Source: Bacteroidota bacterium (lineage in GTDB: Bacteria > Bacteroidota > Ignavibacteria > UBA10030). From it: a stretch of DNA of 64,000 nucleotides. This document shows, piece by piece, positions 1-64,000 of the stretch. Both the position numbers and the translations under genes were made by a program. The notes beneath the pieces are model-generated. The model was not told the origin of the DNA. It saw only the letters and a list, made by a program, of their open reading frames with translations, and ran no database searches. Within the stretch, counting starts at the first letter, position 1. Each line of letters starts with the position of its first letter. Location: assembly GCA_049523215.1 (NCBI GenBank), contig JBEKNC010000010.1, positions 663 through 64,662 on the forward strand. Reading direction: 5' to 3'.

Positions 1-41
1 ACAGCTATCCTTTCTTGCTTCTATAAGCATGGGAGAAACAT

Positions 42-671
42 ATGCTCAAGATTGTATCAGCAGAATTTTTACAGGGTGTTGTCGATCTTCGACAACTTCC
101 AAAAAATGAATTATGCGAGATCGTGTACATCGGCCGATCAAATGTTGGCAAATCCTCATTATTAAACAAGATGTGCAACAAGAAAAACCTTGCGCGCACC
201 AGTACTGTTCCTGGAAAGACGCGCGAGATCAACTATTATATTATTAACAACTCGTTTTATTTTGTTGATTTGCCTGGGTACGGTTACGCAAAAGTACCGG
301 AACAAATGCGCGCAGGGTGGAAGAAGTTGATTGAAGACTTCCTGAAACGCGGACAACCGGTTGCTCTAGCGATGCAGCTCATCGATTCACGTCAGGAGCC
401 GACACCGCTCGATCTGATGATGATGGATTGGCTGGAATACTACGAAGTTCCCTATCTGCTTGTTCTCACAAAATCGGATAAACTTCCGTTTAGTAAATTG
501 GGGAAGCAAATTGAGCTCTATAAAGATCATTTTCATAGCCAGTTGACCGAAGGATGCTGCCGTGGTATCGTGCCATTTTCTATTATCAGTGGTGATGGAC
601 GATTGGAACTGCTCAAATTCATCGACTCGCATTTTCAGACATCACCCAAGAAAAAAAAAGAAGCTGTGTAG
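42..671 (+). CDS. yihA: Ribosome biogenesis GTPase YihA/YsxC (EngB)
   Basis: G1 GRSNVGKSS, G3 DLPGYG, G4 TKSDK motifs; 209 aa. Confidence 0.95.
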   Translation: MLKIVSAEFLQGVVDLRQLPKNELCEIVYIGRSNVGKSSLLNKMCNKKNLARTSTVPGKTREINYYIINNSFYFVDLPGYGYAKVPEQMRAGWKKLIEDFLKRGQPVALAMQLIDSRQEPTPLDLMMMDWLEYYEVPYLLVLTKSDKLPFSKLGKQIELYKDHFHSQLTEGCCRGIVPFSIISGDGRLELLKFIDSHFQTSPKKKKEAV

Positions 672-694
672 AATTTTACGACACTCCATTTCTT

Positions 695-734
695 AACGAC
701 CTCGCGTAGACATACTCGAGGTCGTTTTGTTTTT
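695..734 (+). terminator. Intrinsic terminator after yihA
   Basis: Stem AACGACCTCG / CGAGGTCGTT followed by T-rich tail. Confidence 0.75.
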
Positions 735-904
735 ACCCTTATTTGTTAGTTTATCAACCCTCTTTGCCTGCTTAAGCAGTCGCCTTGCTTCTATAAAACT
801 TCACCAGATTGAGATAAGTTGAGGTAAAACAGAAATAAGGAAGAACGATAAACTTCAGTTCCTGTCAATTTCTTGAAGCTTCTGAATATTTTCTCAAAAA
901 GGAC

Positions 905-933
905 TTGACAAACAAGGCAACAAAATATATATT
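905..933 (+). promoter_or_regulatory. sigma70-type promoter for susC-susD
   Basis: TTGACA-N17-TATATT. Confidence 0.8.
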
Positions 934-1125
934 CTTGCAAACGAAAAGTCGCACATACTCAAGAAGGAGGTGACGCGCTTCCTTGTAGAGATTGGCGTTA
1001 CAAGGATATAGTAATTAGCTACTCTGCTTCTATTTTCTTCATACCCGATATAGTTTGTCTTTTCATCGGGCAGTAAAACTCCTTAAACCTTAAATCACAC
1101 TATCCACAAAGAAGGAGGTTTTTGT

Positions 1126-4100
1126 ATGAAACAAAGATACTGGTTTTGTTTACTCCTGTTATTACTTATTCCGGGAGTACTCTTTGCTCAGTCCGGCAAG
1201 ATTCGCGGAACGATTGTTGACCAAATAACAACGGATCCGCTGATCGGTGCAAATATCACTCTCGAAGGGACAAACCTAGGTGCAGCAACGGATGTTGATG
1301 GATCGTACGTTATCGCTCAAGTCCCAGTAGGTTCTTATATGTTGGTAGCACGCTTTATCGGCTATGAACAATTTCGACAATTAGTGACTGTCTCAGATAG
1401 CGAAGTACAAGTGATTGATATTAAACTCAAAGCGAGCTCTGTTTTGGTTAGCCCTGTAGTCGTAACGGCGATTGGAACAAAAGCGCTACGTGAACAAATG
1501 GGTACTGCAGTATCAAGCATTGATGCCAAAGAGATAGAGACGGCAGGTGCACATGATTTGATCTCAAATCTTGCTGCAAAAGCACCTGGAATAAATACTG
1601 TTGAATCGACTGGTGATCCGGGTGCATCTACAAGAATTGTTTTACGCGGTGCTCACTCATTAATGGGTGATAATCAACCCTTGATCGTTATTGATGGAGT
1701 TCCGGTGCTTACAACAACGTGGAGTACAAACGCAGGAATAGCAAATAGTGTCGCTAATGTTGCGGCGATTTCCCGTATTGATGACATCAATCCAGAGGAT
1801 GTTCAATCAGTTGAGGTCTACAGTGGTCCGTCTGCTGCTTCGTTGTGGGGATCAAAAGCAGCAAGCGGCGTTATTTCTATTACTACGAAAAATGGTACCG
1901 CAAGCGGAATAACGGCAAACAGAAAACTTAACATTTCTGTTCATTCGACAATGTATAGTGATGAACTATCAAGAGAGCTACCATTACAAACAATGTTCGG
2001 TGAGGGATTGAATGGAGCATACGTAGCAGGTCAACCACGAAGCTGGGGTGATCCGATTTGGATGAGATCTGGTGCAGCCGATGTCTTAACAGATCCCAAT
2101 AATCCATATTCAGCGGTGGTAACGAAAAACTCCAAACAAACGTATGATCACGCAACGGAACTTTTCAGATCACCGTTGAGTTGGGATAATGGAGTAACTC
2201 TCCAGGGTGGAGATGCATCGGGTGATTTTCTCCTCGATATCAGTAATTTGGATCAGCGAGGAATTATTAAGGTGAATTCAGATTACATTCGCAATTCTAT
2301 CCGTGGAAATGCAGCGCGGAGATTTTCAGAAGACATAACCGTACGAATTAATGCAAACTACATAAAAACAACCTCTAACCGGATACAACAAGGAAGTAAC
2401 GTCTCTGGTTTAGCGCTTGGCGGCTACCGTACGCCTCCCGACTTTAATAATGATCCATATTTAATCAACTTTGTGGATCCGGTTACTGGAGCAGTAACGC
2501 CAGGCGTACAACGGGCATTCCGTAATCCAACAGGAGATCCAACTAGCTCACCTGGATTCGATAATCCTTTATATGTGATTAATAAAATTCCAACAACATT
2601 TGATGTTGACCGTTTCTTGGGCAATATTGATCTTTCCTATGACCCTCTGAAATGGCTCAATGTTTCTTATCTTGTGGGTGCAGACTATTATAATGAGTTG
2701 CGAAGCACAGTGTTTCCTGTAGGAGATGCGGCATACCCGACAGGGTATCTAACAAGGGAAATGCTTTCAGAATATATGGTAAACACTGATTTGAGATTGA
2801 AAGCAACGCAGAAAGTTACAGACGATATCGAGGGATCACTCCTTCTCGGTGTTCACGTTGATCATGCATCGCAGAACGAAACATTTTTACCGGGATCAGA
2901 CTTCGTCCTTCCCGATGCTCCTGCATATATTAAAAATGCGCTCAATTATTTGCCAGATGAATATCGACAAATTGTCCGTACGGCTGCAATTTATGGAGAA
3001 GCCAACATCAATATGTTTGAACAGTTATTTATTCATCTTTCTGGGCGTGATGAAAGTGCCTCAACATATGGCGCAAACGCCGATAAGACCTATTTCTATC
3101 CAGCGGCAAGTATTGCGTGGCAGTTTACAAAATTAGACGCTTTGAAGGATAATGACATCCTTAGTTATGGCAAAGTAAGATTGGCGTATGGAGTTGCAGC
3201 CGTTCAACCTCTGTCTTATACATCAAAGACATACTATTATGATGCACAATTAGGTAATGGATGGCAGAGTGGAAACTATAATCTGGATGGCGTCAATTAT
3301 GGCGGAGCTGCAACGCGCGGGTTAACGCTTGGTAATGCAAACCTGAAGCCGGAGCAAACCGTTGAAACAGAAGGTGGAGTTGATCTACGATTCCTTAATG
3401 ATCGTCTCGGTCTCAATATTACTCAATACTCTAACAAATCGACTGATGTAATTCTACCGATAACACTTCCACCCAGCTCTGGTTATATAGCGATGTATGT
3501 GAATGGTGCATCCATGAAGAATACCGGCACTGAAGTCCAATTGATAGCAGACTGGCTCCGTCTTGGAGAATTTTCATGGTCAACAACAGTTAACTGGTCA
3601 AAGAATAAAAATGAAGTGACTGCCCTTTATCCAGGGGTTCAACGCATCGATTTTACAGGTTTCACAGGAACCCTTTCAAGTGCACTCGTTGGTCAGCCGA
3701 TCGGGGTTCTCTTTGGTACCAGATGGGAAAGAGATGCAAACGGGAAGATGACTTTGGATTCCCATGGATTTCCTATACTCGCATCAGATCCGGGAGTTAT
3801 TGGCAATCCGAATCCTGACTGGCGTTCAGGTATAACGAACACCCTGAAATATCAGCGCCTTACATTGAATGTTGTAATTGACATTAAAAAAGGCGGCCAG
3901 GTGTGGAATGGAACAAAGGGTGCATTAATGTCCTATGGTGTTGATGGAAGCGAGACATGGTGGACAACCATCAGTGCTTCGGATGCTGCTTCGTTATATA
4001 CTTATAGTGGACAACATCCAACTCAATTCACAAACAAGCGGTTTATTCATAATGCAGACGGTACATATTCGTTCCGGGGTTATATAACGAATTTCGGCGG

Positions 4101-4419
4101 TGGTCCTGTTATCGTTGATCAAGGATGGTTCCAAGCCGGACTTGGGAATGGATTTAATGGCCCCGCAGAGCAGTTTGTTGAAAATGGAGGTTTTGTACGG
4201 CTTCGTGAAGTTACACTCTCATATACATTCCCGCTCAACTTTGTTGGAATGAAAAGTGCGACACTTAGTCTTACAGGCCGGAATCTTAAGCTATGGACAG
4301 ATTACTCCGGTGTAGATCCTGAAACAAACTTAACTGGTCCAACAAATGGACAAGGATTGGATTATTTCAATAATCCAACAACAAAAACATATATTGTTTC
4401 ACTTCGGATGGAATATTAA
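1126..4419 (+). CDS. susC: SusC/RagA family TonB-dependent outer membrane receptor
   Basis: Signal peptide, carboxypeptidase-regulatory-like N domain, plug (QPLIVIDGVP, DINPEDVQS, GVISITTK), C-terminal aromatic residue; SD AAGGAGG. Confidence 0.93.
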   Translation: MKQRYWFCLLLLLLIPGVLFAQSGKIRGTIVDQITTDPLIGANITLEGTNLGAATDVDGSYVIAQVPVGSYMLVARFIGYEQFRQLVTVSDSEVQVIDIKLKASSVLVSPVVVTAIGTKALREQMGTAVSSIDAKEIETAGAHDLISNLAAKAPGINTVESTGDPGASTRIVLRGAHSLMGDNQPLIVIDGVPVLTTTWSTNAGIANSVANVAAISRIDDINPEDVQSVEVYSGPSAASLWGSKAASGVISITTKNGTASGITANRKLNISVHSTMYSDELSRELPLQTMFGEGLNGAYVAGQPRSWGDPIWMRSGAADVLTDPNNPYSAVVTKNSKQTYDHATELFRSPLSWDNGVTLQGGDASGDFLLDISNLDQRGIIKVNSDYIRNSIRGNAARRFSEDITVRINANYIKTTSNRIQQGSNVSGLALGGYRTPPDFNNDPYLINFVDPVTGAVTPGVQRAFRNPTGDPTSSPGFDNPLYVINKIPTTFDVDRFLGNIDLSYDPLKWLNVSYLVGADYYNELRSTVFPVGDAAYPTGYLTREMLSEYMVNTDLRLKATQKVTDDIEGSLLLGVHVDHASQNETFLPGSDFVLPDAPAYIKNALNYLPDEYRQIVRTAAIYGEANINMFEQLFIHLSGRDESASTYGANADKTYFYPAASIAWQFTKLDALKDNDILSYGKVRLAYGVAAVQPLSYTSKTYYYDAQLGNGWQSGNYNLDGVNYGGAATRGLTLGNANLKPEQTVETEGGVDLRFLNDRLGLNITQYSNKSTDVILPITLPPSSGYIAMYVNGASMKNTGTEVQLIADWLRLGEFSWSTTVNWSKNKNEVTALYPGVQRIDFTGFTGTLSSALVGQPIGVLFGTRWERDANGKMTLDSHGFPILASDPGVIGNPNPDWRSGITNTLKYQRLTLNVVIDIKKGGQVWNGTKGALMSYGVDGSETWWTTISASDAASLYTYSGQHPTQFTNKRFIHNADGTYSFRGYITNFGGGPVIVDQGWFQAGLGNGFNGPAEQFVENGGFVRLREVTLSYTFPLNFVGMKSATLSLTGRNLKLWTDYSGVDPETNLTGPTNGQGLDYFNNPTTKTYIVSLRMEY

Positions 4420-4432
4420 GAGGAGCACGATC

Positions 4433-5830
4433 ATGAGAAAAACATCCATTTTTATTACGCTTGTATTATTGATCGTTGCATTGGTCGGTTGTGAAAAATT
4501 TACCAACGGATATGATACGAACCCTCTTCGACCGAGCGATGCAGATCCCCTATCGATTTTCATTGGCGCAGAGTTAGGGTATACGTTATTTACAGAGGGT
4601 TTCCCGTCACAGATTGGAAGTATTTGGACACAACAAATCGCTGGTGCAGATAGACAGTTTACAGGGTATCAGACTTATACTTCTACTACTTCTTACGATT
4701 TTGCCAACGATTGGATTCTTGCATATTCAGACGCATTATCTAATTTGAAGATTGTAGAAAGTAAAAGTGCTGGAATGCCTAATCTCCGTGGTGCCGCAAG
4801 AATCCTAGAAGGGATACATATGGGAACGATGACGGCGCTCTGGGGAGATGTTCCATACTCTGAGGCAAACAACCCTGCAATTACAGCACCACATTATGAT
4901 GCGCAACTGTCAGTCTATACTGCTGTGCAAACAGTTTTAAGTGCTGGTATCACAGATTTGACCAATGCAGCGAATATTGCAAGAGATATATCATCTTATG
5001 GTGGTAATGTCTCCCTCTGGGCAAAAGCTGGCCACTCGGCCAAAGCGCGATATCTTATGCATGTAGCGAGGCATAATAGTTATGCGGCTGCTGATTTAAA
5101 TGCAGTTATTACAGAAGCACAACTAGGCATTCTTGCTACAAGTGGGGCAGAGGATTTAATGCTCACCCACGGAACTGTCCAAGGTGGGAATCAAAACATC
5201 TGGTATTCATTCTTTGTGCAAGACCGTACGGGTTATATGGATGCAAGTAGCACGTTTGTTATACCGATGATGATAGCCCGTTCTCTTGATGGTAAGAGCA
5301 ATGAAAAGGGAAGACTGAATTTTTATTTCGATACAACATCCTCACCCTTTGGTATCAATACTACTACTGGTGCCTATACAATAGATGCAAATTATCCGAT
5401 AATACGCGCATCGGAAACTCATTTGCTGTTGGCAGAGGCCTATGCTCGTCTTGGTACTACAGCCAGTGCGCTTACAGAGCTGAACAACGCACGACAATAT
5501 GCTAATACCGTCTTCGGAAATACATCTGCGGATTTTGTAGCAGGTGACCTTGCAACGCCGGCTGCATTGCTCCAAACAATTTTGAATGAAGAGTACCTCG
5601 CGCTCATGCACCAACTTGAGGCATTCAATTTTGTGCGACGAGTAAATTACGCCATTTCCTATACAGACACCACTGGTGGAACAACACATACAGTCACAAT
5701 GGCACCAACACATGGAACTGCGTTTCCTCAGCGATTCTTCTATTCCTCAGATGAAATAAACGCGAATGTGAACACGCCGCCGCAAACGGCCAATGATCTG
5801 TATGTAAAAACTACAGTCAATACACCTTAA
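4433..5830 (+). CDS. susD: SusD/RagB family nutrient-binding lipoprotein
   Basis: Lipobox LVGC, LWGDVPYSEA and FPQRFFY motifs, directly after susC; start set at ATG 4433 behind SD AGGAG. Confidence 0.9.
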   Translation: MRKTSIFITLVLLIVALVGCEKFTNGYDTNPLRPSDADPLSIFIGAELGYTLFTEGFPSQIGSIWTQQIAGADRQFTGYQTYTSTTSYDFANDWILAYSDALSNLKIVESKSAGMPNLRGAARILEGIHMGTMTALWGDVPYSEANNPAITAPHYDAQLSVYTAVQTVLSAGITDLTNAANIARDISSYGGNVSLWAKAGHSAKARYLMHVARHNSYAAADLNAVITEAQLGILATSGAEDLMLTHGTVQGGNQNIWYSFFVQDRTGYMDASSTFVIPMMIARSLDGKSNEKGRLNFYFDTTSSPFGINTTTGAYTIDANYPIIRASETHLLLAEAYARLGTTASALTELNNARQYANTVFGNTSADFVAGDLATPAALLQTILNEEYLALMHQLEAFNFVRRVNYAISYTDTTGGTTHTVTMAPTHGTAFPQRFFYSSDEINANVNTPPQTANDLYVKTTVNTP

Positions 5831-5864
5831 CACGAAATTGTGTTGGAGCATTTTTGAATCACTC

Positions 5865-5897
5865 AAAGCCCCGTTTTTTCACGGGGCTTTTAATTTT
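5865..5897 (+). terminator. Intrinsic terminator after susD
   Basis: AAAGCCCCGT / ACGGGGCTTT stem plus T tail. Confidence 0.8.
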
Positions 5898-5921
5898 AAT
5901 CCGTTTTTTCCAAATGACAAA

Positions 5922-7298
5922 ATGAAGAATCGTATAATTATTACTTTCTGTGTTATTCAACTTTTCATTCTATATTCCGAGGCCTATTCTCAAAACATTC
6001 GAGTGAACGACCGGTTTACAATAAATGTTGCATGTAATCGGTTTTGGCAAAGTGATTCAACTTCGTTTTTAGAAATTGCAACTGCTTTTTATCCAAATCA
6101 AGTGATGCTGACAAAAGATTCTATTGGCTATCATGGGAACATTGAGCTGAGAATTACAATCCAAAAGAAATCAAGTGGAACACTTATTCATGCTGATCGG
6201 TATATTATCCCAGTTCGTATCCTCGATACAGCCTCTGTACTTATGACTAAATCAATTGTAAGTAAGATTATCTACCAATTAGAACTTGGTTCATATTCGA
6301 TTGCTGTGCATGGGTTTAATAGTTCAAATAGGTCACGTTGTGATAGTTCCCTCTTTATTGTGAATATTGAAAAAAGGCCGAGTACAATCGCTCTGAGTGA
6401 TATTGAATTATCCACAAGTATTTCTGAATCTTCAGATCGAAAAGATCCTTTTTATAAAAATTCTTACCGTGTCATTCCCAATCCAAGTCTTGTTTTTAGT
6501 TCGATTGAATCACCTACTATATTCTCTTATGCTGAACTGTATAATCTACAAAAAGGGTTGGTATATTTGATAAAAGTACAAGTAGTCGATTCAAAGGGCA
6601 GAATCCTAAAACATCGAACTCGAGCACGTCAATTTTCAATAACCGATGCAGTCGATATCACAACACTCAATATCACTTCTCTAAGTTCTGGAAAATATAA
6701 ATACCAGTATAGTATTTCTGATACGATAGGCAATGGGGTCGCTCAAAGCGAAAAAGTGATATATATATATAACCCTCAAGTGAAACAAATATCTGTTGCA
6801 TCAACTTCTGCAAAAAGTGCTGAATTTGCCGGAATGACAGATGATGAATTAACTGATGAAATGAAGAAGATTCAATACATCGCAACGAATGAAGACATCA
6901 AGATGTGTGCTAAGTTGACGGCGGTAGAGGCACGACGCGACTTCCTATCAAAATTCTGGACAGAGGTTGAAAGTGGCAACAGAAATGGAAGCGACTTGAC
7001 ACGGGCGATTTATCTCCAACGCATTATTTTGGCAAATGAGCGTTATCGAGTGATGGGCAAAGAGGGATGGAAAACCGATCGCGGTCGGATATATATATTG
7101 TACGCTGAGCCGGACGAAGTTCAACGTTTCCCAAACTCAGATAATGCCAAACCCTACGAGATATGGAATTATAATCAGATTGAAAGCGGCGTCATTTTTG
7201 TCTTTGTTGATCGAACAGGATTTGGAGATTATACCCTTGTTCATTCCACAAAACGCGGTGAAATTCAGGATGAAGAATGGCAGCGAAACCTGCAATAA
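5922..7298 (+). CDS. GWxTD domain-containing exported protein
   Basis: GWKTDRGRIYILYAEPDEV motif; signal peptide from ATG 5922. Confidence 0.85.
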   Translation: MKNRIIITFCVIQLFILYSEAYSQNIRVNDRFTINVACNRFWQSDSTSFLEIATAFYPNQVMLTKDSIGYHGNIELRITIQKKSSGTLIHADRYIIPVRILDTASVLMTKSIVSKIIYQLELGSYSIAVHGFNSSNRSRCDSSLFIVNIEKRPSTIALSDIELSTSISESSDRKDPFYKNSYRVIPNPSLVFSSIESPTIFSYAELYNLQKGLVYLIKVQVVDSKGRILKHRTRARQFSITDAVDITTLNITSLSSGKYKYQYSISDTIGNGVAQSEKVIYIYNPQVKQISVASTSAKSAEFAGMTDDELTDEMKKIQYIATNEDIKMCAKLTAVEARRDFLSKFWTEVESGNRNGSDLTRAIYLQRIILANERYRVMGKEGWKTDRGRIYILYAEPDEVQRFPNSDNAKPYEIWNYNQIESGVIFVFVDRTGFGDYTLVHSTKRGEIQDEEWQRNLQ

Positions 7299-8149
7299 TA
7301 CTCTCTTTGTGTGCCTGGACTGTATCAGTTTGTGCTCAGTCGGTAGACTCTATACCGGTTGAAGAATTTTCTGTCGGTTCATTTGAACGGGCAACACGTA
7401 TATTCGCGGGGACGCAAGGGGCGATCTATGTTCTTGATGCCGATCAGAATAAAATATTTGTCTTTACGGATATCACACAACCACCGAAGAGCATTGGAGG
7501 ATTCGGATGGTCGGCAGGGTCATTCGATAAGCCGACAGGTATAGCAACAGACGGCATCAATATATACGTGTCTGATTATGGCAATCACCGCATCCAGCGA
7601 TTCGACCGGAATCTCAATTATCTATCTTCGTTCTCAACGCGGGATACTTCCGATGCTGTCTCGAGGTTTGGATATCCTCTTGATGTTGCCCTGTCTGAAC
7701 TGGGAGATTTATTTATCCTCGACGGAGAAAATTTACGCGTTCTCAAGTTCAATCCGCAAAATTTCTTTGAGCGTTCTTTTGGCGATATCAACGCCGGAAA
7801 AGGGAAGCTCAAGAATCCGATCAAACTTGTTGTTACGACATCGCGAATTCTTATAGGCGAACAGACACGGATTGTTGTTTTTGATTATTTTGGAAATTAT
7901 CTCAGCAGTATTGGAGACGGTATTGTGTCAGGGCTTACCGGTTTCGCAATGTCAGACAATGTTCTTTTCTTGGCATCACCTGATACCTTGTGGCAGTTTT
8001 CTCAGGAAGGTGTTTTTCAAAAATTGATTCCACGCAGTCATTTGGTAACCGGAGAACACATTGAACGAATTCAAGATGTTGCATGCTCCGGACGGCGATT
8101 GTTTATTCTCTCGCCGCAGAGACTTCATATTTTTAAGATAGGCGATTAA
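7277..8149 (+). CDS. NHL-repeat beta-propeller protein
   Basis: Repeated FDKPTGIA..IYVSDYGNHRIQRFD and YPLDVA..LFILDGENLRVLKF. Confidence 0.85.
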   Translation: MAAKPAIILSLCAWTVSVCAQSVDSIPVEEFSVGSFERATRIFAGTQGAIYVLDADQNKIFVFTDITQPPKSIGGFGWSAGSFDKPTGIATDGINIYVSDYGNHRIQRFDRNLNYLSSFSTRDTSDAVSRFGYPLDVALSELGDLFILDGENLRVLKFNPQNFFERSFGDINAGKGKLKNPIKLVVTTSRILIGEQTRIVVFDYFGNYLSSIGDGIVSGLTGFAMSDNVLFLASPDTLWQFSQEGVFQKLIPRSHLVTGEHIERIQDVACSGRRLFILSPQRLHIFKIGD

Positions 8150-8166
8150 TTCACCGGATTCATTTC

Positions 8167-8195
8167 TTGACATTCGTTCCGAATTATCCTAATTT
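8167..8195 (+). promoter_or_regulatory. Putative promoter for ssb
   Basis: TTGACA-N17-TAATTT. Confidence 0.55.
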
Positions 8196-8245
8196 TATTC
8201 GGTATTCATTGAAGTATTGCCGTTCACTTTAAGGAGGGAATTCAC

Positions 8246-8686
8246 ATGGCATCAAGAAGCATCAACAAAATTATTCTCATAGGAAACCTTGGACAGGATC
8301 CTGAACTGCGGTACACCAGTAGCGGCGTCGCGGTTGCATCGTTTTCGATGGCGACCAGTGAGTCTTGGAAAGATCAGGATGGCAATGTTCAAGAAAAAAC
8401 TCAATGGCATAAGCTTGTTGCATGGAGAAAGCTTGCTGAAATTGTAGGAGAATATTTGAAGAAAGGCAGCAAGGTGTATGTCGAAGGACGCATTCAATAT
8501 CGCAGTTATGACGATAAAAACGGCGTTAAGAGGGATATTACAGAAATCGTTGTCGATCAGATGCTGATGTTGGATTCCAAAGGTGCCAGCCATGCAAACG
8601 GTTCCTCAGCCGGCTCAGTCGCGCCATCGTTGCAACAACCGGTTGAAGAATCAGGACCGGATAAAGTCGATGATCTGCCGTTTTAA
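8246..8686 (+). CDS. ssb: Single-stranded DNA-binding protein
   Basis: [19 protein letters not shown]-fold start, C-terminal DDLPF. Confidence 0.97.
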
Positions 8687-8770
8687 GTTTTCTAGTTGTT
8701 GTAATCGTTGCTTTTTCATTTCTTGTTTATTAAGTTGGTATTATTGTCAATGTTCTTTTTAATTCCAATT

Positions 8771-8977
8771 CTGGTGTCCCGATGCACATCGTGTATCGGG
8801 ATGAAAAGGGAATTTCGTAAACCCCGCCGTTGGCGGGATAATGCGAAAGCTGCCCCGCAACTGTAATTCCGATTTTGCTTAACGCAGAATTGTATCTTCA
8901 ATGGTGAAAGTCACTGTAGCGCCCAAGGTGCCATGGGAAGACGAATTGAAGATCGGAAGAGCCAGGAGACCTGCCAG
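8771..8977 (+). ncRNA. Cobalamin (B12) riboswitch
   Basis: Hallmarks AGGGAA, GCCCCGCAACTGTAA, GTCACTG, GGGAAG, AGCCAGGAGACCTGCC upstream of a TonB receptor. Confidence 0.93.
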
Positions 8978-9040
8978 AACTATGTGCCTCATGAACCTTC
9001 GAGGGAAGGTGGTTCACGCACGTCTTCTTTGATGAGTGTG

Positions 9041-9076
9041 AAGCCCCAATCTTTGATGAAGGTTGGGGCTTTTTTT
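9041..9076 (+). terminator. Riboswitch expression-platform terminator
   Basis: AAGCCCCAA / TTGGGGCTT stem plus T run between aptamer and btuB start. Confidence 0.8.
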
Positions 9077-9106
9077 ATTCACATTCATTCAAAGGAGGAA
9101 GTACCG

Positions 9107-11056
9107 ATGAAACAGCAATTCAAAATTTTGCTCTGCTTCGTGCCGATGGCTCTATCTTATGGAATGCCATCCGGTGCGGGAGATGATTCTACGCACACAT
9201 ACCATACTGATGAAGTTGTTGTAACGGCTACACGCACAGCTATTTCGTTTGACGATACGCCTTCACCGATTCACGTAATTTCAGCCGAGTCAATTGAGAG
9301 GATCGATGGAAAAACGGTTGCAGATGTGCTCCGAAACGTCAATGGTGCAAGTATTAAGGATTATGGCGCAGTTGGAGGAACAAAAAATGTTACATTTCGC
9401 GGATTATCAACCGAGAATGTATCATTGCTGATCAATGGCAATCCTATCAACGATCCGCAATACGGTTCCATGGATTTAAGTTTATTGCCTCTTGATGCGG
9501 TTGATCGTATGGAGATTTCATACGGTGGTTCTTCCGCTTTGTATGGCGGAAATGCACTGGGCGGAGTAGTAAATATTATCACACGCCGTGCTTCGGATGA
9601 TGTGCATGCCCGCATACAGGGTGAAGGAGGATCGTTTGGTGAGCGACGCGCAACTGCAGAGTTGCAAGGACGTTTCTCCGGTGTGGGGATGCTTGCCGGT
9701 GTGGCAAGAGAAACCGGGAACGATTTTTTCCCTTTTGTGTGGCATCGACAAAATCAGTCAGATACTACATTGTATCGCCGCAATGCAGATTACAAACGCA
9801 CTAATATTTTTATGAACAGTGATTATCAATCTGCTGAAGGTCTTGCTTTGAATGCTTCCATCCAATATGTGAAGTTCGAACGTGGTGTTCCCGGTTCAAT
9901 TGCCTATCCCAGTCCTGCACGACAGAATGATGAGGTGTTCCGCACGCTGTTCGGTTCCAAAATGTATCTGAATAAAAATTTAATTTTCAGTTTCAATGGA
10001 ATATACAATCACAGTAATGAAATTTATAGAGAACCTATAGAGTATATTCCGACAGATCTTTTATATCACAGCAGCTCTTATTTGATCAATTCTCAGATTG
10101 AATGGTCGCCGGTATCATGGGATCGTCTTCTTGGCGGCGCAGAATATGGCGAAGGGCGGCTTGATGTAGATGGTATTTCTTGGGGATCGCCTTTCTTCAT
10201 GAATCCGGCTCGAGTGCAAAAATCTGTTTATTTATCGAATGAAATAATAAATCAAAATGAGTCCGAATGGTTTGATCGTGTATCATTGTATCAAACTGTC
10301 CGCTATGATTATTATTCCGATGTCATAGAGGATGCCTTTTCGCCAAAATTAGGAGTAAATCTTCAAATCAATAAGCAATATAACGTGCATATTCGTAGCA
10401 GTTGGGGAAAGAATTTCCGTGTTCCGACTTTTAATGATTTATACTATCCAATGTACAGCAATCCTCATGTTACGCCGGAACGTTCAACTGCGTTTGATGC
10501 TGGAGTCGTTGGAAATATAGAGCAATCGGGCGGACAAACGCTGCAGGTGACGTATTTTGATATTGTTACTAAAGACAAAATAGTCTATGCTGCAGATTAT
10601 AAGCCGTACAATATCGGCAAAGCAGAAAACTCGGGAATCGAAATTCGATATGACTATCATTCTTTTGATGGAAGGGTGGAAGCATATTTTGGATTTACAT
10701 TAATTGATGCAATAAAGACGAATAGAGCTTCTGCGACAGATTCAACCTACGGGAAACAACTGCCATATGTTCCGAAATCATTGGGAGCGTTTGGGTTGTC
10801 GGTAGAAACATATATTGGCAGAATTAACATCAATCAATCGATAATGAGTGTGCGTTATACAAATTCGGATAACAGCAATTCACTGCCAGCTTATACGTTG
10901 ACCGATGTGAACATCGCCAAGAAAATATCGCTGCCGTATACTCAACTCACATTGCGCTGTGCCGTAAGCAATATCTTTGATGCTGACTATCAAGCGGTTG
11001 AAGGATATCCAACGTATGGACGCGCGTATAAAGTCGGCATTAGTGTCGACTATTGA
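9107..11056 (+). CDS. btuB: TonB-dependent cobalamin receptor
   Basis: TonB box-like EVVVTATR, plug domain, downstream of B12 riboswitch; start at ATG 9107 behind AAGGAGG. Confidence 0.88.
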   Translation: MKQQFKILLCFVPMALSYGMPSGAGDDSTHTYHTDEVVVTATRTAISFDDTPSPIHVISAESIERIDGKTVADVLRNVNGASIKDYGAVGGTKNVTFRGLSTENVSLLINGNPINDPQYGSMDLSLLPLDAVDRMEISYGGSSALYGGNALGGVVNIITRRASDDVHARIQGEGGSFGERRATAELQGRFSGVGMLAGVARETGNDFFPFVWHRQNQSDTTLYRRNADYKRTNIFMNSDYQSAEGLALNASIQYVKFERGVPGSIAYPSPARQNDEVFRTLFGSKMYLNKNLIFSFNGIYNHSNEIYREPIEYIPTDLLYHSSSYLINSQIEWSPVSWDRLLGGAEYGEGRLDVDGISWGSPFFMNPARVQKSVYLSNEIINQNESEWFDRVSLYQTVRYDYYSDVIEDAFSPKLGVNLQINKQYNVHIRSSWGKNFRVPTFNDLYYPMYSNPHVTPERSTAFDAGVVGNIEQSGGQTLQVTYFDIVTKDKIVYAADYKPYNIGKAENSGIEIRYDYHSFDGRVEAYFGFTLIDAIKTNRASATDSTYGKQLPYVPKSLGAFGLSVETYIGRININQSIMSVRYTNSDNSNSLPAYTLTDVNIAKKISLPYTQLTLRCAVSNIFDADYQAVEGYPTYGRAYKVGISVDY

Positions 11057-11114
11057 TTTGGTTCAAAAAGGAAAATAATGTATAATGAAACAGTTCATTT
11101 TATTTGGAGGATTT

Positions 11115-11642
11115 ATGCGTAATGTTCTTATCGGTTCAACTTTAATTCTGGCTGCGGCATTATCCCGGCTTCTTCCACATCCTGATAATTTCACTCCGAT
11201 AGCCGCGATGGCACTTGCAGGTGGCGTGTACCTTGAAAAACGATTCGCTCTCATCGTCCCACTTGCTGCGCTTGTGATCAGTGATTGCTTTATTGGTTTT
11301 CACAACACCATTCTCTTTGTCTATGGCAGCTTTATGCTCATCGGGTTTATGGGACTATGGCTGAAATCACATAAGAAATTCTTACCTGTCTTGGGGACTG
11401 CGCTTCTAAGCTCAATTCTCTTTTTTATCATTACTAATTTTGGTGTGTGGTTCACAGGCGGTGGATGGTTTTACCCGAAGACATGGCAAGGTTTTGTTGA
11501 ATGCTATGTCATGGCTATTCCATTCTTCCGGAATACGCTAGCAGGAGATTTGGTATTTACAGGAGTATTGTTTGGTTTGTTTGAATTATCTTTGCGCTCT
11601 ATCCGTGCTTCAGAAAAGAAAGCAATTCAAGCAAATTTATAA
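11115..11642 (+). CDS. DUF6580-like membrane protein, putative cobalamin transporter component
   Basis: SRLLPHPDNFTPIAAMAL motif, several TM helices, co-transcribed with btuB; SD GGAGG before ATG 11115. Confidence 0.7.
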   Translation: MRNVLIGSTLILAAALSRLLPHPDNFTPIAAMALAGGVYLEKRFALIVPLAALVISDCFIGFHNTILFVYGSFMLIGFMGLWLKSHKKFLPVLGTALLSSILFFIITNFGVWFTGGGWFYPKTWQGFVECYVMAIPFFRNTLAGDLVFTGVLFGLFELSLRSIRASEKKAIQANL

Positions 11643-11666
11643 TTATTCTCTCGTTGTGATTTGTTG

Positions 11667-11710
11667 ACGTCAGATTGGCTCGGAAGAAGCTCATCTGACG
11701 TTTTTATTTT
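11667..11710 (+). terminator. Intrinsic terminator of B12 operon
   Basis: ACGTCAGAT / ATCTGACGT stem plus T run. Confidence 0.75.
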
Positions 11711-12039
11711 TTAAGAACGAGTGAAATTCTGATGGAGAATTTTTAACCATACATGGAAACCTTGATTCCATTGGACTTTCTAACTTTTTTGATTGATACC
11801 TCGTCGAATGACATATATCAAGAATGATATTATTGCTTTTTTTCTTCCAATAGCATTTTGTAGAAAAAGCTCTATATTGAACCCCATTAAACTCAAACGC
11901 AATCATATGTCAAATAAAATAGAGCTTGCGTTGCGATGTTCAATTCATATCTCCCCGCGTTGCTACTGCACGATCTGTTTGTCCCTGTATAAACCCATTT
12001 GTGGAGATATTCGATAAAAATCAAAGTCATAAGGATACT

Positions 12040-13380
12040 ATGTCCGACTACATCAACAAAATTATTGCCCATGTAAAGGCAAAGAATTCCAATGAACCGG
12101 AGTTTCATCAAGCGGTAGAAGAAGTATGCGAGTCTTTGGAGCCGGTGTTTGCGCGTCACCCGGAATACCGTGCTGCAAAAATTCTTGAGCGTATGGTCGA
12201 ACCCGAACGGATTGTCATCTTTCGTGTTCCATGGATGGATGATCAGGGTGAAATTCATATTAACCGTGGATTCCGGATTCAGATGAACAGTGCAATTGGT
12301 CCATATAAAGGAGGATTACGCTTCCATCCATCTGTTACACTAAGCATTCTTAAATTTCTTGCATTCGAACAAGTGTTCAAGAATAGTCTTACAACACTGC
12401 CGATGGGCGGCGGCAAAGGCGGGGCAGATTTTGATCCTAAAGGGAAGAGCGATAATGAAGTGATGCGGTTTTGTCAAAGTTTCATGACAGAATTATTTCG
12501 TCATATCGGTGCAGATACAGATGTACCAGCTGGAGATATTGGTGTGGGAACACGTGAGATCGGATTCCTCTTCGGTCAATACAAACGGCTTACGACAGAA
12601 TTCACAGGTGTGCTGACCGGAAAAGGATTGAATTGGGGCGGTTCCCTTATCCGCCCAGAAGCAACAGGATTTGGGGTCGTTTATTTTACTGAGGAGATGT
12701 TAAAGACGAAAGGTTTGAGTATTGCAGGAAAAACAGTTGCAGTTTCCGGTTTTGGCAATGTTGCTTGGGGTGCGGTCACAAAAGTAAACCAATTGGGAGG
12801 GAAAGTGGTGACACTTTCCGGTCCTGATGGTTTCGTGTATGACCCAAATGGCATTAAAGGTGAGAAGATTCAATATATGCTTGAAATGCGTGCAAGTGCG
12901 AAAGATGAAGTAAAATCTTATGCCGATAAATTTAAGGCACAATTCTTTCCCGGTAAAAAGCCGTGGAGTGTAAAGGTAGATGTTGCCTTACCGTGTGCTA
13001 CGCAAAACGAGCTTGACGAAAATGACGCGAAAGAGCTTGTAAAAAACGGTTGCGTTTGCGTGTGTGAAGGATCGAACATGCCAACGACAATTTCGGGTCT
13101 CAAAATTTTTCATTCAGCGGGCATTCTTTATTCTCCTGGCAAAGCGTCGAATGCCGGAGGTGTCGCTACATCCGGATTGGAAATGAGCCAAAACAGCATG
13201 CGTTTGCCATGGCCGAAAGAAGAAGTTGATGCGCGATTGCATCAGATCATGAAAAGTATTCATGATACATGTATGCAGACCGCTGAACGATTTGGTGATC
13301 CGGGCAATTACGTCTTGGGTGCAAATATCGCTGGATTTCTGAAAGTCGCTAATGCTATGCTCGAACAGGGCTTGGTATAG
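12040..13380 (+). CDS. gdhA: NADP-specific glutamate dehydrogenase, copy 1
   Basis: [38 protein letters not shown] motifs; start ATG 12040. Confidence 0.95.
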   Translation: MSDYINKIIAHVKAKNSNEPEFHQAVEEVCESLEPVFARHPEYRAAKILERMVEPERIVIFRVPWMDDQGEIHINRGFRIQMNSAIGPYKGGLRFHPSVTLSILKFLAFEQVFKNSLTTLPMGGGKGGADFDPKGKSDNEVMRFCQSFMTELFRHIGADTDVPAGDIGVGTREIGFLFGQYKRLTTEFTGVLTGKGLNWGGSLIRPEATGFGVVYFTEEMLKTKGLSIAGKTVAVSGFGNVAWGAVTKVNQLGGKVVTLSGPDGFVYDPNGIKGEKIQYMLEMRASAKDEVKSYADKFKAQFFPGKKPWSVKVDVALPCATQNELDENDAKELVKNGCVCVCEGSNMPTTISGLKIFHSAGILYSPGKASNAGGVATSGLEMSQNSMRLPWPKEEVDARLHQIMKSIHDTCMQTAERFGDPGNYVLGANIAGFLKVANAMLEQGLV

Positions 13381-13488
13381 CAGATTCATATCTGAAGTAT
13401 ACTCGTTCAAGATATATTTCGCACTGCTTGTGTCAGGGAGTTTTCATACGATAGTTGATAGTGTCTGAAAAATTTATGCTATGCTCAT

Positions 13489-16470
13489 ATGAATCGATTT
13501 GATAAGTTTTCGACAGAAGATATATATGGAAGCCGCATCAAGTCGTTCCAGAAACTGATGCGCATAAAGGTGCGCGATATCCTGCTTGTCGCCAGCCTTT
13601 ATGATCAGTACCTGTTTGAAGAAGATGGCAGATTATATGAACTGATTCGACAGGAATTTCAAGTCCTCAATCTGAGTCACCCGCCAGAGATTACGCATGT
13701 GACCAGCGGTGAAGAGGCAATCGAGCTTCTTACCTCCGGCGAAAAATTCGATCTTATCATCACCACACTGCATATTGAAGATATGCATGTTATCCGATTT
13801 GCGCAAAAAGTACGACAGACAGGTATCGATATTCCCATGATCTTGTTGGCGTACGACAATCGAGAAAAAAAAGAAATCATCATGAATTACGATACATCGG
13901 TGTTCGATCGTATATTCATATGGACTGGCGATTACCGTCTCTTGGTTGCGATGATTAAGTATGTTGAAGACAGGCTCAATGTTCAAAGCGATACTGCGAC
14001 AGTTGGTGTGCAAGTTATTATTTTGGTAGAAGATGATATCAGCTTCTACTCCTCATATTTGCCGTTACTCTATACACAGATTCTCAACCAGTCCCAACGG
14101 CTCATTTCAGAAGGTGTCAATCTTACACATAAATTTCTCAGGATGCGGGCACGGCCGAAGATTTTGCTTTGTTCAACATACGAAGAAGCTTGGTCGTATT
14201 TTGAGAAATACGAAGACTTTGTGCTCGGCGTTATTTCGGATATTGACTTCCTTCGTGAAGGAGTCAAAGACTCTGAAGCAGGTTTCAAGTTTGCGGAAGC
14301 GGTGCGAAAAAAAAAGGAAGACATTCCCATCCTCCTTCAATCAGGCGATGCAAAGGCAGCGGCGAAAGCATTTGAAATCGGAGCTGCATTCCTGCAAAAG
14401 GGTTCACCGACACTCTTGCATGATCTGAATAACTTCGTTATGACGCATTTCGGGTTCGGCGACTTTATTTTTCGTATGCCGGACGGAACGGAAGTTGGAA
14501 GGGCGACGAACTTAAAACAGTTGGCAGAACATCTTCAAACTGTTCCGGATGAATGTATCCAATTTCATGCCAAGCGTAATCACTTTTCTAATTGGTTGAA
14601 GGCCAGAACGGAATTCTGGCTTGCTCATAAGCTTCGTCCGCAAAAGGTTGAAGACTTCCCGAGCACCGCTGAATTACGGAACGATTTAATCGGTGCTTTG
14701 CGGTTGTATTTAGAAACACGTCAGTTGGGCATCATTACGGAATTCTCCAAGGGATCGTTTGATCCTCAAAACAGCTTTGCGCGAATTGGTACCGGTTCGG
14801 TAGGGGGCAAGGCACGCGGCTTAGGTTTCATCAATACACTTATCAACAACTACAACATTCGTGATAAATTTGAAGGAGCGGAAATATCTGTTCCGTCGGC
14901 GGTAGTTATTGCGACGGATGTTTTCGACAGATTTTTATTGGAAAATAAACTTGAGAATTTTATTCTGGAATCAAAGAGCGACGAAGAAGTTCTCCAGCGT
15001 TTCACTGATGCACCGTACTTTCCACCTGATGTGGTCTTTCGGTTAATCGATTTTCTTGAAATTATGCACGAGCCGTTGGCTGTGCGCTCATCCAGTTTGT
15101 TGGAAGATTCACAATATCAGCCGTTTGCCGGTGTGTATCAAACCTATATGTTGCCGAACAAGAATTCCGATCCCACTGTCCGATTACATGAATTGTTGGA
15201 AAGCATAAAGCTCGTGTATGCCTCTACTTTCAGTAAACAAGCAAAAGACTACATGAAAGCAACCCCCTACCGGCTCGAAGAAGAGAAGATGGCGGTTATT
15301 ATCCAGCGAATGGTTGGTACATCACATCATAATCGATTTTATCCTGAATTTGCCGGAGTTGCAAAATCCTATAACTTCTATCCTGTACCACCGCAGAAAT
15401 CAGAAGATGGCATTGTTCAGGTTGCACTCGGATTAGGTTACACCGTGGTAGAAGGACATAACTCAGTTCGTTTTTGTCCCAAATATCCGCGTCACCTCAT
15501 GCAATTCTTTACAACAAAGGAGACGATTCGCAATGCCCAGCAAGAGTACCTTGCACTCGATCTCACGGCAACGTTCAGCCATGAAAATCATGAGACGCCG
15601 GATGTGATGATCAAACATTATGATCTGAGCACAGCAGAGGAAGATAATACGCTCTTTTATGTCGGATCCACCTATTCCCCGGAAGATGATTCTGTATATG
15701 ATGGAGTGTCACGTGCTGGGAAACGTGTTGTCACATTTGCCCCGGTCTTAAAACATCGGATATTCCCATTACCGGAAATTCTTGATTTAATTTTAGAGAT
15801 GGGGACATGGGGTATGGGCACACATGTCGAAATCGAATTTGCAGTCAATATGAATACATTACCGGGCGAACCGAAAGAGTTCGCAATGCTGCAGATTCGT
15901 CCCTTAGTTATGAACCTTGAATTTGAAGAGCTTGATGTTGATCAATTCGTTCGCGAAAACCTTATTTGTCAGAGCGAGCAGGTGCTCGGTAATGGTGCTG
16001 TCCAGGATATTTACGATATAGTCGTGGTGGATTCGGATAAGTTTGACAGATCAAAGAGTAAAGAAACGGCACGTGAAGTCAGTGAAATCAATGCCCGATT
16101 GCTTTCAGAACATCGACCATATGTGTTAATTGGAATGGGTCGATGGGGAAGCATGGATCCGTGGCTTGGTATTCCTGTCACATGGGACCAAATCTCAGGT
16201 GCGTCGGTGATTGTTGAGTCTGGTTTTAAAGACATCGATGTAACACCGTCACAAGGGTCGCATTTTTTTCAAAACATTACGTCATTTCGCGTGGGTTACT
16301 TTACTGTGAATGCCTCGCACAATCTTGGGTTCATCGATTGGGATTGGCTGAAAGTGCAGCCGGCGTTTCAGGAATTTAATCACGTTCGCCACTTGAGGTT
16401 TGATAAACCGTTCAGTGCTAAGATTAACGGACGGAAGAATAAAGGTGTGATTATGAAACCGGGGGAATAA
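13489..16470 (+). CDS. Receiver-domain / PEP-pyruvate-binding (PPDK N-terminal ATP-grasp) protein, copy 1
   Basis: Two REC-like domains, then GGKARGL, PLAVRSSSLLEDS..FAGVY ATP-grasp motifs; no pyruvate-binding barrel. Confidence 0.85.
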   Translation: MNRFDKFSTEDIYGSRIKSFQKLMRIKVRDILLVASLYDQYLFEEDGRLYELIRQEFQVLNLSHPPEITHVTSGEEAIELLTSGEKFDLIITTLHIEDMHVIRFAQKVRQTGIDIPMILLAYDNREKKEIIMNYDTSVFDRIFIWTGDYRLLVAMIKYVEDRLNVQSDTATVGVQVIILVEDDISFYSSYLPLLYTQILNQSQRLISEGVNLTHKFLRMRARPKILLCSTYEEAWSYFEKYEDFVLGVISDIDFLREGVKDSEAGFKFAEAVRKKKEDIPILLQSGDAKAAAKAFEIGAAFLQKGSPTLLHDLNNFVMTHFGFGDFIFRMPDGTEVGRATNLKQLAEHLQTVPDECIQFHAKRNHFSNWLKARTEFWLAHKLRPQKVEDFPSTAELRNDLIGALRLYLETRQLGIITEFSKGSFDPQNSFARIGTGSVGGKARGLGFINTLINNYNIRDKFEGAEISVPSAVVIATDVFDRFLLENKLENFILESKSDEEVLQRFTDAPYFPPDVVFRLIDFLEIMHEPLAVRSSSLLEDSQYQPFAGVYQTYMLPNKNSDPTVRLHELLESIKLVYASTFSKQAKDYMKATPYRLEEEKMAVIIQRMVGTSHHNRFYPEFAGVAKSYNFYPVPPQKSEDGIVQVALGLGYTVVEGHNSVRFCPKYPRHLMQFFTTKETIRNAQQEYLALDLTATFSHENHETPDVMIKHYDLSTAEEDNTLFYVGSTYSPEDDSVYDGVSRAGKRVVTFAPVLKHRIFPLPEILDLILEMGTWGMGTHVEIEFAVNMNTLPGEPKEFAMLQIRPLVMNLEFEELDVDQFVRENLICQSEQVLGNGAVQDIYDIVVVDSDKFDRSKSKETAREVSEINARLLSEHRPYVLIGMGRWGSMDPWLGIPVTWDQISGASVIVESGFKDIDVTPSQGSHFFQNITSFRVGYFTVNASHNLGFIDWDWLKVQPAFQEFNHVRHLRFDKPFSAKINGRKNKGVIMKPGE

Positions 16471-16515
16471 AGTTTAAATATTGAGAAAATCGATGCCATT
16501 TTCATATTTCCTTCC

Positions 16516-16523
16516 CTTAAGTG
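16516..16523. repeat. Left target-site duplication CTTAAGTG
   Basis: Identical to 21297-21304. Confidence 0.9.
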
Positions 16524-16539
16524 GGTAGTGGGCTACTTT
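16524..16539 (+). repeat. Left terminal inverted repeat
   Basis: GGTAGTGGGCTACTTT, exact reverse complement of 21281-21296. Confidence 0.92.
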
Positions 16540-16667
16540 AGATTCCATTTTTAGCTATTCTCGCTGTGATTCGGGAACTTATATTGCTTTTAGGTGTAAT
16601 GTTTATCATGTTTGTAGTGTCGTGCCAATAGCTCACTAAATACTTCACTAATTGTACGGGGTTCATT

Positions 16668-16955
16668 ATGGCTGCTCTCCGAGTATACTGTATCAATAAA
16701 CGAGAACATTATAACCCACATGAACGCATAACCCACATCGGTGGATTCAATGCAAATGAAACCCGATGGAAACTTACCGAAAACAACGCCATTGCTGGAA
16801 TTAAAAACGGAACATATAGTTTTTATGTTTCCATCAACGGTAAATCCGTCAATGTTATCATCGCCATACACAACGGTAGAGAATATCTCAAAACCGAAGC
16901 CGACGGATATGAACCAAATAACCTACTCAGCTTGCCAGAGTGTCCAAGCCTATAG
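16668..16955 (+). CDS. DUF3892-like small protein (passenger)
   Basis: RVYCINK...HERITHIG...YLKTEADG..NNLLSLPEC pattern. Confidence 0.75.
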   Translation: MAALRVYCINKREHYNPHERITHIGGFNANETRWKLTENNAIAGIKNGTYSFYVSINGKSVNVIIAIHNGREYLKTEADGYEPNNLLSLPECPSL

Positions 16956-16956
16956 G

Positions 16957-17166
16957 TTAAAATATTTTTCCAGTCATTGCTGTTTTGTATGGTGACATAG
17001 CAATATTGGGATTTATTACCCATGTCAACGCCTGTTGCATCGCATACAATTGACCATATCTGCCCGATGATATTGTCTTAGAATGTAGCTTATGCGAAAT
17101 ACTTTCAAGCTCCATCTTTATTCTATTCGGGGACGGGTTATTTATTTTAGGATATAGTTTCATCAT
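16957..17166 (-). CDS. Small hypothetical protein (passenger)
   Basis: 69-aa ORF convergent with the DUF3892 gene; no recognised motif. Confidence 0.45.
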   Translation of the reverse strand: MMKLYPKINNPSPNRIKMELESISHKLHSKTISSGRYGQLYAMQQALTWVINPNIAMSPYKTAMTGKIF

Positions 17167-17224
17167 TATAATTTACCGAGAAATGAGTGACACTACAACA
17201 CTAATGTGAGTACACTTGAAGACG

Positions 17225-17253
17225 TTGACTTTATCGAAGAGAATAACTATAAT
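17225..17253 (+). promoter_or_regulatory. Near-consensus sigma70 promoter with no downstream ORF
   Basis: TTGACT-N17-TATAAT. Confidence 0.8.
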
Positions 17254-17259
17254 TAGTCC

Positions 17260-17342
17260 CCTCGCGTCTTTTCCCTCCCCAAGAAAAACGCGAGCCGAAG
17301 CCTCGACAAATTTTGGCGTTTATGTCGAGGCTTCACTTTTTT
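17260..17342 (+). ncRNA. Candidate ~83-nt small RNA
   Basis: Promoter upstream, hairpin with C-rich loop, 12-bp terminator stem GAAGCCTCGACA/TGTCGAGGCTTC plus T run; no ORF. Confidence 0.55.
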
Positions 17343-18175
17343 TAAGCGGCTTTTCTAATCTGTGTTCCGAGTAATAAGTTTTCCCAAGTCCAAATTGTGT
17401 GTGTTACGTTTGCTTGCATTGCTGGCGTTACTCTCAATGATGAATGAATACGCATAAAGTTGTAATGATAGAAATGCAGTGCAACAGCACATTCAAGATT
17501 TCTTAACTTCTTACTGAAAGCATTTGTTAAACGTGTGAATCTTCTCATTTGCATTCTCATTGTAAGATTCTGTCTCTCAATGTAACTGGTAGAAATATGC
17601 TTTCTGTTAGGGCTTCCGATTAGCGGATTTATTATAACCCTCACAATCTGAGCGGGACTGTACCGTTTTTCACCTTTTCCATCATCTGCATATTCTTTGT
17701 GAATCTGTCCATAGTCAATGTCTTCACCAAAAACAGAATCTACAACATTAAAATAAGGCGCGAATGAATCCGTAGAGAGTTGAAAGCGTGTGCTGATTCT
17801 GTACTGCAAATCCTTTATGAATGATTGCGTCACTTGAATGTTTCTTTTGCCTACTTTGTAAACCGGAACAAGTTTCGTTTCTGCATCCATAGCTACAAAT
17901 ACATATTGATCGCCCAATTCTTTTGAATCATTCTCTGTGAGTTGTTTTTGTTTCTTCCCTACATAAGTCCAGATTTCATCTACTTGTACATATTTTGATT
18001 GAATGCCTACCATTTGAGTGTCAAGGATTTCTTTCGCTTGTTCTCCAGCTTCAATGAGTAAGCGCATAACTGTTTTCTTGTTCACGCCTGTGAGTCTAAC
18101 AGTGGAACGGATTGAGTTTCCTTCTACAAGGGAATTGAGAACTAAGATTTTCTTTCCGAGTGGTAATGAGTTCAT
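17342..18175 (-). CDS. IS1-family DDE transposase (single ORF, HTH plus catalytic core)
   Basis: HTH VEGNSIRSTVRLTGVNKKTV; VDEIW, LSTD, YIERQNLTMRMQMRRFTRLTNAFSKK. Confidence 0.88.
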   Translation of the reverse strand: MNSLPLGKKILVLNSLVEGNSIRSTVRLTGVNKKTVMRLLIEAGEQAKEILDTQMVGIQSKYVQVDEIWTYVGKKQKQLTENDSKELGDQYVFVAMDAETKLVPVYKVGKRNIQVTQSFIKDLQYRISTRFQLSTDSFAPYFNVVDSVFGEDIDYGQIHKEYADDGKGEKRYSPAQIVRVIINPLIGSPNRKHISTSYIERQNLTMRMQMRRFTRLTNAFSKKLRNLECAVALHFYHYNFMRIHSSLRVTPAMQANVTHTIWTWENLLLGTQIRKAA

Positions 18176-18195
18176 TGCGGTGCTCCAAGTTTAAC

Positions 18196-18224
18196 TTGAT
18201 TTTTTCCCGCAATGAACGTATATT
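18196..18224 (+). promoter_or_regulatory. Promoter firing antisense to the transposase leader
   Basis: TTGATT-N17-TATATT. Confidence 0.7.
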
Positions 18225-18230
18225 GAAACA

Positions 18231-18424
18231 GGGTCTTTGTCCGTTCACGCGGGCATTGATTTAGGGTTTGCAGGTGTTAGTAGCACTTGCAGACCCGCTT
18301 AAAAAAGCGGGTTACATAATAGTATTTTAAGCACGTTACTCATACACCGTTCCCTTCTGTGAAATGCTGATAACATTTCACTTTGATTGTTTTGAGACTG
18401 GCACTCACGTTGAGTGCCTTTTTT
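18231..18424 (+). ncRNA. Candidate ~195-nt structured antisense RNA
   Basis: Promoter, 13-bp hairpin whose two G-U wobbles work only on the + strand, further hairpins, terminator GGCACTCA/TGAGTGCC plus T6. Confidence 0.5.
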
Positions 18425-19091
18425 ATTTCGCAACATTTTTCTTCTTCAATTCTAAAAATCCAATAATAAAATCCAAATCATCAATAGTAATATTTGTCGG
18501 CAATGAAAATTCAAATTTATTTCCACTCGGAAGCTCAAAATTTTGCATTAATCCATGTGCCTGTAGAATCGTTGACACATTTTTTGTTTCTTCGCTCGGC
18601 TGTTTAACATCGTCTCTCAATGTCAAACTAAAATGCGACTTGGGACTAATGGCTTTAAAAGAATTAACCACAAATTCATACCAATAAGTAACGCCATCCC
18701 TGTCAATTCCTAACGATTTTAATAAAACTTGTTTTAATGTATCTGATTCTGGTGGCAACTTGGCATTCGGATAACGACCGAGAAGTTCTTGCAATACATC
18801 AACTTTATCAAAGGCTTTGTGAATGGCTTCTACATCTTCTCCAGCAACGGGATTAACAATTTGGACGGCAAGGTCTGTGAGCTGAATATGTTCACCTTGC
18901 TTATTCAATAAACCAAAGGTTTGAAGTGCGGCGATCCTTCGCGGGAAATAACTACTATTCTTACTTGTATTCAAAAGTTTCGGATCAAGAGAATCCATGT
19001 TGAATCGTTGATTAGCATGAATGACATAAATATCTTTGATAATCCTGATTGCGTCATTTAAATCAAGTGCAGGTGGATATTTAGTTGGCAT
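18423..19091 (-). CDS. Hypothetical protein, possible winged-helix fold (passenger)
   Basis: 222-aa ORF with SD AAAGGAG and its own promoter. Confidence 0.75.
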   Translation of the reverse strand: MPTKYPPALDLNDAIRIIKDIYVIHANQRFNMDSLDPKLLNTSKNSSYFPRRIAALQTFGLLNKQGEHIQLTDLAVQIVNPVAGEDVEAIHKAFDKVDVLQELLGRYPNAKLPPESDTLKQVLLKSLGIDRDGVTYWYEFVVNSFKAISPKSHFSLTLRDDVKQPSEETKNVSTILQAHGLMQNFELPSGNKFEFSLPTNITIDDLDFIIGFLELKKKNVAK

Positions 19092-19124
19092 CTTCGTTCT
19101 CCTTTATGTTATTCTTATTGATAC

Positions 19125-19153
19125 AATATAATACACGAATATATAAAAGTCAA
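19125..19153 (-). promoter_or_regulatory. Promoter for the 222-aa gene and probably the transposase
   Basis: TTGACT-N17-TATATT on minus strand. Confidence 0.75.
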
Positions 19154-19215
19154 GTACAAAATACAAATACTTGTATTTATTTATAGATGTGTGCATAAGA
19201 CTGGTTTTTGCTGGT

Positions 19216-19244
19216 TTGACAGAGCGCGCGAAAAGGTGTACTAT
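19216..19244 (+). promoter_or_regulatory. Promoter for the toxin-antitoxin operon
   Basis: TTGACA-N17-TACTAT. Confidence 0.75.
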
Positions 19245-19344
19245 CATGTGTAACAAAATGCACAGAATGTGGCTCCATTTTGTGCGTCGTTCTTTTACAT
19301 AAAAAATTCCGTCTATCATAGTACCTATTCAGAACGATGCTAAC

Positions 19345-19392
19345 AATTAACGCACAACGGATGAAGAATTAACGCACAACAGATGAAGAATT
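19345..19392 (+). repeat. 22-bp tandem repeat in the TA leader
   Basis: AATTAACGCACAAC(G/A)GATGAAG twice with one mismatch, plus AATT. Confidence 0.9.
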
Positions 19393-19401
19393 GAGGAAGA
19401 T

Positions 19402-19656
19402 ATGGAAAATGCAATGATAAACGAAAAAAGCCGGTTGAATTTAAACACAACCGGACTAAGCGAAAAAATGAATTTATGGGCGGAAGAACTCAATATGACT
19501 GCCACCGAACTCGTGCGTAAGGCATTAAGCGATTTCATTGACAGATTGGAACGAAATAGGCGTGAGCAGGAATTAGCAGAGGCTTGTCGGAATTACCGTG
19601 AATTCAACAAGAAGTTTTCCTCTGAGTGGGCACGATATGAGACGAGGATTAAATGA
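19402..19656 (+). CDS. Ribbon-helix-helix antitoxin (MazE/NdoAI-like)
   Basis: Beta strand-helix-helix pattern (MTATELVRKAL); 4-bp overlap with the toxin gene. Confidence 0.8.
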   Translation: MENAMINEKSRLNLNTTGLSEKMNLWAEELNMTATELVRKALSDFIDRLERNRREQELAEACRNYREFNKKFSSEWARYETRIK

Positions 19657-20006
19657 GTCATGTTCAAAGAGGGGAAGTATATATGGTTAAACCCGATCCA
19701 AGTATCGGTAAAGAACAGAAGAACAAAAGACCCTGTGTCGTGGTATCTTCAAATATAGTCAATTCAACTGCGGGGCTTATTGTTGTTTGTCCTGTCACAG
19801 AGGGGCTTGGATTGCAAGCCGATATAATTCATATTTCGTTGAATAAGGGTGAGGGTGGCTTAACAAAGGACTCTATTATTTTGTGCGATCAAATAAAAGC
19901 AGTAGATGAGACGCGAATAATAGAAAAGCTGGGCAATCTAAGTGGGGGAATCATGCAAAAGATAGACACCGCCTTGTGTGATATCCTAAATCTTCATAAG
20001 AATTAG
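19653..20006 (+). CDS. mazF: MazF/PemK endoribonuclease toxin
   Basis: RGEVYMV..DPSIGKEQ..KRPCVVVS, SIILCDQIKAVD. Confidence 0.93.
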   Translation: MSHVQRGEVYMVKPDPSIGKEQKNKRPCVVVSSNIVNSTAGLIVVCPVTEGLGLQADIIHISLNKGEGGLTKDSIILCDQIKAVDETRIIEKLGNLSGGIMQKIDTALCDILNLHKN

Positions 20007-20026
20007 CGTTACGATATATACCACGA

Positions 20027-20052
20027 TAAAGCCCCATTTGTGAGGGGCTTTA
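20027..20052. terminator. Bidirectional terminator
   Basis: TAAAGCCCC / GGGGCTTTA between convergent ORFs. Confidence 0.7.
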
Positions 20053-20304
20053 TTGTTTAATTAAAACGGTTTGCACTTCCCCATTTTCCACAAACAACGC
20101 ATATCCATTCGGCACAATTTCACCTTTTCTCACATCCCGCACTACCACATATCTTTCCCGCTTTTCAACGTGCCGATCTTTAGGGTTTCTGTGAACACAG
20201 GTAATATACCACTTATCCCCGCCGTTCATCGTTCGAGCAAAAGAGATAGCTTCACTCTTAGATAAGCTGTTGCTAATAGCGAACATTAATGTTTTATTTT
20301 TCAT
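20050..20304 (-). CDS. Small hypothetical protein (passenger)
   Basis: 84-aa ORF ending at the terminator; protein-like composition. Confidence 0.55.
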   Translation of the reverse strand: MKNKTLMFAISNSLSKSEAISFARTMNGGDKWYITCVHRNPKDRHVEKRERYVVVRDVRKGEIVPNGYALFVENGEVQTVLIKQ

Positions 20305-20338
20305 ATTATTGATGTATTAGGGCTTGGTTAAAAAATAA

Positions 20339-21196
20339 ATGAGCACAATAAAAAGACAAAAGAGAAATAAAAAGGAACAAGACAGCAATCTTCCTGTTTC
20401 TCTTAAAGATGAGTCCCAAAAACTTGAGGACAGAGAAAATCCCGAAAACATTACCGCTATTGAAGAATACAAAGCTCAGTCCGTAATAAAACCCATATTT
20501 ATTCCCAAAGAGACTCTTTTCGTCGAAGAAGGAAGATTTGAGAAAGTTAGAATTGCCCTTGAAATCATTGTTACAATTGTTGGACTCGGAACTCTTTGGT
20601 GGTTCATTCAATCCAGCGCAACTCAACACGCCGATTCTGTCAATGCTCTCAAATTGGCTAAAGAGTCCTCTGATTCTTCCGATATAGCCACAAAAAAATC
20701 TATTGCTCTTGCTGAAAGTTCTTTTGTCGCTACAAAAAAGAGCTTGCAACTTGCTCAAAGGAATTTTCAAATCGAAAATAGACCTTACGTGGGAATAAAA
20801 AATATTACTATTGATTCTTTGGAAGTTGGCAAGAAATATGTTATCAAAATCTTTTATCAAAACTTTGGGAAAATTCCAGCGCAAAACCTGATAATCACCG
20901 GCATAGGAGAACCACATACCATTAGGGAATATAATATTTTTAAATATGATACGACCATAGGAAGTATAGCTGTTGTGCCGCCCTCGGAAATTCTCTTTGC
21001 TACCCTTGTTAGTGATGGTAAGTTGACTAACGAAGAGATTGATAATTTTAGGAGGGGAAATTGGTATCTTTATGTTTATGGTATGATTACATATTCGGAT
21101 GTTTTCAATGGGAAAGACACTACAACATTTTGCTTCATGCTTGATTATTCCAGTAAAATGTTTTATGCTGGTCGCTATAATAACAGGATAAAATAA
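20339..21196 (+). CDS. Single-pass membrane hypothetical protein (passenger)
   Basis: Charged N-terminus, one TM helix, coiled coil, beta-rich C domain (ENRPYV...NFGKIPA). Confidence 0.7.
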   Translation: MSTIKRQKRNKKEQDSNLPVSLKDESQKLEDRENPENITAIEEYKAQSVIKPIFIPKETLFVEEGRFEKVRIALEIIVTIVGLGTLWWFIQSSATQHADSVNALKLAKESSDSSDIATKKSIALAESSFVATKKSLQLAQRNFQIENRPYVGIKNITIDSLEVGKKYVIKIFYQNFGKIPAQNLIITGIGEPHTIREYNIFKYDTTIGSIAVVPPSEILFATLVSDGKLTNEEIDNFRRGNWYLYVYGMITYSDVFNGKDTTTFCFMLDYSSKMFYAGRYNNRIK

Positions 21197-21280
21197 TATG
21201 AGCAAACCCAAACCAATAATTAGAACCGAAGTTAGAAACCCGACAAACCCAACCCCGCCCTTACCCCTATATATGGATCC

Positions 21281-21296
21281 AAAGTAGCCCACTACC
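21281..21296 (-). repeat. Right terminal inverted repeat
   Basis: AAAGTAGCCCACTACC. Confidence 0.92.
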
Positions 21297-21304
21297 CTTA
21301 AGTG
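21297..21304. repeat. Right target-site duplication CTTAAGTG
   Basis: Identical to 16516-16523. Confidence 0.9.
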
Positions 21305-21389
21305 TGGTAAGTAGGAAGTGAAAGGAAAAAAGCAGAAATTAGAGAGAAATTCTTTTATCTTTATCATACATAAATAGTTGAGAGTGAAT

Positions 21390-22013
21390 ATGGTTGCCTC
21401 AAAGCCATTGCGAGTTGTGATTGCAGATGATCAGGAGTCGATGAGTGCTATCATCCGGCGCCAGTTAGTGAAGATCGGACATGTGGTGATAGGAAAAGCA
21501 ACAAATGGACGGCAAGCAGTTGAAATGACACAGTTGCTGCAACCCGACATTGTGCTGATGGATATTGAGATGCCGGAAATGGACGGTCTGGAAGCAGCTC
21601 GATTGATTCATGAACAATGTCCTCGGCCCGTTGTGCTCCTCACCGGACATGATGATCCGGAGATGGTGCGCAGGGCGAGCCAATCAGGGGTCGGTGCTTA
21701 TCTCATGAAACCACCAAGCGCACCGGAAATTGAGCGGTCAATTATTATTGCAGTCGCACGGTTTGCCGATCTCATGGAACTGCGTCGATTAAATATTGAA
21801 TTGCAATTGGCTCTCGACAATGTCAAAGTGTTGAAAGGGCTACTTCCCATCTGTGCGGGCTGTAAGAAAATTCGCGATGATAAAGGGTACTGGGAAGGTG
21901 TGGAAACCTACATCAAGAAACATGCCAACGTAGAATTTTCTCATGGACTTTGTCCTGAGTGCTTAACTCGATTATATCCAGAGTACAAACCGAAAAAAAC
22001 TGATATGCCATGA
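21390..22013 (+). CDS. Response regulator with C-terminal Cys-rich (CxxC...CxxC) domain
   Basis: VIADD, VLMDIEMPEMDG, YLMKP; LPICAGCKKIRDD...SHGLCPEC. Confidence 0.88.
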   Translation: MVASKPLRVVIADDQESMSAIIRRQLVKIGHVVIGKATNGRQAVEMTQLLQPDIVLMDIEMPEMDGLEAARLIHEQCPRPVVLLTGHDDPEMVRRASQSGVGAYLMKPPSAPEIERSIIIAVARFADLMELRRLNIELQLALDNVKVLKGLLPICAGCKKIRDDKGYWEGVETYIKKHANVEFSHGLCPECLTRLYPEYKPKKTDMP

Positions 22014-22279
22014 TGCGTAATGTGCGTATTGGACTGGCAAGTCATTTGTTTAACTACTATTTATAATTTTTCCGATGTGAAAGGGAAGAAAATATATGAA
22101 AGGCTCGTCTCTGATTATGACGTGTCTTTGTTGTTTGTTTGTCCATACAAGTAATTAGTATTTGCTTTCTCTTCATTCCTTTGTAGGGTATTCCCTACAA
22201 CAATTTCATCGATTCTCCACTATTGTTTTTCCTCAAATCACTATAAGATATCATCAGTCAATTAGCTGTAATCTCATAA

Positions 22280-23677
<1,398 letters not shown>

Positions 23678-23773
23678 CCCGCGATACTGATATTTTAAAG
23701 ATCGAAGTGACCGTCACTTTCGAGTTTCCTCGCGGAAAGGGTGGCGGTCACTGAGATATGTGGGCGTGGATAT

Positions 23774-26751
23774 ATGGAAAAACATGTTGATCCGATCGTC
23801 AATCCGATAGACCCACCCTCAGTTGAATACGGGTATGGAAATCTGTTCTATGGTATCCAAAACCCAATGCGGATCCGCATCAGCAATGTTCTGCTTGTCT
23901 CCAGTCTCTATGATTTGTATCTCTTCGAGGAAGAAGGCCGCCTCTATGAGTTGAATCGCGGTGAATACGAGGGACTGAACCTCAGCCAATCACCGGAACT
24001 CACATGTGTTTCAAGCGGCAAGGAAGCGATGGTGCTTGCCAAGGAAGAGCATCGCTTTGACCTCATTCTCACCACACTGCATATTGATGATATGGAAGCA
24101 ATCGATTTTGCACGGATGGTGAAGCAATCCGGATTGAATATTCCCGTTGTGTTGTTGATGCACGATAATCGCGAACTCAAACATTTTATCGTGAGTCACG
24201 ATACTTCGATCTTTGACAAGATCTTTATCTGGCAGGGTGATTTTCGAATTATCATCGCGATTATCAAATTTCTTGAAGATCGATTGAACGTCGAACACGA
24301 CACACAGACAGTGGGCGTGCAGTCGATTATAGTCATCGAAGATAACGTCAAATACTATTCATCGTTTCTCCCCATTATTTACACAGAAATTCTGAAGCAA
24401 TCTCAGCGGTTGATCTCAGAAGGCATAGATCTCGGCCATAAATTTTTACGGATGCGTGCAAGTCCAAAAATTCTTCTGTGTAGCACCTATGAAGAAGCAT
24501 GGGCATACTACAAACGATACAAGAAGTTTTTACTCGGAATCATTTCCGATGTAGATTTTCCCCGTCAGGGAGTTCAAGACCCGCGTGCCGGTATCGATTT
24601 AGTGAAGACTGTACGTGGAGAGAAACCGGATTTACCGATTCTTCTCTTTTCAAATGTTCAAGAGAACCAGCAGCTAGCTGAAGATATTGGCGTATCGTTT
24701 GTCTTGAAAGAATCGCCGATGTTGTTGCAGGAACTTCAGCAGTTTATGGTATATCACTTCAGCTTTGGTGATTTTATTTTCCGCATGCCGGATGGAACAG
24801 AAGTCGGCCGCGCAAACGATATGAAGAGCTTGGAAGAAATGCTGAGAGTGGTGCCGGAAGAAAGTGTTCGGTATCATGCAGATCGGAATCATTTCTCCAG
24901 TTGGCTCAAAGCGCGTACGGAATTCTGGCTCGCCGATAAAATACGTCCGCGGAAAGTGACTGACTTTCCCAATCTTGAAGCATTACGAAAGGACCTCGTC
25001 CGATCCCTTCATCATTATCGCAATTTATGTCAACGTGGTATTGTTGCGAGCTTTTCAAAGGAAACGTTTGGTTCTGAAACAAGCTTTGCCCGTATTGGCA
25101 GCGGTTCACTCGGTGGAAAAGCTCGAGGACTCGGATTTGTCGATATGCTTCTCAATGACTATAATGTGCGGAATCGATTCAAGAAAGTGAATATATATGT
25201 TCCTTCAGCAGTTGTTCTAGGTACTGAGGTCTTTGATAAATTCTTGAAAGAAAACGACTTACGTGATTTTGCATTAACATGTAATGACGATCGGGAAATC
25301 ACTAAGCGGTTCCTTCTCGCAGAAAAGTTTCCTTCTGATATCTTGGCAGAACTTGCTTCATTTTTAGATCTTGTTCATATGCCATTAGCAGTTCGTTCAT
25401 CAAGCATGTTAGAAGATTCTCAATATCACCCTTTTGCGGGTGTATACGAAACATACATGATCCCTAATGCACATCCGAATTCATTGGTGCGTTTGAACGA
25501 CCTTCTTAACAGCATTAAACGAGTGTATGCTTCTACGTTCTATCAAAGCGCAAAAGAATATATTCGTGTCACATCATATCGCTTTGAAGAAGAAAAAATG
25601 GCGGTCATCATCCAATGTCTTGTCGGTAAAGTACATGAGAACAGGTATTATCCTGATATTTCCGGTGTAGCAAAATCATATAACTTCTATCCGATGACAC
25701 CACAGAAATCATCGGATGGAACAGCGTCTGTTGCACTGGGACTCGGGAAATGGGTGGTCGATGGTGGTAATACGGTACGATTTTGTCCGAAATATCCAAA
25801 AGATATTGGTCAGTTCTATTCCGTTAAAGAGACACTGAACACTTCCCAGAGATCATTTTTCTCGCTGGCACTTGATGCGAATTCCGATTTTGGAACCGAG
25901 ACTCATGATATGCTGGTGCAGCAGCATGAATTGGATGTCGCCGAGAAGGATGAGACACTGCAATCTGTCGGTTCAACCTATCTTCCGGAAAATGATGCCA
26001 TCTATAACGGTCTGAGCCGAAATGGCTTACGCGTCGTAACCTTTGCTCCAATTCTCCAAAATAATTTGGCGCCATTAGCAGAAATCGTCGAGTTGTTGCT
26101 TGATATGGGTGTTTGGGGGATGGGAACTCCAGTTGAAATTGAATTTGCGGTCAATCTCCATACATCCAAACAAAAAGTTATGGAGTTTGCATTACTGCAG
26201 ATGAGACCGTTTGTGATATCGAAGATGTTGACCCATCATCGCTCTTATGTCGGAGCAGTCAGGTATTAGGTCATGGATTGGTTGAGGGTATTTACGACAT
26301 TGTTGCCGTTGATTATCAACTTTTTAATAGGGCTGCAAGCCGGGAAGTGGCGGCGGAAATCGCTGCATTCAATGCTCAACTAATCAGAGAAAACAAGCCG
26401 TATCTGTTAATCGGTATCGGAAGATGGGGTTCACTCGATCCGTGGCTCGGTATTCCTGTAACGTGGGAGCAAATCTCAGGTGCGAAAGCAATTATCGAGA
26501 CCGGCTTTAAGGACATGTCGGTTACGCCCTCACAAGGTTCGCACTTTTTTCAAAATATTACTTCTTTTATGATCGGTTACTTCACTGTCGATGAGTCTCA
26601 ACAACAGGGATTTCTCAATTGGGATTGGCTGCTCAATCAATCGCCGTTAGAAAAAAAGCAATACACAAAATTATTCCGATTCGACAAACCTCTTATTGTC
26701 AAAATTAATGGACACCAGAACAAAGGGGTCATTCTGAAGCCGGAGGCATGA
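23774..26751 (+). pseudogene. Receiver / PPDK-like protein copy 2, frameshifted
   Basis: Collinear paralog of 13489-16470; frame changes at about 26215-26224, stop at 26269, homology continues in another frame to 26751. Confidence 0.85.
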
Positions 26752-26752
26752 C

Positions 26753-26941
26753 GTGACAAAAAATAAAAATATGTTCGATGCATGTCCTCACTGCGGTGAG
26801 AAACTCAGTCCATGGCAGCAAGTACTGCTAAGCGTTGACCGTGCATTGATGTGCAAGAATTGCTGGTACCGGATTCATTTGGATAGACATAAAGATACAG
26901 AAAAGTTGGATGATCAGTCCACACAGCAAGAGGAGGACTAA
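26753..26941 (+). CDS. Small zinc-ribbon protein
   Basis: CPHC...CKNC, tightly packed between neighbours. Confidence 0.65.
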   Translation: MTKNKNMFDACPHCGEKLSPWQQVLLSVDRALMCKNCWYRIHLDRHKDTEKLDDQSTQQEED

Positions 26942-26944
26942 GCT

Positions 26945-28192
26945 ATGCGTTCCTATAATTCATTTGATGTACTTCAACAACAGGTTGCTGAAGCAGCGAA
27001 AATTCTCAATCTCGATCAACCAACGACAGCCTTGCTGATGTGGCCGCAGAGGGAATTTAAGTTTACCATTCCGGTGCGTATGGATCATGGAGATGTGAAA
27101 GTCTTTCATGGATATCGCATCCAGTACAATTCTGCACGCGGCCCGGCAAAAGGCGGCATTCGTTTCCATCCGGATGAGACGGCGGATTCGATTCGCGCTC
27201 TTTCAGGATGGATGACATGGAAAACTTCAGTATTGGATCTTCCGCTTGGCGGTGCAAAAGGAGGAGTGGTGTGCAATCCGCGTGAAATGTCTGAACGAGA
27301 GTTGGAAAATTTAGCTCGCGCATATGTTCGTGCCGTGGTTCAATACATTGGTGTTGATAAAGATGTGCCTGCGCCTGATGTCTATACCAATCCACAAACG
27401 ATGGCGTGGATGATGGACGAATATGAAACATTGATGCAGGTTCACCACCCGGGCGTTTTTACAGACAAACCGCAGCAAATTGGCGGCACCGAAGGTCGTC
27501 GTGATGCAACAGCACGCGGCGGCGTTGCGGCTGTCCACGAGGCATGTAAGGTTCTTGGTGTTGATCCAACAGGTACGTTTGCGATTCAAGGATTCGGCAA
27601 TGCAGGTCAGCGCACCGCTTTGTTGCATCCTGAACTTCTTGGCGGCGGGAAACTTGTAGCGGCATGCGATTCACGCGGCGGTATCTTCAATTCGGATGGA
27701 TTAAATACAAAAGAATTGGTAACACATAAATTAAAAACGGGATCTGTAGTTGGATTTCCGGGTGCGAAGAACATTCCGCGGGATTCTGTCCTCGAGTTGG
27801 ATGTGGATATTCTCTATCCGGCCGCATTGGAAAATTCTATCAATGAAGACAATATGGAACGCATCAAAGCAAAAATTGTCTGCGAGCTTGCTAATGGTCC
27901 TACGACCCCTGAAGCAGATCTGGTCCTTCATAGACGCGGTATCCATGTTATCCCTGATATTCTTGCCAGTGCTGGCGGAGTCACGGTATCATACTTTGAG
28001 ATGGTACAAGATAAGAGTTCCTTCTTCTGGGATGAAGCCACAGTTCATGCACGACTTGAAGAGAAAATGAGAAAGGCATACCACACAGTTCAAGAAGCGA
28101 TCCGTGATAAAAAAGTCCACCCGCGGCTGGCAGCAATGGTCGTTGGTGTAGCGCGTGTTGCGGAAGCATGTAAGCTGCGCGGCTGGGTGTAA
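26945..28192 (+). CDS. Glu/Leu/Phe/Val dehydrogenase (third GDH, different subfamily)
   Basis: GPAKGGIRFHP, LGGAKGG, DVPAPDV, GFGNAG, ELANGP. Confidence 0.92.
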   Translation: MRSYNSFDVLQQQVAEAAKILNLDQPTTALLMWPQREFKFTIPVRMDHGDVKVFHGYRIQYNSARGPAKGGIRFHPDETADSIRALSGWMTWKTSVLDLPLGGAKGGVVCNPREMSERELENLARAYVRAVVQYIGVDKDVPAPDVYTNPQTMAWMMDEYETLMQVHHPGVFTDKPQQIGGTEGRRDATARGGVAAVHEACKVLGVDPTGTFAIQGFGNAGQRTALLHPELLGGGKLVAACDSRGGIFNSDGLNTKELVTHKLKTGSVVGFPGAKNIPRDSVLELDVDILYPAALENSINEDNMERIKAKIVCELANGPTTPEADLVLHRRGIHVIPDILASAGGVTVSYFEMVQDKSSFFWDEATVHARLEEKMRKAYHTVQEAIRDKKVHPRLAAMVVGVARVAEACKLRGWV

Positions 28193-28396
28193 ACAATCGT
28201 TGTTGATGCTTCAATTTAACAATTATTCATTGGTTTTTTAGTTACATGAAAGTCGTATAACTCTATCTGCTTGCCTTGATGGGCTCTACCGGCCTGTCGC
28301 CTCGGACAGAAAATGCTCGTTGTTTATTGTTACTTTCTCTGAATTCTACTACCTTTTATCAGCATAAGTTTTCAGCGAATAACATTGGAGCGACGC

Positions 28397-28786
28397 ATGT
28401 CTACAACTCCTCAAAACTCTCTGCCGGACAAACCATACGCGGTTGAATATTATTATAAAACTGCATGGGGACATGCAGATGAGTTCATTCGGTTGTACAA
28501 GAAGAACCATTATCCTGTCTTGAAAAAGCAAATGGAAATGGGACGAATCCTGAAGATCACCTTGGTGAAACCACGCTTTCATGCAACCGAAGAAGGACGT
28601 TGGGACTGGAGGGTAACAATTGTTTGGAAAAATATCCAAGTGACTGATGATGGTTTTAGCGAAGAAAGCCTTAGCCGCCAACTTTTTTCCGATCAAGAAA
28701 CATTTAAGAAAGAAGAACAACGGAGATTTGAAATATTACTCGGTCACTGGGATGTACCAATCATCAATATTGATTTGGATAAATGA
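28397..28786 (+). CDS. Conserved hypothetical protein (dimeric alpha-beta barrel-like)
   Basis: Protein-like 129-aa ORF; SD GGAG. Confidence 0.65.
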   Translation: MSTTPQNSLPDKPYAVEYYYKTAWGHADEFIRLYKKNHYPVLKKQMEMGRILKITLVKPRFHATEEGRWDWRVTIVWKNIQVTDDGFSEESLSRQLFSDQETFKKEEQRRFEILLGHWDVPIINIDLDK

Positions 28787-28838
28787 AAAATGAAGACGTA
28801 AGACCCTTTGATAACGTGCTGTATGAAGGAGAAGAGCC

Positions 28839-30470
28839 ATGGCAAAAACAAAAAAGTCTTTCAAGAAAGCCGGTAAAAAAAATGTTTCAAAACGCACACC
28901 GGCTTCTAAACTGAAACGTGTCGTCAAGGTCAAATCTTCTCCTAGAATGTCGCAATTCAAAGCAAGCATGCTGTCGCTCATGAGTGAGACTTCAACAAAT
29001 CTTCCGCCGGATGTGCGACGTGCACTTACCTGGGCTATTGAGCGTGAGACTCCGGGAAGTCAAGCAGCGCTCGCATTGCAGATGATGGCAGTCAATACTG
29101 ATATGGCATGCGATAATGAAGCGCCGATCTGTCAGGATACCGGTATGCCAACTTTCGAAATCAAGACGCCGGCCGGCACAAACCAGATCTTCATGCAGAA
29201 AGAAATAAAAGAAGCAATTGTTGAAGCAACAAAACTTGGCAAGCTGCGTCCGAATGCAGTTGATTCTCTTACAGGAAAGAACAGCGGTAACAATCTTGGA
29301 GAGGGTTGTCCGGTGATGCACTTTGAACAATGGGATGAAAAAGAAATCGAAATAAGACTTATCCTCAAAGGTGGCGGTTGTGAAAATAAAAACATTCAGT
29401 ATTCGCTACCATGCGAATTGCAGAATCTTGGCAGAGCCGACCGCACAATGGATGGAATTCGCAAATGTTTGCTTCACGCTGTCTGGCAAGCTCAGGGACA
29501 GGGGTGCAGTGTCGGTGCTCTCGGTGTCGCGATCGGCGGTGACCGTGCCTCCGGGTACCATTACGCAAAACAGCAACTCTTCCGAACTCTGGATGATATC
29601 AATCCAAATCCGGAACTTGCGAAACTGGAAGACTACGTTTTGCTGAATGCTAACAAGCTGAACATTGGCACAATGGGCTTTGGCGGACTGGCAACGCTTA
29701 TCGGTTGCAAGATCGCATCATATCATCGTTTGCCTGCGAGTTTTTTTGTATCAGTGGCATATAACTGCTGGGCTTATAGGCGGCTTGGTGTTATCCTTGA
29801 CGCAAAGACTGGAGCGATCAAACGCTGGCTCTACAAGGAAGATACTCCGGTGATGCGCATGGCAAAAGAGGAGAATTTGCCCTTAACGGGGAGAGAGATT
29901 TCTTTGACATTACCGCTCTCGGAAGAACATGTGCGCGCGCTGAAGGTTGGCGATGTTTTGTTGCTCAATGGTGTTATGCATATGGGACGAGACGTGTTGC
30001 ATCATCATTTGATGACACATGATTCACCGGTGAGCCTTGAAGGCGGCGTGATCTATCACTGCGGTCCGGTTGCATTGAAAAAGGGAAACAAGTGGTTGAT
30101 GAATGCTGCAGGCCCAACGACGAGCATACGTGAGGAACCGTATCAAGGAGAAATCATTCGGAAGTTCAATGTGCGAGCAGTGATCGGCAAAGGTGGAATG
30201 GGAACAAAAACACTTGCAGCGTTGAAAGATATTGGCGCTGTTTACTTAAGTGCCATTGGCGGTGCGGCACAATATTATGCAAAATGCATCGAAGAAGTGG
30301 AAGGAGTGGACTTTCTAGAGTTTGGAGTTCCGGAAGCGATGTGGCACATACGTGTGAACAACTTTCCTGTGATTGTCACAATGGATTCGAAGGGAAACAG
30401 TCTCCATGCAGATGTGGAGAAAGACTCGGCAACAGAACTTACAAAATTTTCAGATGCGGTAATATTTTGA
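28839..30470 (+). CDS. Class I Fe-S fumarate hydratase / tartrate dehydratase, fused alpha-beta
   Basis: PICQDTG, KGGGCEN, GPTTS.R, IGKGG. Confidence 0.9.
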   Translation: MAKTKKSFKKAGKKNVSKRTPASKLKRVVKVKSSPRMSQFKASMLSLMSETSTNLPPDVRRALTWAIERETPGSQAALALQMMAVNTDMACDNEAPICQDTGMPTFEIKTPAGTNQIFMQKEIKEAIVEATKLGKLRPNAVDSLTGKNSGNNLGEGCPVMHFEQWDEKEIEIRLILKGGGCENKNIQYSLPCELQNLGRADRTMDGIRKCLLHAVWQAQGQGCSVGALGVAIGGDRASGYHYAKQQLFRTLDDINPNPELAKLEDYVLLNANKLNIGTMGFGGLATLIGCKIASYHRLPASFFVSVAYNCWAYRRLGVILDAKTGAIKRWLYKEDTPVMRMAKEENLPLTGREISLTLPLSEEHVRALKVGDVLLLNGVMHMGRDVLHHHLMTHDSPVSLEGGVIYHCGPVALKKGNKWLMNAAGPTTSIREEPYQGEIIRKFNVRAVIGKGGMGTKTLAALKDIGAVYLSAIGGAAQYYAKCIEEVEGVDFLEFGVPEAMWHIRVNNFPVIVTMDSKGNSLHADVEKDSATELTKFSDAVIF

Positions 30471-30479
30471 GAACACAGT

Positions 30480-30767
30480 ATGACAGAAGATGAATATCGA
30501 AATAAGTGGAAAGAATCGGGTCCCATCAAGATCAGGATGATCGAGAAGCAAGGGAAGTGTAAGCACCAGTTGGGAGATACTTTCCAATACAAAACCCCAT
30601 ATGAGAGGCCGAATGAAGTCTGTTTTGCTCTGCTTCATGTACTCGATCTGTATACTTGGAGAGTGGCGCAAAGTTTTCCTTCTTGGGAAAAAGACGATGA
30701 AACCGTTTATCGAATCCATTGTCCATCTAAGCTCGGCACTGTATGGGAGATGAAAAAAGTGAAATAA
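30480..30767 (+). CDS. Small Cys-containing hypothetical protein (TIGR04076-like)
   Basis: GKC..QLGDTF, VC..., IHCP pattern. Confidence 0.55.
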   Translation: MTEDEYRNKWKESGPIKIRMIEKQGKCKHQLGDTFQYKTPYERPNEVCFALLHVLDLYTWRVAQSFPSWEKDDETVYRIHCPSKLGTVWEMKKVK

Positions 30768-30775
30768 AGCAAATT

Positions 30776-30862
30776 GTCATTCCCGAATGCTTTTTTCTGG
30801 AATCGAGGATAAGAGTGTCTGGACAATGATTACCAGCCTATCCGCCAAAGAGACGGCGGATG
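30776..30862. repeat. Degenerate REP-like palindromes
   Basis: GTCATTCCCGAATGC...GGAATC and ATCCGCC-N8-GGCGGAT in an intergenic gap. Confidence 0.4.
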
Positions 30863-30925
30863 CACAAAACGCAAAATCCATGTGTATGATTTTTCACATT
30901 TGCTTTTGTTATACAAGACAACAAA

Positions 30926-31414
30926 ATGTCAAAAGATGATTATCCCGTTACTCCGGCTATCCGTATTTTGCGTGAAAAGAAAATATCTTTCATTCCGCAT
31001 ATTTATAAATATGAAGAACACGGAGGCACAAGACTTACAGCAGAGATGATAGGCGTACCAGAGAATCTTGTTGTTAAGACATTAGTGATGGAAACCGATC
31101 AGAAAAAACCGCTGATCATTTTGATGCATGGAGACCGTGAGGTTTCAACAAAGCAGATGGCGCGAATCATAGGAGTGAAGCAGGTGACACCATGTGATGC
31201 CAGCACTGCCCAACGCTATACCGGTTATCAATTTGGCGGTACGAGTCCATTCGGTACACGGCATCCATTGCCTGTATATGTGGAAAAGACTATATTGGAT
31301 TTGCAAAAAATCTATATTAATGGAGGAAAGCGCGGCTTCATCATCGAAATCAATCCGCAAGATCTTCGCACTGCGTTTCAGATCATGGAAGTTGAAGCGG
31401 CTATCCTTCCTTAA
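30926..31414 (+). CDS. ybaK: Cys-tRNA(Pro) deacylase
   Basis: VVKTLV, GYQFGGTSPFG, INGGKRG. Confidence 0.92.
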   Translation: MSKDDYPVTPAIRILREKKISFIPHIYKYEEHGGTRLTAEMIGVPENLVVKTLVMETDQKKPLIILMHGDREVSTKQMARIIGVKQVTPCDASTAQRYTGYQFGGTSPFGTRHPLPVYVEKTILDLQKIYINGGKRGFIIEINPQDLRTAFQIMEVEAAILP

Positions 31415-31432
31415 TCATGAACAGGTGAACAT

Positions 31433-32674
31433 ATGGCATTAGGTACGATCGAATGGACTATTCAACTGCGATTTATTGTTGCTCTTGCGCTTGGTTTCCT
31501 TGTCGGCCTTGAGCGTGAAAGCATCAAGGTTGATCGGAAACTAATATTCGGCGGTGTCCGCACACACCCTATTATCAGTATGTTCGGATTTGGGTGCGCA
31601 TGGTTGTTTCAGGTTGGTGTGACATTCATGCTGCCAACAGGATTGTTGGCAATCGCCACACTCACAGGCATTGCTTATGTCGCCAAGATTCGATCTGATC
31701 GTTTCGGAACAACAAGTGAAGTCTCTGCTTTACTGACGTTTATCACAGGTGCATTGGCAATGCTGGTGGATGTTTGGATTGCTATGGCGATGGGCATTGT
31801 CAATACTATGCTGCTTTCAGAAAAAGCGATGCTCGAATCGTACGTGGAACGGTTGAGTAAAGTGGAATTTCTGGCGACGGTCAAATTTCTCTTGGTAACG
31901 CTTATTATTTTGCCGGTTTTACCGAATCAGGAGTTCACGCCTTTTCATATCAATCCAACAAAAGTATGGCAGATCGTTATCATTGTATCCACTCTCGGAT
32001 TTGTTGGATATTTATTGGAGAAAAAATTTGGTGCAAAAGTCGGATTGTGGTTGTCCGGAATTTTCGGCGGTATTGTCTCGAGTACAGCAGTAACACTTTC
32101 TGTTGGTAGGATGGCGCGGAGCAATCCTGCCCGAGGCAGCACTGCATTGCAGGCGGCGTTGCTTGCAAGCAGTGTGATGTATCTGCGTGTGATAGTGCTT
32201 ATCTGGTTTATCAATGGATCATTTCTCCCAAACCTTTGGTACCGTCTTGTTATCCTTGCAGGAGTTGGTGTGATTTTATCGCTCAGGATGTTTCGGAAAG
32301 AATTACCTACGGGAAAGTCAGAAGCACCAGAATTGCAGAACCCATTCGAGATTCGTCCTGCGATAGGGTTCGCGTTGTTATTTGTAATTCTCTCTGTTGT
32401 GACAGGATTTGTGAAATCCACGTTAGGTAGTTCAGGGTTGCTGGGTTTGTCAGCGCTTGTCGGCGTGTCGGATATTGATCCCTTCATTCTCTCGTTAGTT
32501 CAAGGATCGGATGGAACGATGCATATTTTTACCTCAGCAATTATTCTTGCGATGATGAGTAACACGATTGCAAAAGCAATATATTTCGGAAGCCTTTCTC
32601 CGACAACAAGAAAAGAGACTGCATTGAAGTTTTCTATTTTCGCGATGGTGCATGTTCCTTTTATTATTTGGTAA
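31433..32674 (+). CDS. MgtC/SapB family membrane protein with DUF4010
   Basis: GFLVGLERE..GVRTH, GGIVSSTAVT, many TM helices. Confidence 0.85.
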   Translation: MALGTIEWTIQLRFIVALALGFLVGLERESIKVDRKLIFGGVRTHPIISMFGFGCAWLFQVGVTFMLPTGLLAIATLTGIAYVAKIRSDRFGTTSEVSALLTFITGALAMLVDVWIAMAMGIVNTMLLSEKAMLESYVERLSKVEFLATVKFLLVTLIILPVLPNQEFTPFHINPTKVWQIVIIVSTLGFVGYLLEKKFGAKVGLWLSGIFGGIVSSTAVTLSVGRMARSNPARGSTALQAALLASSVMYLRVIVLIWFINGSFLPNLWYRLVILAGVGVILSLRMFRKELPTGKSEAPELQNPFEIRPAIGFALLFVILSVVTGFVKSTLGSSGLLGLSALVGVSDIDPFILSLVQGSDGTMHIFTSAIILAMMSNTIAKAIYFGSLSPTTRKETALKFSIFAMVHVPFIIW

Positions 32675-32715
32675 GTTCCATGGAGACGATTTAAGAAATG
32701 GAGTGAGGAAAATCT

Positions 32716-33795
32716 ATGAGAAGTTATATTATTCTGAAATGGAGTATTCTCTCTCTCAGTATGCTGCTTTCGTTGTCTTGTTCTTCAACGTCCTATCGAG
32801 AAATATATCCTATACTGGCAGACGGAAAGTATGATTCCGAGTTTCCGTATCGCGGATGTTCCGCACAACTCGAGAAGATTTCAGAATCTGTTCGGATGAT
32901 AAGCTGTATCGCATATTATAAGAGTTATATTTTTTCACCGGAAGCGAAAATTCGTCTCAGTAATCTCCAATATCCACTACTGAAGGAGAAGGCGATCAAA
33001 GAAGTATTCTTGAACAGAACATCATCAGGAAGCGCGACAACAATTTACTCTGAGAATAAACGGATAGCATTGCTCACATGTGCGCACGTTGTCGACTTTT
33101 CGGATACGATCATTACGTACTATCGTGGAGAAAATAGAAAGGAAACTGAATTTATTCAAAGCCTTGCTGTGAAAGACCGTCAGTCAAACTATGTGGCATC
33201 CATTCAGGGTGCGCGCGATCTTGAGGTATTAGCTATTGACAAGGGAAGTGACTTGGCTGTTGTTGGGCAGAGGATGTATGAGCAGTCGGCTCAAAATGTT
33301 ACGGTATTCAATTATCCATTCGGCAAAGCCAAAGAGCTTGAATGGGGAACATTTGTGTACCTGTTTGGTTATCCGGCCGGATATCAAATGATTACCAAAG
33401 GAATTGTCAGCAGTCCTAATCGAGATAAGCATGGTTCATTTCTTACTGATGCAGTGTCTAATAGGGGTTTCAGCGGTGGAATCGTGCTTGCCATTCGTGA
33501 CGGTGTTCCAAATTTTGAACTAGTTGGCATGGCAACACTCGTACCGGCACGTCAACAATATTTTATGACTCCGTTCAAGGAAGGAGAAATCTTCGATTTT
33601 GAGCTGGATGCACCTTTCAAGGGGGATGTCTATGTTGAGAGCCGCAGTGATATTATTTATGGCATAGCTCCGGCGATTTCTTCAGAATTAATTGTAGATT
33701 TTCTAGAAAAAAATCAACAACAGCTCCAAGAGAAAGGGTACGATATACGTTCATTTCTTGAACGCAAACCCACACTCAAACAAGAACCTCGATGA
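32716..33795 (+). CDS. Trypsin-like serine protease lipoprotein
   Basis: Lipobox LSC, LLTCAHVV, SDLAV, NRGFSGG triad motifs. Confidence 0.75.
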   Translation: MRSYIILKWSILSLSMLLSLSCSSTSYREIYPILADGKYDSEFPYRGCSAQLEKISESVRMISCIAYYKSYIFSPEAKIRLSNLQYPLLKEKAIKEVFLNRTSSGSATTIYSENKRIALLTCAHVVDFSDTIITYYRGENRKETEFIQSLAVKDRQSNYVASIQGARDLEVLAIDKGSDLAVVGQRMYEQSAQNVTVFNYPFGKAKELEWGTFVYLFGYPAGYQMITKGIVSSPNRDKHGSFLTDAVSNRGFSGGIVLAIRDGVPNFELVGMATLVPARQQYFMTPFKEGEIFDFELDAPFKGDVYVESRSDIIYGIAPAISSELIVDFLEKNQQQLQEKGYDIRSFLERKPTLKQEPR

Positions 33796-33909
33796 ATCTT
33801 AGTGAGTATATTGATGAGAGAAATAGTCTAAACATCTTTCTCCCATCGAGAACTTTTCCTTACAGCTACCGTAATACTATGCATTGGCAAAAGATCGGTA
33901 ATCAATATT

Positions 33910-35037
33910 ATGGTTTCTCGAATGACTCGTTTCTTCCATAATCTGCGTGATATCCTCACCCGCGATTTGACATGGAATGACCTAAATAAGTCTCTCAGCG
34001 AAGATATGCGCGGAATGTACAAATTTTACGCGGGGAACATGAAGTCTGTTGAGGAAAATCCGAACAGAATCAAGCGATCGGTCAAGCTTCTGTGGCTTCT
34101 CTTTATCGCTTTCCTCATGAAACTCACACCGCCCAGACGATTGATGTATGCAATCGCTTTGGTCTTTATTTTTGTTGCAGCTTCTCAAGAGAAAATAACA
34201 TCCGCAATCTATTCTTTTATTATCGTTAGCATTCTCCTGGCGATGGAACTTGCCGAAAAGTTGGTTACAAAGGATGAGCTAAGCGTGGCACGAGACATTC
34301 AATTGAGTCTTCAACCGATCAGCATTGCAACGCTTCCAGGATATGAGCTTGCCGCACACAGCGAAGTAGCGAAAGAGGTCGGTGGCGACTATTACGATAT
34401 ACTCACTTTGCCGGATGGCAGCACACTCATTGTTATTGGTGATGTTTCTGGAAAAGGTATTTCCTCGGCGCTCTATGTTGTGAAGATGCAGACTGCGCTT
34501 CAATTGTTTGCAACTGAGACAAGTGACTTGCGAGAATTGCTCATCCGCCTCAATTCGCATATGTACGGTCAACTGAAACGAAACTATTTCCTTTCGCTTT
34601 TCTTGGTTAAGCTTCACTCCGATGGAAAAATAGAACTCTGCCGTGCAGGTCATCCACCGGCGTTACTCTACAGTACAGTAGAAAAAAGTGTCTCGTGGCT
34701 GAGGCCGAATGGTTTTGCTGTTGGATTGGCAGCTTCGTCGAATGGCGATGCATCAACAGACCAGAAAATAAACGCCGATTTCGGATGTTCACTTGAAACC
34801 AAGGCTCTTCGACTGCAACAAGGCGATGTCCTGTTTCTCTTCACCGATGGTGTAAGTGAATCAGTGAATGCAGACGGAAAGGAATATGGGCAAGAAAGAA
34901 TTGCCGGGTTGATAAAAACATTCAACAGCGAAACTGTCGAAAAACTCCGAGAACGCATCAATAATGAACTAGTCTGTTTTCGTGCAGGGACAGAGTTGAG
35001 AGATGATACTACCTTTGTGTTGTTGAAGCGTTCTTAG
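33910..35037 (+). CDS. PP2C/SpoIIE (RsbU-like) phosphatase, membrane anchored
   Basis: EVGGDYYD, GDVSGKG, RAGH, FTDG, DDTT. Confidence 0.9.
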   Translation: MVSRMTRFFHNLRDILTRDLTWNDLNKSLSEDMRGMYKFYAGNMKSVEENPNRIKRSVKLLWLLFIAFLMKLTPPRRLMYAIALVFIFVAASQEKITSAIYSFIIVSILLAMELAEKLVTKDELSVARDIQLSLQPISIATLPGYELAAHSEVAKEVGGDYYDILTLPDGSTLIVIGDVSGKGISSALYVVKMQTALQLFATETSDLRELLIRLNSHMYGQLKRNYFLSLFLVKLHSDGKIELCRAGHPPALLYSTVEKSVSWLRPNGFAVGLAASSNGDASTDQKINADFGCSLETKALRLQQGDVLFLFTDGVSESVNADGKEYGQERIAGLIKTFNSETVEKLRERINNELVCFRAGTELRDDTTFVLLKRS

Positions 35038-35041
35038 AAAA

Positions 35042-35779
35042 TCATCGGTTCTTCTTTTTGATGGAAAAATCATTTGCAGAGCTGTGTACCGCAAGCAAAT
35101 CGCTGACCTTTATAAAAACAAACCCCTTGCGTCGAAGCGATTGGATGATCTCAGGCAGCGCTTCCGCGGTATGCCAGCCGCGTCCATTCACATGCATCAC
35201 AATGATGGAACCATTCCGTGCATGAGAAACAACGTACCGAATAAGACGCTCTCGCGAAATTGTAGAATCGGGATCACCGGAAGCGAGATCATACATTACT
35301 GTTACAAGACCAAGGTTCCGCGCGATATGGTTGATTCTTTCATCTGTCTCTACGTATGGAGGACGAAATAAACGTGAAGAAGTTTTAGAAATTTTCTTTA
35401 ACAATGATTCTGCTCGTTGTAATTCATGCTGAACACTGTCGTCTGAAATATTCATGCAATGAGGATGTGAATAGCTATGGTTCCCTAATTCAAAGTTCGG
35501 TACGGATGCGAGCATTTTTGCTTCCCGCCGATGTTTCAAGATCCACTTTCCACTCAAGAAAAATGTCGCCGGTACACCGGAATCGACAAGTGTTTGGACG
35601 ATGCTTGAATCAAATCCGCCGTGTGTGGAAGAAGGACAAGCGTCAAATGTCAACGCAATCTTCTTCTCAGTTCTCGAACCATGGAACAGGGCAAGTGTGT
35701 CTGTTTGCTCGGACTGTAGAAGAGCACTGCTGAAAAGAAAGAGAATTTGAACTATGGTCATCGTTTCTATAGGATTCAT
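35042..35779 (-). CDS. Polysaccharide deacetylase (NodB/CE4)
   Basis: ALTFD, GNHSYSHP, LFRPPY, IIVMH. Confidence 0.9.
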   Translation of the reverse strand: MNPIETMTIVQILFLFSSALLQSEQTDTLALFHGSRTEKKIALTFDACPSSTHGGFDSSIVQTLVDSGVPATFFLSGKWILKHRREAKMLASVPNFELGNHSYSHPHCMNISDDSVQHELQRAESLLKKISKTSSRLFRPPYVETDERINHIARNLGLVTVMYDLASGDPDSTISRERLIRYVVSHARNGSIIVMHVNGRGWHTAEALPEIIQSLRRKGFVFIKVSDLLAVHSSANDFSIKKKNR

Positions 35780-35789
35780 CAGTCGATAT

Positions 35790-35817
35790 AAAAAAGCCTC
35801 TCGGAAATCGAAAGGCT
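35790..35817 (-). terminator. Terminator between small basic ORF and deacetylase
   Basis: AGCCT..AGGCT stem plus T6 on minus strand. Confidence 0.7.
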
Positions 35818-35844
35818 AAGTGTAAATTCATTTTGCATTTGAAT

Positions 35845-36018
35845 TCAATGGAATGAATGCCCTCCTCGAACGTGACCGGCGTTAACGCTTAGGATAATGC
35901 GTTGTCGCCTTGTACTTTGGTCTTTGAACCTTGACTTCAGAACACTGGTTCCAATTTTTCTTTGTATCGTTTTATTCGTTCTGAGCTCCTTTGACAGCGG
36001 GACGTTAGCAGGTTTCAT
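35845..36018 (-). CDS. 57-aa basic small protein of unknown function
   Basis: SD AAGGAGG 5 nt before ATG, consensus promoter upstream, terminator downstream. Confidence 0.7.
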   Translation of the reverse strand: MKPANVPLSKELRTNKTIQRKIGTSVLKSRFKDQSTRRQRIILSVNAGHVRGGHSFH

Positions 36019-36077
36019 AAGATCCTCCTTACGTTGGTTGATAAAAGAACTAACTACAGAATTTAATGCTCTGAAAG

Positions 36078-36106
36078 ATGATACAGAGTAACCTCTCAAT
36101 TGTCAA
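36078..36106 (-). promoter_or_regulatory. Promoter for the small basic ORF
   Basis: TTGACA-N17-TATCAT with TG extension. Confidence 0.8.
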
Positions 36107-36128
36107 GTGTCTGTGCCACAAAATCCTG

Positions 36129-36157
36129 TTGCTCTGCGGGGACTTTTTATCTATATT
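36129..36157 (+). promoter_or_regulatory. Promoter of the nested tRNA unit
   Basis: TTGCTC-N17-TATATT. Confidence 0.7.
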
Positions 36158-36177
36158 TCAATATGTTCCGTGTAAAT

Positions 36178-36354
36178 GCTGAAGTAGCTCAGTGGTAGAG
36201 CAGTCCCGATAATTTCATGCTGGTGTAGCTCAGTGGTAGAGCAGCGGTTTCGTAAACCGCAGGTCGTCGGTTCAAGTCCGACCACCAGCTCAGAAAGACA
36301 ATGGAAATTATCGGGATAAACCGCAGGTCGTGGGTTCAACTCCCACCTTCAGCT
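36178..36354 (+). other. Outer anticodon-less tRNA-Thr shell enclosing an intact tRNA-Thr
   Basis: 5' half 36178-36203 (acceptor plus D arm), 3' half 36317-36354 (variable, T arm, acceptor); 13-bp IR arms 36204-36216 and 36304-36316. Confidence 0.85.
36219..36290 (+). tRNA. tRNA-Thr(CGT)
   Basis: Complete cloverleaf: GCTGGTG/CACCAGC, GCTC/GAGC, GCGGT-TTCGTAA-ACCGC, GTCGG-TTCAAGT-CCGAC; CCA not encoded. Confidence 0.96.
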
Positions 36355-36375
36355 CAGAAGACAGTTTTCGTGTTT

Positions 36376-36400
36376 AATCCGCCATTGTGCGGATTTTTTT
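36376..36400 (+). terminator. Terminator of the tRNA unit
   Basis: AATCCGC / GCGGATT plus T run. Confidence 0.8.
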
Positions 36401-36428
36401 ATCTTTTACTGTTAACAGAAGATAAATA

Positions 36429-36992
36429 ATGTCATTTCTTGAAGTTTTTCTCATTGCACTCGTTTTAGCTTCGGATGCATTTGCAATTTCCATGAGTGCA
36501 GGATCAACTGGTGTAACGACAGAACCGCGAGCAATGCTGCGGTTGTCCTTTCATTTTGGACTTTTCCAATTTTTAATGCCTGTTCTTGGCTGGCTTGCAG
36601 GTTTAAGCATTGAACCCTATATCCAGTCATTCGATCACTGGATTGCGTTCGGACTACTTCTGTGGGTTGCTGTGCACATGATTCGATCTGCCCAAGCTGG
36701 TAACGAACGTGCAGTCCAACAGGATCCGAGCCGGGGAATGATGCTGGTTATTCTCTCTGTTGCGACAAGTTTGGATGCGTTAGCGATTGGATTGAGTTTG
36801 GCGCTATCGCAAGTATCCATCTGGTATCCTGCTGTTGTTATCGGTATCGTTACAGGCGTTGTGTCATTTATCGGCATTTTACTTGGTCGGCAGTTTTCCA
36901 AGAAAATTGGTAAGCGAGCGGCTGTAGCGGGAGGCGTTCTACTCGTTCTCATAGCCATCAGGATCCTTTTGGTTCACCTTCTTCCTCTTTAA
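36429..36992 (+). CDS. mntP: Manganese efflux pump MntP
   Basis: Duplicated DAFA / SLDALA motifs, FGLFQFLMP. Confidence 0.9.
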   Translation: MSFLEVFLIALVLASDAFAISMSAGSTGVTTEPRAMLRLSFHFGLFQFLMPVLGWLAGLSIEPYIQSFDHWIAFGLLLWVAVHMIRSAQAGNERAVQQDPSRGMMLVILSVATSLDALAIGLSLALSQVSIWYPAVVIGIVTGVVSFIGILLGRQFSKKIGKRAAVAGGVLLVLIAIRILLVHLLPL

Positions 36993-37084
36993 GAGTTGTC
37001 ACCCAAAGTGAATATGAAAAAATGATTGATTGTGGCGGCATCTTTTCATAATTTACTTAAGTTTGTAAAAATATTGTCCTCTGA

Positions 37085-38503
<1,419 letters not shown>

Positions 38504-38505
38504 GT

Positions 38506-38919
38506 ATGGCAGATAAAATTCTTGAATTGGAAATCGTGACTCCCCGGCGTGTTGTTTTTAAAGGTGAAGTGACAAGTTTTAGCGCTCCGGGTGTCGTAGG
38601 TGGATTTCAAGTGCTTTATAATCATGCACCATTGCTCTCATCGCTGAAGATCGGCGAGGTCAAGATCAAGGAAGTAAGTGGCAATGAATTCCATTATGCC
38701 ATTTCAGGCGGTTTTGTTGAAGTGCGAGAGAATCATATCCTTTTACTGGCTGAAACCGCAGAACGTACTGATGAAATCGATGCAGAACGAGCGAAAGCCT
38801 CTCGTGATCGTGCTCAGAAACGCATGGCGGAGAAAAAACCGGACATCGACTTTGAACGTGCACGGCTTGCGCTCTATCGTGCATTAAACCGTTTAAAGAT
38901 TGCAGGAGTGAATTCATAG
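38506..38919 (+). CDS. atpC: F1 ATP synthase epsilon subunit
   Basis: LEIVTP, HAPL, GGFVEV; follows atpD. Confidence 0.96.
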   Translation: MADKILELEIVTPRRVVFKGEVTSFSAPGVVGGFQVLYNHAPLLSSLKIGEVKIKEVSGNEFHYAISGGFVEVRENHILLLAETAERTDEIDAERAKASRDRAQKRMAEKKPDIDFERARLALYRALNRLKIAGVNS

Positions 38920-38969
38920 GGAAGTCCACTGTATGCCTTCAGTGGGTTTTGCGTTTCTGGAGGTATTCA

Positions 38970-38998
38970 TTGACAATCAAGGCGCGAAGGGTTATATT
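38970..38998 (+). promoter_or_regulatory. Promoter for the alr-remnant/manC/rlpA operon
   Basis: TTGACA-N17-TATATT. Confidence 0.8.
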
Positions 38999-39051
38999 CA
39001 TCCGAGTCGTTTTCTCATAAAGTCATTCATCATTTGAAGCAGCGTTCATAA

Positions 39052-39261
39052 GTGCAGAAAACCACTAATTCCACTATCGTAGTTGTTGACCTTGGTGCAA
39101 TCGCCTTTCATCTTCGCGATATTTGCAAACACATTAGATCAAAAGCAAAAATCATAATGGTGGAGTGCAGTATGATGTGCCCTTCCATATATTTATGCAT
39201 CCCTTATGAGAATTTTTGTGCAGTGCTATCTCGTGTTCCACGAATAAATAGGAATGTATGA
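39052..39261 (+). pseudogene. alr: Internally deleted alanine racemase remnant
   Basis: N part VDLGAIAFHLRDI..AKII resembles the Alr N-terminus; C part IPYENFCAVLSRVPRI resembles the Alr C-terminus; only 69 aa. Confidence 0.65.
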
Positions 39262-40139
39262 ACCGCTCACAGAAATACATCTCCATTCTCCTCGAGCGTC
39301 TACCGAAATGGGAACTTCGCTCGTACGAACATCAAACCAGTCTTGATCGGATTCGAGATAGGGTCACCTCTGTTTCGGACATTCACGCGGAACTCAATTC
39401 TCTCTATCAAGTAAAAGGTTTCGCTGAATTTGCCTTGAGCTTGATGTGGATTGCAGATAAGGTAGAAAAAGATGCCACACTGGATGAATCGACGCTTGCT
39501 GAAGAAACTCTCGTGTTTGAAAAGTTACGCTATGCATTGGGAGATATTTCTCCATCATCACAAGAATCGACTTCTACCACAGAGACGGTCGATCTTCCGT
39601 CTTTACCAGGATTTGAATCGACCTCGTCGCCTGCTTTTGAAGGAATGTCAATGTCGCCATCAGAATCTCTGCGTGAACTGACGCCATCGCCTGAGCCGGG
39701 GGCTACACCGGAAGTGTTGCTTGATTCGTGGGGTAAAGAGCCGCAAGCTCCTACACAGACACCATCGATGGGCGGTAGCACAACAATAGGAATTGAACAG
39801 GAACGTGGTTTTGCTAACTTGCTGGAACGCTTTTTGGAATCCGTACAAAGCGGAAACGATGATCGAACGACATTGTTATCCGATGTTATCAATGAATGCA
39901 ATACGGTGGTCACCGCTGATTTGGTGCCGGAAGATTATAAACAGTTCTGTCAATTGCTTGTGGAATTTCTCCAGTATATTTCAGACAATCAGTACCTTGA
40001 TGATATTCGTGTTATGAATATTGTCTCAAACATTCAAGATCCAGTGAACCAGTGGGCACGAAGTGAACAAAACAATCGAACCGGTTTGTTGGATCCGGCA
40101 ATGGAAATTCTCCGAGATTTTAAAACTATGTTTGAATGA
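39258..40139 (+). CDS. Hypothetical helical protein with Ser/Pro/Thr-rich linker
   Basis: 293-aa ORF with ATGA overlaps at both ends. Confidence 0.8.
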   Translation: MNRSQKYISILLERLPKWELRSYEHQTSLDRIRDRVTSVSDIHAELNSLYQVKGFAEFALSLMWIADKVEKDATLDESTLAEETLVFEKLRYALGDISPSSQESTSTTETVDLPSLPGFESTSSPAFEGMSMSPSESLRELTPSPEPGATPEVLLDSWGKEPQAPTQTPSMGGSTTIGIEQERGFANLLERFLESVQSGNDDRTTLLSDVINECNTVVTADLVPEDYKQFCQLLVEFLQYISDNQYLDDIRVMNIVSNIQDPVNQWARSEQNNRTGLLDPAMEILRDFKTMFE

Positions 40140-41236
40140 CGAGTATAAATCAACAAAATATTTACGCAGTAATCATGGCGGGCGGTGTCGGGTCACGGTT
40201 CTGGCCGAGAAGCCGTGAGCGGTCACCAAAGCAAGTATTGGAAATTGTCGGTTCCGGATCGATGCTCTTCAATACGGTTGCTCGTATCCAACCGCTGGTT
40301 CCATCGGACAAGGCGATGGTAGTAACAAACAGGCTTCAAAAAGATATCATCCACCAGCAGGTACCCATGTTGCCATCGCAGAACGTACTCATGGAGCCGC
40401 TCGGAAGAAATACAGCGCCGTGTATCGGACTGGCAGCGAAGTGGATACATCACTACGATCCTGAAGCCATCATGGTCGTTCTGCCGGCAGATCATATTAT
40501 TGGCGATACGGAAGAATTTTTGCATGTCATTCAACGCGCTGTGCATGTGGCAACAGAGAATGATGCATTGGTCACGATCGGGATCAAACCGACTCATCCG
40601 GAAACCGGATATGGGTACATCCAATTCGAAGATACTCCAGAACAGAATCCATATTTGGCAGATGGCATCTACCGCGTGAAAACGTTTGCCGAGAAACCAA
40701 ATCTTGAGACAGCCGAAAAATTTTTAAAGAGCGGAGATTTTCTCTGGAATAGCGGAATGTTTATCTGGAAAACTCGCGTCATTTTACAAGAAATTGAAAA
40801 ACATCTGCCGGAACTTGGCGAACAGTTGGCAAAGCTGGGACCCGTCATCGGCACCGATGCGTATCAATCGACATTAGAACATGTCTATGGCGTCATTCGC
40901 AGCATCTCCATCGATTATGGCGTGATGGAAAAAGCGTCGAAAGTTTTTGTGGCAAAGGGAGATTTTGGGTGGAGCGATGTTGGTTCATGGGATGAAGTAG
41001 TGCGTCTCACTCCGAAGAATGGAGACGGAAATGCGCTGCGCGGAACAGTGATTGTGAAAGATTCGCATCGCAATTATATCGATGCAGATAATAGAGTTGT
41101 TGCAATGATTGGTGTGGATGACATGATCGTCGTTACGACTGATGATGCGGTTTTAATCTGTAAAAAAGGACGCTCGCAAGACGTCAAGGAAGTTGTTGAT
41201 TACCTCCGCCGCAAGCAGATGAATGAATTGCTCTAA
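40136..41236 (+). CDS. manC: Mannose-1-phosphate guanylyltransferase
   Basis: AGGVGSRFWPRSR, EPLGRNTAP, GYGYI, FAEKP, WSDVGSW. Confidence 0.93.
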   Translation: MTSINQQNIYAVIMAGGVGSRFWPRSRERSPKQVLEIVGSGSMLFNTVARIQPLVPSDKAMVVTNRLQKDIIHQQVPMLPSQNVLMEPLGRNTAPCIGLAAKWIHHYDPEAIMVVLPADHIIGDTEEFLHVIQRAVHVATENDALVTIGIKPTHPETGYGYIQFEDTPEQNPYLADGIYRVKTFAEKPNLETAEKFLKSGDFLWNSGMFIWKTRVILQEIEKHLPELGEQLAKLGPVIGTDAYQSTLEHVYGVIRSISIDYGVMEKASKVFVAKGDFGWSDVGSWDEVVRLTPKNGDGNALRGTVIVKDSHRNYIDADNRVVAMIGVDDMIVVTTDDAVLICKKGRSQDVKEVVDYLRRKQMNELL

Positions 41237-41690
41237 CAGACAGGCAATATACGGAATAGTACTAATCTCGCTCCTCGGTTGTACACCATCGCCGAGGTTC
41301 GCGGAGCGAGGTGATCATTCCAAAGAAACCAAAACACCGCAATCGATAGATCAACCCGGGAAGCATATATCCGGAAAAGTCCTACTGACACTCGAAGGTG
41401 TTGTCTCCTACTATGCACATGATTTTCATGGCAAGCAGACTTCAAACGGTGAGACGTTCGATATGCATGCGCTCACAGCTGCTCATCGCACTTTTCCATT
41501 TGGAACGAAAGTGCGCGTTACAAGCTTGGAGAACAATAAAACTGTTATCGTACGAGTGAATGACCGGGGACCCTTTAAGGAAGGGCGCATTATGGATCTA
41601 TCGATGGGTGCAGCGAAGGAAATTGACTTGATTCTTAATGGTACAGCTCGTGCACGGTTAGAAGTACTTGAATGGGGGAATGGAAAATAG
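41223..41690 (+). CDS. rlpA: RlpA family septal lytic transglycosylase lipoprotein
   Basis: Lipobox LLGC, TAAHRTFPFG, VRVNDRGPF, DLS..AA. Confidence 0.9.
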   Translation: MNCSNRQAIYGIVLISLLGCTPSPRFAERGDHSKETKTPQSIDQPGKHISGKVLLTLEGVVSYYAHDFHGKQTSNGETFDMHALTAAHRTFPFGTKVRVTSLENNKTVIVRVNDRGPFKEGRIMDLSMGAAKEIDLILNGTARARLEVLEWGNGK

Positions 41691-41830
41691 CTGCCTAGAA
41701 TATGTCTTATGATTGTAGAACGAAATTTAAGACATGTCATACGATTGTAAACCAGAAGTATGATTCGTCGAACAACAAAGCCAAGCCGCACAGATTTTTT
41801 TCAGTGTGGCTTTTTCATTCATAAAAGACC

Positions 41831-42049
41831 ATGAAACTTACGGTTAAAGTAAAACCCAATTCAAGGAAAAATGAGGTAAAGTGTGCTGAAGACGGAACAC
41901 TTACCATTTTCGTGACTGATCCACCTAGAGAGGGAAAGGCGAATGAAAAATTAATTGAACTCCTAGCCAAATACCTGGAAAAACCGAAACGATGTATTTC
42001 CATTGTGGCAGGATTCAAGAGTAAAATTAAAATTGTCGAAATTGAGTGA
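41831..42049 (+). CDS. DUF167/YggU family protein
   Basis: VKVKPNSR, PPREGKAN, GFKSKIK. Confidence 0.88.
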   Translation: MKLTVKVKPNSRKNEVKCAEDGTLTIFVTDPPREGKANEKLIELLAKYLEKPKRCISIVAGFKSKIKIVEIE

Positions 42050-42235
42050 AAAACTCAAATGCAATATGGCAAAATTGCTTTAAAAAAGCACATTAATACA
42101 AAGAAAGTCATTCCTTCATTGATTTCTTGAAGGGAATTAGTTAAATTGTTATAGTAATAGAATGTAGAGAAATGGAACGTATATGGAATTTTGAATGTTC
42201 TAAAGATAACTGATGTTAAACCATTTTGAGGTTTC

Positions 42236-42997
42236 ATGAATATTGTTGAAAAAGGGAAATGGCTACAAAGGGGTACTCTTTTTGGAGTGATTTTAATTAT
42301 TTTCAGTTCTTTAACTATACAGGGATGTTCTCCGCAAATTACGGGGGCATCTTTTGTTCAAAAAACCAATAGTCCAAATGATGCATTGATCGAAGGGGCG
42401 TTCCCAGAGCAGCCTTCGCCATTTGCATCAATGAACACAGCAGGTCTTGACCGGTACCTTCCTTTAGTAAAAAAGTATGCACAAGAATACGGAATAGACT
42501 GGGTTTTGATCCTTGCAGTGATGAAACAAGAATCAAGATTTAACCATGAGGCGGTAAGTTATAAGGGTGCCTATGGATTGATGCAGATTATGCCGGTTAC
42601 ACAGATTGAACTGGCAGAGAAACTGGGTGTAGAAGAAACAATAACTCCACGCAATAATATCAAAGCTGGCATTTATCATCTCAAATCGCTTTATGCGATG
42701 TTCGAGAATATACAAGAAGAAGACAGAACCTGTCTTTCACTTGCCGCATATAATGCAGGACTTGGACGTGTTCTAGACGCTCAGAAAATTGCTTCTTATA
42801 TGGGGAATGACCCTCATCGATGGTCTTCCGTCCGAGAGGCATTTCCGTTTTTAACCAAGAAGAATTATACGTTGCATAGCCGCATTTGGAGTGATGGCTG
42901 TCCGCCCAGCGGATATTTCCGAAATCCCAGACAAACGGTGGAATATGTTGATAATATCATGATAGCCTATGATCGATATAGTTTATCATTGAAATAG
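42236..42997 (+). CDS. Lytic transglycosylase (SLT, MltF-like catalytic domain)
   Basis: QESRF, GAYGLMQIMP, AAYNAG, QTVEYV. Confidence 0.9.
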   Translation: MNIVEKGKWLQRGTLFGVILIIFSSLTIQGCSPQITGASFVQKTNSPNDALIEGAFPEQPSPFASMNTAGLDRYLPLVKKYAQEYGIDWVLILAVMKQESRFNHEAVSYKGAYGLMQIMPVTQIELAEKLGVEETITPRNNIKAGIYHLKSLYAMFENIQEEDRTCLSLAAYNAGLGRVLDAQKIASYMGNDPHRWSSVREAFPFLTKKNYTLHSRIWSDGCPPSGYFRNPRQTVEYVDNIMIAYDRYSLSLK

Positions 42998-43074
42998 CAT
43001 AGTTCACTGAAAACATCTCTTCAGATTTCTTTCGAGGCTATTTAATAAATAGATTCTATTATTAGAAAAAACGC

Positions 43075-43103
43075 TTGACATTCATACGTTGTAAGTATAT
43101 ATT
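43075..43103 (+). promoter_or_regulatory. Promoter for the outer membrane protein gene
   Basis: TTGACA-N17-TATATT. Confidence 0.8.
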
Positions 43104-43194
43104 TTTGAGTGTTTTTTTTGCATGCACATGTTCGTAAGGGATAAGCCGCTGTTACTCAATTAACTGATACACTCATATAACAAGGAGTTACATA

Positions 43195-43731
43195 ATGAAA
43201 CGCATTCTTCTTCTATCTGTGCTGGTTATCTTCATTGCCTCTATGTCCTTCGGACAGATGGCATATAAAAAGGGCGACCAGGTTGTGAATCTTGGAATTG
43301 GACTTGGCGGTTTTGCTGGTGCTTATGGTTCAGGCGGAATAGCAATTACCGGCGGATATGAATATGGTGTTAACGAAAACATCTCGTTAGGCGGCGTTCT
43401 TGGTTATTCATCATCATCAGAAGATATCTTTGCTGGTTATGGTTGGAAGTATACCTATATCTTAATCGGTGCACGTGGTGCATATCATCTCGATTTATTT
43501 CATAATCCCAAAATCGACACATATGGCGGAATTTTGCTGGGTTACAATATCGTTTCATCGTCAGCAACTGGAACCTATTATGGTTATGGAGCGTACTCAG
43601 CATCAGCGAGTTATTTAGAGTTTGGAATATTTATTGGCGGTCGTTACTATTTTGATCCCCACTGGGCAGTGCAGGCAGAATTGGGATACGGTTTGGGTAT
43701 TCTCAATATTGGTATCGCTTACAAATTATAA
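43195..43731 (+). CDS. Small outer-membrane beta-barrel protein
   Basis: Signal peptide, Gly/Tyr-rich amphipathic strands, C-terminal AYKL. Confidence 0.85.
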   Translation: MKRILLLSVLVIFIASMSFGQMAYKKGDQVVNLGIGLGGFAGAYGSGGIAITGGYEYGVNENISLGGVLGYSSSSEDIFAGYGWKYTYILIGARGAYHLDLFHNPKIDTYGGILLGYNIVSSSATGTYYGYGAYSASASYLEFGIFIGGRYYFDPHWAVQAELGYGLGILNIGIAYKL

Positions 43732-43763
43732 TCCTTGCTGACCCCTTAAGAGTTGGTGGTGAC

Positions 43764-43796
43764 GGGAGAAAATCTAAAAGGGTTTTCTCCCTTTTT
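43764..43796 (+). terminator. Terminator after the OMP gene
   Basis: GGGAGAAAA / TTTTCTCCC plus T run. Confidence 0.75.
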
Positions 43797-43804
43797 ATTT
43801 GGTC

Positions 43805-43854
43805 AGATTCCCGAAATCTTTCTATGTCATTTCTGGGATAGATTTCGGGAATCT
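43805..43854. repeat. Perfect 15-bp inverted repeat upstream of purF
   Basis: AGATTCCCGAAATCT ... AGATTTCGGGAATCT. Confidence 0.85.
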
Positions 43855-43903
43855 TTTTCCCATTCTTGGAAGCCCGAATATTTTTTCGTACCTTTATAAC
43901 AGC

Positions 43904-45400
43904 ATGAAAGAATTTGCACATGTAGAAGGAAAGCCGCGATGCCATTGCGGCGTTTTCGGAGTGTTTGGTCATCCAGAAGCTTCCGTTATGTGTTACTACG
44001 GTCTACACGCCCTACAGCATCGAGGTCAAGAGGCGGCCGGTATTGTCACAAGTGAGTGGCTTGAAGATAAGAAAAAATGGCGCTTCAATATTCAAAAAGG
44101 AGAGGGGCTTGTTTCTGATGTCTTCAAGGATGCCGAGGTCTTAAAAGAAAAGTTAAAGGGGAATTCGGCAATCGGGCATAACCGATACTCAACGACCGGG
44201 TCAGCAGATAACAAGTCGAATATTCAGCCTTTTGTGGTCAATTATAGATCTGGTAACCTTGCGCTCGGACACAATGGCAACCTGACAAACTATCGAACGC
44301 TGCGCCATACGCTTCAAGAAGATGGAACAATTTTCCAATCAACATCTGACAGCGAGATCATCCTGCATCTTGCTGCACGGAGCAAGCATAAGGATCAAAT
44401 TTTGCAAATCAAAGAGGCGCTCGATACGGTCGATGGTGCTTTTTCACTCGTTATCTTAACAGATAACAGCTTGATCGCTGCCCGCGATTGGCATGGGTTC
44501 CGTCCGCTGGCACTTGGCAAGGTGGAAGGAGCATATGTTGTTGCCTCTGAAACGTGTGCGTTTGATATTATCGGCGCAGAGTACATCCGCGATATCGCTC
44601 CGGGCGAAATTGTGGTTATCGATAACGACGTGCTGGCGACAGGGAAGATACAATCTTATTGGATTACGAAGAAATCTTCGCAACCACATCACTGCATCTT
44701 TGAGTACATCTATTTCTCCCGTCCGGACAGCAAAATCTTCGGCATCAACGTTGATAAAGTGCGCCGCAAACTGGGAAAACTGCTTGCCAGTGAAAATCCG
44801 GTTATTCCCAAATCACCTGAAGACAAAGTTATTATCATCAATGTTCCGGACTCCAGCAATACTTGTACCCTGGGTTATGTTACCGAAAGTAACAAACAAG
44901 GGCGGAATGTCCGGCTTGAGCTTGGTCTAATCCGCAGTCACTATGTTGGGCGTACGTTTATCCAGCCCCAGCAGAACCATCGTGAGCTTAAGGTAAAGAC
45001 GAAGTTCAATACCGTGAAGGGTGTTCTCAAAGGAAAGAAAGTTGTTATCGTCGATGATTCGATCGTTCGCGGAACGACATCAAAACAATTGGTGAAACTG
45101 ATTAGAGAAGCAGGACCAAAAGAAGTGCACTTCCGTGTTTCGTGCCCTCCCATTAAATTCCCATGTTACTATGGAATGGATTTTCCCAGTCGTGAGGAAT
45201 TAATTGCAAATCGCTTCAACGGTGATATCGAGGCGATTGGAAAAGAATTAGGTGTTGAGAGTCTTTCATATCTGCCGATGGAGAAACTCCTCGCTTCGGC
45301 TCCTACGGATGACGGCAGGAATTATTGTACTGCTTGTTTCGATGGTAAGTATCCTGTTCCAATCGATCCAGAGGCTGCAAAGAACGAAAACGACCAGTAA
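43904..45400 (+). CDS. purF: Amidophosphoribosyltransferase
   Basis: Propeptide then CGVFG, QHRGQE, IGHNRYST, VDDSIVRGTT. Confidence 0.96.
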   Translation: MKEFAHVEGKPRCHCGVFGVFGHPEASVMCYYGLHALQHRGQEAAGIVTSEWLEDKKKWRFNIQKGEGLVSDVFKDAEVLKEKLKGNSAIGHNRYSTTGSADNKSNIQPFVVNYRSGNLALGHNGNLTNYRTLRHTLQEDGTIFQSTSDSEIILHLAARSKHKDQILQIKEALDTVDGAFSLVILTDNSLIAARDWHGFRPLALGKVEGAYVVASETCAFDIIGAEYIRDIAPGEIVVIDNDVLATGKIQSYWITKKSSQPHHCIFEYIYFSRPDSKIFGINVDKVRRKLGKLLASENPVIPKSPEDKVIIINVPDSSNTCTLGYVTESNKQGRNVRLELGLIRSHYVGRTFIQPQQNHRELKVKTKFNTVKGVLKGKKVVIVDDSIVRGTTSKQLVKLIREAGPKEVHFRVSCPPIKFPCYYGMDFPSREELIANRFNGDIEAIGKELGVESLSYLPMEKLLASAPTDDGRNYCTACFDGKYPVPIDPEAAKNENDQ

Positions 45401-45954
45401 TGACGTACCGTTATCTTACTGTTTCCAATTTCATTAGTGCCAGTCGAATCATTATAGTCATTCCTATGGGCTACTGCCTCTTAACGGAATTCCCTCATCA
45501 TAGGTTATGGACAATCGGTGTTATCCTTGTCGCAGTTGCGACGGATTTTCTCGATGGATTTCTTGCAAGAAAATTGCACCAAGTAACAGAAATTGGCAAA
45601 ATCATCGATCCACTGGCAGATAAGATTGGCATCGGAGTATATGCCATCTTACTTGCTATAACCGGTGATGTACCTCTTTGGTTTGTCGTGTTCGTATTGC
45701 TGCGAGACCTTCTTATTTTTTCTGGTGGATTATATATCCATCGAAATAAAAGAATTGTTCCTCAATCTAATTGGCCCGGGAAAATTTCAGTGAGCTGTGT
45801 TGCCGTTACTTTTTTCTTAGCAACACTGCGGATGGATGCGTTGAACCGCCTCTTGACTTATTCACTCTGGGGAAGTGTTGTCGTGATGGTATGGTCATCG
45901 TGGAGTTATGCTCAAAGACTCTTTATCGGCAGAAACGTTGATATAACGAAGTGA
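45400..45954 (+). CDS. pgsA: CDP-alcohol phosphatidyltransferase
   Basis: DFLDGFLAR...GKIIDPLADK. Confidence 0.85.
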   Translation: MTYRYLTVSNFISASRIIIVIPMGYCLLTEFPHHRLWTIGVILVAVATDFLDGFLARKLHQVTEIGKIIDPLADKIGIGVYAILLAITGDVPLWFVVFVLLRDLLIFSGGLYIHRNKRIVPQSNWPGKISVSCVAVTFFLATLRMDALNRLLTYSLWGSVVVMVWSSWSYAQRLFIGRNVDITK

Positions 45955-45958
45955 TTCT

Positions 45959-46915
45959 ATGGCATTTTTTGAAACACTCACCAAACTGAAAGCTGGACTT
46001 GCAAAGACAAGGGATTCCATCGTCAATAAGGTGCAGCAGCTTGCAGTAACAAAGAGTAAAATTGATGATGAGCTGTTGAATCAGCTGGAAGAAATCCTTA
46101 TCGCAGGTGATGTCGGTGTGGAGACTGCAAACATTATTCTCACGCATCTGAAGCGGCGTGTTAAAGAAAATAAATATGAATCGACGACTCAGCTTGTTTT
46201 ATTGCTCAAGGAAGAAGTTGCAGCGATTCTTCATGTGAATGATGATGAGGAACCATCATTGACAACATTGCCGGCAGCTTCAAAACCGTATGTTGTGATG
46301 GTTGTTGGTGTGAATGGTGTCGGAAAGACAACAACGATCGGAAAGATGGCGTATCAGTACCGGCAGGCAGGGCATAAGGTTGTCATCGGTGCGGCTGATA
46401 CATTCCGCGCTGCGGCAAACGAGCAGCTTGAGATCTGGGCACAGCGTGCTGGGGTGGATATCGTTCAACAGTCGCGCGGTTCAGACCCGGCAGCCGTGGC
46501 ATTTGATACGCTCAACTCTGCTCTTTCCCGACAATCCGATGTTGTCATCATTGATACTGCAGGACGGCTTCACACAAAAACGAACCTGATGGAAGAACTA
46601 AAAAAGATTAAAAGGGTGATGGATAAACGATTGCCTGGTGCACCACACGAGGTGCTGTTAGTGCTTGATGCATCGACCGGGCAGAACGGGCTGCAACAAG
46701 TCAAATACTTTACCGCCGCTGTGGATGTAACCGGAATTGTGTTAACGAAACTTGATGGCACGGCAAAAGGAGGTATTGTGCTTGCCATTAGTAATGAAAT
46801 GAAATTGCCGGTAAAATTTATCGGTGTTGGCGAAAGTATCGATGACCTCCAGCCATTCGATCCCCGCGCATTCGTTGATGCGCTGTTTGAGGGCAGTGAG
46901 ATTGTAAGCAATTAA
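45959..46915 (+). CDS. ftsY: SRP receptor GTPase
   Basis: GVNGVGKTTT, DTFRAAA, DTAGR, TKLDGTAKGG. Confidence 0.97.
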   Translation: MAFFETLTKLKAGLAKTRDSIVNKVQQLAVTKSKIDDELLNQLEEILIAGDVGVETANIILTHLKRRVKENKYESTTQLVLLLKEEVAAILHVNDDEEPSLTTLPAASKPYVVMVVGVNGVGKTTTIGKMAYQYRQAGHKVVIGAADTFRAAANEQLEIWAQRAGVDIVQQSRGSDPAAVAFDTLNSALSRQSDVVIIDTAGRLHTKTNLMEELKKIKRVMDKRLPGAPHEVLLVLDASTGQNGLQQVKYFTAAVDVTGIVLTKLDGTAKGGIVLAISNEMKLPVKFIGVGESIDDLQPFDPRAFVDALFEGSEIVSN

Positions 46916-46922
46916 TTATTCC

Positions 46923-48785
46923 ATGTCTTCTAAAATTCACATACTGACTCCTGAATTATCAAACAAGATTGCCGCCGGCGAAGTTGTGCAGCGCCCTGCC
47001 TCGGTAGTGAAGGAGTTGATTGAGAACTCGCTCGATGCCAAGGCAACGCGCATCAGTATTATGGTAAAAGATGCGGGAAAAGCATTGATCCAAGTTGTGG
47101 ATAATGGCGAGGGAATGTCGGAACAAGACGCGTCTCTAGCATTTCGAAGACATGCAACAAGCAAAATTCGTTCCGCCCGCGATTTAGAAGAGATTCAGAC
47201 GCTCGGTTTTCGCGGAGAGGCGCTGGCATCGATTACGGCAGTTGCGCAAGTGGAACTCAAAACACGTACTGAATCGGATGACCTTGCCACGTTTCTCCGA
47301 ATTGAGGGTGATGAAGTAAAGGAAAAAACCAAGTCAGCGCTTGAATGCGGAACAAGCATCACGGTACGCAATCTTTTTTATAATACTCCGGCTCGCCGCA
47401 ACTTCCTCAAGACCCGGCACACAGAATTAAAGAATATCACCGATGCTATTGTGCGAATGGCCGTTGCGTATCCAGAAGTTGAATGGTTCTATACAAGCGA
47501 CGACGAAGTGATGCTTGATTTGAAGTCGAACTCGACAGAAGGAAGAGTGGCTGCCGTTTTTGGGAAAGCTCTCTACCAATCAATAATAAAATTTGAAGAT
47601 ACGAATGACCTCATGACGGTCAGTGGATTCCTTGGCAAGCCGAACTTTGCACGCAAGAGTCGCGCTGAACAGTTGGTATTTATGAATAGGCGGTTTATTT
47701 TTAGCAAGATGATCAATCATGCTGTCTTTCAAGCGTATGAACATTTGCTGGAAAAAGGGTCTTTTCCGTTCTTTATTCTGAATCTCACTCTTGATCCGCG
47801 AAAGGTTGATGTCAACGTCCATCCGACAAAAATGGAAGTAAAATTTGAGAATGAATCAAACATCTATCGCATGATCCTGTCGGTTGTGCGAAGAGCACTT
47901 GCGGAGAATGATTTAGTGCCATCGGTGTCGTTCAAAGATGGGAATGCAATATCACCAATTGATGCCAAGCTCCAATTTGATAGTCAGGTATGGAAAAAGG
48001 CAATTGAAACTCAGACGAGTGCACCCGTCTTTCCTATTGGTACTATTGCGCGCCCCGGTGAACCTAGAGCACCGATGACACCGAATATTATCGGTCTCGA
48101 TGAATTGAAGCTGTCCGCTTCAAGTTCCGAAGCATCCTTACCATTCAATGTGTCTTCATCAGCGAACAACCGAATTCTTTCTCAGCGTACAGCGGATGAT
48201 CCATCCTTATCGCAAGAAAGCAAACCCATTTGGCAGGCGCACAACAAGTACATTATCTCACAGATTCGCAATGGATTGATGATTATTGATCAACACGTTG
48301 CCCACGAGCGAATTCTCTATGAACGTGTACTGTCGAATTTCGAAAACAGCTTGCCGTCAATCCAGCAGTTGTTATTTCCTGAAACGATTGAGGTAAGCAC
48401 AAGCGACTATTCGCTGGTGAAAGAGCTGCAAGCACACCTTGAACGTCTCGGTTTTGATATAAAATTATTCGGTAAAAATACCGTGGTGATTGAAGGGATT
48501 CCGGCTGATGTTCGCATTGGGAATGAAAGGAAAATCTTGCAGGATGTGTTGGACGAATTTAAAAACAACGAACACGCGGGTATATCCGATGTGCGCGATA
48601 ATCTGGCAAAATCGTTCGCATGCAAGGCAGCGATCAAAGCAGGTGATAAGCTGAATATTACTGAGATGGTAGTATTGATCGAACATCTGTTCCTTACCAA
48701 GATGCCATTTGTTTGTCCACACGGCAGACCTGTGATCGTAAAGATTCCACTCGAAGAACTTGACAAACGATTTGGCCGAACGTGA
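46923..48785 (+). CDS. mutL: DNA mismatch repair endonuclease MutL
   Basis: GEVVQRP, GFRGEAL, DQHVAHER, CPHGRP. Confidence 0.97.
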   Translation: MSSKIHILTPELSNKIAAGEVVQRPASVVKELIENSLDAKATRISIMVKDAGKALIQVVDNGEGMSEQDASLAFRRHATSKIRSARDLEEIQTLGFRGEALASITAVAQVELKTRTESDDLATFLRIEGDEVKEKTKSALECGTSITVRNLFYNTPARRNFLKTRHTELKNITDAIVRMAVAYPEVEWFYTSDDEVMLDLKSNSTEGRVAAVFGKALYQSIIKFEDTNDLMTVSGFLGKPNFARKSRAEQLVFMNRRFIFSKMINHAVFQAYEHLLEKGSFPFFILNLTLDPRKVDVNVHPTKMEVKFENESNIYRMILSVVRRALAENDLVPSVSFKDGNAISPIDAKLQFDSQVWKKAIETQTSAPVFPIGTIARPGEPRAPMTPNIIGLDELKLSASSSEASLPFNVSSSANNRILSQRTADDPSLSQESKPIWQAHNKYIISQIRNGLMIIDQHVAHERILYERVLSNFENSLPSIQQLLFPETIEVSTSDYSLVKELQAHLERLGFDIKLFGKNTVVIEGIPADVRIGNERKILQDVLDEFKNNEHAGISDVRDNLAKSFACKAAIKAGDKLNITEMVVLIEHLFLTKMPFVCPHGRPVIVKIPLEELDKRFGRT

Positions 48786-48836
48786 CTTCATTTGTATCGT
48801 AAGAAACGAATTACCTTGTCGTAAGGAGAAGGGGCA

Positions 48837-49724
48837 ATGAAGAAGAATATAATCAATGTATTCAAAATAATACGCCCAAGCCAATGGCTAAAAAATGCAT
48901 TTCTTTTTGCACCACTGATTTTTGCAAAACATCTTTTCGATTTGCCATACATTTGGCGGGAAACGCTTGCATTTATCGGATTCTGTCTTGTCTCGAGTAC
49001 CCTCTATGTTGTCAATGATATTCTCGATCGTGAAGCGGACAAGCTTCACCCGAATAAGCGGAATCGTCCGCTTGCGTCCGGTGCCATCGGTATGCCTGGA
49101 GCTTTTGTAATTATTGTCATTCTTCTGGTGTTAATAGTTTGCATAGTACCACATCTCAACTTGTATTTTTGGTATACAGTCATCTTATATGGGCTTCTGA
49201 ATCTAGCGTATTCTTTCGGATTAAAACGAGTGGTCTTAGTGGATGTGTTCATTATTGCCTCGGGATTTATGCTGCGTGTACTCGCCGGTGTGTTTGCCAT
49301 CGAAGTAGAGATTTCCTCTTGGCTGATTCTTTGTACGCTTTTTGTTTCAGTATTTCTTGCGGTTTCTAAACGGCGTGGTGAGTTAATGCTTAGCTCAACC
49401 AGCGAGTCTTTTGATAACAGACCCGTTCTCAAACAATACAACATCGCGTTTATGGATCAAATCATGACTATAGCGGCATCCGGAATGGCAATTTCCTATG
49501 CATTATATTCAGTCGCTGATCGTACAGTAAAGACTTTTAAAACAGAGAACCTTATTTTTACGACGGTATTTGTCTTGTTTGGCATTTTTCGGTACATTTT
49601 TCTCATGCGGGATAGAAAAACCGATGATGATCCAATGCATTTACTCTTAAGCGATGCACCGACGATTGTAAACATTATGGTATGGTTCCTTGTGTGTGTC
49701 GTTATTATTTATTCTCATAATTAA
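48837..49724 (+). CDS. UbiA family prenyltransferase (decaprenyl-phosphate phosphoribosyltransferase-like)
   Basis: RPSQWLKN, NDILDREAD..HP.KRNRPLASG, KRRGE. Confidence 0.85.
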   Translation: MKKNIINVFKIIRPSQWLKNAFLFAPLIFAKHLFDLPYIWRETLAFIGFCLVSSTLYVVNDILDREADKLHPNKRNRPLASGAIGMPGAFVIIVILLVLIVCIVPHLNLYFWYTVILYGLLNLAYSFGLKRVVLVDVFIIASGFMLRVLAGVFAIEVEISSWLILCTLFVSVFLAVSKRRGELMLSSTSESFDNRPVLKQYNIAFMDQIMTIAASGMAISYALYSVADRTVKTFKTENLIFTTVFVLFGIFRYIFLMRDRKTDDDPMHLLLSDAPTIVNIMVWFLVCVVIIYSHN

Positions 49725-49743
49725 ACAAAATGGATATACTCGT

Positions 49744-50886
49744 GTGAAATTCCCCGAACCAAGATCACCCCAAAAAATCACAGGTTTACCAACAAGTTCT
49801 TCCAAAGTTGCTGTTATGAAAACGACACCGCAAACCATACTGGAAGACACCCAACGAACCATGGAAATGGCCGGGATAAAAAAAGCCCTCAAACCAGGAG
49901 TGACAACAATATTAAAAGATAATATCTCATGGCATTTCCCATTTCCCGGAGCCAATACAACACCGTGGCAAATGGAAGGGACGATTCTCGGTTTGAAAAA
50001 AAGCGGTCTTAACGATATGGTGTGTGTGCAAAACAAGACCGTGGTGACCGATGCGTTCAAGGGTGAAGATCTGAATAAATACACACCGCTGTTCAAGAAG
50101 TATCAGGTACCAGTTCTCTTCAATTTCCGCGAAGGGGATATGAAATGGATCGAGTACTCTCCTCAGTCTCCCTTGCTTGTGCTTGACCAAATCTTTCCGG
50201 ATGGTATTCAAATTCCCGATTATTTTTTTGGAAAGAACATTGTTCACCTGCCAACGGTGAAATGCCATATCTACACAACCACGACGGGTGCAATGAAGAA
50301 TGCATTCGGTGGTTTGTTGGCTACACATCGGCACTATACACATACTTGGATTCACGAGACTCTTGTTGATCTGCTCGCCATCCAAAAAGAAATCCATTCT
50401 GGTGTTTTTGCTGTAATGGATGGAACCACTGCAGGAAATGGCCCCGGGCCCAGAACTATGTATCCGGTTGAGAAAAACCTTATACTCGCCAGCGCTGATC
50501 AGGTTGCAATAGATGCAGTTGCCGCAAAGATGATGGGATTCGATCCGCTTTCAATCAAATATATCAATTTGGCGCATCAATGCGGGTTAGGGTGCGGGGA
50601 TCCGAGAGAGATCACTCTCGTGGGAGAAGATATCTCAAGAGAGAACTGGCATTTTTCTGTTGGCGACAATACAGCAAGTCGAGCCGGTGACCTTCTCTGG
50701 TTTGGGCCCCTCAAGCGACTTCAGAATATTTTTTTCCGAACTCCACTCGTCAACCTTTTCATCTTTGCTTCTGAATTCTATCATGATTACTACCGATGGC
50801 CGTTTCGGGATCATCGCGTGTTTAAACGATGGCTCAGACAGACACAGTGGGGAAAACTGTTCGCTTCATATCCTCCTATCGAGTAG
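49744..50886 (+). CDS. DUF362 domain protein
   Basis: LKDNISW, LPTVKCH, GAMKNAFG, DQVAIDA; start uncertain (GTG 49744). Confidence 0.8.
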   Translation: MKFPEPRSPQKITGLPTSSSKVAVMKTTPQTILEDTQRTMEMAGIKKALKPGVTTILKDNISWHFPFPGANTTPWQMEGTILGLKKSGLNDMVCVQNKTVVTDAFKGEDLNKYTPLFKKYQVPVLFNFREGDMKWIEYSPQSPLLVLDQIFPDGIQIPDYFFGKNIVHLPTVKCHIYTTTTGAMKNAFGGLLATHRHYTHTWIHETLVDLLAIQKEIHSGVFAVMDGTTAGNGPGPRTMYPVEKNLILASADQVAIDAVAAKMMGFDPLSIKYINLAHQCGLGCGDPREITLVGEDISRENWHFSVGDNTASRAGDLLWFGPLKRLQNIFFRTPLVNLFIFASEFYHDYYRWPFRDHRVFKRWLRQTQWGKLFASYPPIE

Positions 50887-50901
50887 TCATTGGTTGATGA
50901 T

Positions 50902-51810
50902 ATGCAGATGACTCTTCGTACTCGTGCAGAATTATATTTGCTTTCCATTACGGTTGTTTGGGGAAGCACATTTGTTCTGACGAAGTTTGTTTTAGAGAAT
51001 GCGTCTCCCTTTGCGTACATCTCCATTCGTTTCACTGTTGCTTCGATTATATTCGCAGTAGTATTCTTTCGAAGATTGCGGGTAATCTCAAAGGATGCAA
51101 TCGCGAAGGGTACTGTTCTTGGTGTCTTGCTCTTTGTCGGTTTTGCGCTGCAAACTGTGGGGTTGAAATACACAACAGCGTCTAAATCGGCATTTGTTAC
51201 AGGCCTCATGGTTGTGTTCACACCTTTGTTTCAATTGATCATTGAACGAAAATCACCCAAACTTGGAAATATCATTGGTGTTGTTTTGGTTGCGATTGGT
51301 TTATTTTTTTTAACCTCACCCAAAGGCTCAGAGTTCAATATCGGAGATGCACTCACTCTTATTTGTGCCGTACTATTTAGTCTCTATACAGTCTATCTGA
51401 GTATTTTTGGGAAGGAACATGATCCTGCACATCTGACCTTCGTGCAATTTGTCTCAACTGCATTGCTTTCGGTGCTGGCTATACCATTTTTGGAAACAGC
51501 GTACATGAATATCAACGGTAATTTTCTTATACTTATAGCCTATCTCGCTGTCATGCCAACAGTCGTAGCATTGTACGTTATGGCGAAGTATCAAAAATAT
51601 ACAACGCCGACACGGAGCGCAGTCATTTATTCGATGGAACCGCCTCTTGCGGCGCTGTTTGCCTTTTTGATTATTGGTGAACAGATAGGAATGATTGGGA
51701 TTGTTGGAGGAGTATTGATTCTATTGGGGCTGATCATTTCAGAATTATCGGATGTCATTTTTAAGCGAAAACCGAAGAAATGGCGCAAACAAAGTTCTGT
51801 CCTGAAATAG
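50902..51810 (+). CDS. EamA/DMT family transporter
   Basis: VWGSTF, 10 TM helices, duplicated halves. Confidence 0.9.
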   Translation: MQMTLRTRAELYLLSITVVWGSTFVLTKFVLENASPFAYISIRFTVASIIFAVVFFRRLRVISKDAIAKGTVLGVLLFVGFALQTVGLKYTTASKSAFVTGLMVVFTPLFQLIIERKSPKLGNIIGVVLVAIGLFFLTSPKGSEFNIGDALTLICAVLFSLYTVYLSIFGKEHDPAHLTFVQFVSTALLSVLAIPFLETAYMNINGNFLILIAYLAVMPTVVALYVMAKYQKYTTPTRSAVIYSMEPPLAALFAFLIIGEQIGMIGIVGGVLILLGLIISELSDVIFKRKPKKWRKQSSVLK

Positions 51811-51916
51811 CGGTTTTGTGATCGTGTCAAGAGCTATATATGGCATTTTTCCGGAGAAAAAAAATGATTCAATCAACACTTGCGGAATTCAAAAACGAGA
51901 AGTATATTGTGAACAG

Positions 51917-52336
51917 ATGAAATTGGGGCAAATATATTTTTTTGCTACTGCCATTCTACTGTTTGTTTTAACGGGAATGGTACTGGCACAAAGCAATCCT
52001 ATTATCACAACAAAAGTCGAATCTTTTGTTGGTTATATTAGGGTGGAATGGACGATTAATTCAGAAGCGGGCATCGATCATTATGAAGTATGGAGAAGTA
52101 GTGGAAGTTCCGTTCCTTTGTGTGTTGGAGTCGTACCGCATGGAGTTCTTTACTTTGATGATAAAACCACCAGTTTGTATAAGACAGAAGATCAATATTT
52201 TATCTATCAGGTGAAAGCTGTAGGAGGTCCCAATGGATCCGTCCTAGGCCAGAGTGACAATAAGGGAATATACTTTATGAGCCCTAGTTCTACATACAAA
52301 CGCACTTGGGGTAGTATTAAGGCGATGTTCCGATAA
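51917..52336 (+). CDS. Exported hypothetical protein (Fn3-like) with C-terminal TWGSIKAMFR motif
   Basis: Signal peptide from ATG 51917; VEW...YEVWRS beta pattern. Confidence 0.75.
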   Translation: MKLGQIYFFATAILLFVLTGMVLAQSNPIITTKVESFVGYIRVEWTINSEAGIDHYEVWRSSGSSVPLCVGVVPHGVLYFDDKTTSLYKTEDQYFIYQVKAVGGPNGSVLGQSDNKGIYFMSPSSTYKRTWGSIKAMFR

Positions 52337-52405
52337 ACTATTGTTTATAGAGAATCTTGAATAAGCGAGCATTATGCGTCGCTTTTTTTGTTTTTGGACC
52401 TCCTT

Positions 52406-53005
52406 ATGAGACCTTTGATTCTTGCATCTCAATCACCTCGTAGAAAAATTCTACTGAAGCAGATTGGGTTGAAGTTTCGTGTTATCCCGAGTCATGTCTC
52501 GGAAGTATTATCTCCGAACCAATCACCCGGTGATAATGCAAAACGCATTGCAATTGATAAAGCTTCTGAGGTCGCCGCCCGTCTGAAAAAAGGGATTGTG
52601 ATCGGAGCAGATACGATTGTTGTGCTCGATCATCATGCCCTCGGCAAACCGACATCCAAAGATGATGCGAAGCGGATGTTGAAACTGTTGAGTGGACGTG
52701 AGCATTCGGTATACACCGGCTTTGCTTTGATCGATGTGGAATCGAAGAAACACGTAGCAGGAGTGGAAGAAACAAAAGTACGATTCCGCAAGCTGGATGA
52801 AAAAGAGATTGTTTCCTATATCGATTCAGGATCGCCGATGGATAAGGCAGGCTCGTATGGAATTCAAGATGATTTTGGAGCCGTCTTTGTCGAAAAAGTG
52901 AATGGATGTTTCTATAATGTTGTTGGATTTCCTCTTGCTCGTTTTTATTCGACGTTACAGCGATTTATTGCTTACTTGGAATTACAGAATAAAACGAAAA
53001 CATAA
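52406..53005 (+). CDS. maf: Maf nucleotide pyrophosphatase
   Basis: [24 protein letters not shown]. Confidence 0.95.
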
Positions 53006-53007
53006 CG

Positions 53008-53412
53008 ATGAAACGAAAGATACGAGTCCTTATTGCCAAAGCCGGATTGGATGGTCATGATCGTGGAGCGAAGGTCGTCGCTGCGGCATTGCGGGATGTC
53101 GGATTTGAAGTGATTTACTCGGGACTTCGCAAAACAGCGGAAGCGATCGTGGAATCCGCATTGCAGGAAGATGTCGATGCGATCGGTGTGAGCCTGTTGA
53201 GCGGTGCACATATGACGATCTTTCCCAAAATACTGCAGATGATGAAAACGAAAGGGATGGAGGATGTGCTTCTCTTCGGCGGAGGAATCATTCCTCAAAA
53301 AGACATTCAAGAATTGAGGAGTATGGGAGTGGGTGAGCTTTTTACACCGGGGACTACAACCGAAGACATCGTTCGTTATCTGCGTACATGGAACATGGAC
53401 CACCAACGTTAG
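53008..53412 (+). CDS. Methylmalonyl-CoA mutase cobalamin-binding subunit
   Basis: [20 protein letters not shown]. Confidence 0.93.
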
Positions 53413-53413
53413 T

Positions 53414-53459
53414 CATCGCAAAACCCGGCGATGAAAAATCCTTGACGGGTTTTGCGATG
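53414..53459. terminator. 14-bp inverted repeat between convergent genes
   Basis: CATCGCAAAACCCG / CGGGTTTTGCGATG. Confidence 0.7.
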
Positions 53460-53470
53460 TAAAAGATCTC

Positions 53471-53674
53471 TTAAGTGATCTTTATGACTTTAACGGCCTG
53501 CAAGCCTTTTTGTCCCGTTTCAACTTCGAATTCTACTTTGTCGCCCTCCTTGAGCGTCCTGTAGCCGTCTCCGCTGATGGACTTGTAATGCACGAATACG
53601 TCTTCACCAGTTTCTCGTTTGATGAAACCGAATCCTTTTGAATTGTTGAACCACTTGACTGTACCCTGTTCCAT
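53471..53674 (-). CDS. Cold-shock protein
   Basis: GTVKWFN..KGFGFI, DVFVH. Confidence 0.96.
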
Positions 53675-53947
53675 ACGGGTTCGTCCCCTTGATACATTGA
53701 ACATCACACCGCTACTTTGTCTTTCAACGAAAAAGATGCATTGGATGCTACACCTTTATTGCTCAACCCTAACACAATTCTTAGGTGAATCGACTCATTT
53801 GAGCCACACGAACAAATTCACCAATGCCAATGTGATAGTGAAAACAAATTACGATGAAACAAAACCGGTGCATTGAATTACTTCAGAATATTACAATTTG
53901 GTATATTAAAATGCAAGTGTCGGCGGTGGGTTTTTCGTTTTATCGAA

Positions 53948-56299
53948 TTATTCTCTTTCAGCCAGCCAAATACCGTAATCCTCGGTGTCCGGTTTACTCT
54001 CTGCTGTTTCCGGTGCGACTTTACGCTCGAGAATGCGGATGCCTTCATCGGAAAAACCGAATATATCATCTAAAGAAAGAATGCGATCGAGTGCGGTCGG
54101 TTCAAAAAATTCCCGGAACTTATTTACTGCTTCATGCAGCTTTGCAAAGTAGTAAGCGACGTTTTCATCGGCTCCCAGAGGATCCCAATCTTCAACCAAA
54201 CGTGAAGAACGAGCAACATCGGCATCCGTCTCAGTTCCAGAGATATAGTACGAGAGCCTGGTATTCGCTTTGACAAAGAGACTTGAACGAACCGCTGCTT
54301 CCAATGCTGGAGAAGGCGTAATCCGACCAGCAGCAATTTCTTTCTGATATGTCTCCGTATCCATACGTAAAAATTCTGTTTTACAGAAGTCCATGGGAGT
54401 CCAATTGTGTTTTACAATCTGAGTATAAGCGGTTGCGTATGCATGATGTAATCGTGTTAGATCGTTCATAAGCATGCATTCAATGAATCGCTGGATGAAC
54501 ATTCTTAAATAGCGTTCCATGCCGCGTGATATGAGACTATTTCCTTTGATGAGGACATTGTTGTTTTGATCAAGCACTGCATAGTTACTTTTCCTGTAAC
54601 TGAGCATCTTCTTATAATGATGTGACGACAGAAGAGTGATACCACCGGGGAGAATGTTCGAGAGCCGATCTATGAAATTTTTCCGGTTCGCCTCACCGAT
54701 AATATTATCCGGCAATAGAAGGAAGAATCCTTGACCGTCAGTTTGGATGATGGTGGCATTAAAGAGTTCGATTTGATGTATAATCTCTTTCAGAATTTCT
54801 CTGCTCGCAGTAAGTACGGTTTCGGCTTGATCCGGATCGTTGTAAAGGCCTTTTGCGTAGCCAAGGGAGAGATGAAAAGAATCGAGCAGACGTTTCAGTG
54901 AATTCAACCGGGCATCTGGGTTTGTGCCTCGCGATTGGATTGCATGCTTTTGGCCGAGTGTTTTTTGCTGCAAAGAAGTGAGACTTGTCAGGAGCGAGAG
55001 AAAAACATCGAGATCATCTGTTCTGGGCTTGATGTTTTGACGGAGGATCATAGAGGGATATAATCCCTCGAGTTCAATATAGAGGACGTCGGAAAAGACA
55101 CCGATGTGAAAAATCTCTGCCGGGATATTGATATTGCGAGAACCTTCCATGGGTTTGGGAACCGAATGTTTTTGCCGCACGTATTCTCTCAACATGAACG
55201 ATTCGATGCGTGAAGCCGCGGCGGTATGGATGAGCATTCTGAAGTTGAATGGACACATCTGAGCAAGATAAAAGAGTGGAGGCAGAAGTAAGTTGCTGAG
55301 CTCACGTACAATGAGAGCATTTTGCAGAGATTGAACTGCCACTTGCTTCGGTGTACGTTTCCATTCTTTCATCACTCGATGGGATGGAAGAGCATGTTCT
55401 GTACCAATAGGAATACCGAAATGTTTGGCTAATGAAATCAAACTGAATGATTGCTCAACTCTCTTGGTGTTCATTTCTGTTTCTGCAACCGTTATGGTGT
55501 CCACGAGGTGTCTGCCGAAAACATCGTATGAAAACCACTCGCTTTCACCGAGTCCAGCAGTGCTAAACCCACTCGGTGTCCGCATATCGCTGCCGCTTCT
55601 GCCGACAGCAAATGTTATTTGCTGTCGTTCGCAGGCACGACCGAGAGCCGGAAGGATCGTTCCGAATAAATCATATCCCTCAATAACGTCAGGATCAATT
55701 TCGTTGATGTGCTGAATACATTGCTTCAAGACAACCTGTTCGTTTTGTTTGGGCGTTTTCAGGATATATTTGTTCCCATCACTTGTGAGAAGTGTGATGA
55801 CGAGAATGTGTTCTTCCATGCTCTTACTGCTTCGTTTCTTTCCTGTTGCAGGTGCACATTGAACATCGATATGAAGACGTACCAGATCTTCAAATTCCAT
55901 CCCTTTGAACAATGTTATTCCGGATTGCAAGAGGAACTGGCGTACCGGATCGGCACGAACCAGGATTTCTTTTAACTCCTGATACGATGAGATACGCGGC
56001 GAATGGCTTTTATTGTATTGTCGAAGAATGAAGTGTACCGCTTCCCACATTTCACTCCAGCGGGAGAATGCTGCAATGAACTGATAGAAGTTGTTCCCGG
56101 CAAGCTTCTTCAACCAGAATTTTTTTGGGAATTCCTTGATAAGCGCTTCGTCCGTCAGAAAAAAGAAGGGGAAGAATTCCACATCTCTGTGTAGAATCTT
56201 CCCCTCAACTCGCTTGAACAACCTGATCGTCTGATCGTTCAACTGCTGGACGGCAACAATGCGCTCTTCAGGATTATGTCCGTAGAGCAATGAGTCCAT
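53948..56299 (-). CDS. Family B DNA polymerase-like protein with degenerate catalytic motifs
   Basis: DPDVIEG exonuclease region, LYPS, LKRLLDSF, SYRKSNY; DTD replaced by DGQ. Confidence 0.8.
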   Translation of the reverse strand: MDSLLYGHNPEERIVAVQQLNDQTIRLFKRVEGKILHRDVEFFPFFFLTDEALIKEFPKKFWLKKLAGNNFYQFIAAFSRWSEMWEAVHFILRQYNKSHSPRISSYQELKEILVRADPVRQFLLQSGITLFKGMEFEDLVRLHIDVQCAPATGKKRSSKSMEEHILVITLLTSDGNKYILKTPKQNEQVVLKQCIQHINEIDPDVIEGYDLFGTILPALGRACERQQITFAVGRSGSDMRTPSGFSTAGLGESEWFSYDVFGRHLVDTITVAETEMNTKRVEQSFSLISLAKHFGIPIGTEHALPSHRVMKEWKRTPKQVAVQSLQNALIVRELSNLLLPPLFYLAQMCPFNFRMLIHTAAASRIESFMLREYVRQKHSVPKPMEGSRNINIPAEIFHIGVFSDVLYIELEGLYPSMILRQNIKPRTDDLDVFLSLLTSLTSLQQKTLGQKHAIQSRGTNPDARLNSLKRLLDSFHLSLGYAKGLYNDPDQAETVLTASREILKEIIHQIELFNATIIQTDGQGFFLLLPDNIIGEANRKNFIDRLSNILPGGITLLSSHHYKKMLSYRKSNYAVLDQNNNVLIKGNSLISRGMERYLRMFIQRFIECMLMNDLTRLHHAYATAYTQIVKHNWTPMDFCKTEFLRMDTETYQKEIAAGRITPSPALEAAVRSSLFVKANTRLSYYISGTETDADVARSSRLVEDWDPLGADENVAYYFAKLHEAVNKFREFFEPTALDRILSLDDIFGFSDEGIRILERKVAPETAESKPDTEDYGIWLAERE

Positions 56300-56302
56300 T
56301 CA

Positions 56303-57073
56303 TCATTTCTGCAGTTTGTCCATAGTCATAAACGGTCTCAACAAATCGATAGGCACGGGGAAAATGGTGGTGGAGTTATTCTCCGTGGCAATTTCGCGAA
56401 GTGTTTGCAGATATCGCAGCGTAAGGGCGCTTGGCTGTTCGCTTAACACTTTTGCCGCATCTGAAAGCCGCTGTGATGCCTGAAATTCACCTTCCGCCGC
56501 AATGACCTTGGAGCGGCGTTCGCGCTCGGCTTCTGCCTGTTTCGCCATTGCCCGCTGCATTTCCTGCGGCAGATCGATCTGTTTCACTTCAACATTGGAT
56601 ACCTTCACGCCCCACGGTTCTGTGTGGCTGTCGATAATTTGCTGAAGCTTCTGGTTGATCTTGTCGCGCTGTGAAAGAAGATCATCTAATTCGGATTGTC
56701 CTAATACGCTGCGTAACGTTGTCTGTGAAAGCTGGGATGTAGCGAACAAATAATTTTCAACAGATACTACGGCTTTTTCCGGCTGCATCACACGGAAGTA
56801 CACGACAGCATTCACTTTAAGCGAAACGTTATCCTGTGTGATGATATCCTGCGGCGGAACATCCATGACGACCGTTCGCAGACTCACTTTTACCATTCTA
56901 TCAATACCGGGCCATAACCAGACAATTCCGGGTCCTTTTACTCCCAATAGCCGTCCTAAGCGGAATATGACACCGCGATCATATTCACGCAAAATTTTAA
57001 TTGAATTGACTGCGAGAAGAAAAATGGCAAATCCCAAAAGAAATATATATATAAATCCTGGTTCCATAGTCAC
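56303..57073 (-). CDS. SPFH/slipin (stomatin-like) protein
   Basis: [29 protein letters not shown]. Confidence 0.95.
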
Positions 57074-58362
57074 TCCTTTGATATTGTGAATGGTTCGACT
57101 AACAATTTTAATCCGTTGATTCTAACAACTCGTATACGATTACCTTTTTCAATTGTTCCTGACAATGATTCTGCATTCCAGAACTCTCCATTTACACGAA
57201 CGACACCTTCTGGTTTCAGTATTTCGACAACATCTCCACTCTGTCCAATTAACCCTTCAACGCCTGTTGTTGGCTTTCGGCGTTGAGCTTTTACCCCCAA
57301 TCCGATGATAACGACAAAAAAGAATGTGGATATAATGACCGATGCAAGGATGACCGACCAAGATATTTCTACAAACTCAAGAACACTTGATGTGCGAATA
57401 AGCATAATTGATCCTAGAAAAATTGAGACAGCCCCGCCGATTGCCAGCATGCCGTGGCTGATGATTTTTATCTCCAAGAGGAAGAGAATAATGCCAAAGA
57501 TGATAAGCGCAAGTCCGGCATAGTTAATTGGCAGAGTGTGCATAGAATAAAAGGCAAGTACCAAACTGATTACCCCAACGATGCCGGGGAAGATAGAACC
57601 CGGATTGTACAACTCGAGTATCAAACCGATAGTGCCGAGTTGAAAAAGAATGAGGGCGATATTCGGATTGCTCAAGAGATCCAATAATTTTTCCGCCCAT
57701 CCCATTTCCATTTGTTCAATCCGTGCACCTTTCGTATGGAGTGTTGTTGTGCCGCTGATTGTCTCAATTTGTTTGCCGTCAATTTGCGTGAGCAATTCAT
57801 CAACATTCTTCGCAATGAGATCGATAACATTTGTGTCAAGCGCTTCTGTTTCCGTAATAGCTTGGCTTTTACGGACAGCATCTTCTGCCCACTTCAGGTT
57901 GCGGTTTCGTTTTTCGGCGATCGTACGGATAAAAGCGGCAGCATCATTGGTGACTTTTTCGCCCATCACCGAATCCATTTTCCCTTCCATTTCCACAGGA
58001 TGGGCAGCGCCGATGTTTGTGCCCGGAGCCATCGCTGCAATGTGTGCCGCCATTGTAATAAAAACACCAGCCGAACCTGCATGCGCTCCGCCTGGAGCAA
58101 CATAGACCACGATGGGAATTTTGGATTCAAGTATTGCACTCACAATGATACGTGTAGATGTAAGCAATCCGCCGGGTGTGTTCAGTTGGATGATGAGACA
58201 TTCCGCGTTTTTTTCAGCAGAACTTACGATGCCGCGTTCGATGAAAGCCGATGATGCCGGATTAATAGCACCATCAATTTTCAGCAATATGACTGATTGT
58301 GAAAATGTGACAGTGGAAAGAAGAATAAAAAGAAATATGAGAACGTTGATGCGGTGGAGCAT
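57070..58362 (-). CDS. nfeD: NfeD membrane-bound serine protease
   Basis: LNTPGG, AGSAG, GTNIGAA, C-terminal OB domain GEFWNA; start ATG 58362 behind GGAGG. Confidence 0.92.
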
Positions 58363-58392
58363 CGTTGATTCCTCCATCCGGTATGATTGTTT

Positions 58393-58563
58393 TTATTCGG
58401 TCTGCTTTTTTCTGTAAATCAGAATAAAACCAATGCCGGAACACATTATGATGACAAGAATATCTATAAAAAACCAATAAAGACGAATATCAAGGAACAT
58501 CCCTAATGCCACTAGGGCACTGATGACGAGAAGTAAGAATCCTATGAATCGCTGGCTTTTCAC
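58393..58563 (-). CDS. 56-aa two-TM small membrane protein
   Basis: GTG start, two hydrophobic segments, basic tail; below the ORF-track cutoff. Confidence 0.55.
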   Translation of the reverse strand: MKSQRFIGFLLLVISALVALGMFLDIRLYWFFIDILVIIMCSGIGFILIYRKKQTE

Positions 58564-58593
58564 TTAGGATGAAGTTCTTTATAGAAATTTAAG

Positions 58594-58680
58594 CGGAGAG
58601 AGTGGGATTCGAACCCACGGTACCCTTGCGGATACACTACCTTTCCAGGGTAGCCAATTCAACCACTCTTGCATCTCTCC
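58594..58680 (-). tRNA. tRNA-Ser(GGA)
   Basis: GGAGAGA acceptor, CTACC-CTGGAAA-GGTAG, long variable arm, GTTCGAATC. Confidence 0.96.
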
Positions 58681-58689
58681 GATACTTCA

Positions 58690-58718
58690 AATATACTGAA
58701 TCAAGAATCTTTTTCCAA
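58690..58718 (-). promoter_or_regulatory. Promoter of tRNA-Ser(GGA)
   Basis: TTGGAA-N17-TATATT. Confidence 0.65.
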
Positions 58719-58768
58719 TGGCCGGGGAAATATTTCAAATTTCCAAATTTGCACGGAACGTAGTTAAG

Positions 58769-58855
58769 CGGAAGGGGAGGGATTCGAACCCTCGATAGCC
58801 TTGCGGCTATTCCGGTTTTCGAGACCGGTCGATTCAACCACTCTCGCACCCTTCC
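58769..58855 (-). tRNA. tRNA-Ser(CGA)
   Basis: GGAAGGG acceptor, CCGGT-CTCGAAA-ACCGG, long variable arm. Confidence 0.96.
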
Positions 58856-58876
58856 AAGTTTGGTCTCTGCGGTTCA

Positions 58877-58905
58877 AATATACTGATAAAGAGTAAGGAA
58901 TTCAA
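58877..58905 (-). promoter_or_regulatory. Promoter of tRNA-Ser(CGA)
   Basis: TTGAAT-N17-TATATT. Confidence 0.65.
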
Positions 58906-58986
58906 AGATGTGCTGATGAAACCTTCTTGGGTGATTTAATGTTCTTATCTCTGAACTCACAATAAAATATGGAGGAGATCAATACC

Positions 58987-59451
58987 ATGGCAATTCAAGT
59001 CGGAAATAAAGCACCGGAATTCACTTTATTCGATACGGAGAAGAAATCTCGTTCACTTTCTGAGTTTCGCGGAAAGAAGGTTGTACTCGCATTCTATCCG
59101 GGTGCGTTCACCGGAGTGTGTACGAAAGAAATGTGTACATTCCGCAATATGATGGCAAAATTTAATGAATTCAATGCGCAAGTTGTCGGCATTAGTGTAG
59201 ATGCGCCGTTTGCAAATAAAGAATTTGCTACGCAGAATAATCTGCAATTTCCGCTCTTGAGCGATTATTCTCGTGAAGTGATCAGGCAGTACTGCGGTGT
59301 GCATGAGGACTTCGCCGGATTGAAGGGCTACACTGCTTCGAAGCGTGCAGTGTTTATCGTCGATGGGAATGGCATTGTGAAGTATGCGTGGATATCGGAA
59401 AATCCCGGTGTGGAGCCGGAGTACGATGCAATCTCCAAGGCACTGAAATAG
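58987..59451 (+). CDS. Peroxiredoxin (AhpC/TSA family)
   Basis: [15 protein letters not shown]. Confidence 0.92.
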
Positions 59452-59516
59452 AAACCAGCCAAAATCTCTTTTGAATTTCAACGAGATTATTCATATTCTA
59501 TAGCTGAGGAATATCT

Positions 59517-59981
59517 ATGCTTAAAATTGGCAAAAAAGCGCCTGACTTCAATTTGTTATCAGGCGATGGAAAAAAATACAGCTTGAAAGATTTTGCAGGC
59601 AGGAAATTAGTGCTCTATTTTTATCCGAGGGACAATACATCTGGTTGTACGGAAGAAGCCCGTTCTTTTGAAAAAAAGCGAGGGGCAATGAAAAAGAATG
59701 GCGCAATTGTCGTTGGAGTGAGTACGGACAGTGTAGATTCGCATGCAAAGTTTGCGAGTAAATATGGATTGACATTTCCACTCCTCAGCGATGAGAAAAA
59801 GAGTGTCGTCAAGGTATTCGGTGTATGGAAAGAGAAATCGATGTACGGCAAAAAGTACTTCGGTGTGGAGCGCACGACCGTTGTGATTGATGAAAAAGGA
59901 ATTATCCGGCATATCTTTCATCGTGTCAAAGTGGAAGGTCATGCTGATGAGGTTCTGAACGTTCTGAAAAAGGGAAAGTGA
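59517..59981 (+). CDS. bcp: Thioredoxin-dependent thiol peroxidase BCP (single Cys)
   Basis: YFYPRDNTSGCTEEA, ERTTVVIDE. Confidence 0.92.
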   Translation: MLKIGKKAPDFNLLSGDGKKYSLKDFAGRKLVLYFYPRDNTSGCTEEARSFEKKRGAMKKNGAIVVGVSTDSVDSHAKFASKYGLTFPLLSDEKKSVVKVFGVWKEKSMYGKKYFGVERTTVVIDEKGIIRHIFHRVKVEGHADEVLNVLKKGK

Positions 59982-59984
59982 TTC

Positions 59985-60401
59985 ATGCCGAAAATGTATA
60001 TAACACGGAGGGAAGTTTTCAGCGCTTCACATCGGCTTTGGAATTCCGACCTATCGGAAGAGCAAAACAGTAAACTGTTTGATAAATGTGCCAATCCCAA
60101 CGGACATGGTCACAATTTTATTCTTGAAGTTACAGTCGTTGGTGATATAAAAAACGAATCGGGATATGTCGTAGATATCAAGAAACTCAAAAACATTATC
60201 CGAGAAGAAATTATTTCAAAAGTCGATCATAAACATCTGAACTATGATGTCGATTTCCTGAAAGATAAAATTCCTACCGCAGAAAACATCGTACGTGCAT
60301 TCTGGCGAGTATTGGAAACGAAAATCGGTGAGGCAAAGCTCTCTGCAATCCGTCTCCATGAGACAGAGAATAATATAGTAGAATATCGAGGTGAAGAATG
60401 A
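59985..60401 (+). CDS. 6-pyruvoyltetrahydropterin synthase (eukaryote-like type)
   Basis: [26 protein letters not shown]. Confidence 0.9.
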
Positions 60402-60970
60402 CCACTGGAAATGACGATCGAAAAGAAGCGATCATCAAAAATTTTCTTGCCGAGCTTGGCGAGGATCCACAACGTGAAGGGCTTCGTAGGACTCCGGATC
60501 GTGTGGCACGGATGTATGAATTCCTGACCAAGGGATATAAACAAAATATTGAAGAGGTTATGAACAGCGCCGTCTTTGAGGAAAAATACAGCGAAATGGT
60601 CATCGTCAAAGACATCGACTTCTTCTCGTTATGCGAGCATCATCTTGTGCCATTTTTTGGTAAGTGTCATATTGCATATATTCCGAATGGACGAATCATT
60701 GGTCTGAGCAAAATGCCTCGGCTCGTGGAAGTGTTTGCACGGCGATTGCAGGTTCAAGAGCGATTAACGCAGCAAATTGCTGATACGCTGTATCAGCATA
60801 TTCAACCACTGGGAGTTGCAGTTGTGATGGAAGCACAACATCTCTGCATGATCATGCGCGGAGTTGAGAAATTGAATTCTGTGGCAACGACAAGTGCGAT
60901 GCTGGGGGCGTTCCGAAATGATGAAAAAACACGAAGCGAATTTCTCACCCTCATCGGCAGAAAGCCGTAA
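60398..60970 (+). CDS. folE: GTP cyclohydrolase I
   Basis: [34 protein letters not shown]. Confidence 0.97.
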
Positions 60971-60976
60971 CACCTC

Positions 60977-61705
60977 ATGGAAACCAAGAAACCGCGAGTC
61001 ACTTGGATCACCGGAGCGAGTACGGGAATCGGGAGAGCTCTCGCAGAAGTCTTCACTTCACGCGGCGATACCGTTATTGCAAGTGCAAGAACTGAATCGA
61101 AGTTGAACGAACTGTGCCGGCAAATTTCTGCTGCCCGTGGTACGTGCGAAATCATCAAGTGCGATGTGCAAAGCGAGGCTTCCGTGTTCGAAGCCGTAAA
61201 GAAAATTTTGGAACTGCATGGACATATTGATGTGCTTATCAATAACGCAGGGGTTACGTACTTCAAAGATTTCATGGATACATCAATAGAAGAGTTCGAT
61301 CATGTCATTACTACCAACCTCCGCGGAACATTCCTGACGACGAAAGCCGTTCTGCCGGCGATGCTTCAGAACCGGACCGGATTAGTGCTTAACATTCTAT
61401 CGTATATAGTAAAAGAAGTGTACGTAAAATCTGCCGTGTACTCTTCCTCGAAAGCGGGGGTTGAAGCGATGATGAATGTTCTTCGTTCTGAAGTCCGGCG
61501 GCAGGGTATCAATATTGTGAATGTCTATCCTGGCGCTGTCTCCACCCCGATCTGGCGTCAAAACCAACGTGAGAAATTCGGGAATCAAATGTTGACACCG
61601 GAACAAGTTGCAGAGATGCTCTATCACGTATCGATCCAGCCGTCATCGGTCATGGTGGAAGAAATTATTCTCCGGCCGCAAGGTGGAGACTTACAAGTAT
61701 CATGA
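60977..61705 (+). CDS. SDR oxidoreductase, probable Chlorobium-type sepiapterin reductase
   Basis: TGASTGIG, NNAG, YSSSK, C-terminal VEEIILRP..GDL; operonic with PTPS and folE. Confidence 0.75.
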   Translation: METKKPRVTWITGASTGIGRALAEVFTSRGDTVIASARTESKLNELCRQISAARGTCEIIKCDVQSEASVFEAVKKILELHGHIDVLINNAGVTYFKDFMDTSIEEFDHVITTNLRGTFLTTKAVLPAMLQNRTGLVLNILSYIVKEVYVKSAVYSSSKAGVEAMMNVLRSEVRRQGINIVNVYPGAVSTPIWRQNQREKFGNQMLTPEQVAEMLYHVSIQPSSVMVEEIILRPQGGDLQVS

Positions 61706-61839
61706 TTCCACCCTTCCCTCAGGTTTGAATGCCTTTTTGCTACCACTCTGCCGATTGAAACCCATATCTCCACGTTGAAGACTATTATTGCTTCAGCGAG
61801 CTGTGATGTGAGAAAATCAGCGGAGAGTTTTCTTGCAAC

Positions 61840-61868
61840 TTGATACACAATCCACCATTTGATATATT
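61840..61868 (+). promoter_or_regulatory. Promoter for the TPR lipoprotein gene
   Basis: TTGATA-N17-TATATT. Confidence 0.7.
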
Positions 61869-61878
61869 AGAGGTATCA

Positions 61879-64000
61879 ATGAAACGTACACCGTATATCC
61901 GAATTACCCTCAGTAGTGTCTGTTTGGTGATCGTATTTCTTTTTAGCGGTTGTTCTGTTTTCGGGCCCGTGGGACATGCGATCTCGCAGGGGTATGAAAA
62001 TTCCATCTCGTACTTCAACGGATACTATAATGCAAAGTGGTTGTTTGATGAAGCAGAAGATGAAATCCGATCAGATGCTTTGACAAAACGCGGTCAAGTA
62101 AGTTCAACGGCAACGGATGATCAAATTCCCGCAAGTGCAAAAGAAAAACTTCTCAAAGTCATTGATAAATGTTCAAATATTCTTGCGTTTCACTCTACAA
62201 GCACATTGGTAGACGATGCACTTATGCTCATTGGAAAATCCTTTTATTATCAAGCGGAATATCTTAAAGCAGAACGAAAATTTTCGGAGTTGTTGACTCA
62301 GTATCCTAACAGTCCGTTGGTATTAGAGACCCAGATATGGTATGCTCGAACAGAAGAAAAATTAAAGAAAATTGAAGCGGGCATTCGTATGTGTGAATCT
62401 ATAATTTCTGCTGCAAAATTGAGCGATGATAATAAAATCGAGACTCAAGCGCACCGTATCCTCGGCAGACTCTATCTTCAGGAAAAGCAAACCGATAAAG
62501 CCGTGATGGAATTTGAAAAAGAGATTGCACTTTTAAAAGATGACGATACAAAAGCCGAAGTGCAAATGAATCTCGGAAGTATTTATTTTTCTGGAGGCCA
62601 GTACGAGAAAGCAGCAGAAGCATATCTCCAAGTTGGAGACTTTACATCCGATATTTACTCGAACTATTACAGCAAGGTGCAAGCGGCTATTGTGTATCGT
62701 GAGATCAAAGAATATGAAAAAGGATTAACTCTGGTCGAAGCAATGATTGAGAATTTTCGGTATAAATCGTATTTACCTGACCTGATTTTTGAACGAGCCA
62801 ATAATTACGCGGCCAGCGGAAAGAAAAATGAAGCGATAGACGAATATATCTACGTTGACACAGCATATGCAAAATCGGAATACGCTCTACGCTCTGCGTA
62901 TCAGCTTGGGGTACTGTACGAAAAGGAACTTGGTGATTATCAGTTAGCATTGAAATATTATGCACAAGTGGACTCAGCTACAGGATCCAAATTCGTGTCT
63001 GATGGTCGTCTGAAATTTGCGGCTCTTAAAAGGTATTTTGGTGCTCGAAAGAAATTGCAAATAGCTGATAGTCTCTTGTTCGTTCTTACAGATACAACGC
63101 AGAAAACAATTTCAGATACGCTAACTACAATACTATCAGATACGACAAAGTATAGCAACGCACAAGTTTTTTCTCAATCAAAGCCACCGATTGCCGATTT
63201 GCTTCCATCGGTGTCCGATAGTACAAAGCTCAAAATTGATACGATTGCTTCTCAACTTATTATGAAGTCTCGTGTTGATTCGCTGATAATGCTTCGTTCT
63301 CTATTGAATTCAACACGACGTACAATTGCACAAGCTTCTTCTCGACACTCGCATGTCGGAGTTGACTCATTGACTGTGCTTAAATCTATCGCAGATTCAA
63401 TACAACAAAAAATCAGTCTAGTTTCTTCTCGAGTTGCATTATCCGGCGTTAATTCTTCCCGGTATAGCAATATACTAACTGCCCCTCAACCTGTTTTTCT
63501 CAGTGCCGACTCATGTAATGTGCTCAAATCTATTGCTGCACAAGACTTGGGAGATATCTTTTATTCAGAAGTCGTAGTGCCGGACTCTGCTTTCTACTGG
63601 TATGAAAAATCTCTTGCTTTGGACTATTCGCTTATCCGAAGCCCGCGCATTCTTTACATTCTTGCAGAACTTTCCAGGATGAATACCGGAAAAAAATATC
63701 ATACACCTGAAGAATACTATACACGTCTTGATCATGATTTCCCGGAATCCATCTATGCAGAAGAAGCGCGGCGATTTCTTGGAAAAGAAAGTTCTGTAAA
63801 GAAAACAGATAGCGCAGCGATTTCTTATGAGCAGGCTGAGAAACAGATTGAGACAAAACAGTACACCAATGCGATTAAAGCGTTTCACAACATTGCACAA
63901 TCATACCCCAAGTCGCCATTAGCTGCTAAAAGTGAATATGCGATTGGGTGGATTCTTGAGAACCATCTCGAACAGCCGGAAAGCGCTCTTGTGCAGTATC
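61879..64000 (+). CDS. TPR-repeat lipoprotein (SprE/PorW-like), truncated by window end
   Basis: Translated manually and open to 64000; lipobox FSGC, YFNGYYNA, repeated TPR helices. Confidence 0.8.
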   Translation, partial: MKRTPYIRITLSSVCLVIVFLFSGCSVFGPVGHAISQGYENSISYFNGYYNAKWLFDEAEDEIRSDALTKRGQVSSTATDDQIPASAKEKLLKVIDKCSNILAFHSTSTLVDDALMLIGKSFYYQAEYLKAERKFSELLTQYPNSPLVLETQIWYARTEEKLKKIEAGIRMCESIISAAKLSDDNKIETQAHRILGRLYLQEKQTDKAVMEFEKEIALLKDDDTKAEVQMNLGSIYFSGGQYEKAAEAYLQVGDFTSDIYSNYYSKVQAAIVYREIKEYEKGLTLVEAMIENFRYKSYLPDLIFERANNYAASGKKNEAIDEYIYVDTAYAKSEYALRSAYQLGVLYEKELGDYQLALKYYAQVDSATGSKFVSDGRLKFAALKRYFGARKKLQIADSLLFVLTDTTQKTISDTLTTILSDTTKYSNAQVFSQSKPPIADLLPSVSDSTKLKIDTIASQLIMKSRVDSLIMLRSLLNSTRRTIAQASSRHSHVGVDSLTVLKSIADSIQQKISLVSSRVALSGVNSSRYSNILTAPQPVFLSADSCNVLKSIAAQDLGDIFYSEVVVPDSAFYWYEKSLALDYSLIRSPRILYILAELSRMNTGKKYHTPEEYYTRLDHDFPESIYAEEARRFLGKESSVKKTDSAAISYEQAEKQIETKQYTNAIKAFHNIAQSYPKSPLAAKSEYAIGWILENHLEQPESALVQY

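Follow-up and report, generated by a model that had tools for sequence, protein, structure and literature searches.

A 4.77-kb IS1-family transporter IS with a MazF-family toxin gene among its cargo, inserted upstream of a response-regulator gene

Within the analysed window, a 64,000-nucleotide stretch of DNA, positions 16524-21296 hold an element of 4,773 bp between inverted repeats (IRs), containing one intact DDE transposase gene and seven other open reading frames (ORFs; Table 1). The 16-mer GGTAGTGGGCTACTTT at 16524-16539 on the plus strand reappears, perfectly reverse-complemented, at 21281-21296. Allowing one mismatch, the two arms can be paired over 21 nt (16523-16543 with 21277-21297), and both repeats open with GGTAGTG. 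Directly outside lie two copies of an 8-bp target-site duplication (TSD), CTTAAGTG, whose boundary is slightly ambiguous: including the two final C of the right arm turns the repeated unit into CCCTTAAGTG. A preliminary description of this DNA had proposed these perfect repeats and the 8-bp duplication, and we confirmed both their coordinates and their reverse complementarity in the sequence; all the ORFs that it named, transposase and passengers alike, are present in the ORF list. Its view that cargo flanks the transposase on both sides also stood, but the transposase is not central, as it sits in the left third of the element (818-1652 of the 4,773 bp). The 16-mer occurs at only these two sites in the window, with one more at three mismatches (0.25 expected by chance), and no internal IR copy was detected in the element at up to three mismatches. 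With one transposase and zero internal repeats, the element is a unit and not a composite transposon, in agreement with the earlier reading. Its GC content is 37.8%, versus 43% for the window. A second copy was found in the window neither by tblastn with the transposase nor by blastn with the element, and Rfam matched no RNA family between 16000 and 21800 with E values up to 1 admitted. The subterminal ~150 nt likely hold transposase-binding or regulatory sequence.

Table 1. Coordinates of the features of the element and its borders, in window positions.
Feature	Coordinates	Strand	Basis or remark
Left TSD copy, CTTAAGTG, 8 bp	16516-16523		Directly outside left IR
Left terminal IR, GGTAGTGGGCTACTTT	16524-16543	+	Perfect over 16 nt, 20/21 extended; downstream side of transposase gene
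Subterminal DNA, ~150 nt	16524-16674		76-79% conserved at DNA level with closest relatives L003, L004
DUF3892 protein, 95 aa	16668-16955	+	Pfam PF13031, 72.9 bits
69-aa ORF, without family match	16957-17166	-	Tail-to-tail partner of DUF3892 gene
Hairpin, perfect 12-bp stem	17297-17334		Just past transposase stop codon
Single-ORF IS1-family DDE transposase, 277 aa	17342-18175	-	Pfam, NCBIfam, homologue conservation
222-aa protein, predicted N-terminal winged helix	18423-19091	-	248 nt upstream of transposase, same strand
Promoter-like site (TTGACT, 17 nt, TATATT; 10/12)	19125-19153	-	Consensus match only; 34 nt upstream of 222-aa gene
Two tandem 22-nt repeats, 91% alike	19342-19385	+	Between promoter-like site and antitoxin start codon
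RHH-like antitoxin candidate, 84 aa (80 aa from ATG at 19414)	19402-19656	+	Position; sub-threshold PF07704
MazF/PemK-family toxin, 117 aa	19653-20006	+	Pfam PF02452, 97.8 bits, whole domain length
Hairpin	20023-20056		Between convergent toxin gene and minus-strand 84-aa gene
84-aa protein	20050-20304	-	DNA-level conservation with L003, L004
285-aa protein, one apparent transmembrane helix (from sequence)	20339-21196	+	PHROG 9607; reads toward response-regulator gene
Right terminal IR	21277-21296	-	Opposite element end; pairs with left IR
Right TSD copy, CTTAAGTG, 8 bp	21297-21304		Directly outside right IR

The transposase belongs to the IS1 family, as had been suggested, with profile searches and named homologues in agreement. 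Pfam PF03400 (DDE_Tnp_IS1) matched with 26.1 bits, above its cut-off of 24.1, while NCBIfam NF033558 (transpos_IS1) gave the best match (E = 4.6e-15), its 56 bits lying below the 100-bit equivalog cut-off; the homologues number more than 8,000, and wherever NCBI or JGI names them, the name is "IS1 family transposase". Models of IS1595, IS256 and ISLre2 gave no match. Across 71 homologues, the predicted catalytic residues D66, D136 and E200, together with R207, are at least 97% conserved, and the C-terminal motif around the catalytic E (ERQNLTMR...) resembles that of IS1 InsB. The N-terminus has a helix-turn-helix (HTH) and lacks a zinc finger, with no Cys or His among residues 1-60. A promoter search revealed no consensus site immediately in front of the gene. 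The hairpin just past its stop codon is a possible terminator, and a terminator-like site was scored at 17307-17294 on the minus strand.

Among the other cargo genes, the DUF3892 gene and its 69-aa partner also adjoin the same element end in three relatives (L102, L009, and L007); a sequence search of solved structures with the DUF3892 protein gave no match below E = 0.1. The 222-aa protein is a recurring companion of this transposase clade, missing in the closest relatives L003 and L004. Its AlphaFold model (pLDDT 85) yielded weak Foldseek matches only in the PDB (E ~1e-2, TM ~0.26), to winged-helix N-domains of O-methyltransferases and MarR regulators, and its family profile gave no match below E = 0.1 to solved structures; the protein may regulate or assist transposition. 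We considered and rejected the idea that the whole clade shares one conserved partner gene ahead of the transposase: in profile comparisons, only clusters 7 and 12 join (the 222-aa family, probability 97.7%), and the other genes at this position are mutually unrelated. The minus-strand 84-aa protein is the commonest cargo of the closest subclade (17 loci) and is modelled by AlphaFold with a confident fold (pLDDT 87), for which no structure match below E = 0.25 was obtained. The 285-aa protein has a homologue in relative L019 (35% identical). PADLOC matched no defence model to the cargo proteins, and a PHROG scan of the cargo found only MazF-like families and families of unannotated function.

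The MazF-family toxin is also matched by the NCBIfam MazF models and by PHROG 1936. The ORF upstream overlaps the toxin start by 4 nt and resembles PF07704 (DNA-binding antitoxin-type) weakly, at 19.9 bits and below the 28.3 cut-off; its position and this sub-threshold match make it a candidate antitoxin, and the tandem 22-nt repeats ahead of it are a candidate operator of the toxin-antitoxin (TA) operon. The module is absent from the closest relatives and is one exchangeable cargo module among several. Such a pair would probably penalise loss of the element; alternatively, it may serve in defence, like the restriction, Abi and exclusion genes of relatives. Type II TA pairs are also carried by Tn3-family transposons (PMC7157771), where the operon likewise lies inside the transposon and may keep the element stable or play a part during transposition. 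There, however, it is placed within the transposition module beside resolvase and transposase, whereas here it is exchangeable cargo.

The insertion site is a 138-bp gap between the gene of a PPDK_N-type 993-aa protein and a response-regulator gene (21390), with 4.8 kb of foreign DNA now between the latter and the gene upstream of it. In one relative, L164, this site is empty: a single copy of the duplicated sequence (CTTAAGCG) is present, the junction reads ...CCTTTTCTTAAGCGTAGTAAG..., the encoded 207-aa regulator is identical, and the flanks are 98.2-98.5% identical. Contigs of runs X2 and X3, from two sediment metagenomes, join 16515 to 21297 and skip 4,781 bp, i.e., 4,773 + 8. The empty alleles miss exactly the element and one repeat copy, and because of them the structure of the element cannot be put down to chance. 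The check for an empty site that had been suggested was thus positive, with a single CTTAAGTG-type copy and no element in L164, X2, and X3, and these same alleles corroborate the proposed recent insertion. Hence, the insertion postdates the split of the lineage from relatives that are ~98% identical in the flanks.

An identical element occupies the same site in L001 and L002, and all three contigs with the exact transposase represent the same locus. L001 was rejected as an independent strain, being identical to the window over 7342-26217. In sequencing run X1, the contig depth of the element (24.1) was about that of its flanks (23.6-26.4), which indicates one copy. As this exact element was found in one copy and at one insertion site, its current activity is unproven.

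Relatives of the element gave a broader view of the same design. IRs of the GGT..TG type and a TSD of 8-9 bp bound 89 of 161 relatives, with a TSD of 8 bp in 87 and of 9 bp in 2 of these, and element lengths range from 2.0 to 5.65 kb. About 80 show the same order of IR, cargo, transposase, cargo, and IR. The cargo varies from one to the next, with only some modules in common, so that the expected copies with the same ends and different cargo were indeed seen. Among these ~80 delimited elements, no bare IS of ~1 kb was found; all carry cargo, of which the identifiable part is mostly restriction-modification, toxin-antitoxin, abortive-infection, and superinfection-exclusion genes. The clade occurs in Ignavibacteriota/Bacteroidota, Acidobacteriota, Desulfobacterota, Alphaproteobacteria plasmids, and other groups. 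Tandem or adjacent elements occur in relatives, for example in L004, and relative L168 adjoins a phage capsid gene. The window's element is a mosaic of modules also found in relatives, plus a putative MazF-type TA operon.

Compared with E. coli IS1, the element shares a DDE transposase that the IS1 models of Pfam and NCBIfam recognise, ends of the form GGT(A/G)(A/G)TG, and a TSD of 8-9 bp. Both ends fit the IS1-family pattern GGnnnTG, GGTAGTG standing beside the GGTAATG... and GGTGATG... of IS1A, and the TSD is 8 bp, which upholds the earlier comparison with IS1-type ends and duplications. IS1 itself, however, is 768 bp long and cargo-free and has the overlapping frames insA and insB, whereas the window's element has 4.77 kb, a single transposase ORF without the N-terminal Cys/His motif, and seven passenger ORFs. 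The canonical IS1 transposase arises from insA/insB' by a -1 frameshift, and InsA has a zinc finger; the 277-aa single ORF shows none of these canonical traits (two frames, -1 frameshift, zinc finger). ISfinder accepts single-ORF subgroups of IS1, so the single-ORF build does not exclude membership, and one IS1 subgroup in ISfinder, ISMhu11, reaches ~4.6 kb.

Since the whole IR-to-IR segment is gone at the empty site, with no internal IRs and seven non-transposase ORFs, the element is a transporter IS (tIS), the accepted name for such an architecture, and a fresh member of an already known type. Siguier and colleagues reportedly described tISs for IS1595 and IS1 in 2009. ISs with passenger genes have been reported under this name for several IS families (PMC7986276, PMC9330008). 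A single transposase, IS-type terminal repeats, and passenger genes that lie inside the repeats and are dispensable for transposition are common to those tISs and to this one; the difference is that here a whole clade of ~80 delimited elements bears cargo.

We consider it very probable that 16524-21296 is one transposable unit, an IS1-family tIS that arrived with its cargo in an uncultured peat bacterium. The 277-aa transposase would bind both GGTAGTG... repeats through its N-terminal HTH and join the element ends to target DNA cleaved at an 8-bp stagger, the repair of which would produce the CTTAAGTG duplication. All DNA between the repeats travels with the transposase, i.e., the putative TA pair, the DUF3892/69-aa pair, and the 222-aa, 84-aa, and 285-aa genes. 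Eight "hypothetical" genes thereby become one annotated mobile unit, with an insertion dated to strain level. The element might instead have arrived by transposition and now be an immobile, fixed relic whose cargo persists for itself while the transposase is silent or inactive. Its presence as one copy in both the window and run X1, the one locus behind the three exact-transposase contigs, and the lack of a consensus promoter in front of the transposase gene would fit such a relic, although promoters of IS transposases are typically weak. We regard it as unlikely, given that the ORF is intact with every invariant catalytic residue kept, the 16-bp IRs are perfect, and relatives with ~98% identical flanks differ in whether they carry the insertion.

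It is far less probable that a small IS sits inside an unrelated islet, in a composite or nested structure whose outer repeats are coincidental or derive from another element. Cargo on both sides of the transposase, a GC content that differs from the surroundings, and the adjacent elements of relatives such as L004 could be read in this way, but there is no second transposase, no internal IR even at three mismatches, about 80 relatives share the layout, and the empty alleles miss exactly the IR-to-IR segment and one TSD copy. We give hardly any credence to an integrative island or prophage remnant that was moved by a site-specific recombinase with the transposase as a mere passenger. No integrase or recombinase ORF is present, the element ends in inverted repeats rather than direct att repeats, tRNA and Rfam features are absent, and the 8-bp duplication of a non-conserved target is a signature of DDE transposases; these findings outweigh the island-like kind of the TA and small genes and the capsid gene beside relative L168.

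The large family of this element appears to aim just upstream of promoters. In 43 of 80 relatives, a sigma-70-type promoter (TTGAC, 17 bp, TAnnnT) points away from the element and has its -35 box 15 bp downstream of the element end. The outward flanks of the window's own copy, TGGTAAGTAGGAAG... and GGAAGGAAATATGA..., have no TTGAC at +7. A preference for palindromic targets was weak (1.35 complementary pairs versus 1.05 in shuffles) and is superseded by the promoter motif. To our knowledge, promoter-directed insertion has so far been described only for the Mutator-like transposases of TnGBS, ISLre2, and ISKra4. The insertions of these elements lie 15-17 bp ahead of the -35 box in sigma-A promoters, with both orientations seen for elements whose IRs are near-symmetric (PMC3942029). 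The clade resembles them at the family level in its fixed-distance targeting upstream of promoters (15 bp, 43/80 sites), whereas their Mutator-like enzymes are unrelated to the IS1 superfamily and the window's insertion site is without the motif.

Taken jointly, the data incline us slightly toward a very large, always cargo-bearing IS1-family clade with mostly defence and TA cargo, whose transposase sets the element end 15 bp upstream of the -35 box of an intact, outward-pointing sigma-70 promoter, as a second independent origin of such targeting. If true, this would suggest an IS1-type enzyme that recognises promoter-bound RNA polymerase or sigma factor, possibly helped by the winged-helix/HTH gene that most members have directly upstream of the transposase. 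Confirmation would provide a second, experimentally tractable system for a DDE transposase that reads promoter architecture, and would explain how small defence and addiction modules can disseminate to "safe" intergenic sites with genes left unbroken. The clade supplies ~80 cleanly delimited IS1-type cargo elements, and elements of the same design reside on plasmids of cultured Mesorhizobium, Hoeflea, and Acidiphilium.

The element is bounded by two exact inverted repeats (IRs) with an 8-bp target-site duplication, both lying where the preliminary description had placed them. As judged by a repeat finder, the IR pairing stretches to 21 nt with one mismatch; elsewhere in the 64-kb window, the IR 16-mer found one poor match at 3 mismatches, where 0.25 would be expected by chance. 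The GGTAGTG ends had been called IS1-type, and a direct comparison with the ends of E. coli IS1A (GGTAATGACTCC... and GGTGATGCTGCC...) identified them as such. The element spans 4,773 bp, has a GC content of 37.8% (vs 43% for the window), and contains every ORF that the first reading had named. The transposase, however, is off-center and falls within the element's left third. As a whole, the claim of a cargo transposon of the IS1 family was confirmed as an observation and is supported as an interpretation.

Coordinates of features in and near the element (window numbering)
Feature	Position	Strand	Basis or remark
Left IR, GGTAGTGGGCTACTTT	16524-16539	+	read from sequence
Right IR, exact reverse complement of GGTAGTGGGCTACTTT	21281-21296	-	read from sequence
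8-bp target-site duplication, CTTAAGTG	16516-16523 and 21297-21304		directly outside both IR arms
Transposase, 277 aa	17342-18175	-	Pfam IS1 transposase model
Two tandem 22-nt repeats, AACAATTAACGCACAACGGATG / AAGAATTAACGCACAACAGATG	19342-19385		between promoter-like site and antitoxin start codon
Antitoxin candidate, 84 aa	19402-19656	+	end overlaps toxin start by 4 nt
PemK/MazF toxin, 117 aa	19653-20006	+	Pfam match over full length
Other cargo: DUF3892 protein, 69-aa ORF, 222-aa ORF, 84-aa ORF, 285-aa ORF			
353-aa ORF	20306-21367	-	antisense to 285-aa gene, across right IR and duplication into flank
Segment missing from L164: second PPDK_N-type 1011-aa gene, 62-aa ORF, third glutamate dehydrogenase paralogue	23855-28016		4.2 kb

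The proposal of a recent insertion was borne out by relatives that precisely lack the element. Next to its right end, the window encodes a 207-aa response regulator that recurs unchanged on a JGI contig (L164), where it lies 138 bp after the 993-aa gene with no element between; the junction reads ...CCTTTTCTTAAGCGTAGTAAG..., with the target in single copy, and the left and right flanks are 98.2% and 98.5% identical to the window. As separate evidence, contigs from two freshwater-sediment runs (X2 and X3) join position 16515 to 21297, skipping 4,781 bp, i.e., the 4,773 bp of the element plus 8 bp. Three recorded contigs encode the exact transposase, all of them representing this locus, and one contig of the locus (L001) is identical to the window over 7342-26217. 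Run X1, the peat run containing the element, has a contig depth of 24.1 over the element, the same as over the flanks (23.6-26.4), which points to a single copy; this run showed no empty-site joint.

Two further differences were observed to the right of the insertion. The ENA contig L001, identical apart from this, shows a net 25-nt length difference from the window and falls out of register from ~26218, inside the 1011-aa gene region. The 4.2-kb segment missing from L164 is replaced there by a junction with a 98-aa dehydrogenase fragment, reflecting either a paralogue expansion in the lineage of the window or, in L164, loss by deletion between paralogous dehydrogenase genes.

The 277-aa ORF narrowly cleared the Pfam IS1 transposase threshold (26.1 vs 24.1 bits), and its top NCBIfam match was IS1 (E 4.6e-15), yet under the equivalog cut-off. 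A protein search returned at least 8,000 relatives; among the matches listed, the named ones were all "IS1 family transposase" from metagenome-assembled genomes of Ignavibacteria and Bacteroidota, and plasmid homologues at ~44% identity bear the same name. An alignment of 71 homologues revealed an intact triad at D66 (DEIW), D136 (TDSF..Y), and E200 with R207 (ERQNLTMR), all at least 97% conserved, which we take to be the catalytic residues. The N-terminus contains an HTH-like stretch, and its first 60 residues hold no Cys or His; this transposase therefore lacks the zinc finger found in canonical IS1 InsA, which sets it apart from IS1 itself. From what is known of IS1 and DDE transposases, the N-terminal HTH would bind the terminal repeats, and a staggered 8-bp cleavage of the target, followed by repair, would produce the duplication.

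Scans of genome and metagenome collections yielded 160 related loci, many of them with the same architecture. We delimited an element where the gene lay between two GGT..TG repeats with ≥15 of 20 matching positions and an 8-bp duplication flanked the pair. This was the case for 89 of 161 transposase copies (with a duplication of 9 bp in two), representing 82 distinct elements of 2.0 to 5.65 kb; none was a bare IS of ~1 kb. The IR variants follow subclades, with GGTAGTGGGCTACTTT in the closest Ignavibacteria group and GGTAGTGTCCTAATTT and GGTAGTGGCTGAATTT elsewhere. The same ends had been predicted to enclose different cargo in other copies, and cargo indeed differed for the most part between delimited elements; in common with the window were the 84-aa gene (17 loci), the DUF3892/69-aa pair (L102, L007, and L009), and the 222-aa gene. 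Even in the closest relatives (L003 and L004), whose transposase is 91% identical, DNA similarity was found in only three places: at the 84-aa gene, over the transposase from ~90 nt upstream to ~180 nt downstream of it, and in the terminal 150 nt of one end. Varied cargo and segmental similarity together show the element to be a mosaic of exchangeable modules around a conserved core.

The same design is present on plasmids of cultured Alphaproteobacteria, in strains that are usable for experiments: Mesorhizobium loti CP050295 (L171; 3,370 bp, 20/20 IR match), Hoeflea sp. NZ_CP011481 (L172; 4,224 bp), and Acidiphilium multivorum NZ_CP041717 (L173; 2,634 bp). All three have an 8-bp duplication and IRs matching at 19-20 of 20 positions, and their annotation names just an IS1 family transposase alongside hypothetical, HTH, or XRE genes. 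We also observed two IR-bounded units without a transposase, one of 1,209 bp with a homologue of the 285-aa gene (L019:6453-7661; flanks TTCTTTGC and TTCTTTCC) and one of 1,682 bp in which a homologue of the 222-aa gene is the sole cargo (L170:4787-6468). These look like non-autonomous cassettes, potentially movable in trans.

ISfinder includes an IS1 subgroup that reaches ~4.6 kb. IS derivatives with passenger genes form an accepted category, the transporter IS (PMC7986276, PMC9330008); these articles cite Siguier et al. 2009 for a discussion of the frontier of IS1 and IS1595 with transposons. TA pairs inside transposons are documented in the Tn3 family (PMC7157771). The element is therefore new and unnamed but of an already known kind, a transporter IS, and in itself ordinary to a specialist.

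What merits follow-up is the family-level pattern of targeting and cargo. We reconstructed the pre-insertion sites for 80 distinct elements, i.e., 160 flanks (loci L003-L162 and L173; examples are L005, L006, L009, L011, L012, L042, and L059). TTG occurred at offset +7 outward from the duplication in 44 of the 160 flanks (43 of 80 sites), against at most 8 occurrences at any other offset and 1 in the opposite-strand control. Exact TTGAC was present in 19 of these 44 flanks, and 35 had TAnnnT at +29 to +31, corresponding to a -10 box after a 16-18-bp spacer. Judged by these boxes, the motif has the make-up of a sigma-70-type promoter, facing away from the element (29 on the upstream side of the transposase gene, 15 on the other), with 8 + 7 = 15 bp between the element end and the -35 box; the Acidiphilium plasmid copy fits this rule. 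The motif is absent from the window's own insertion site; promoter-upstream targeting is a property of the family and says nothing about the window's copy. Insertion 15-17 bp upstream of sigma-A -35 boxes, called unusual among prokaryotic elements, was described for TnGBS, ISLre2, and ISKra4 (PMC3942029), which thus share the insertion geometry of this clade, whereas their transposases are Mutator-like and those of the clade IS1-type. A limited literature search found no published promoter-upstream insertion for IS1-type elements. In addition, 9 of the 80 sites adjoin another GGTAGTG-type end, with end-to-end elements sharing one 8-bp duplication (L004:2207-11367 and flanks of L009, L038, L041, L062, L066, L073, L075, and L086). 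In L004, AAAATTTT is found before, between, and after two distinct elements, which means that one target position has been hit on two occasions.

Among 147 family cargo ORFs (≥100 aa, one per cluster), few had Pfam matches. These were mostly restriction-modification proteins (C5 and N6/N4 methylases, Mrr, Tsp45I, Vsr, Eco57I), AIPR, SieB, and SocA/Panacea, domains of the PemK, NYN, PIN, and dCTP-deaminase-like types, and HTH regulators. In 13 elements, an HTH_17 gene of 65-75 aa is the immediate upstream neighbor of the transposase. Profile comparison joined clusters 7 and 12 (97.7% probability) into the 222-aa family, whose members lie upstream of the transposase on its strand, at a distance of 215-310 nt in the window, L006, L012, L166/L167, and L168, and also in L046 and, at 561 nt, in L124. 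In L166 and L168 it has diverged similarly to the transposase (51-52% vs 49-50% identity). It is a frequent partner of the transposase, but not an obligatory one, because it is absent from the closest relatives. AlphaFold models the protein (pLDDT 85) with an N-terminal winged helix, and all structural matches to the model were weak; the protein is a putative regulator or helper.

Within the window's cargo, a full-length match (97.8 bits) identifies the 117-aa ORF as a PemK/MazF toxin; an 84-aa ORF upstream overlaps it by 4 nt and matches a DNA-binding antitoxin-type family only weakly. The tandem repeats are a candidate operator for autoregulation of this TA operon, and the pair may penalize loss of the element or act in defense. 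The remaining cargo (DUF3892, 69-, 222-, 84-, and 285-aa) gave no PADLOC matches, and an Rfam scan of the element gave none either. The 84-aa cargo protein has a confident predicted fold (pLDDT 87), for which a search with the predicted model found no solved relative. The 285-aa gene points toward the response-regulator gene at 21390, with no terminator-like site detected in between, so read-through is possible. The 353-aa ORF opposite the 285-aa gene is almost certainly spurious, as it spans the edge of the element, although a longest-ORF gene caller could still choose it.

Follow-up and report, generated by a model that had tools for sequence, protein, structure and literature searches.

A predicted small RNA gene with a C-rich loop, carried by an IS1-type cargo transposon in an Ignavibacteria-like bacterium

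The locus

The window (the whole stretch of DNA that was analysed, 64,000 nucleotides) contains an IS1-type transposon, and inside this element lies a short module in which a promoter is followed by two hairpins and a T run. The module can be read as a candidate small RNA gene on the plus strand that converges on the transposase gene of the same element. The features of the locus are:

16516-16523 and 21297-21304: 8-bp target duplication, CTTAAGTG
16524-21296, no strand: 4,773-bp IS1-type cargo transposon (transporter IS, tIS) containing the RNA gene
16524-16539 and 21281-21296: left (IRL) and right (IRR) inverted repeats, GGTAGTGGGCTACTTT, inverted at the right end
16668-16955: DUF3892 cargo gene
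17160-17224, no strand: conserved segment 5' of the RNA promoter (…AATGTGAGTACACTTGAA), kept in transposon copies without the RNA
17225-17230 and 17248-17253, plus strand: sigma-70-type promoter, TTGACT, 17-nt spacer, TATAAT, 11/12 match
17259-17343, plus strand: predicted small RNA of ~85 nt, 5' CCCCUCGCG ... UUUUUUU 3', 93.9 bits with covariance model R1
17261-17294, plus strand: hairpin 1, CTCGCGT(c)TTTTC / GAAAA ACGCGAG, supported by covariation
17274-17282, plus strand: C-rich apical loop of hairpin 1, nine bases, CCTCCCCAA (in RNA, CCUCCCCAA)
17297-17334, plus strand: hairpin 2, a perfect 12-bp stem and a 14-nt loop with a conserved UUGGCG
17337-17343, plus strand: run of seven T (U7 tract), after hairpin 2
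17342-18175, minus strand: 277-aa DDE transposase, a distant member of the IS1 family, whose gene converges on that of the RNA
19402-20006: transposon cargo, a PemK/MazF-type toxin (117 aa, E = 5e-28) and an overlapping upstream 84-aa ORF

The preliminary description of this DNA had reported the promoter, the two hairpins, the C-rich loop and the T run at the transposase stop codon, and all of them were recovered in place. With its score of 11/12, TTGACT-N17-TATAAT tops the 14 promoter-like sites between 16400 and 19400, and the pattern TTGAC-N18-TATAAT occurs once in the 64-kb window versus 0.08 times expected from shuffles. The 5' and 3' ends of the RNA are predictions based on the positions of promoter and T run. 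An 89-nt RNA from this position folds at -33 kcal/mol (z = -6.0), and none of 200 shuffles is equally stable. We infer that hairpin 2 and the U7 tract act as an intrinsic terminator of the RNA; hairpin 2 is probably bidirectional, serving the convergent transposase gene as well, and a weak minus strand terminator call coincides with it. The stop codon of the transposase (TAA, minus strand) occupies 17342-17344 and overlaps the T run by 2 nt. The same description had seen no ORF in the module. A 52-codon frame opening with TTG (17216-17374) does span it, but this frame is not coding, because the indels among homologues are not multiples of three and break it. A search of positions 15000-20000 on both strands against Rfam 15, which includes RsaE, csRNA and LhrC-type entries, gave no match at E <= 1.

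The carrier transposon

The ends of the transposon are of the IS1 type (GGnnnTG, here GGTAGTG). Its inverted repeats, its 8-bp target duplication and the empty site in relatives confirm that the window copy of the RNA is, as had been claimed, transposon-encoded; the empty site is intact in two sister genomes (G004:C5 and G015:C1), where the joined flanks align uninterrupted at 89-90% identity. A sister element of 4.2 kb in G009 (L113 6602-10814) occupies a different site and has its own 8-bp duplication, CAAGCTTT. The transposase gene sits in the middle of the 4,773-bp element and has more than 530 relatives in many phyla. Its product scores 26.1 bits with Pfam DDE_Tnp_IS1 (cut-off 24.1), over a short stretch only, and 56 bits with NCBIfam IS1 (E = 4.6e-15), which is under the cut-off of 100. 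In addition to the toxin and DUF3892 genes, the cargo includes several ORFs without a family match.

Some parts of the element other than the RNA are also conserved. The segment of about 60 nt that precedes the RNA promoter (17160-17224; L017/L122, L113) is shared by transposon copies despite differing leftward genes: the gene beside it encodes 69 aa in the window, and other genes stand there in G009 and G004. Besides a TACACT box (17211-17216), this segment contains a promoter-like site on the minus strand that belongs to the 69-aa cargo gene, and it could function as a common promoter or operator from which differing cargo genes are expressed. About 150 nt 5' of the transposase start (18176-18330, the leader of the minus strand mRNA) are likewise conserved in homologues, other lineages included, whose proteins are merely 69-91% identical. 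This stretch includes hairpins (CCCGCTTTTTTAAGCGGG and GCCCGCGTGAACGG...CGTTCATTGCGGG), has no Rfam match and resembles a structured mRNA leader belonging to this IS family.

The insertion site is itself a hot spot: G001:C44 and G009:C8 hold a different insert of ~3.06 kb at the same position; G008:C8 has ~5.3 kb between the same two flanks; and G004 and G015 are empty. At another locus, L114 (G001:C119, ~2880-2950), the left end of the transposon adjoins a sequence that, judged by eye, resembles a tRNA 3' end (GGTTCGAGCCCGGTACGGTCCAC).

A structured RNA family in one genus

The module is present once in its own 3.28-Mb draft genome, on the transposon, and BLAST finds copies in sister species at 73-79% identity. 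A covariance model (R1) built from 11 module copies retrieves 17 copies with scores of 39-101 bits. They come from one genus, where 8 of 16 species have the RNA, at 1-4 per genome. The same search returned zero copies from 32 other genera of the family. Among ~185,000 reference species none outside the genus carries the RNA: an exact-pattern scan matched three MAGs within the genus, which derive from fen and SPRUCE peat and bear the label Ignavibacteriae/Bacteroidota, and the remaining pattern matches failed the covariance model. A metagenome scan added 12 contigs with the RNA, only three of which are new variants. Judged from their sequences, the 17 copies are a new RNA family, without an Rfam match, confined to one genus of peat Ignavibacteria-like bacteria.

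The two hairpins are strongly supported by the comparison of copies. In the 17-sequence alignment, which was fitted to the model and consists of related sequences, 96.6% of the pair cells are canonical versus 29-51% in slid controls, and compensatory double changes occur in 12 of the 21 pairs; no shuffle matched the observed values. Both helices contribute: helix 1 has 10 pairs, 6 of them with compensatory double changes (95.3% of cells paired), and helix 2 has 11 pairs, 6 with double changes (97.8% paired). G-U cells outnumber A-C cells by 42 to 4, with 96.6% pairing on the plus strand and 85.9% on the minus strand, which identifies the plus strand, the same strand as the promoter, as the RNA strand. 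The promoter hexamers are kept in ~13 of the 17 copies and in a metagenome variant (L211). Three copies lack a 40-nt promoter piece and have a TACACT / CATAAT box 4-5 nt before the same 5' end. The covariation and the strand asymmetry back the earlier reading of the module as an RNA gene in its own right; its structure is supported, and its promoter is conserved.

As for the single-stranded parts, loop 1 always contains a CUCC, UCCCC or CCCCUC motif, and the CUCCCC / CCCCUC form is kept in nearly all 17 copies, so that the exposed C-rich loop noted at first sight holds for the family. Conservation extends to the CCCC at the 5' end, to the UUGGCG of loop 2 and, in the majority of copies, to a UCCCC linker. 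The U tract is weak in about half of the copies and strongest (U7) in the window copy. Kissing of loop 1 (CCAA) with loop 2 (UUGG) was considered and discarded: there is no covariation between the two, and a group of orthologues, the 'a' copies, drops UUGGCG and retains loop 1. These 'a' copies, from three species, are 95-98% identical, and the adjacent single-copy core protein is 86-92% identical, a difference that indicates purifying selection on the RNA.

The genes that neighbour the 14 RNA copies without a transposase are unrelated, and three of these 14 copies sit 3' of a core 209-aa gene that is present in every species. In one genome (L242, G004:C29:4000-20000), two divergent RNA gene copies, 68% identical, flank a block of ~13 kb. 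The block separates the 209-aa core gene from a 144-aa gene, two genes that adjoin in G001 and G015, and it contains a type IIG-like methylase/restriction gene and genes for a DUF4145 protein, a GNAT, an SDR and an epimerase. The idea that the RNA is an integration target was dropped, as the ~13-kb block between the two G004 copies is without an integrase.

Proposed function and transcription

The explanation that we favour, with moderate confidence, is that the module is a stand-alone 'sibling' sRNA gene, not an accessory of the transposase, which travels here as a passenger, whose C-rich strands pair in trans and whose hairpin 2 terminates transcription. A sigma-70-type promoter would drive a plus strand transcript of ~85 nt with a short C-rich 5' tail, hairpin 1 with its pyrimidine-rich loop (CCUCCCCAA), and hairpin 2 followed by U7. 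The only copy in this genome would have arrived as cargo of a 4.8-kb IS1-family transporter IS. The C/U-rich single strands (the 5' tail, loop 1 and, in most paralogues, the UCCCC linker) would pair with purine-rich, Shine-Dalgarno (SD)-like sites in mRNAs, and such pairing would lower the translation or the stability of the target mRNA. Hairpin 2 would also end the convergent transposase transcript.

Evidence of transcription comes from relatives. A search for an RNA run holding the window's own copy found none, and the peat metatranscriptomes compared with the window contain fragments of relatives only. The 'a' paralogue, the best conserved of all, is, in contrast to most of the sequence that flanks it, covered by short contigs (157-265 nt) in four peat or wetland metatranscriptomes (X7-X10). 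These contigs are assembled and strandless, have imprecise ends and may include DNA carry-over; one of them is a single library fragment, because adapter remnants are present. On this evidence the region of the 'a' paralogue is transcribed, but a discrete RNA and its ends are predictions. In X8 the depth of the module contig is 13.6 versus 6.8 for the neighbouring gene. The paralogues G009c and G009b were undetected in the same runs.

The contigs also bear on the main rival, which we consider rather unlikely. It holds that the module is a portable promoter with a structured 5' leader, which acts in cis to drive, stabilise or attenuate a downstream gene, with hairpin 2 as a leaky or regulated terminator. 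Two contigs, from X9 and X10, miss the first 11-14 nt of the predicted RNA and extend 136-183 nt beyond hairpin 2, toward or into a downstream ORF, as a leader would; the other two start 27-49 nt before the predicted start and stop ~30 nt after hairpin 2. Read-through past hairpin 2 fits the weak U tracts of the 'a' copies, and such tracts, found in many copies, also speak for this rival. A co-oriented gene lies 30-300 nt downstream at six or seven copies. However, these downstream genes are unrelated to one another, and five copies, the window's included, face a convergent gene and have nothing to lead into. The window module would be an orphan under this reading, because the next gene is the convergent transposase, and its strong U7 terminator also argues against a leader. 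Nor does a generic leader explain the conservation of the loop motif.

Relation to the transposase

The stand-alone reading also has to be weighed against a role in transposition. The preliminary description had suggested a cis-antisense regulator of the transposase. On this reading the RNA, encoded by the transposon, would tune transposition either by pairing at the 3' end of the transposase message or through collision of the two convergent transcriptions. The arrangement itself invites the suggestion: the RNA is convergent with the transposase gene; hairpin 2 is common to both transcripts if it is bidirectional; the same arrangement recurs in three transposon copies (G000, G009:C7 and G001:C119); and an X10 contig joins a transposase 3' end to module-like sequence.

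The distribution of the RNA speaks against it. Conservation beside homologous transposases had been set beforehand as a test, and it is largely lacking: the module is present at 1 of 80 homologous transposase loci and, among the close transposase copies within the genus, at 3 of 7. The four without it have other terminators or nothing in its place. In G004:C16 (= L017) the transposase stop codon is joined straight to ...AAGTGTACTCACATT, with the upstream segment kept; G011 has unrelated sequence where the RNA would be; and G006 and G013 have plain terminator hairpins, the one in G006 with the same AGCCTCGA core as hairpin 2. Conversely, tblastn finds neither a transposase nor a relic of one near 14 of the 17 RNA copies. 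The transposon-borne RNAs are ~70% identical to each other and their transposase DNA ~81%. The RNA shares just 2 nt with the transposase ORF, at the 3' end of the latter, so that an RNA-OUT-type overlap with the initiation region, or with much of the mRNA, is absent; the complementarity of the RNA to the transposase leader is not above that of shuffles, and none of significance was found to the ribosome-binding site (RBS) either. We therefore regard the cis-antisense regulator as quite improbable. The idea that transposases of this family regularly come with the RNA was rejected as well, on the 1/80 loci and the four close copies in the genus without it.

Search for targets

If the RNA is a stand-alone sRNA, pairing in trans with purine-rich, SD-like mRNA sites would be its likeliest mode of action. 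The preliminary description had named trans repression of cargo or host mRNAs as its second possibility. The genome uses SD sites, with the core 4-mer at ~30% of crude ORF starts and a peak at -12 to -9, which gives a CCUCC-type loop a wide choice of potential partners. A seed of the anti-SD type is by nature unspecific. In RNAduplex, pairing of the loop is not enriched at the crude translation starts, all of which were scanned (-6.05 versus -5.90 kcal/mol for random windows). Against the RBSs of the transposon itself, that of the transposase included, the genes range from the 17th to the 97th percentile with no outlier among the cargo genes, and these sites are no more complementary than those of average genes. 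Two individual candidates were set aside. A 223-aa exonuclease-like gene has UUCUUGGGGAG before its ATG, but in its extended form the match occurs in this genome alone, and what is left of it is an ordinary SD site that does not track the RNA-bearing species (16 species compared). The top duplex match, to a KdpD-like gene, is an artefact of a wrong start codon. The trans-pairing mechanism rests on analogy, as no pairing specificity was found. RNA-guided transposition of the bridge-RNA kind was also set aside, since the loops, by inspection, are complementary neither to the inverted repeats nor to the target duplication.

That no specific mRNA target emerged from the duplex scans, and that C-rich single strands recur redundantly in the 5' tail, loop 1 and the linker, would suit a protein-binding or decoy RNA. 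Its C-rich strands would sequester a protein such as a KH-type poly-C binder, or imitate the anti-SD tail of 16S rRNA. No gene for a partner protein is linked to the RNA copies, however, and the reading is purely inferential; we hold it to be very doubtful.

Borders of the chromosomal copies

At the locus of the 209-aa core gene, G015 is without a block of ~185 bp that G001 has. The block opens with GGTAGTGTCTTAATTTAAAT, starting exactly at GGTAGTG, and this sequence agrees with the inverted repeat of the transposon at 15/20 positions, a match that none of 2,000 shuffles equals. IRL-like boxes lie just upstream of three chromosomal copies (G001a, 15/20; G009d, 13/20; G001b, 12/20). A right-hand, IRR-like repeat was found at none of the 17 copies, and no target duplication was seen at the G001/G015 indel. 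A full MITE was rejected, as the inverted-repeat match is at the left border only and in 3/17 copies, with neither an IRR nor a target duplication. It is conceivable, but in our estimate unlikely, that the RNA family was spread by IS1-type cargo transposons, which would make its chromosomal copies remnants of transposon ends.

A DNA-level element (a decayed transposon end, a MITE or a recombination site), whose hairpins matter as DNA and whose promoter hexamers are incidental, is highly improbable: it would account for the sharp-bordered presence or absence of the module (G001 versus G015 and, in the transposon, G000 versus G004:C16) and for the IRL-like sequences at G001a, G009d and G001b, but not for the missing right-side repeat and target duplication, the selection on one RNA strand that follows from 42 G-U versus 4 A-C cells, the conserved hexamers or the very low copy number.

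Comparison with known systems

Read as a stand-alone sRNA gene, the module resembles several known RNAs. The LhrC1-5 RNAs of Listeria monocytogenes, like the window family, are multicopy, ~90-110 nt long, and combine their own promoter with a 5' stem-loop and a terminator stem-loop; both have CU-rich motifs (CUCCC) in the loop and in single-stranded stretches. LhrC binds lapB at its G-rich SD region through CUCCC motifs, which it has in a loop, in a single strand and in the terminator loop, and a UCCC motif has the same role in RsaE/RoxS, RNAIII, SprD and FsrA (PMC4132741). In contrast to the LhrC loops, which bind SD sites, those of the window family are only proposed to do so. There is also no similarity in sequence or covariance model between the two; the window family belongs to another phylum (Ignavibacteria-like Bacteroidota), and one of its copies is transposon cargo.

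The CiaR-dependent csRNAs of streptococci carry sequences complementary to SD sites and start codons. Like the window family, they have 1-6 paralogues per genome, a conserved promoter and a terminator. They constitute a genus-wide multicopy family whose layout is similar (PMC3091779, PMC4507080). The anti-SD sequence of the csRNAs lies between the stem-loops, whereas the main motif of the window family lies in an apical loop, and the sequences are unrelated. For the csRNAs the transcription factor is known; in the window family, the conserved upstream GTGAGTACAC / AGGCACAC box could be a transcription-factor site.

RNA-OUT of IS10 and other antisense RNAs of insertion sequences, like the window RNA, are small and structured and lie inside a transposable element opposite to the transposase gene. 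RNA-OUT overlaps the start of transposase translation and is an obligate part of the IS. The window RNA, by contrast, lies beyond the 3' end with an overlap of 2 nt, is absent in the majority of the element's relatives and is mostly found free of a transposase.

The carrier is comparable to the transporter IS (tIS; PMC9330008) of the IS1 family in its IS1-type ends, 8-bp target duplication, single-ORF DDE transposase and passenger genes. It differs in that a passenger is an RNA gene, the transposase lies mid-element and the score is under the NCBIfam IS1 cut-off. Passenger genes occur in the ISMhu11-type single-ORF group of the IS1 family (ISfinder). To our knowledge, from a non-exhaustive look at the literature, RNA genes have not been described among tIS passengers.

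Implications

We rate a sibling sRNA with a C-rich loop as a known kind of RNA, and its travel as IS cargo as less usual. The narrow range, one uncultured genus, limits the value of the finding. Regulatory RNAs are essentially uncharted in Ignavibacteria and their relatives, and a family supported by covariation is now added. The hallmarks of C-rich sibling sRNAs are known from Firmicutes, and their presence here suggests that the same solution arose in a distant phylum. If the family was spread by transposons, an anti-SD-like RNA would be brought along to alter host translation or to benefit the transposon. Such a trans-acting sRNA, disseminated by transposons, would be a kind of passenger that, as far as we know, is undescribed for IS elements. 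In the window, a derivative of an insertion sequence can be seen to carry a complete predicted small-RNA gene as cargo into a genome without another copy, and a cargo sRNA gene of this kind would offer a route for the horizontal spread of post-transcriptional regulators.

Follow-up and report, generated by a model that had tools for sequence, protein, structure and literature searches.

Antisense RNA is an established means of controlling transposases, for which very few worked examples exist to our knowledge, mainly those of IS10 and IS200, both enterobacterial and both helped by Hfq. IS10 and IS50 are also subject to fold-back inhibition, in which an upstream segment of the leader pairs with the start-codon region and transcripts arriving from outside the element are not translated. 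The CopA/CopT system of plasmid R1, with its tap leader peptide, illustrates an antisense RNA that binds upstream of the ribosome-binding site (RBS) under control, and further copy-control RNAs of plasmids likewise exert their effect from a distance. A transposon-encoded example, RNA-OUT of IS10/Tn10, is expressed from an outward promoter as a stable stem-loop antisense RNA, mediates multicopy inhibition and pairs directly over the RBS and start codon of the transposase (PMC5006887). For IS200, an sRNA, art200, opposite the transposase 5′-UTR is described together with a leader stem-loop that sequesters the RBS, and the two are reported to act independently of each other (PMC4513863).

The window analysed here, a 64,000-nt stretch of bacterial DNA, contains between a cargo gene and an IS1-family transposase gene a predicted sRNA gene that is carried by a transposon and is antisense to the transposase leader. 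It likely represses translation of the transposase by handing over one leader segment, termed X, from one pairing partner to another. The case is an instance of the known principle of antisense control of transposases and not a new principle. Full-text literature searches for antisense RNA in the IS1 family found no paper. As in IS10, an outward promoter near the 5′ end of the transposase gene converges on transposase transcription and yields a stem-loop antisense RNA, from which a copy-number-dependent repression of transposase translation would be expected. In contrast to RNA-OUT, the RNA of the window stops ~55 nt before the AUG and would work by rearranging the leader, and its family consists of RNAs with two hairpins (~75 nt) or of a 195-nt form, whereas RNA-OUT has one hairpin. 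There is no homology between them (no Rfam match), the elements belonging to IS1 here and to IS4 there. A first-pass annotation, made from the sequence alone, had termed the RNA "RNA-OUT/SymR-like". The resemblance to RNA-OUT holds for the outward antisense RNA but not for the RBS, which is left uncovered, and SymR does not fit, the target here being a 277-aa IS1-family DDE transposase and not a small toxin or nuclease toxin as for type I antitoxins.

A close parallel in layout is IS200, in which an sRNA opposite the transposase 5′-UTR is likewise combined with an mRNA structure that hides the RBS. In the window the corresponding helix of the leader lies over the AUG (11 perfect pairs), and it is conserved and covaries in 33 loci. 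In IS200 the two devices are reported to act independently, whereas here the sRNA lies over the competitor of the sequestering helix, a geometry by which sRNA and helix are probably coupled. The transposases are also of different kinds, HUH in IS200 and DDE here, with no homology. Relative to fold-back inhibition in IS10 and IS50, the difference is that the sequestering strand has a competing partner and is, as DNA, also the antisense promoter's spacer. Finally, the IS10 and IS200 examples use Hfq, whereas Hfq (PF17209) was not found in the 100%-complete host genome, in which the controls do score; RNAs that are fully complementary to their targets may do without a chaperone such as Hfq.

The transposon and its genes

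The sRNA stretch is enclosed by an IS1-family cargo transposon of 4.79 kb (16516-21304), the ends of which can be read directly. Since terminal repeats are present at 16516 and 21304 and a target duplication flanks them, the stretch lies within the transposon and does not form an IS end. The host genome contains one full copy of the transposon. A 12-nt inverted repeat (17338-17349/18295-18306) was considered as a pair of IS ends and rejected in favor of these true ends with their target duplication; in the relatives L052 and L054, moreover, the repeat unit reaches far past the transposase. The presumed target of the sRNA scores over the cut-off of the Pfam model DDE_Tnp_IS1 (26 bits) and, with E = 4.6e-15, under that of the NCBIfam model transpos_IS1.

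Between the 222-aa cargo gene and the transposase, the first-pass annotation had placed a promoter TTGATT-N17-TATATT, a 13-bp hairpin with the loop TTAGTAG, an 8-bp hairpin and a + strand terminator beginning at 18400. Each of these features is present at the positions that it gave, the two hairpins at 18264-18296 and 18359-18381, respectively, and the terminator extends to 18428; the two flanking genes are minus-strand ORFs, as it had described (Table 1). It had further proposed that the transposase is bracketed by two antisense RNAs, the other being an 83-nt unit. The stretch that holds this unit is missing from at least one close relative, L004.

Table 1. Positions of the sRNA gene, its target and the surrounding transposon features in the window
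Feature	Position	Strand	Sequence or description	Basis
Terminal inverted repeats	at 16516 and, inverted, at 21304		GGTAGTGGGCTACTTT, 16 bp	read directly
Target duplication	flanks transposon ends		CTTAAGTG, 8 bp	read directly
Transposase (presumed target)	17342-18175	-	IS1-family DDE transposase, 277 aa	Pfam, NCBIfam
Transposase translation initiation region	18170-18187	-	GGAG 18187-18184, AUG 18175-18173	
Outward promoter P_out	18196-18224	+	-35 TTGATT 18196-18201, 17-nt spacer, -10 TATATT 18219-18224	consensus scan, 9/12 matches
Segment X of transposase mRNA leader	18206-18218	-	CGUUCAUUGCGGG; as DNA, the P_out spacer	
Predicted antisense sRNA, long form	18231-18428	+	~195 nt, from G18231 to the terminator U run	
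H1, 5′ hairpin	18231-18262	+	outer GGGUC/GAUUU, inner UGUCCGU/GCGGGCA, loop UCAC	
Upstream arm of leader	18241-18254	-	GCCCGCGUGAACGG; pairs with X; fully covered by the sRNA	
Hairpin A	18264-18296	+	13 bp, GGGTTTGCAGGTG / TTAGTAG / CACTTGCAGACCC (loop UUAGUAG)	
Hairpin C	18293-18312	+	ACCCGCTT / AAGCGGGT, as RNA ACCCGCUU / AAGCGGGU	sequence, fold
Candidate leader mini-ORF	18299-18343	-	MSNVLKILLCNPLF, then stop; stop codon in hairpin C loop	
Conserved block of long RNA	18336-18358	+	contains UUACUCAUACACC	long-type alignments
Shine-Dalgarno-like site of candidate mini-ORF	18358-18347	-	AGAAGGGAACGG	
Hairpin D	18359-18381	+	8 bp, then UUUGAUUGUU	scan
Intrinsic terminator	18400-18428	+	GGCACTCA CGT TGAGTGCC, then TTTTTTATTT	scan
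Cargo ORF	18423-19091	-	222 aa, no family match	ORF

The outward promoter and the core of the RNA

P_out, a promoter of the sigma-70 type, is located on the strand opposite the transposase, a short way upstream of its start codon, and fires away from the transposase gene. The 4-kb region contains 12 promoter-like sites compared with 12.8 in shuffled sequences, a count that on its own is not above chance, and P_out is credible because it is conserved in relatives of the element. At least 8 of 12 positions are matched in 29/33 relatives. The consensus is TTGAYT-N17-TAnnnT, the -35 box being either TTGATT or TTGACT, and in the -10 box A2 and T6 hardly vary. The spacer measures 17 nt, rarely 18, and this spacing and the position of the promoter are kept while the sequence of the spacer varies. 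The acidobacterial relatives have an equivalent promoter, TTGMCN-17/18-(C/G)AWAAT, at the same place.

The RNA is predicted to start 7 nt past the -10 box, at 18231. The + strand RNA of 18231-18430 folds with -68.8 kcal/mol compared with -45.2 ± 4.4 kcal/mol for shuffled sequences (z = -5.4), and none of 200 shuffles folds as well. Its 5′ part forms the two hairpins H1 and A, and the conservation of these was followed in an alignment of 33 relatives over the 150 nt preceding the AUG of the transposase, in which the conserved block spans ~135 nt. With each relative folded separately, beginning 6-7 nt after its own -10 box, H1 and hairpin A are predicted in 33/33, with 11-16 bp in the former and 13-15 bp in the latter. 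On the alignment A2, 87.8% of the cells in paired columns are able to pair, as against 73.6% after shuffling (0/500 as high) and 39-47% when the partners are slid. Hairpin A exhibits compensatory changes in 13/13 pairs, with 95.7% of its cells paired, and H1 has changes on both sides in 6 of its 10 modelled pairs. In the acidobacterial group, H1, hairpin A and a U-rich tail are formed by unrelated sequence, and 25% of the pairs are G-U. The loops of the hairpins are not conserved among relatives. A reading of the RNA as a guide or bridge RNA was dropped in view of these unconserved loops and of the transposase, which is an IS1-family DDE enzyme.

Short and long forms of the RNA

The core that is common to the whole family comprises only the ~75 nt of H1 and hairpin A. 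In the short type, represented by 22 loci, at least five U are found in the 10 nt that follow hairpin A, and hairpin A with its U run is predicted to be an intrinsic terminator that ends the RNA at ~75 nt. The short-type elements also encode a small HTH_17 protein (38 bits), the gene for which ends within ~12 nt of hairpin A. The long type includes ten aligned loci without a U run after hairpin A, which in alignment A2 are the window, L005, L006, L012, L013, L015, L029, L035, L036 and L046. As there is no such U run in the window, the length of its RNA rests on the downstream terminator, which has a G+C-rich stem of 8 bp (18400-18418, 5 G-C pairs), the loop CGU and the U run UUUUUUAUUU, and which adjoins the 222-aa gene at its stop codon (18423-18425). 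On the minus strand, the hairpin of 18400-18428 has no U run after it. At 174-212 nt from their predicted starts, L012, L013, L015, L036, L046 and L091 likewise have a hairpin with a U run on the antisense strand, and the 4-kb region as a whole has 8 terminator-like sites compared with 2.1 ± 1.5 in shuffles. The antisense RNA of ~195 nt starting near 18231 that had been proposed for this locus is thus supported by the conservation of P_out, the covariation of H1 and hairpin A, the terminators of the long type and a metatranscriptome contig (X12, see below), but the 195-nt form belongs only to a subset of the family that includes the window.

Two further hairpins occur in the long form. Hairpin C shares the ACCC of 18293-18296 with the 3′ arm of hairpin A, and it recurs, with the 4-nt overlap in every case, in the ten long-type loci of A2 and in other loci of this type; with one G-U pair whichever strand is read, it does not assign a strand. 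The idea that A and C are mutually exclusive hairpins is accordingly correct in that the overlap is real, but it applies to the long-type subset only, and the exclusive pairings of the mRNA segment X with either the upstream arm or the start-codon region are better supported. Hairpin D is kept with differing stem sequences in L013, L015 and L036 and is composed entirely of Watson-Crick pairs, so that it does not assign a strand either.

The long RNA also covers the start of a candidate mini-ORF in the transposase leader. The near-invariant 13-mer UUACUCAUACACC in the conserved block of the RNA is antisense to GGUGU-AUG-AGU-AA of this minus-strand ORF, and its conservation is attributed to its being antisense to the conserved Shine-Dalgarno sequence and AUG. 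The long-type relatives in which the block is present retain both signals, with predicted peptides of 8-9 aa that read MS[KN]xLK[IL].., and two further kinds of peptide, a second family (RFF..RSIIT) and a third one, are found at the same position with the same kind of Shine-Dalgarno sequence; the mini-ORF is absent from L005, L006 and L097. The arrangement resembles that of CopA and tap in plasmid R1 in that a short leader ORF of the long type lies in the target region with its start covered by the RNA. It differs in the distance of more than 110 nt between the stop codon of the candidate ORF and the AUG of the transposase, which makes direct translational coupling of the two appear unlikely. 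TAAAAT at 18329-18324 was considered as a sense promoter; L005 and L006 have TGCTATAAT there, and in the window the hexamer makes up codons 5-7 of the candidate mini-ORF and no -35 box fits it.

A proposed switch in the transposase leader

The sRNA is perfectly complementary to the transposase leader and ends ~55 nt short of the AUG, so that neither the Shine-Dalgarno sequence (18187-18184) nor the AUG (18175-18173) is covered by it. Segment X of the leader lies outside the sRNA, just beyond its start, and is complementary to two other parts of the leader. With the upstream arm, X forms a duplex of -19.9 kcal/mol in the window, and across loci cognate arm:X pairs average -17.5 kcal/mol compared with -12.6 kcal/mol for non-cognate pairs (permutation p < 0.0002). 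With the initiation region of the window, X forms 11 perfect pairs between 18207-18217 and CCGCAAUGAAC (18180-18170), which includes the AUG. Across loci the duplexes of X with the initiation region range from -7 to -22 kcal/mol and reach -11.5 kcal/mol or better in all except L013; cognate duplexes average -15.2 kcal/mol compared with -11.7 for non-cognate ones and -7.2 for shuffled X (permutation p < 0.0002). The two kinds of duplex are of similar strength across loci.

The partner of X covers the Shine-Dalgarno sequence or the AUG in 33/33 loci. In L011, L012, L022, L023 and L025, for example, X differs in sequence and its target has moved but is still on a translation signal, and in L036 a paired change, G-to-A and C-to-T, has occurred in X and its target. 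Such a pattern would be expected of a helix that hides the RBS and not of a DNA operator. A long-range inverted repeat, CCCGC..TGAACG/CGTTCA..GCGGG, was rejected as a simple hairpin of the sense strand: one of its arms is the spacer of the antisense promoter and also pairs with the start-codon region, and the sequence between the arms is H1 of the antisense RNA.

These complementarities suggest a mechanism in which the upstream arm would pair with X while the leader is being transcribed, leaving the ribosome site open. Binding of the sRNA to the upstream arm would displace X from it, and the freed X would pair with the start-codon and Shine-Dalgarno region and turn off translation of the transposase. 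More copies of the element would provide more sRNA and consequently less transposase. Folding of the leader in the window without the sRNA predicts a paired AUG throughout the ensemble, and as the start codon is thus sequestered at equilibrium without the sRNA, the switch would need kinetic, co-transcriptional folding. We infer that the sRNA pairs with the leader in cells and represses transposase translation. Convergent transcription may add to the repression. H1 carries a near copy of X, through which the sRNA might bind the start region directly; this pairing fits better than that of X in L013 and is interrupted in the window (5 + 4 pairs), and direct binding is retained only as a possible side mechanism.

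A more far-reaching interpretation, somewhat less likely than not, is that the element contains a remote switch that is independent of Hfq and without a described counterpart in any insertion sequence, in which the sRNA captures the decoy partner of X and never touches the RBS. In the long type such a switch would take input from the leader ORF, and it would act as a copy-number sensor in IS1-type cargo transposons from Ignavibacteriota/Bacteroidota to Acidobacteriota.

It is also conceivable, but improbable, that the RNA is made and has its main job elsewhere, as a block to read-through from the cargo genes by transcriptional interference, as a regulator of targets in trans, or as a cofactor of the transposase or the HTH protein. 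A role in interference is suggested by the position of P_out, which faces the promoter of the cargo genes at 19153-19125, and pairing with the leader alone leaves the near-invariant 13-mer and the conserved linker UUGAUUU unexplained. The 13-mer, however, is the antisense of the Shine-Dalgarno sequence and AUG of the conserved mini-ORF, we know of no need for RNA in the DDE transposases of the IS1 family, and the three-way complementarity always ends on a Shine-Dalgarno sequence or an AUG, which argues for translational control.

The strand that carries the structure

That the conserved structure is formed by an RNA of the antisense strand is indicated by its wobble pairs. In the window, the two G-U pairs of hairpin A that had been reported as possible on the + strand only, T18268-G18292 and G18273-T18287, indeed become A.C mismatches on the minus strand. 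Across the alignment, hairpin A has 47 G-U pairs when read on the antisense strand and 3 on the sense strand, and H1 has 177 Watson-Crick pairs with 75 G-U pairs on the antisense strand compared with 12 on the opposite strand. RNAalifold gives a consensus energy of -22.4 kcal/mol for the antisense strand versus -9.7 kcal/mol for the sense strand, and it recovers all 13 pairs of hairpin A on the former and 9 on the latter. In 34/34 loci from genomes and in 20/20 from metagenomes, the latter having been unused in model building, folding favors the antisense RNA over its complement by ~12 kcal/mol. By this G-U bias, H1 and hairpin A are marked as structure of a predicted RNA from the antisense strand. 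The helices formed by X are, in turn, nearly all Watson-Crick (G-U 18, A.C 13), and they assign neither a strand nor the RNA or DNA level.

Metatranscriptome contigs (Logan) provide RNA data for relatives of the element; these contigs are unstranded and thus without direction. A bioreactor sample, X12, contains a contig of 217 nt, ~83% identical to the window and with a depth of 7.3, the first base of which aligns at 18231 and the match of which extends to 18428, where the U run ends, with the contig continuing for 21 nt more. It represents the RNA of a relative and is a single observation. The transposase-gene contigs of X12 have a depth of ~2, compared with 7.3 for the contig of the sRNA region. 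The start of the X12 contig at 18231 coincides with the transcription start by which the first-pass annotation had suggested testing its proposal, the contig being unstranded. A second contig, of 160 nt from X11, spans 18168-18326 and so covers the leader and the start codon; it fits neither predicted end of the RNA and may merge reads of both strands. In the peat metatranscriptomes X7, X13 and X14, transposase mRNA of relatives is present and no contig extends over 18230-18320, and for the short-type relative L004 two peat metatranscriptomes have no contig over the sRNA region, which appears as a clean gap. The L004 gap could stem from size selection against small RNAs when the libraries were made, or from unitigs of the assembly graph that break at repeats, and the gap in the peat runs is weak negative evidence against the sRNA.

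These data bear on the very unlikely explanation that the conserved structure is only a cis-acting leader of the transposase mRNA, that the promoter-like boxes opposite it are there by coincidence and that a functional antisense RNA is not made. The pairings of X with the start region and with the arm are features of the sense RNA, the AUG of the window is sequestered without any sRNA, and the X11 contig spans leader and start codon, all of which such a leader would account for. It would not account for the G-U pairs of H1 and hairpin A, which number 122 in the antisense RNA and 15 in the sense RNA, nor for the complement being the weaker by ~12 kcal/mol in 54/54 loci. The -35 and -10 boxes, moreover, keep their 17-nt spacing over a variable spacer, U runs and terminators follow on the antisense strand only, and one contig begins at the predicted start site. 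Least probable of all is that the arm, X, the start region and the hairpins are protein-binding sites in DNA, for an InsA-like repressor or for the N-terminal helix-turn-helix of the transposase: IS1 is repressed by InsA binding near its promoter, the X helices are free of wobble bias and the short-type elements encode an HTH_17 protein next door, but the G-U bias of H1 and hairpin A marks RNA on one strand, the partner of X shifts between AUG and Shine-Dalgarno sequence by lineage while always covering a translation signal, and stem sequences change freely while pairing is maintained.

Distribution of the family

Relatives of the transposase number more than 500 in each of two collections, one of genomes and one of metagenomes, and come from Ignavibacteriota/Bacteroidota, Acidobacteriota, Desulfobacterota and other phyla. 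The Rfam/Infernal search recommended in the first-pass annotation returned no family that matches the stretch: cmscan of 16500-20500 with E up to 10 gave no hit in 18190-18430 and only chance-level hits elsewhere. The RNA represents a well-defined sRNA family that is absent from Rfam. Its bearers are uncultured bacteria from soil and peat that belong to several phyla, and the host of the window has no Hfq. With a promoter, two hairpins, a terminator and a leader of three parts, one strand of which can hide the start codon, its layout is clear and lends itself readily to tests in a laboratory strain. The covariance model R1, built from the alignment of relatives, could be used to annotate such elements and their orientation in metagenomes; all close relatives give a match to it in antisense orientation beside the start of the transposase, and distant relatives give weaker matches. 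Within the phylum, the R1 motif occurs in 11/401 genomes with 1-4 copies each, a distribution as expected for a mobile element.

Genes and motifs of the structured leader

The leader of the IS1-family transposase contains a candidate mini-ORF opposite the predicted antisense small RNA, and its position, Shine-Dalgarno sequence and AUG are kept among relatives with the long type of RNA (about 195 nt, as in the window), across which it encodes at least three families of peptide. Overlap with the Shine-Dalgarno sequence and AUG of this candidate explains why one 13-mer in the long RNA is near-invariant.

Candidate translation signals in the transposase leader and tRNA genes preceding it
Feature	Location	Strand	Remarks
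Candidate leader mini-ORF, MSNVLKILLCNPLF*	window 18299-18343	-	within transposase leader
Shine-Dalgarno-like sequence of candidate mini-ORF	window 18347-18358	-	
tRNA gene	L106, L114, L129		~40-150 nt upstream of transposase start
tRNA gene	L042, L045, L049, L051, L056, L059, L065, L068, L072, L076, L078, L081		~40-150 nt upstream of transposase start

The short-type elements, with an RNA of about 75 nt, carry a small HTH_17 (excisionase/MerR-like) gene, at L003:2655-2867 and at the equivalent position in some 20 relatives. As its stop codon lies no more than about 12 nt from hairpin A, the end of an upstream ORF abuts the structured leader in both architectures. Several lineages have a tRNA gene immediately 5′ of the leader, oriented as the transposase; this gene is either part of the cargo or a site at which the elements prefer to insert.

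Two copies of the motif TTGATTT are present, one as the -35 box (window 18196-18202) and one within the 3′ part of the 5′ hairpin H1 (window 18256-18262). Both copies are kept in relatives, and they flank, one per side, the repeat formed by the upstream leader arm and its complementary segment X.

Expression and host background

In two peat metatranscriptomes, perfect-match contigs on the helix-turn-helix gene of the related locus L004 stop at 2848/2849, no contig covers any of the small-RNA/leader region from there to ~2989, and the transposase gene itself is covered. No Hfq gene was found in the whole host genome (100% complete), and any small-RNA control there therefore operates Hfq-free.

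Modules and cargo of the transposon

The stretch with the 83-nt unit (window 17225-17342) is lacking in the close relative L004 (L004:3816-3891), and one metatranscriptome contig skips window 17264-17336; the stretch thus seems to be a module that the element can do without, rather than a constant component. Cargo of the same transposon includes a toxin of the MazF/PemK type (98 bits) and, upstream of it, a small partner (window 19402-20006). In one genome, a transposase-containing repeat of more than 5.1 kb is present in three copies (L024, L026 and L027), two of them at contig ends, and this unit far exceeds a simple IS in size.

Follow-up and report, generated by a model that had tools for sequence, protein, structure and literature searches.

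A tRNA-Thr gene nested within the halves of another in an Ignavibacteria genome: probable debris of a tRNA-gene-invading selfish element

The stretch of DNA analysed here (the window, 64 kb) carries, on its forward strand, a complete tRNA-Thr gene enclosed between the two halves of a second tRNA-Thr gene. This nested arrangement, referred to below as a doll, had been described in a first-pass annotation, and each element was found where it had been placed, to the single base. The unit begins with a putative promoter read from the sequence (36128-36159), in which a TTG near 36129-36131 and TATATTTC at 36152-36159 are spaced by ∼20 nt. This block resembles the Bacteroidota-type TTTG/TAnnTTTG promoter and is conserved in three relatives (L020, L013, and L155); a sigma-70 scan returned no promoter on the forward strand of the unit. 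The 5' half of the outer gene (36178-36203) corresponds to tRNA-Thr positions 1-27 of the resident gene and comprises the acceptor 5' strand GCTGAAG, the D arm, and G27. It is followed by the left arm of an inverted repeat, TCCCGATAATTTC (36204-36216), the first 7 nt of which form the conserved family core, and by an AT spacer (36217-36218) that constitutes the 2-nt leader of the inner tRNA. The inner, functional gene (36219-36291; allele GCTGGTG/CACCAGC) is called as tRNA-Thr(CGT) by ARAGORN and matches the Rfam tRNA family (RF00005) with 75 bits (E=3e-16, cut-off 29). Its trailer, (C)AGAAAGACA plus ATG, was placed at 36292-36303 by sequence comparison and is similar to that of the resident gene, CAGAAGACAG. 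The right arm, GAAATTATCGGGA (36304-36316), leads into the 3' half of the outer gene (36317-36354; tRNA-Thr positions 36-76 of the resident gene), which consists of TAA, the 3' strand of the anticodon stem, the T arm GTGGG/CCCAC, CTTCAGC, and the discriminator base. An intrinsic-terminator-like hairpin with a T run (36376-36402, hairpin at 36376-36395) ends the unit.

The two arms, together with the enclosed tRNA, leader, and trailer, make up a cassette of 113 bp (36204-36316). The inverted repeats are perfect over 13 bp, and the 13-mer occurs without mismatch at just two sites in the window, namely the arms themselves. Seven positions distinguish the outer from the inner tRNA. Six of them form compensated pairs, two in the acceptor stem and one in the T stem, and the seventh is a base of the T loop. 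As had been claimed, the outer copy lacks exactly eight nucleotides, CGGTTTCG (nt 28-35); its anticodon arm is incomplete, and it is called as a tRNA by neither ARAGORN nor Rfam. The minimum-energy fold predicted for the transcript is the doll (-84.7 kcal/mol, z = -5.2 against shuffles), with a continuous 14-bp helix. The 64-kb window contains no second copy of the cassette. The 7-bp core palindrome occurs twice, in the cassette and as a closed palindrome in an intergenic gap (8777-8837), where TCCCGATGCAC-atc-GTGTATCGGGA (8777-8801) is followed by TTTCGTAAAC and a CCCGCC-gtt-GGCGGG hairpin; this second copy may be the relic of an old Thr shell. Within ∼5 kb on each side the doll is flanked by housekeeping genes only (YbaK-like, MgtC/DUF4010, peptidase, SpoIIE, deacetylase, MntP, AtpD, AtpC, and nucleotidyl transferase).

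The metagenomic evidence on the junctions consists of assembled contigs throughout. Contigs built independently from a peat metagenome (X1) cover 36076-36254 and 36238-36460 with zero mismatches and equal depths (23 and 25) across the two junctions, and a second run (X4) agrees with the window at both, at a depth of about 240-400. Chromosome OY969585 (loci L020/L114), which was finished from long reads, also carries this doll. The earlier view that the structure is no artefact is therefore upheld by independent assemblies, and so is its assignment to a single transcription unit: metatranscriptome contigs, which are assembled and may include carried-over DNA, span 36174-36246 and 36238-36404, and coverage in the X24 metatranscriptome ends at ∼36404, at the terminator. 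Transcription of the entire doll now runs from the old promoter to the old terminator.

An uninterrupted copy of the outer tRNA occupies the same promoter/terminator/mntP locus in close strains, with flanks that are ∼97–98% identical. Contigs from X5 and X20 match 36100-36203 with 5 mismatches and then continue with CGGTTTCGTA, as in an intact gene. In X2, X5, and X20, contigs match 36317-36470 with 2 mismatches, both in the terminator loop, and the segment from 36317 is preceded by AGAGCAGCGGTTTCG, again that of an intact gene; the sequence upstream of 36317 reads ..GGTAGAGCAGCGGTTTCG. Depth over both repeat arms is 0 in these three runs. The tRNA-Thr locus carries an insertion polymorphism, with the filled allele in X1, X4, the window, and L020, and the empty allele in X2, X5, and X20; filled and empty alleles of one site co-exist, as in a homing cassette. 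Because the empty locus is found in close relatives, the allele in the window is the resident gene with nt 28-35 swapped for the 113-bp cassette. Compared with the empty allele, 8 nt are deleted and 0 duplicated, and no target-site duplication was found. In principle, two recombinations might have turned a filled allele back into the empty one. The empty allele also agrees with the earlier statement that the insert is not an intron, as the joined outer halves would still lack C28-G35, which the empty-site allele possesses.

Other Ignavibacteriota (L001, L011, and L192) use the outer allele as a working tRNA. Since it is live elsewhere and uninterrupted at this locus, the compensation arose while both genes were functional, and the compensated pairs simply set one functional allele apart from another; they give no support to selection on the shell. 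If the family described below is what it seems, these differences also suggest a reason for the persistence of dolls built from unlike alleles: recombination between shell and insert would leave a mismatched, dead acceptor stem. In relatives, the shells decay while the inner tRNA remains identical at 73 of 73 positions (L020, L013, L021, and L155). The shell of L020 has U8 changed to A, a 30-nt insert in the T loop, and other changes; in that of L013, G4 and G27 are both replaced by A, and a deletion between AGCTCAGAA repeats has removed the 3' half; and that of L021 has lost its 5' half and carries mutations in the right repeat arm and acceptor. In L155, at the same locus, a closed hairpin (TCCCGAT-tat-ATCGGGA) stands between a 5' half and an incomplete 3' part, and this relic lies just 5' of an intact tRNA with a leader ending in ATAATTT. 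The acceptor strand is wholly absent from many shells. Judged by these comparisons, the shell mutates as intergenic DNA does. A selected tRNA-mimic scaffold, one of the two origins put forward in the first-pass annotation, is not supported, in view of the decaying shells and of the uninterrupted copy in close strains.

The doll of the window is one of many. At least 24 nested dolls were found in Ignavibacteriota, Chlorobi, Bacteroidota, Patescibacteria, and others, involving Thr, Met, Phe, Lys, and Ile tRNAs with repeats of 8-18 nt; L009, L012, L019, and L110 are among those with multiple levels. The junctions of Thr-CGT dolls are constant (GAGCAG followed by TCCCGAT, and ATCGGGA followed by TAA wherever the right arm is intact), and this holds across differing allele combinations at more than one locus. 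The repeat core TCCCGAT/ATCGGGA is common to the loci, and its extensions vary by lineage yet stay complementary. The core also stands in for the anticodon arm in many dead tRNA copies from many phyla and marks a widespread family. With a limit of E≤10 for the doll region and the gathering threshold for 15 related loci, no shell matches an Rfam family except tRNA. A full-text literature search returned no description of nested bacterial tRNA genes or palindrome-substituted anticodon arms, nor of GIY-YIG genes embedded in tRNA fragments outside phages, and this family of tRNA-gene invaders is apparently undescribed so far. A search of genome contigs with ATCGGGATAAACCG was too unspecific, yielding 120 mostly random matches. 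In viral contigs, an arm-plus-leader pattern gave one chance match inside an ORF, the palindrome-junction pattern GGTAGAGCANTCCCGAT gave chance matches in coding regions only, and a two-D-arm pattern gave one phage locus (L101), where a tRNA-Lys 5' fragment lies 4 nt before a full tRNA-Lys with no repeat. The viral-contig searches therefore gave no sign of phages carrying cassettes.

Palindrome-bearing dead tRNA copies directly abut GIY-YIG genes in Patescibacteria-like and Chitinophagaceae genomes. The nuclease ORFs (Pfam PF01541) are small (∼80–95 aa) and wedged between tRNA modules; some sit after the GGTTC of the T loop, and tandem arrays of ORF plus shell occur. A palindrome lies at most 120 nt downstream in 13 of 20 distinct GIY-YIG ORFs, a number that rises to 17 when positions downstream or up to ∼200 nt upstream are counted. 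The link was also seen in all three homologues that had been chosen solely for their long contigs, and in 4 of the 5 metagenome GIY-YIG loci obtained by a scan with a three-protein alignment. Loci with the nuclease beside the palindrome include L113, L115, L154, L166, L167, L189, L203, L211, L343-L346, L348, L354, and L355; in L154, L355, and L211 a tandem array of anticodon-less tRNA-like units is followed by a terminator and then the nuclease gene. By gene neighbourhood, the palindrome family is evidently associated with GIY-YIG genes. An iterated local profile run against all six-frame ORFs of the 64-kb window found no GIY-YIG gene, and the same profile found none in any nested-doll locus of the FCB group (Fibrobacteres-Chlorobi-Bacteroidetes) or Patescibacteria. 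At doll loci the link to the nuclease therefore runs solely through the shared palindrome.

We consider it probable that the doll is an orphan, nuclease-less relic of a selfish element that invades tRNA genes and brings its own replacement tRNA; the structure in the window would then, with the same fair probability, be DNA-level debris of such an element and not a designed RNA. The resident tRNA-Thr(CGT), of allele GCTGAAG...CTTCAGC, would have lost nt 28-35 of its anticodon arm and received in their place the palindrome arms around a complete tRNA-Thr(CGT) of the other allele, with its 2-nt leader and ∼12-nt trailer. The inner tRNA is presumably freed by RNase P and 3'-end processing enzymes and would do the decoding, with the outer halves remaining as a dead, drifting shell. 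We infer what makes the cut, where it falls, and how the tRNA enters between the arms. A small GIY-YIG nuclease would break tRNA genes in the manner of the phage enzyme SegB, repair from an element-bearing copy would bring in a fresh tRNA and leave the palindrome on the disabled copy, and repeated breaks with out-of-register repair could give rise to multi-level dolls and tandem arrays. The other origin proposed in the first-pass annotation, a fossil of palindrome insertion followed by tRNA re-insertion, comes close to this evidence; membership in a large family and the tie to GIY-YIG genes go beyond it.

A local accident without any dedicated element is an unlikely alternative. In such a scenario the palindrome was born in one of two tandem tRNA-Thr copies, the tip of the hairpin was broken by any hairpin nuclease, and repair switched template onto the neighbouring tRNA, so that the likeness between loci reflects a general instability of tRNA genes. 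The doll locus itself is found in the L155-type state, with its closed hairpin 5' to an intact tRNA, and junctions of microhomology type are common (for example AGCTCAG in L192 and L013). However, the same 7-bp core occurs in different tRNA species from Patescibacteria to Bacteroidota, always at the anticodon arm and beside one protein family, and this recurrence of core, position, and protein neighbour is not expected from random palindrome birth.

Also unlikely is a selected RNA device, in which the outer shell and repeat helix form a tRNA-mimic scaffold. Such a device might govern how the inner tRNA matures, or serve as decoy or antidote to a nuclease directed at tRNA. The GIY-YIG protein itself is one candidate for that nuclease, which would make the device comparable to a type III toxin-antitoxin RNA. 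Co-transcription of the doll, its very stable predicted fold with perfect repeat arms, and the continued complementarity of the lineage-specific extensions are all in keeping with this. Also in its favour, an Slx1-like GIY-YIG domain is known from prokaryotes as a fusion to a tRNA methylase of the TrmH type (PMC1564403). The arrays of L154, L355, and L211, with short structured RNA units in tandem, a terminator, and a nuclease gene, recall the ToxI/ToxN layout; unlike in ToxIN, the units are decaying tRNA fragments of varying extent. The window itself holds a single unit and no nuclease, so that a type III layout was rejected for it and applies to some relatives only. Against a device, near-identical strains carry the empty-site allele, shells have lost U8, acceptor pairing (in many the acceptor strand itself), T loops, or whole halves without consequence, and two live alleles account for the compensated pairs. 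Ponchon and Dardel reportedly engineered a tRNA scaffold for RNA expression in which a cargo RNA replaces the anticodon arm through an extended helix. That scaffold is intact and protects its cargo, whereas here the cargo is functional and the scaffold is debris.

We hold it very improbable that an island or prophage with a tyrosine integrase entered the anticodon loop, was later almost wholly deleted, and left the doll as its scar. The anticodon loop is a frequent crossover site of integrases, whose insertion displaces pieces of the tRNA (Islander, PMC4383910), and the 3' half of the shell begins in that loop. The likeness extends to the tRNA target, to an invader that keeps the tRNA working, and to a displaced fragment that marks the event. 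Such islands restore only the 3' part, leave one fragment as a direct repeat, and bring an integrase together with kilobases of cargo. In the doll, by contrast, the 113-bp insert holds a whole tRNA, both old halves remain, and the repeats are inverted. Integration would give a restored tRNA with a direct-repeat 3' fragment, not a tRNA between 5' and 3' fragments; no integrase is encoded within ∼5 kb, the compact architecture of ∼110 bp recurs at 24 loci, and the viral-contig matches to the junction pattern are chance. That tRNA-Thr alleles of two strains were fused during assembly or binning has next to no probability: the exact D-arm repeat is of the kind that breaks short-read graphs and both alleles occur in the same habitats, but unitigs of two runs cross each junction into unique sequence at equal depth, and the doll is also present in the long-read chromosome and in RNA contigs.

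Several known classes were compared with the doll. Bacterial group I introns of tRNA genes have a catalytic core (P3-P9) of at least 200 nt, lie in the anticodon loop, and are flanked by exons that together make up a complete tRNA. The 113-nt insert is itself a tRNA, gives no Rfam intron match even at E≤10, and has exons that lack 8 nt. Archaeal split and intron-containing tRNAs (Nanoarchaeum; PMC4090602, PMC4390854) resemble the doll in having halves with complementary adjoining sequences and a break in or beside the anticodon loop, but those halves are joined to a working tRNA by splicing endonuclease and ligase. The present host is bacterial, the halves decay, removal of the insert leaves the outer tRNA without C28-G35 (including two anticodon bases), and no bulge-helix-bulge motif is evident at the doll, where a continuous helix is predicted. 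A tmRNA would have a tRNA-Ala-like domain, a tag reading frame, and pseudoknots; ARAGORN makes no tmRNA call, and the Rfam tmRNA match is restricted to an 18-nt T-arm segment and, at 16.6 bits, stays below the cut-off of 47. Integron attC and Xer/dif modules were set aside because the arms do not amount to complete recombination sites; a CRISPR-like array was dismissed as the "spacers" are identical, and RNA-level ligation with retro-insertion as the cargo retains an unprocessed trailer and lacks CCA. Terminal inverted repeats like those of transposons and MITEs are present, perfect over 13 bp and with the 7-bp core shared across loci. Like MITEs, foldback elements, REPINs, and Rickettsia palindromic elements, the cassette has short terminal inverted repeats with a conserved outer core, lacks its own transposase, and is inserted into a gene. 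Unlike them, it made no target-site duplication, is represented by two core palindromes in the window instead of dozens, and strictly targets the anticodon arm of a cognate tRNA, with that tRNA as cargo. IS200/IS605-type hairpin elements and REPINs were set aside for the lack of an HUH-family (IS200/IS605-type) transposase gene and for too few copies in the window.

A precedent for the proposed selfish element is SegB, a free-standing GIY-YIG homing endonuclease from the tRNA gene cluster of T4-like phages, which cuts inside tRNA genes at the motif RAWTSGAAC, corresponding to the T loop, and drives tandem amplification of tRNA plus segB by recombination at microhomology (PMC13096335). Both systems have a GIY-YIG gene among tRNA genes and tandem repeats with nuclease ORFs. 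SegB is phage-borne and has an added DNA-binding region, whereas the family proteins are chromosomal and consist of the catalytic domain alone (∼80–95 aa); no palindrome-substituted anticodon arm or nested tRNA is described for SegB. A SegB-like cassette, with a nuclease inside or beside the insert, is not what the window holds, and it is found in palindrome-bearing relatives.

As a broader and more tentative proposal, to which we give somewhat less than an even chance, several phyla harbour unrecognised self-nesting tRNA-replacement elements, in which a nuclease, probably a GIY-YIG protein of one domain, breaks a tRNA gene, and the gene is rebuilt by insertion of a fresh tRNA via the signature palindrome, with the old gene left as a shell. 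A still bolder version would have the palindrome-bearing shells serve as RNA or DNA antidotes against the nuclease. If the proposal is correct, these elements would be the chromosomal counterpart of phage SegB, whose recently shown principle, the reshaping of tRNA loci by a nuclease, would then hold for cellular chromosomes as well, and would suggest a likely job for thousands of small ORFs annotated as "GIY-YIG nuclease family". Many odd tRNA fragments and pseudo-tRNAs, which trouble annotation above all in Patescibacteria and Bacteroidota, would find an explanation. Single-copy tRNA genes are usually held to be among the most static parts of bacterial genomes; here, one of them was split within a population and lost its role to a foreign allele, and the event left a legible fossil. 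The elements would covertly drive the turnover of tRNA alleles and the horizontal replacement of tRNAs, and their shells, in which earlier alleles are preserved, would provide a natural record of this replacement.

Re-reading of the sequence reproduced exactly the anatomy described in the first-pass annotation, an intact tRNA-Thr(CGT) nested between two halves of an outer tRNA-Thr, hereafter a doll with an outer shell. The 26-nt outer 5′ part, gctgaagtagctcagtggtagagcag (36178-36203), is followed by the left arm of a 13-bp inverted repeat, TCCCGATAATTTC (36204-36216), by AT, and by the complete inner gene (36219-36291), which was confirmed by ARAGORN and Rfam (tRNA, 75 bits). A trailer and ATG lie between the inner tRNA and the right arm, GAAATTATCGGGA (36304-36316), after which come the 38-nt outer 3′ part, taaaccgcaggtcgtgggttcaactcccaccttcagct (36317-36354), and a terminator-like hairpin with a T run (36376-36402). 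Outer and inner tRNAs differ in sequence at seven positions, namely two acceptor pairs and one T-stem pair, all compensated, and a single base of the T loop; CGGTTTCG is missing from the outer copy. No further perfect copy of the 13-mer arm occurs elsewhere in the window. The minimum-energy RNA fold of 36170-36402 is the doll (-84.7 kcal/mol, z = -5.2), with a predicted 7-bp outer acceptor stem, outer D arm, 14-bp repeat helix, inner cloverleaf and outer T arm. The host genome, a MAG, belongs to the Ignavibacteriota and comes from a peat-type habitat; the genes within ∼5 kb on each side are ordinary (YbaK-like, MgtC/DUF4010, peptidase, SpoIIE, deacetylase, MntP, AtpD, AtpC and nucleotidyl transferase). 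The window also holds an ordinary tandem tRNA-Ser pair (GGA, CGA; 58593-58855, minus strand), with no shells or palindromes nearby.

Mapping across the structure had been proposed as a check, and both junctions are crossed by independent contigs (assembled contigs, not reads). Separately assembled contigs of peat metagenome X1 equal 36076-36254 (depth 23) and 36238-36460 (depth 25) with 0 mismatches, each crossing one junction into unique sequence, and run X4 agrees on both junctions at a depth of ∼240-400. The same nesting is present in OY969585, the finished chromosome of a related MAG (locus L020/L114). For practical purposes, an artefact of assembly can be dismissed. Contigs from metatranscriptomes X24 and X23 cover 36174-36217, 36193-36246 and 36217-36330, and one more RNA contig, from X24 (36238 to 36404), is a variant with a T-loop insert of 44 nt in place of 10; coverage stops at the terminator. 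Since RNA contigs span the junctions and end at the terminator, shell and inner tRNA are co-transcribed as one precursor, the evidence consisting of assembled contigs alone, in which DNA carry-over is possible.

The decisive observation is the empty site. Runs X5, X20 and also X2 contain contigs that match 36100-36203 (promoter region and outer 5′ half) with 5 mismatches and then read CGGTTTCGTA. Other contigs of these runs match 36317-36470 (outer 3′ half, terminator and start of mntP) with 2 mismatches, both within the terminator loop, preceded by ..TCAGTGGTAGAGCAGCGGTTTCG; depth is zero over both repeat arms. Strains with 97-98% identical flanks therefore hold an uninterrupted outer tRNA at this locus. 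The window allele is the resident outer gene with nucleotides 28-35 swapped for 113 bp (36204-36316), an insertion/replacement polymorphism. Among further members of the Ignavibacteriota, the tRNA-Thr(CGT) that works is this same outer allele, GCTGAAG/GTGGG, in L001, L011 and L192, and the GCTGGTG allele in L022, L023 and L155. Each allele being functional elsewhere, the compensated pairs are the ordinary mark of two functional alleles, and not a sign of selection on the shell. Recombination between a shell half and a heterologous inner gene would give a mismatched acceptor stem, which may stabilise such dolls.

In alignments with relatives at the same locus, the inner tRNA is identical throughout (73/73), and shell changes pile up at about the rate of flanking intergenic DNA. 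The L020 shell carries U8>A, an altered anticodon-stem base, a 30-nt T-loop insert and an altered T stem; that of L013 carries G4>A together with G27>A, and a deletion between direct repeats AGCTCAGAA has removed its entire 3′ side. The 5′ half is gone in L021 and L023, and L021 is also mutated in the right arm and the acceptor 3′ strand. Judged from these alignments, the shell behaves as a pseudogene and is neutral. A selected RNA device, acting as processing platform, decoy or antidote, is consequently disfavoured: the RNA is made and folds well, but the empty site, the decay of the shell and the many shells without an acceptor strand stand against it. The empty site and drifting shell leave the selected tRNA-mimic scaffold favoured in the first-pass annotation unsupported; its fallback, a fossil of palindrome insertion followed by tRNA re-insertion, was largely right.

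The same nesting, for which a search among relatives had been suggested, is found well beyond this locus. Scanning the genome collection for a D arm repeated identically at a distance of 5-35 nt returned 19 species-representative genomes, and scanning for a D arm fused to TCCCGAT returned dozens of further true cases amid chance matches. Together the scans gave at least 24 dolls, each an intact tRNA within halves of a cognate tRNA, with inverted repeats of 8-18 nt that reach up to the ends of the inner tRNA. Their isoacceptors are Thr-CGT, Thr-TGT, Met, Phe, Lys and Ile, and their lineages Ignavibacteriota, Chlorobi, Bacteroidota, Patescibacteria/Saccharibacteria, Elusimicrobia and others. Several are multi-level, with three stacked 5′ halves in L009, stacking also in L012 and L019, and two 3′ shells in L110. 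Among Thr-CGT dolls of the Fibrobacteres-Chlorobi-Bacteroidetes group, the left junction is invariably GAGCAG|TCCCGAT and the right junction, wherever its arm is complete (L140 has a truncated one), ATCGGGA|TAA(A/T)C. Every combination of outer and inner allele is seen among them, L122 and L140 being the reverse of L110; in the L201 doll, inner and outer sequences are identical. Identical junctions thus recur in different alleles and loci. Past the 7-bp core the repeat is lineage-specific but still complementary (AATTTC, GCC, GCCGC, GCACA, AACTTTT). In the Saccharibacteria-like Phe dolls L005-L007, a conserved hairpin, GGGGCA(A/G)G-CTGAAAA-TTTTACCCC, lies 3′ of the right arm, with the Phe anticodon loop at the tip of a stem that is new and longer.

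Many disabled tRNA copies (Thr, Lys, Met, Asn and Phe types) have, in place of their anticodon arm, a closed form of the palindrome, TCCCGA(T)-loop-(A)TCGGGA with a loop of 2-14 nt. Some are 5′ fragments 25-80 nt upstream of a live tRNA, sometimes in tandem arrays (at least ten in L154, three in L211, two each in L157, L191 and L355); others are 3′ fragments downstream. Rfam recognised neither these palindromes nor the loop inserts. Further perfect, GC-rich palindromes, CCCGCC..GGCGGG, CCCGCaaaaGCGGG and CCTGCCTGCCGGCAGGCAGG, often occupy the D loop of shells, as in L122, L126, L191, L142, L166, L173, L204 and L113. Outer 3′ shells carry a T-loop hairpin insert of 23-45 nt straight after GGTTC, often with CCGAAGG (L020 2848-2920, L021 2853-2925, L023 2895-2965; also L162 and L192). 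With the D loop plugged as well, all three tRNA loops can therefore hold hairpins. A second closed palindrome of the family, with a long stem, TCCCGATGCAC-atc-GTGTATCGGGA, lies in an intergenic gap of the window (8777-8801). Next come TTTCGTAAAC, in which the anticodon loop of Thr-CGT is extended by 3 nt, and a CCCGCC-gtt-GGCGGG hairpin; the stretch 8777-8837 may be what is left of an old tRNA-Thr shell after heavy decay. Runs X1 and X13, compared with 36200-36360, contain variants from other organisms of the same habitats: a palindrome inside a palindrome (TCCCG-TCCCGAC-gta-GTCGGGA-CGGGA), a closed TCCCGAT-gga-ATCGGGA, and another palindromic unit, GCAACGTTGCCAACGTTGAA, in place of the arm.

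Unsupervised clustering of ORFs near palindrome loci left one small protein as the only non-housekeeping family common to lineages, and Pfam identified it as a bare GIY-YIG catalytic domain (PF01541). Its ORFs are wedged between tRNA modules: after an intact tRNA-Lys and before a palindrome-bearing shell that starts at the D loop (L167, L211, L113, L354); beginning in the T loop of a shell that runs to the T stem (L166, L115, L189); twice in L346, where one ORF interrupts the anticodon loop of a first shell and another follows GGTTC in a second, ahead of an intact tRNA-Met; or in tandem units of ORF, shell and terminator (L154, L355). The insertion point of the ORFs in L166, L115, L189 and L346 is also that of the T-loop hairpin inserts. 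The extreme case is L154, a Chitinophagaceae MAG, where the tandem 5′ shells precede a live tRNA-Lys and four such units with a period of ∼405 nt, their shells bearing the palindrome; with Rfam, two of the L154 shells still reach tRNA scores of 41-43 bits. Starting from the protein, the arrangement was found in 4/5 metagenome relatives and in all three database homologues picked for contig size alone. A palindrome lies within 120 nt after the stop in 13 of 20 distinct ORFs, and downstream or within ∼200 nt upstream in 17. The stop codon is frequently supplied by the tRNA itself (U8-A9-G10) or by the TAG in GGTAGAGC (L346 1738/2043, L166 5660, L154, L355 1743, L354 1758), so that the ORF runs without a seam into the tRNA or shell that follows. 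The palindrome is associated with one nuclease family, which has more than 3,000 database homologues, mostly on short contigs; no GIY-YIG ORF was found in the window or in any nested-doll locus. Separately, in a single lineage, a resolvase-family serine recombinase gene (L348, 399-1007) lies ∼500 nt upstream of one GIY-YIG-plus-shell unit. A purely local accident fails to explain one 7-bp core common to phyla and tRNA species, beside one protein family. An integrase scar does not fit, both topology and neighbourhood being wrong.

SegB, a free-standing phage GIY-YIG homing endonuclease, cuts at a T-loop motif that lies inside tRNA genes and drives the amplification, in tandem and dependent on recombination, of tRNA together with segB (PMC13096335), a precedent for nuclease-driven breakage and remodelling of tRNA genes; the T-loop insert site of shells falls within that motif. 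By our proposal, the family nuclease would break tRNA genes, and repair would copy the element-bearing allele; out-of-register repair between a live tRNA and its shells would yield tandem arrays and deeper nesting. For dolls, the most economical route we can propose has three steps. A full-length shell with a closed long-stem palindrome would arise (palindromes of that kind are seen at window 8777-8801, in L166 and in L167, for instance), the hairpin tip would break, and repair would use the live tRNA next door as template, copying it along with a few bases of its flanks. Such a hypothesis would explain both the perfectly complementary arms and a cargo that is always the cognate tRNA.

The nearest known systems are SegB-type free-standing homing endonucleases, tRNA-targeting islands, archaeal split tRNAs (in topology only) and MITEs; at least one defining feature of each fails for the window element, so it is a member of none. 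Full-text literature searches turned up no account of nested bacterial tRNA genes, palindrome-substituted anticodon arms or chromosomal GIY-YIG genes embedded in tRNA fragments. An IMG/VR phage contig (L101, 1529-1640) has a tRNA-Lys 5′ fragment ending in the anticodon loop (..CTT), 4 nt before a complete tRNA-Lys(TTT) and with no inverted repeat, which is a simpler form of partial duplication. We rate the window element as selfish, its target being a tRNA gene for which it brings along a replacement tRNA, and there is a fair chance that fuller study would reveal a distinct class. The doll in the window is worth following up as a way into a phenomenon that is widespread and undescribed, rather than as an RNA device.
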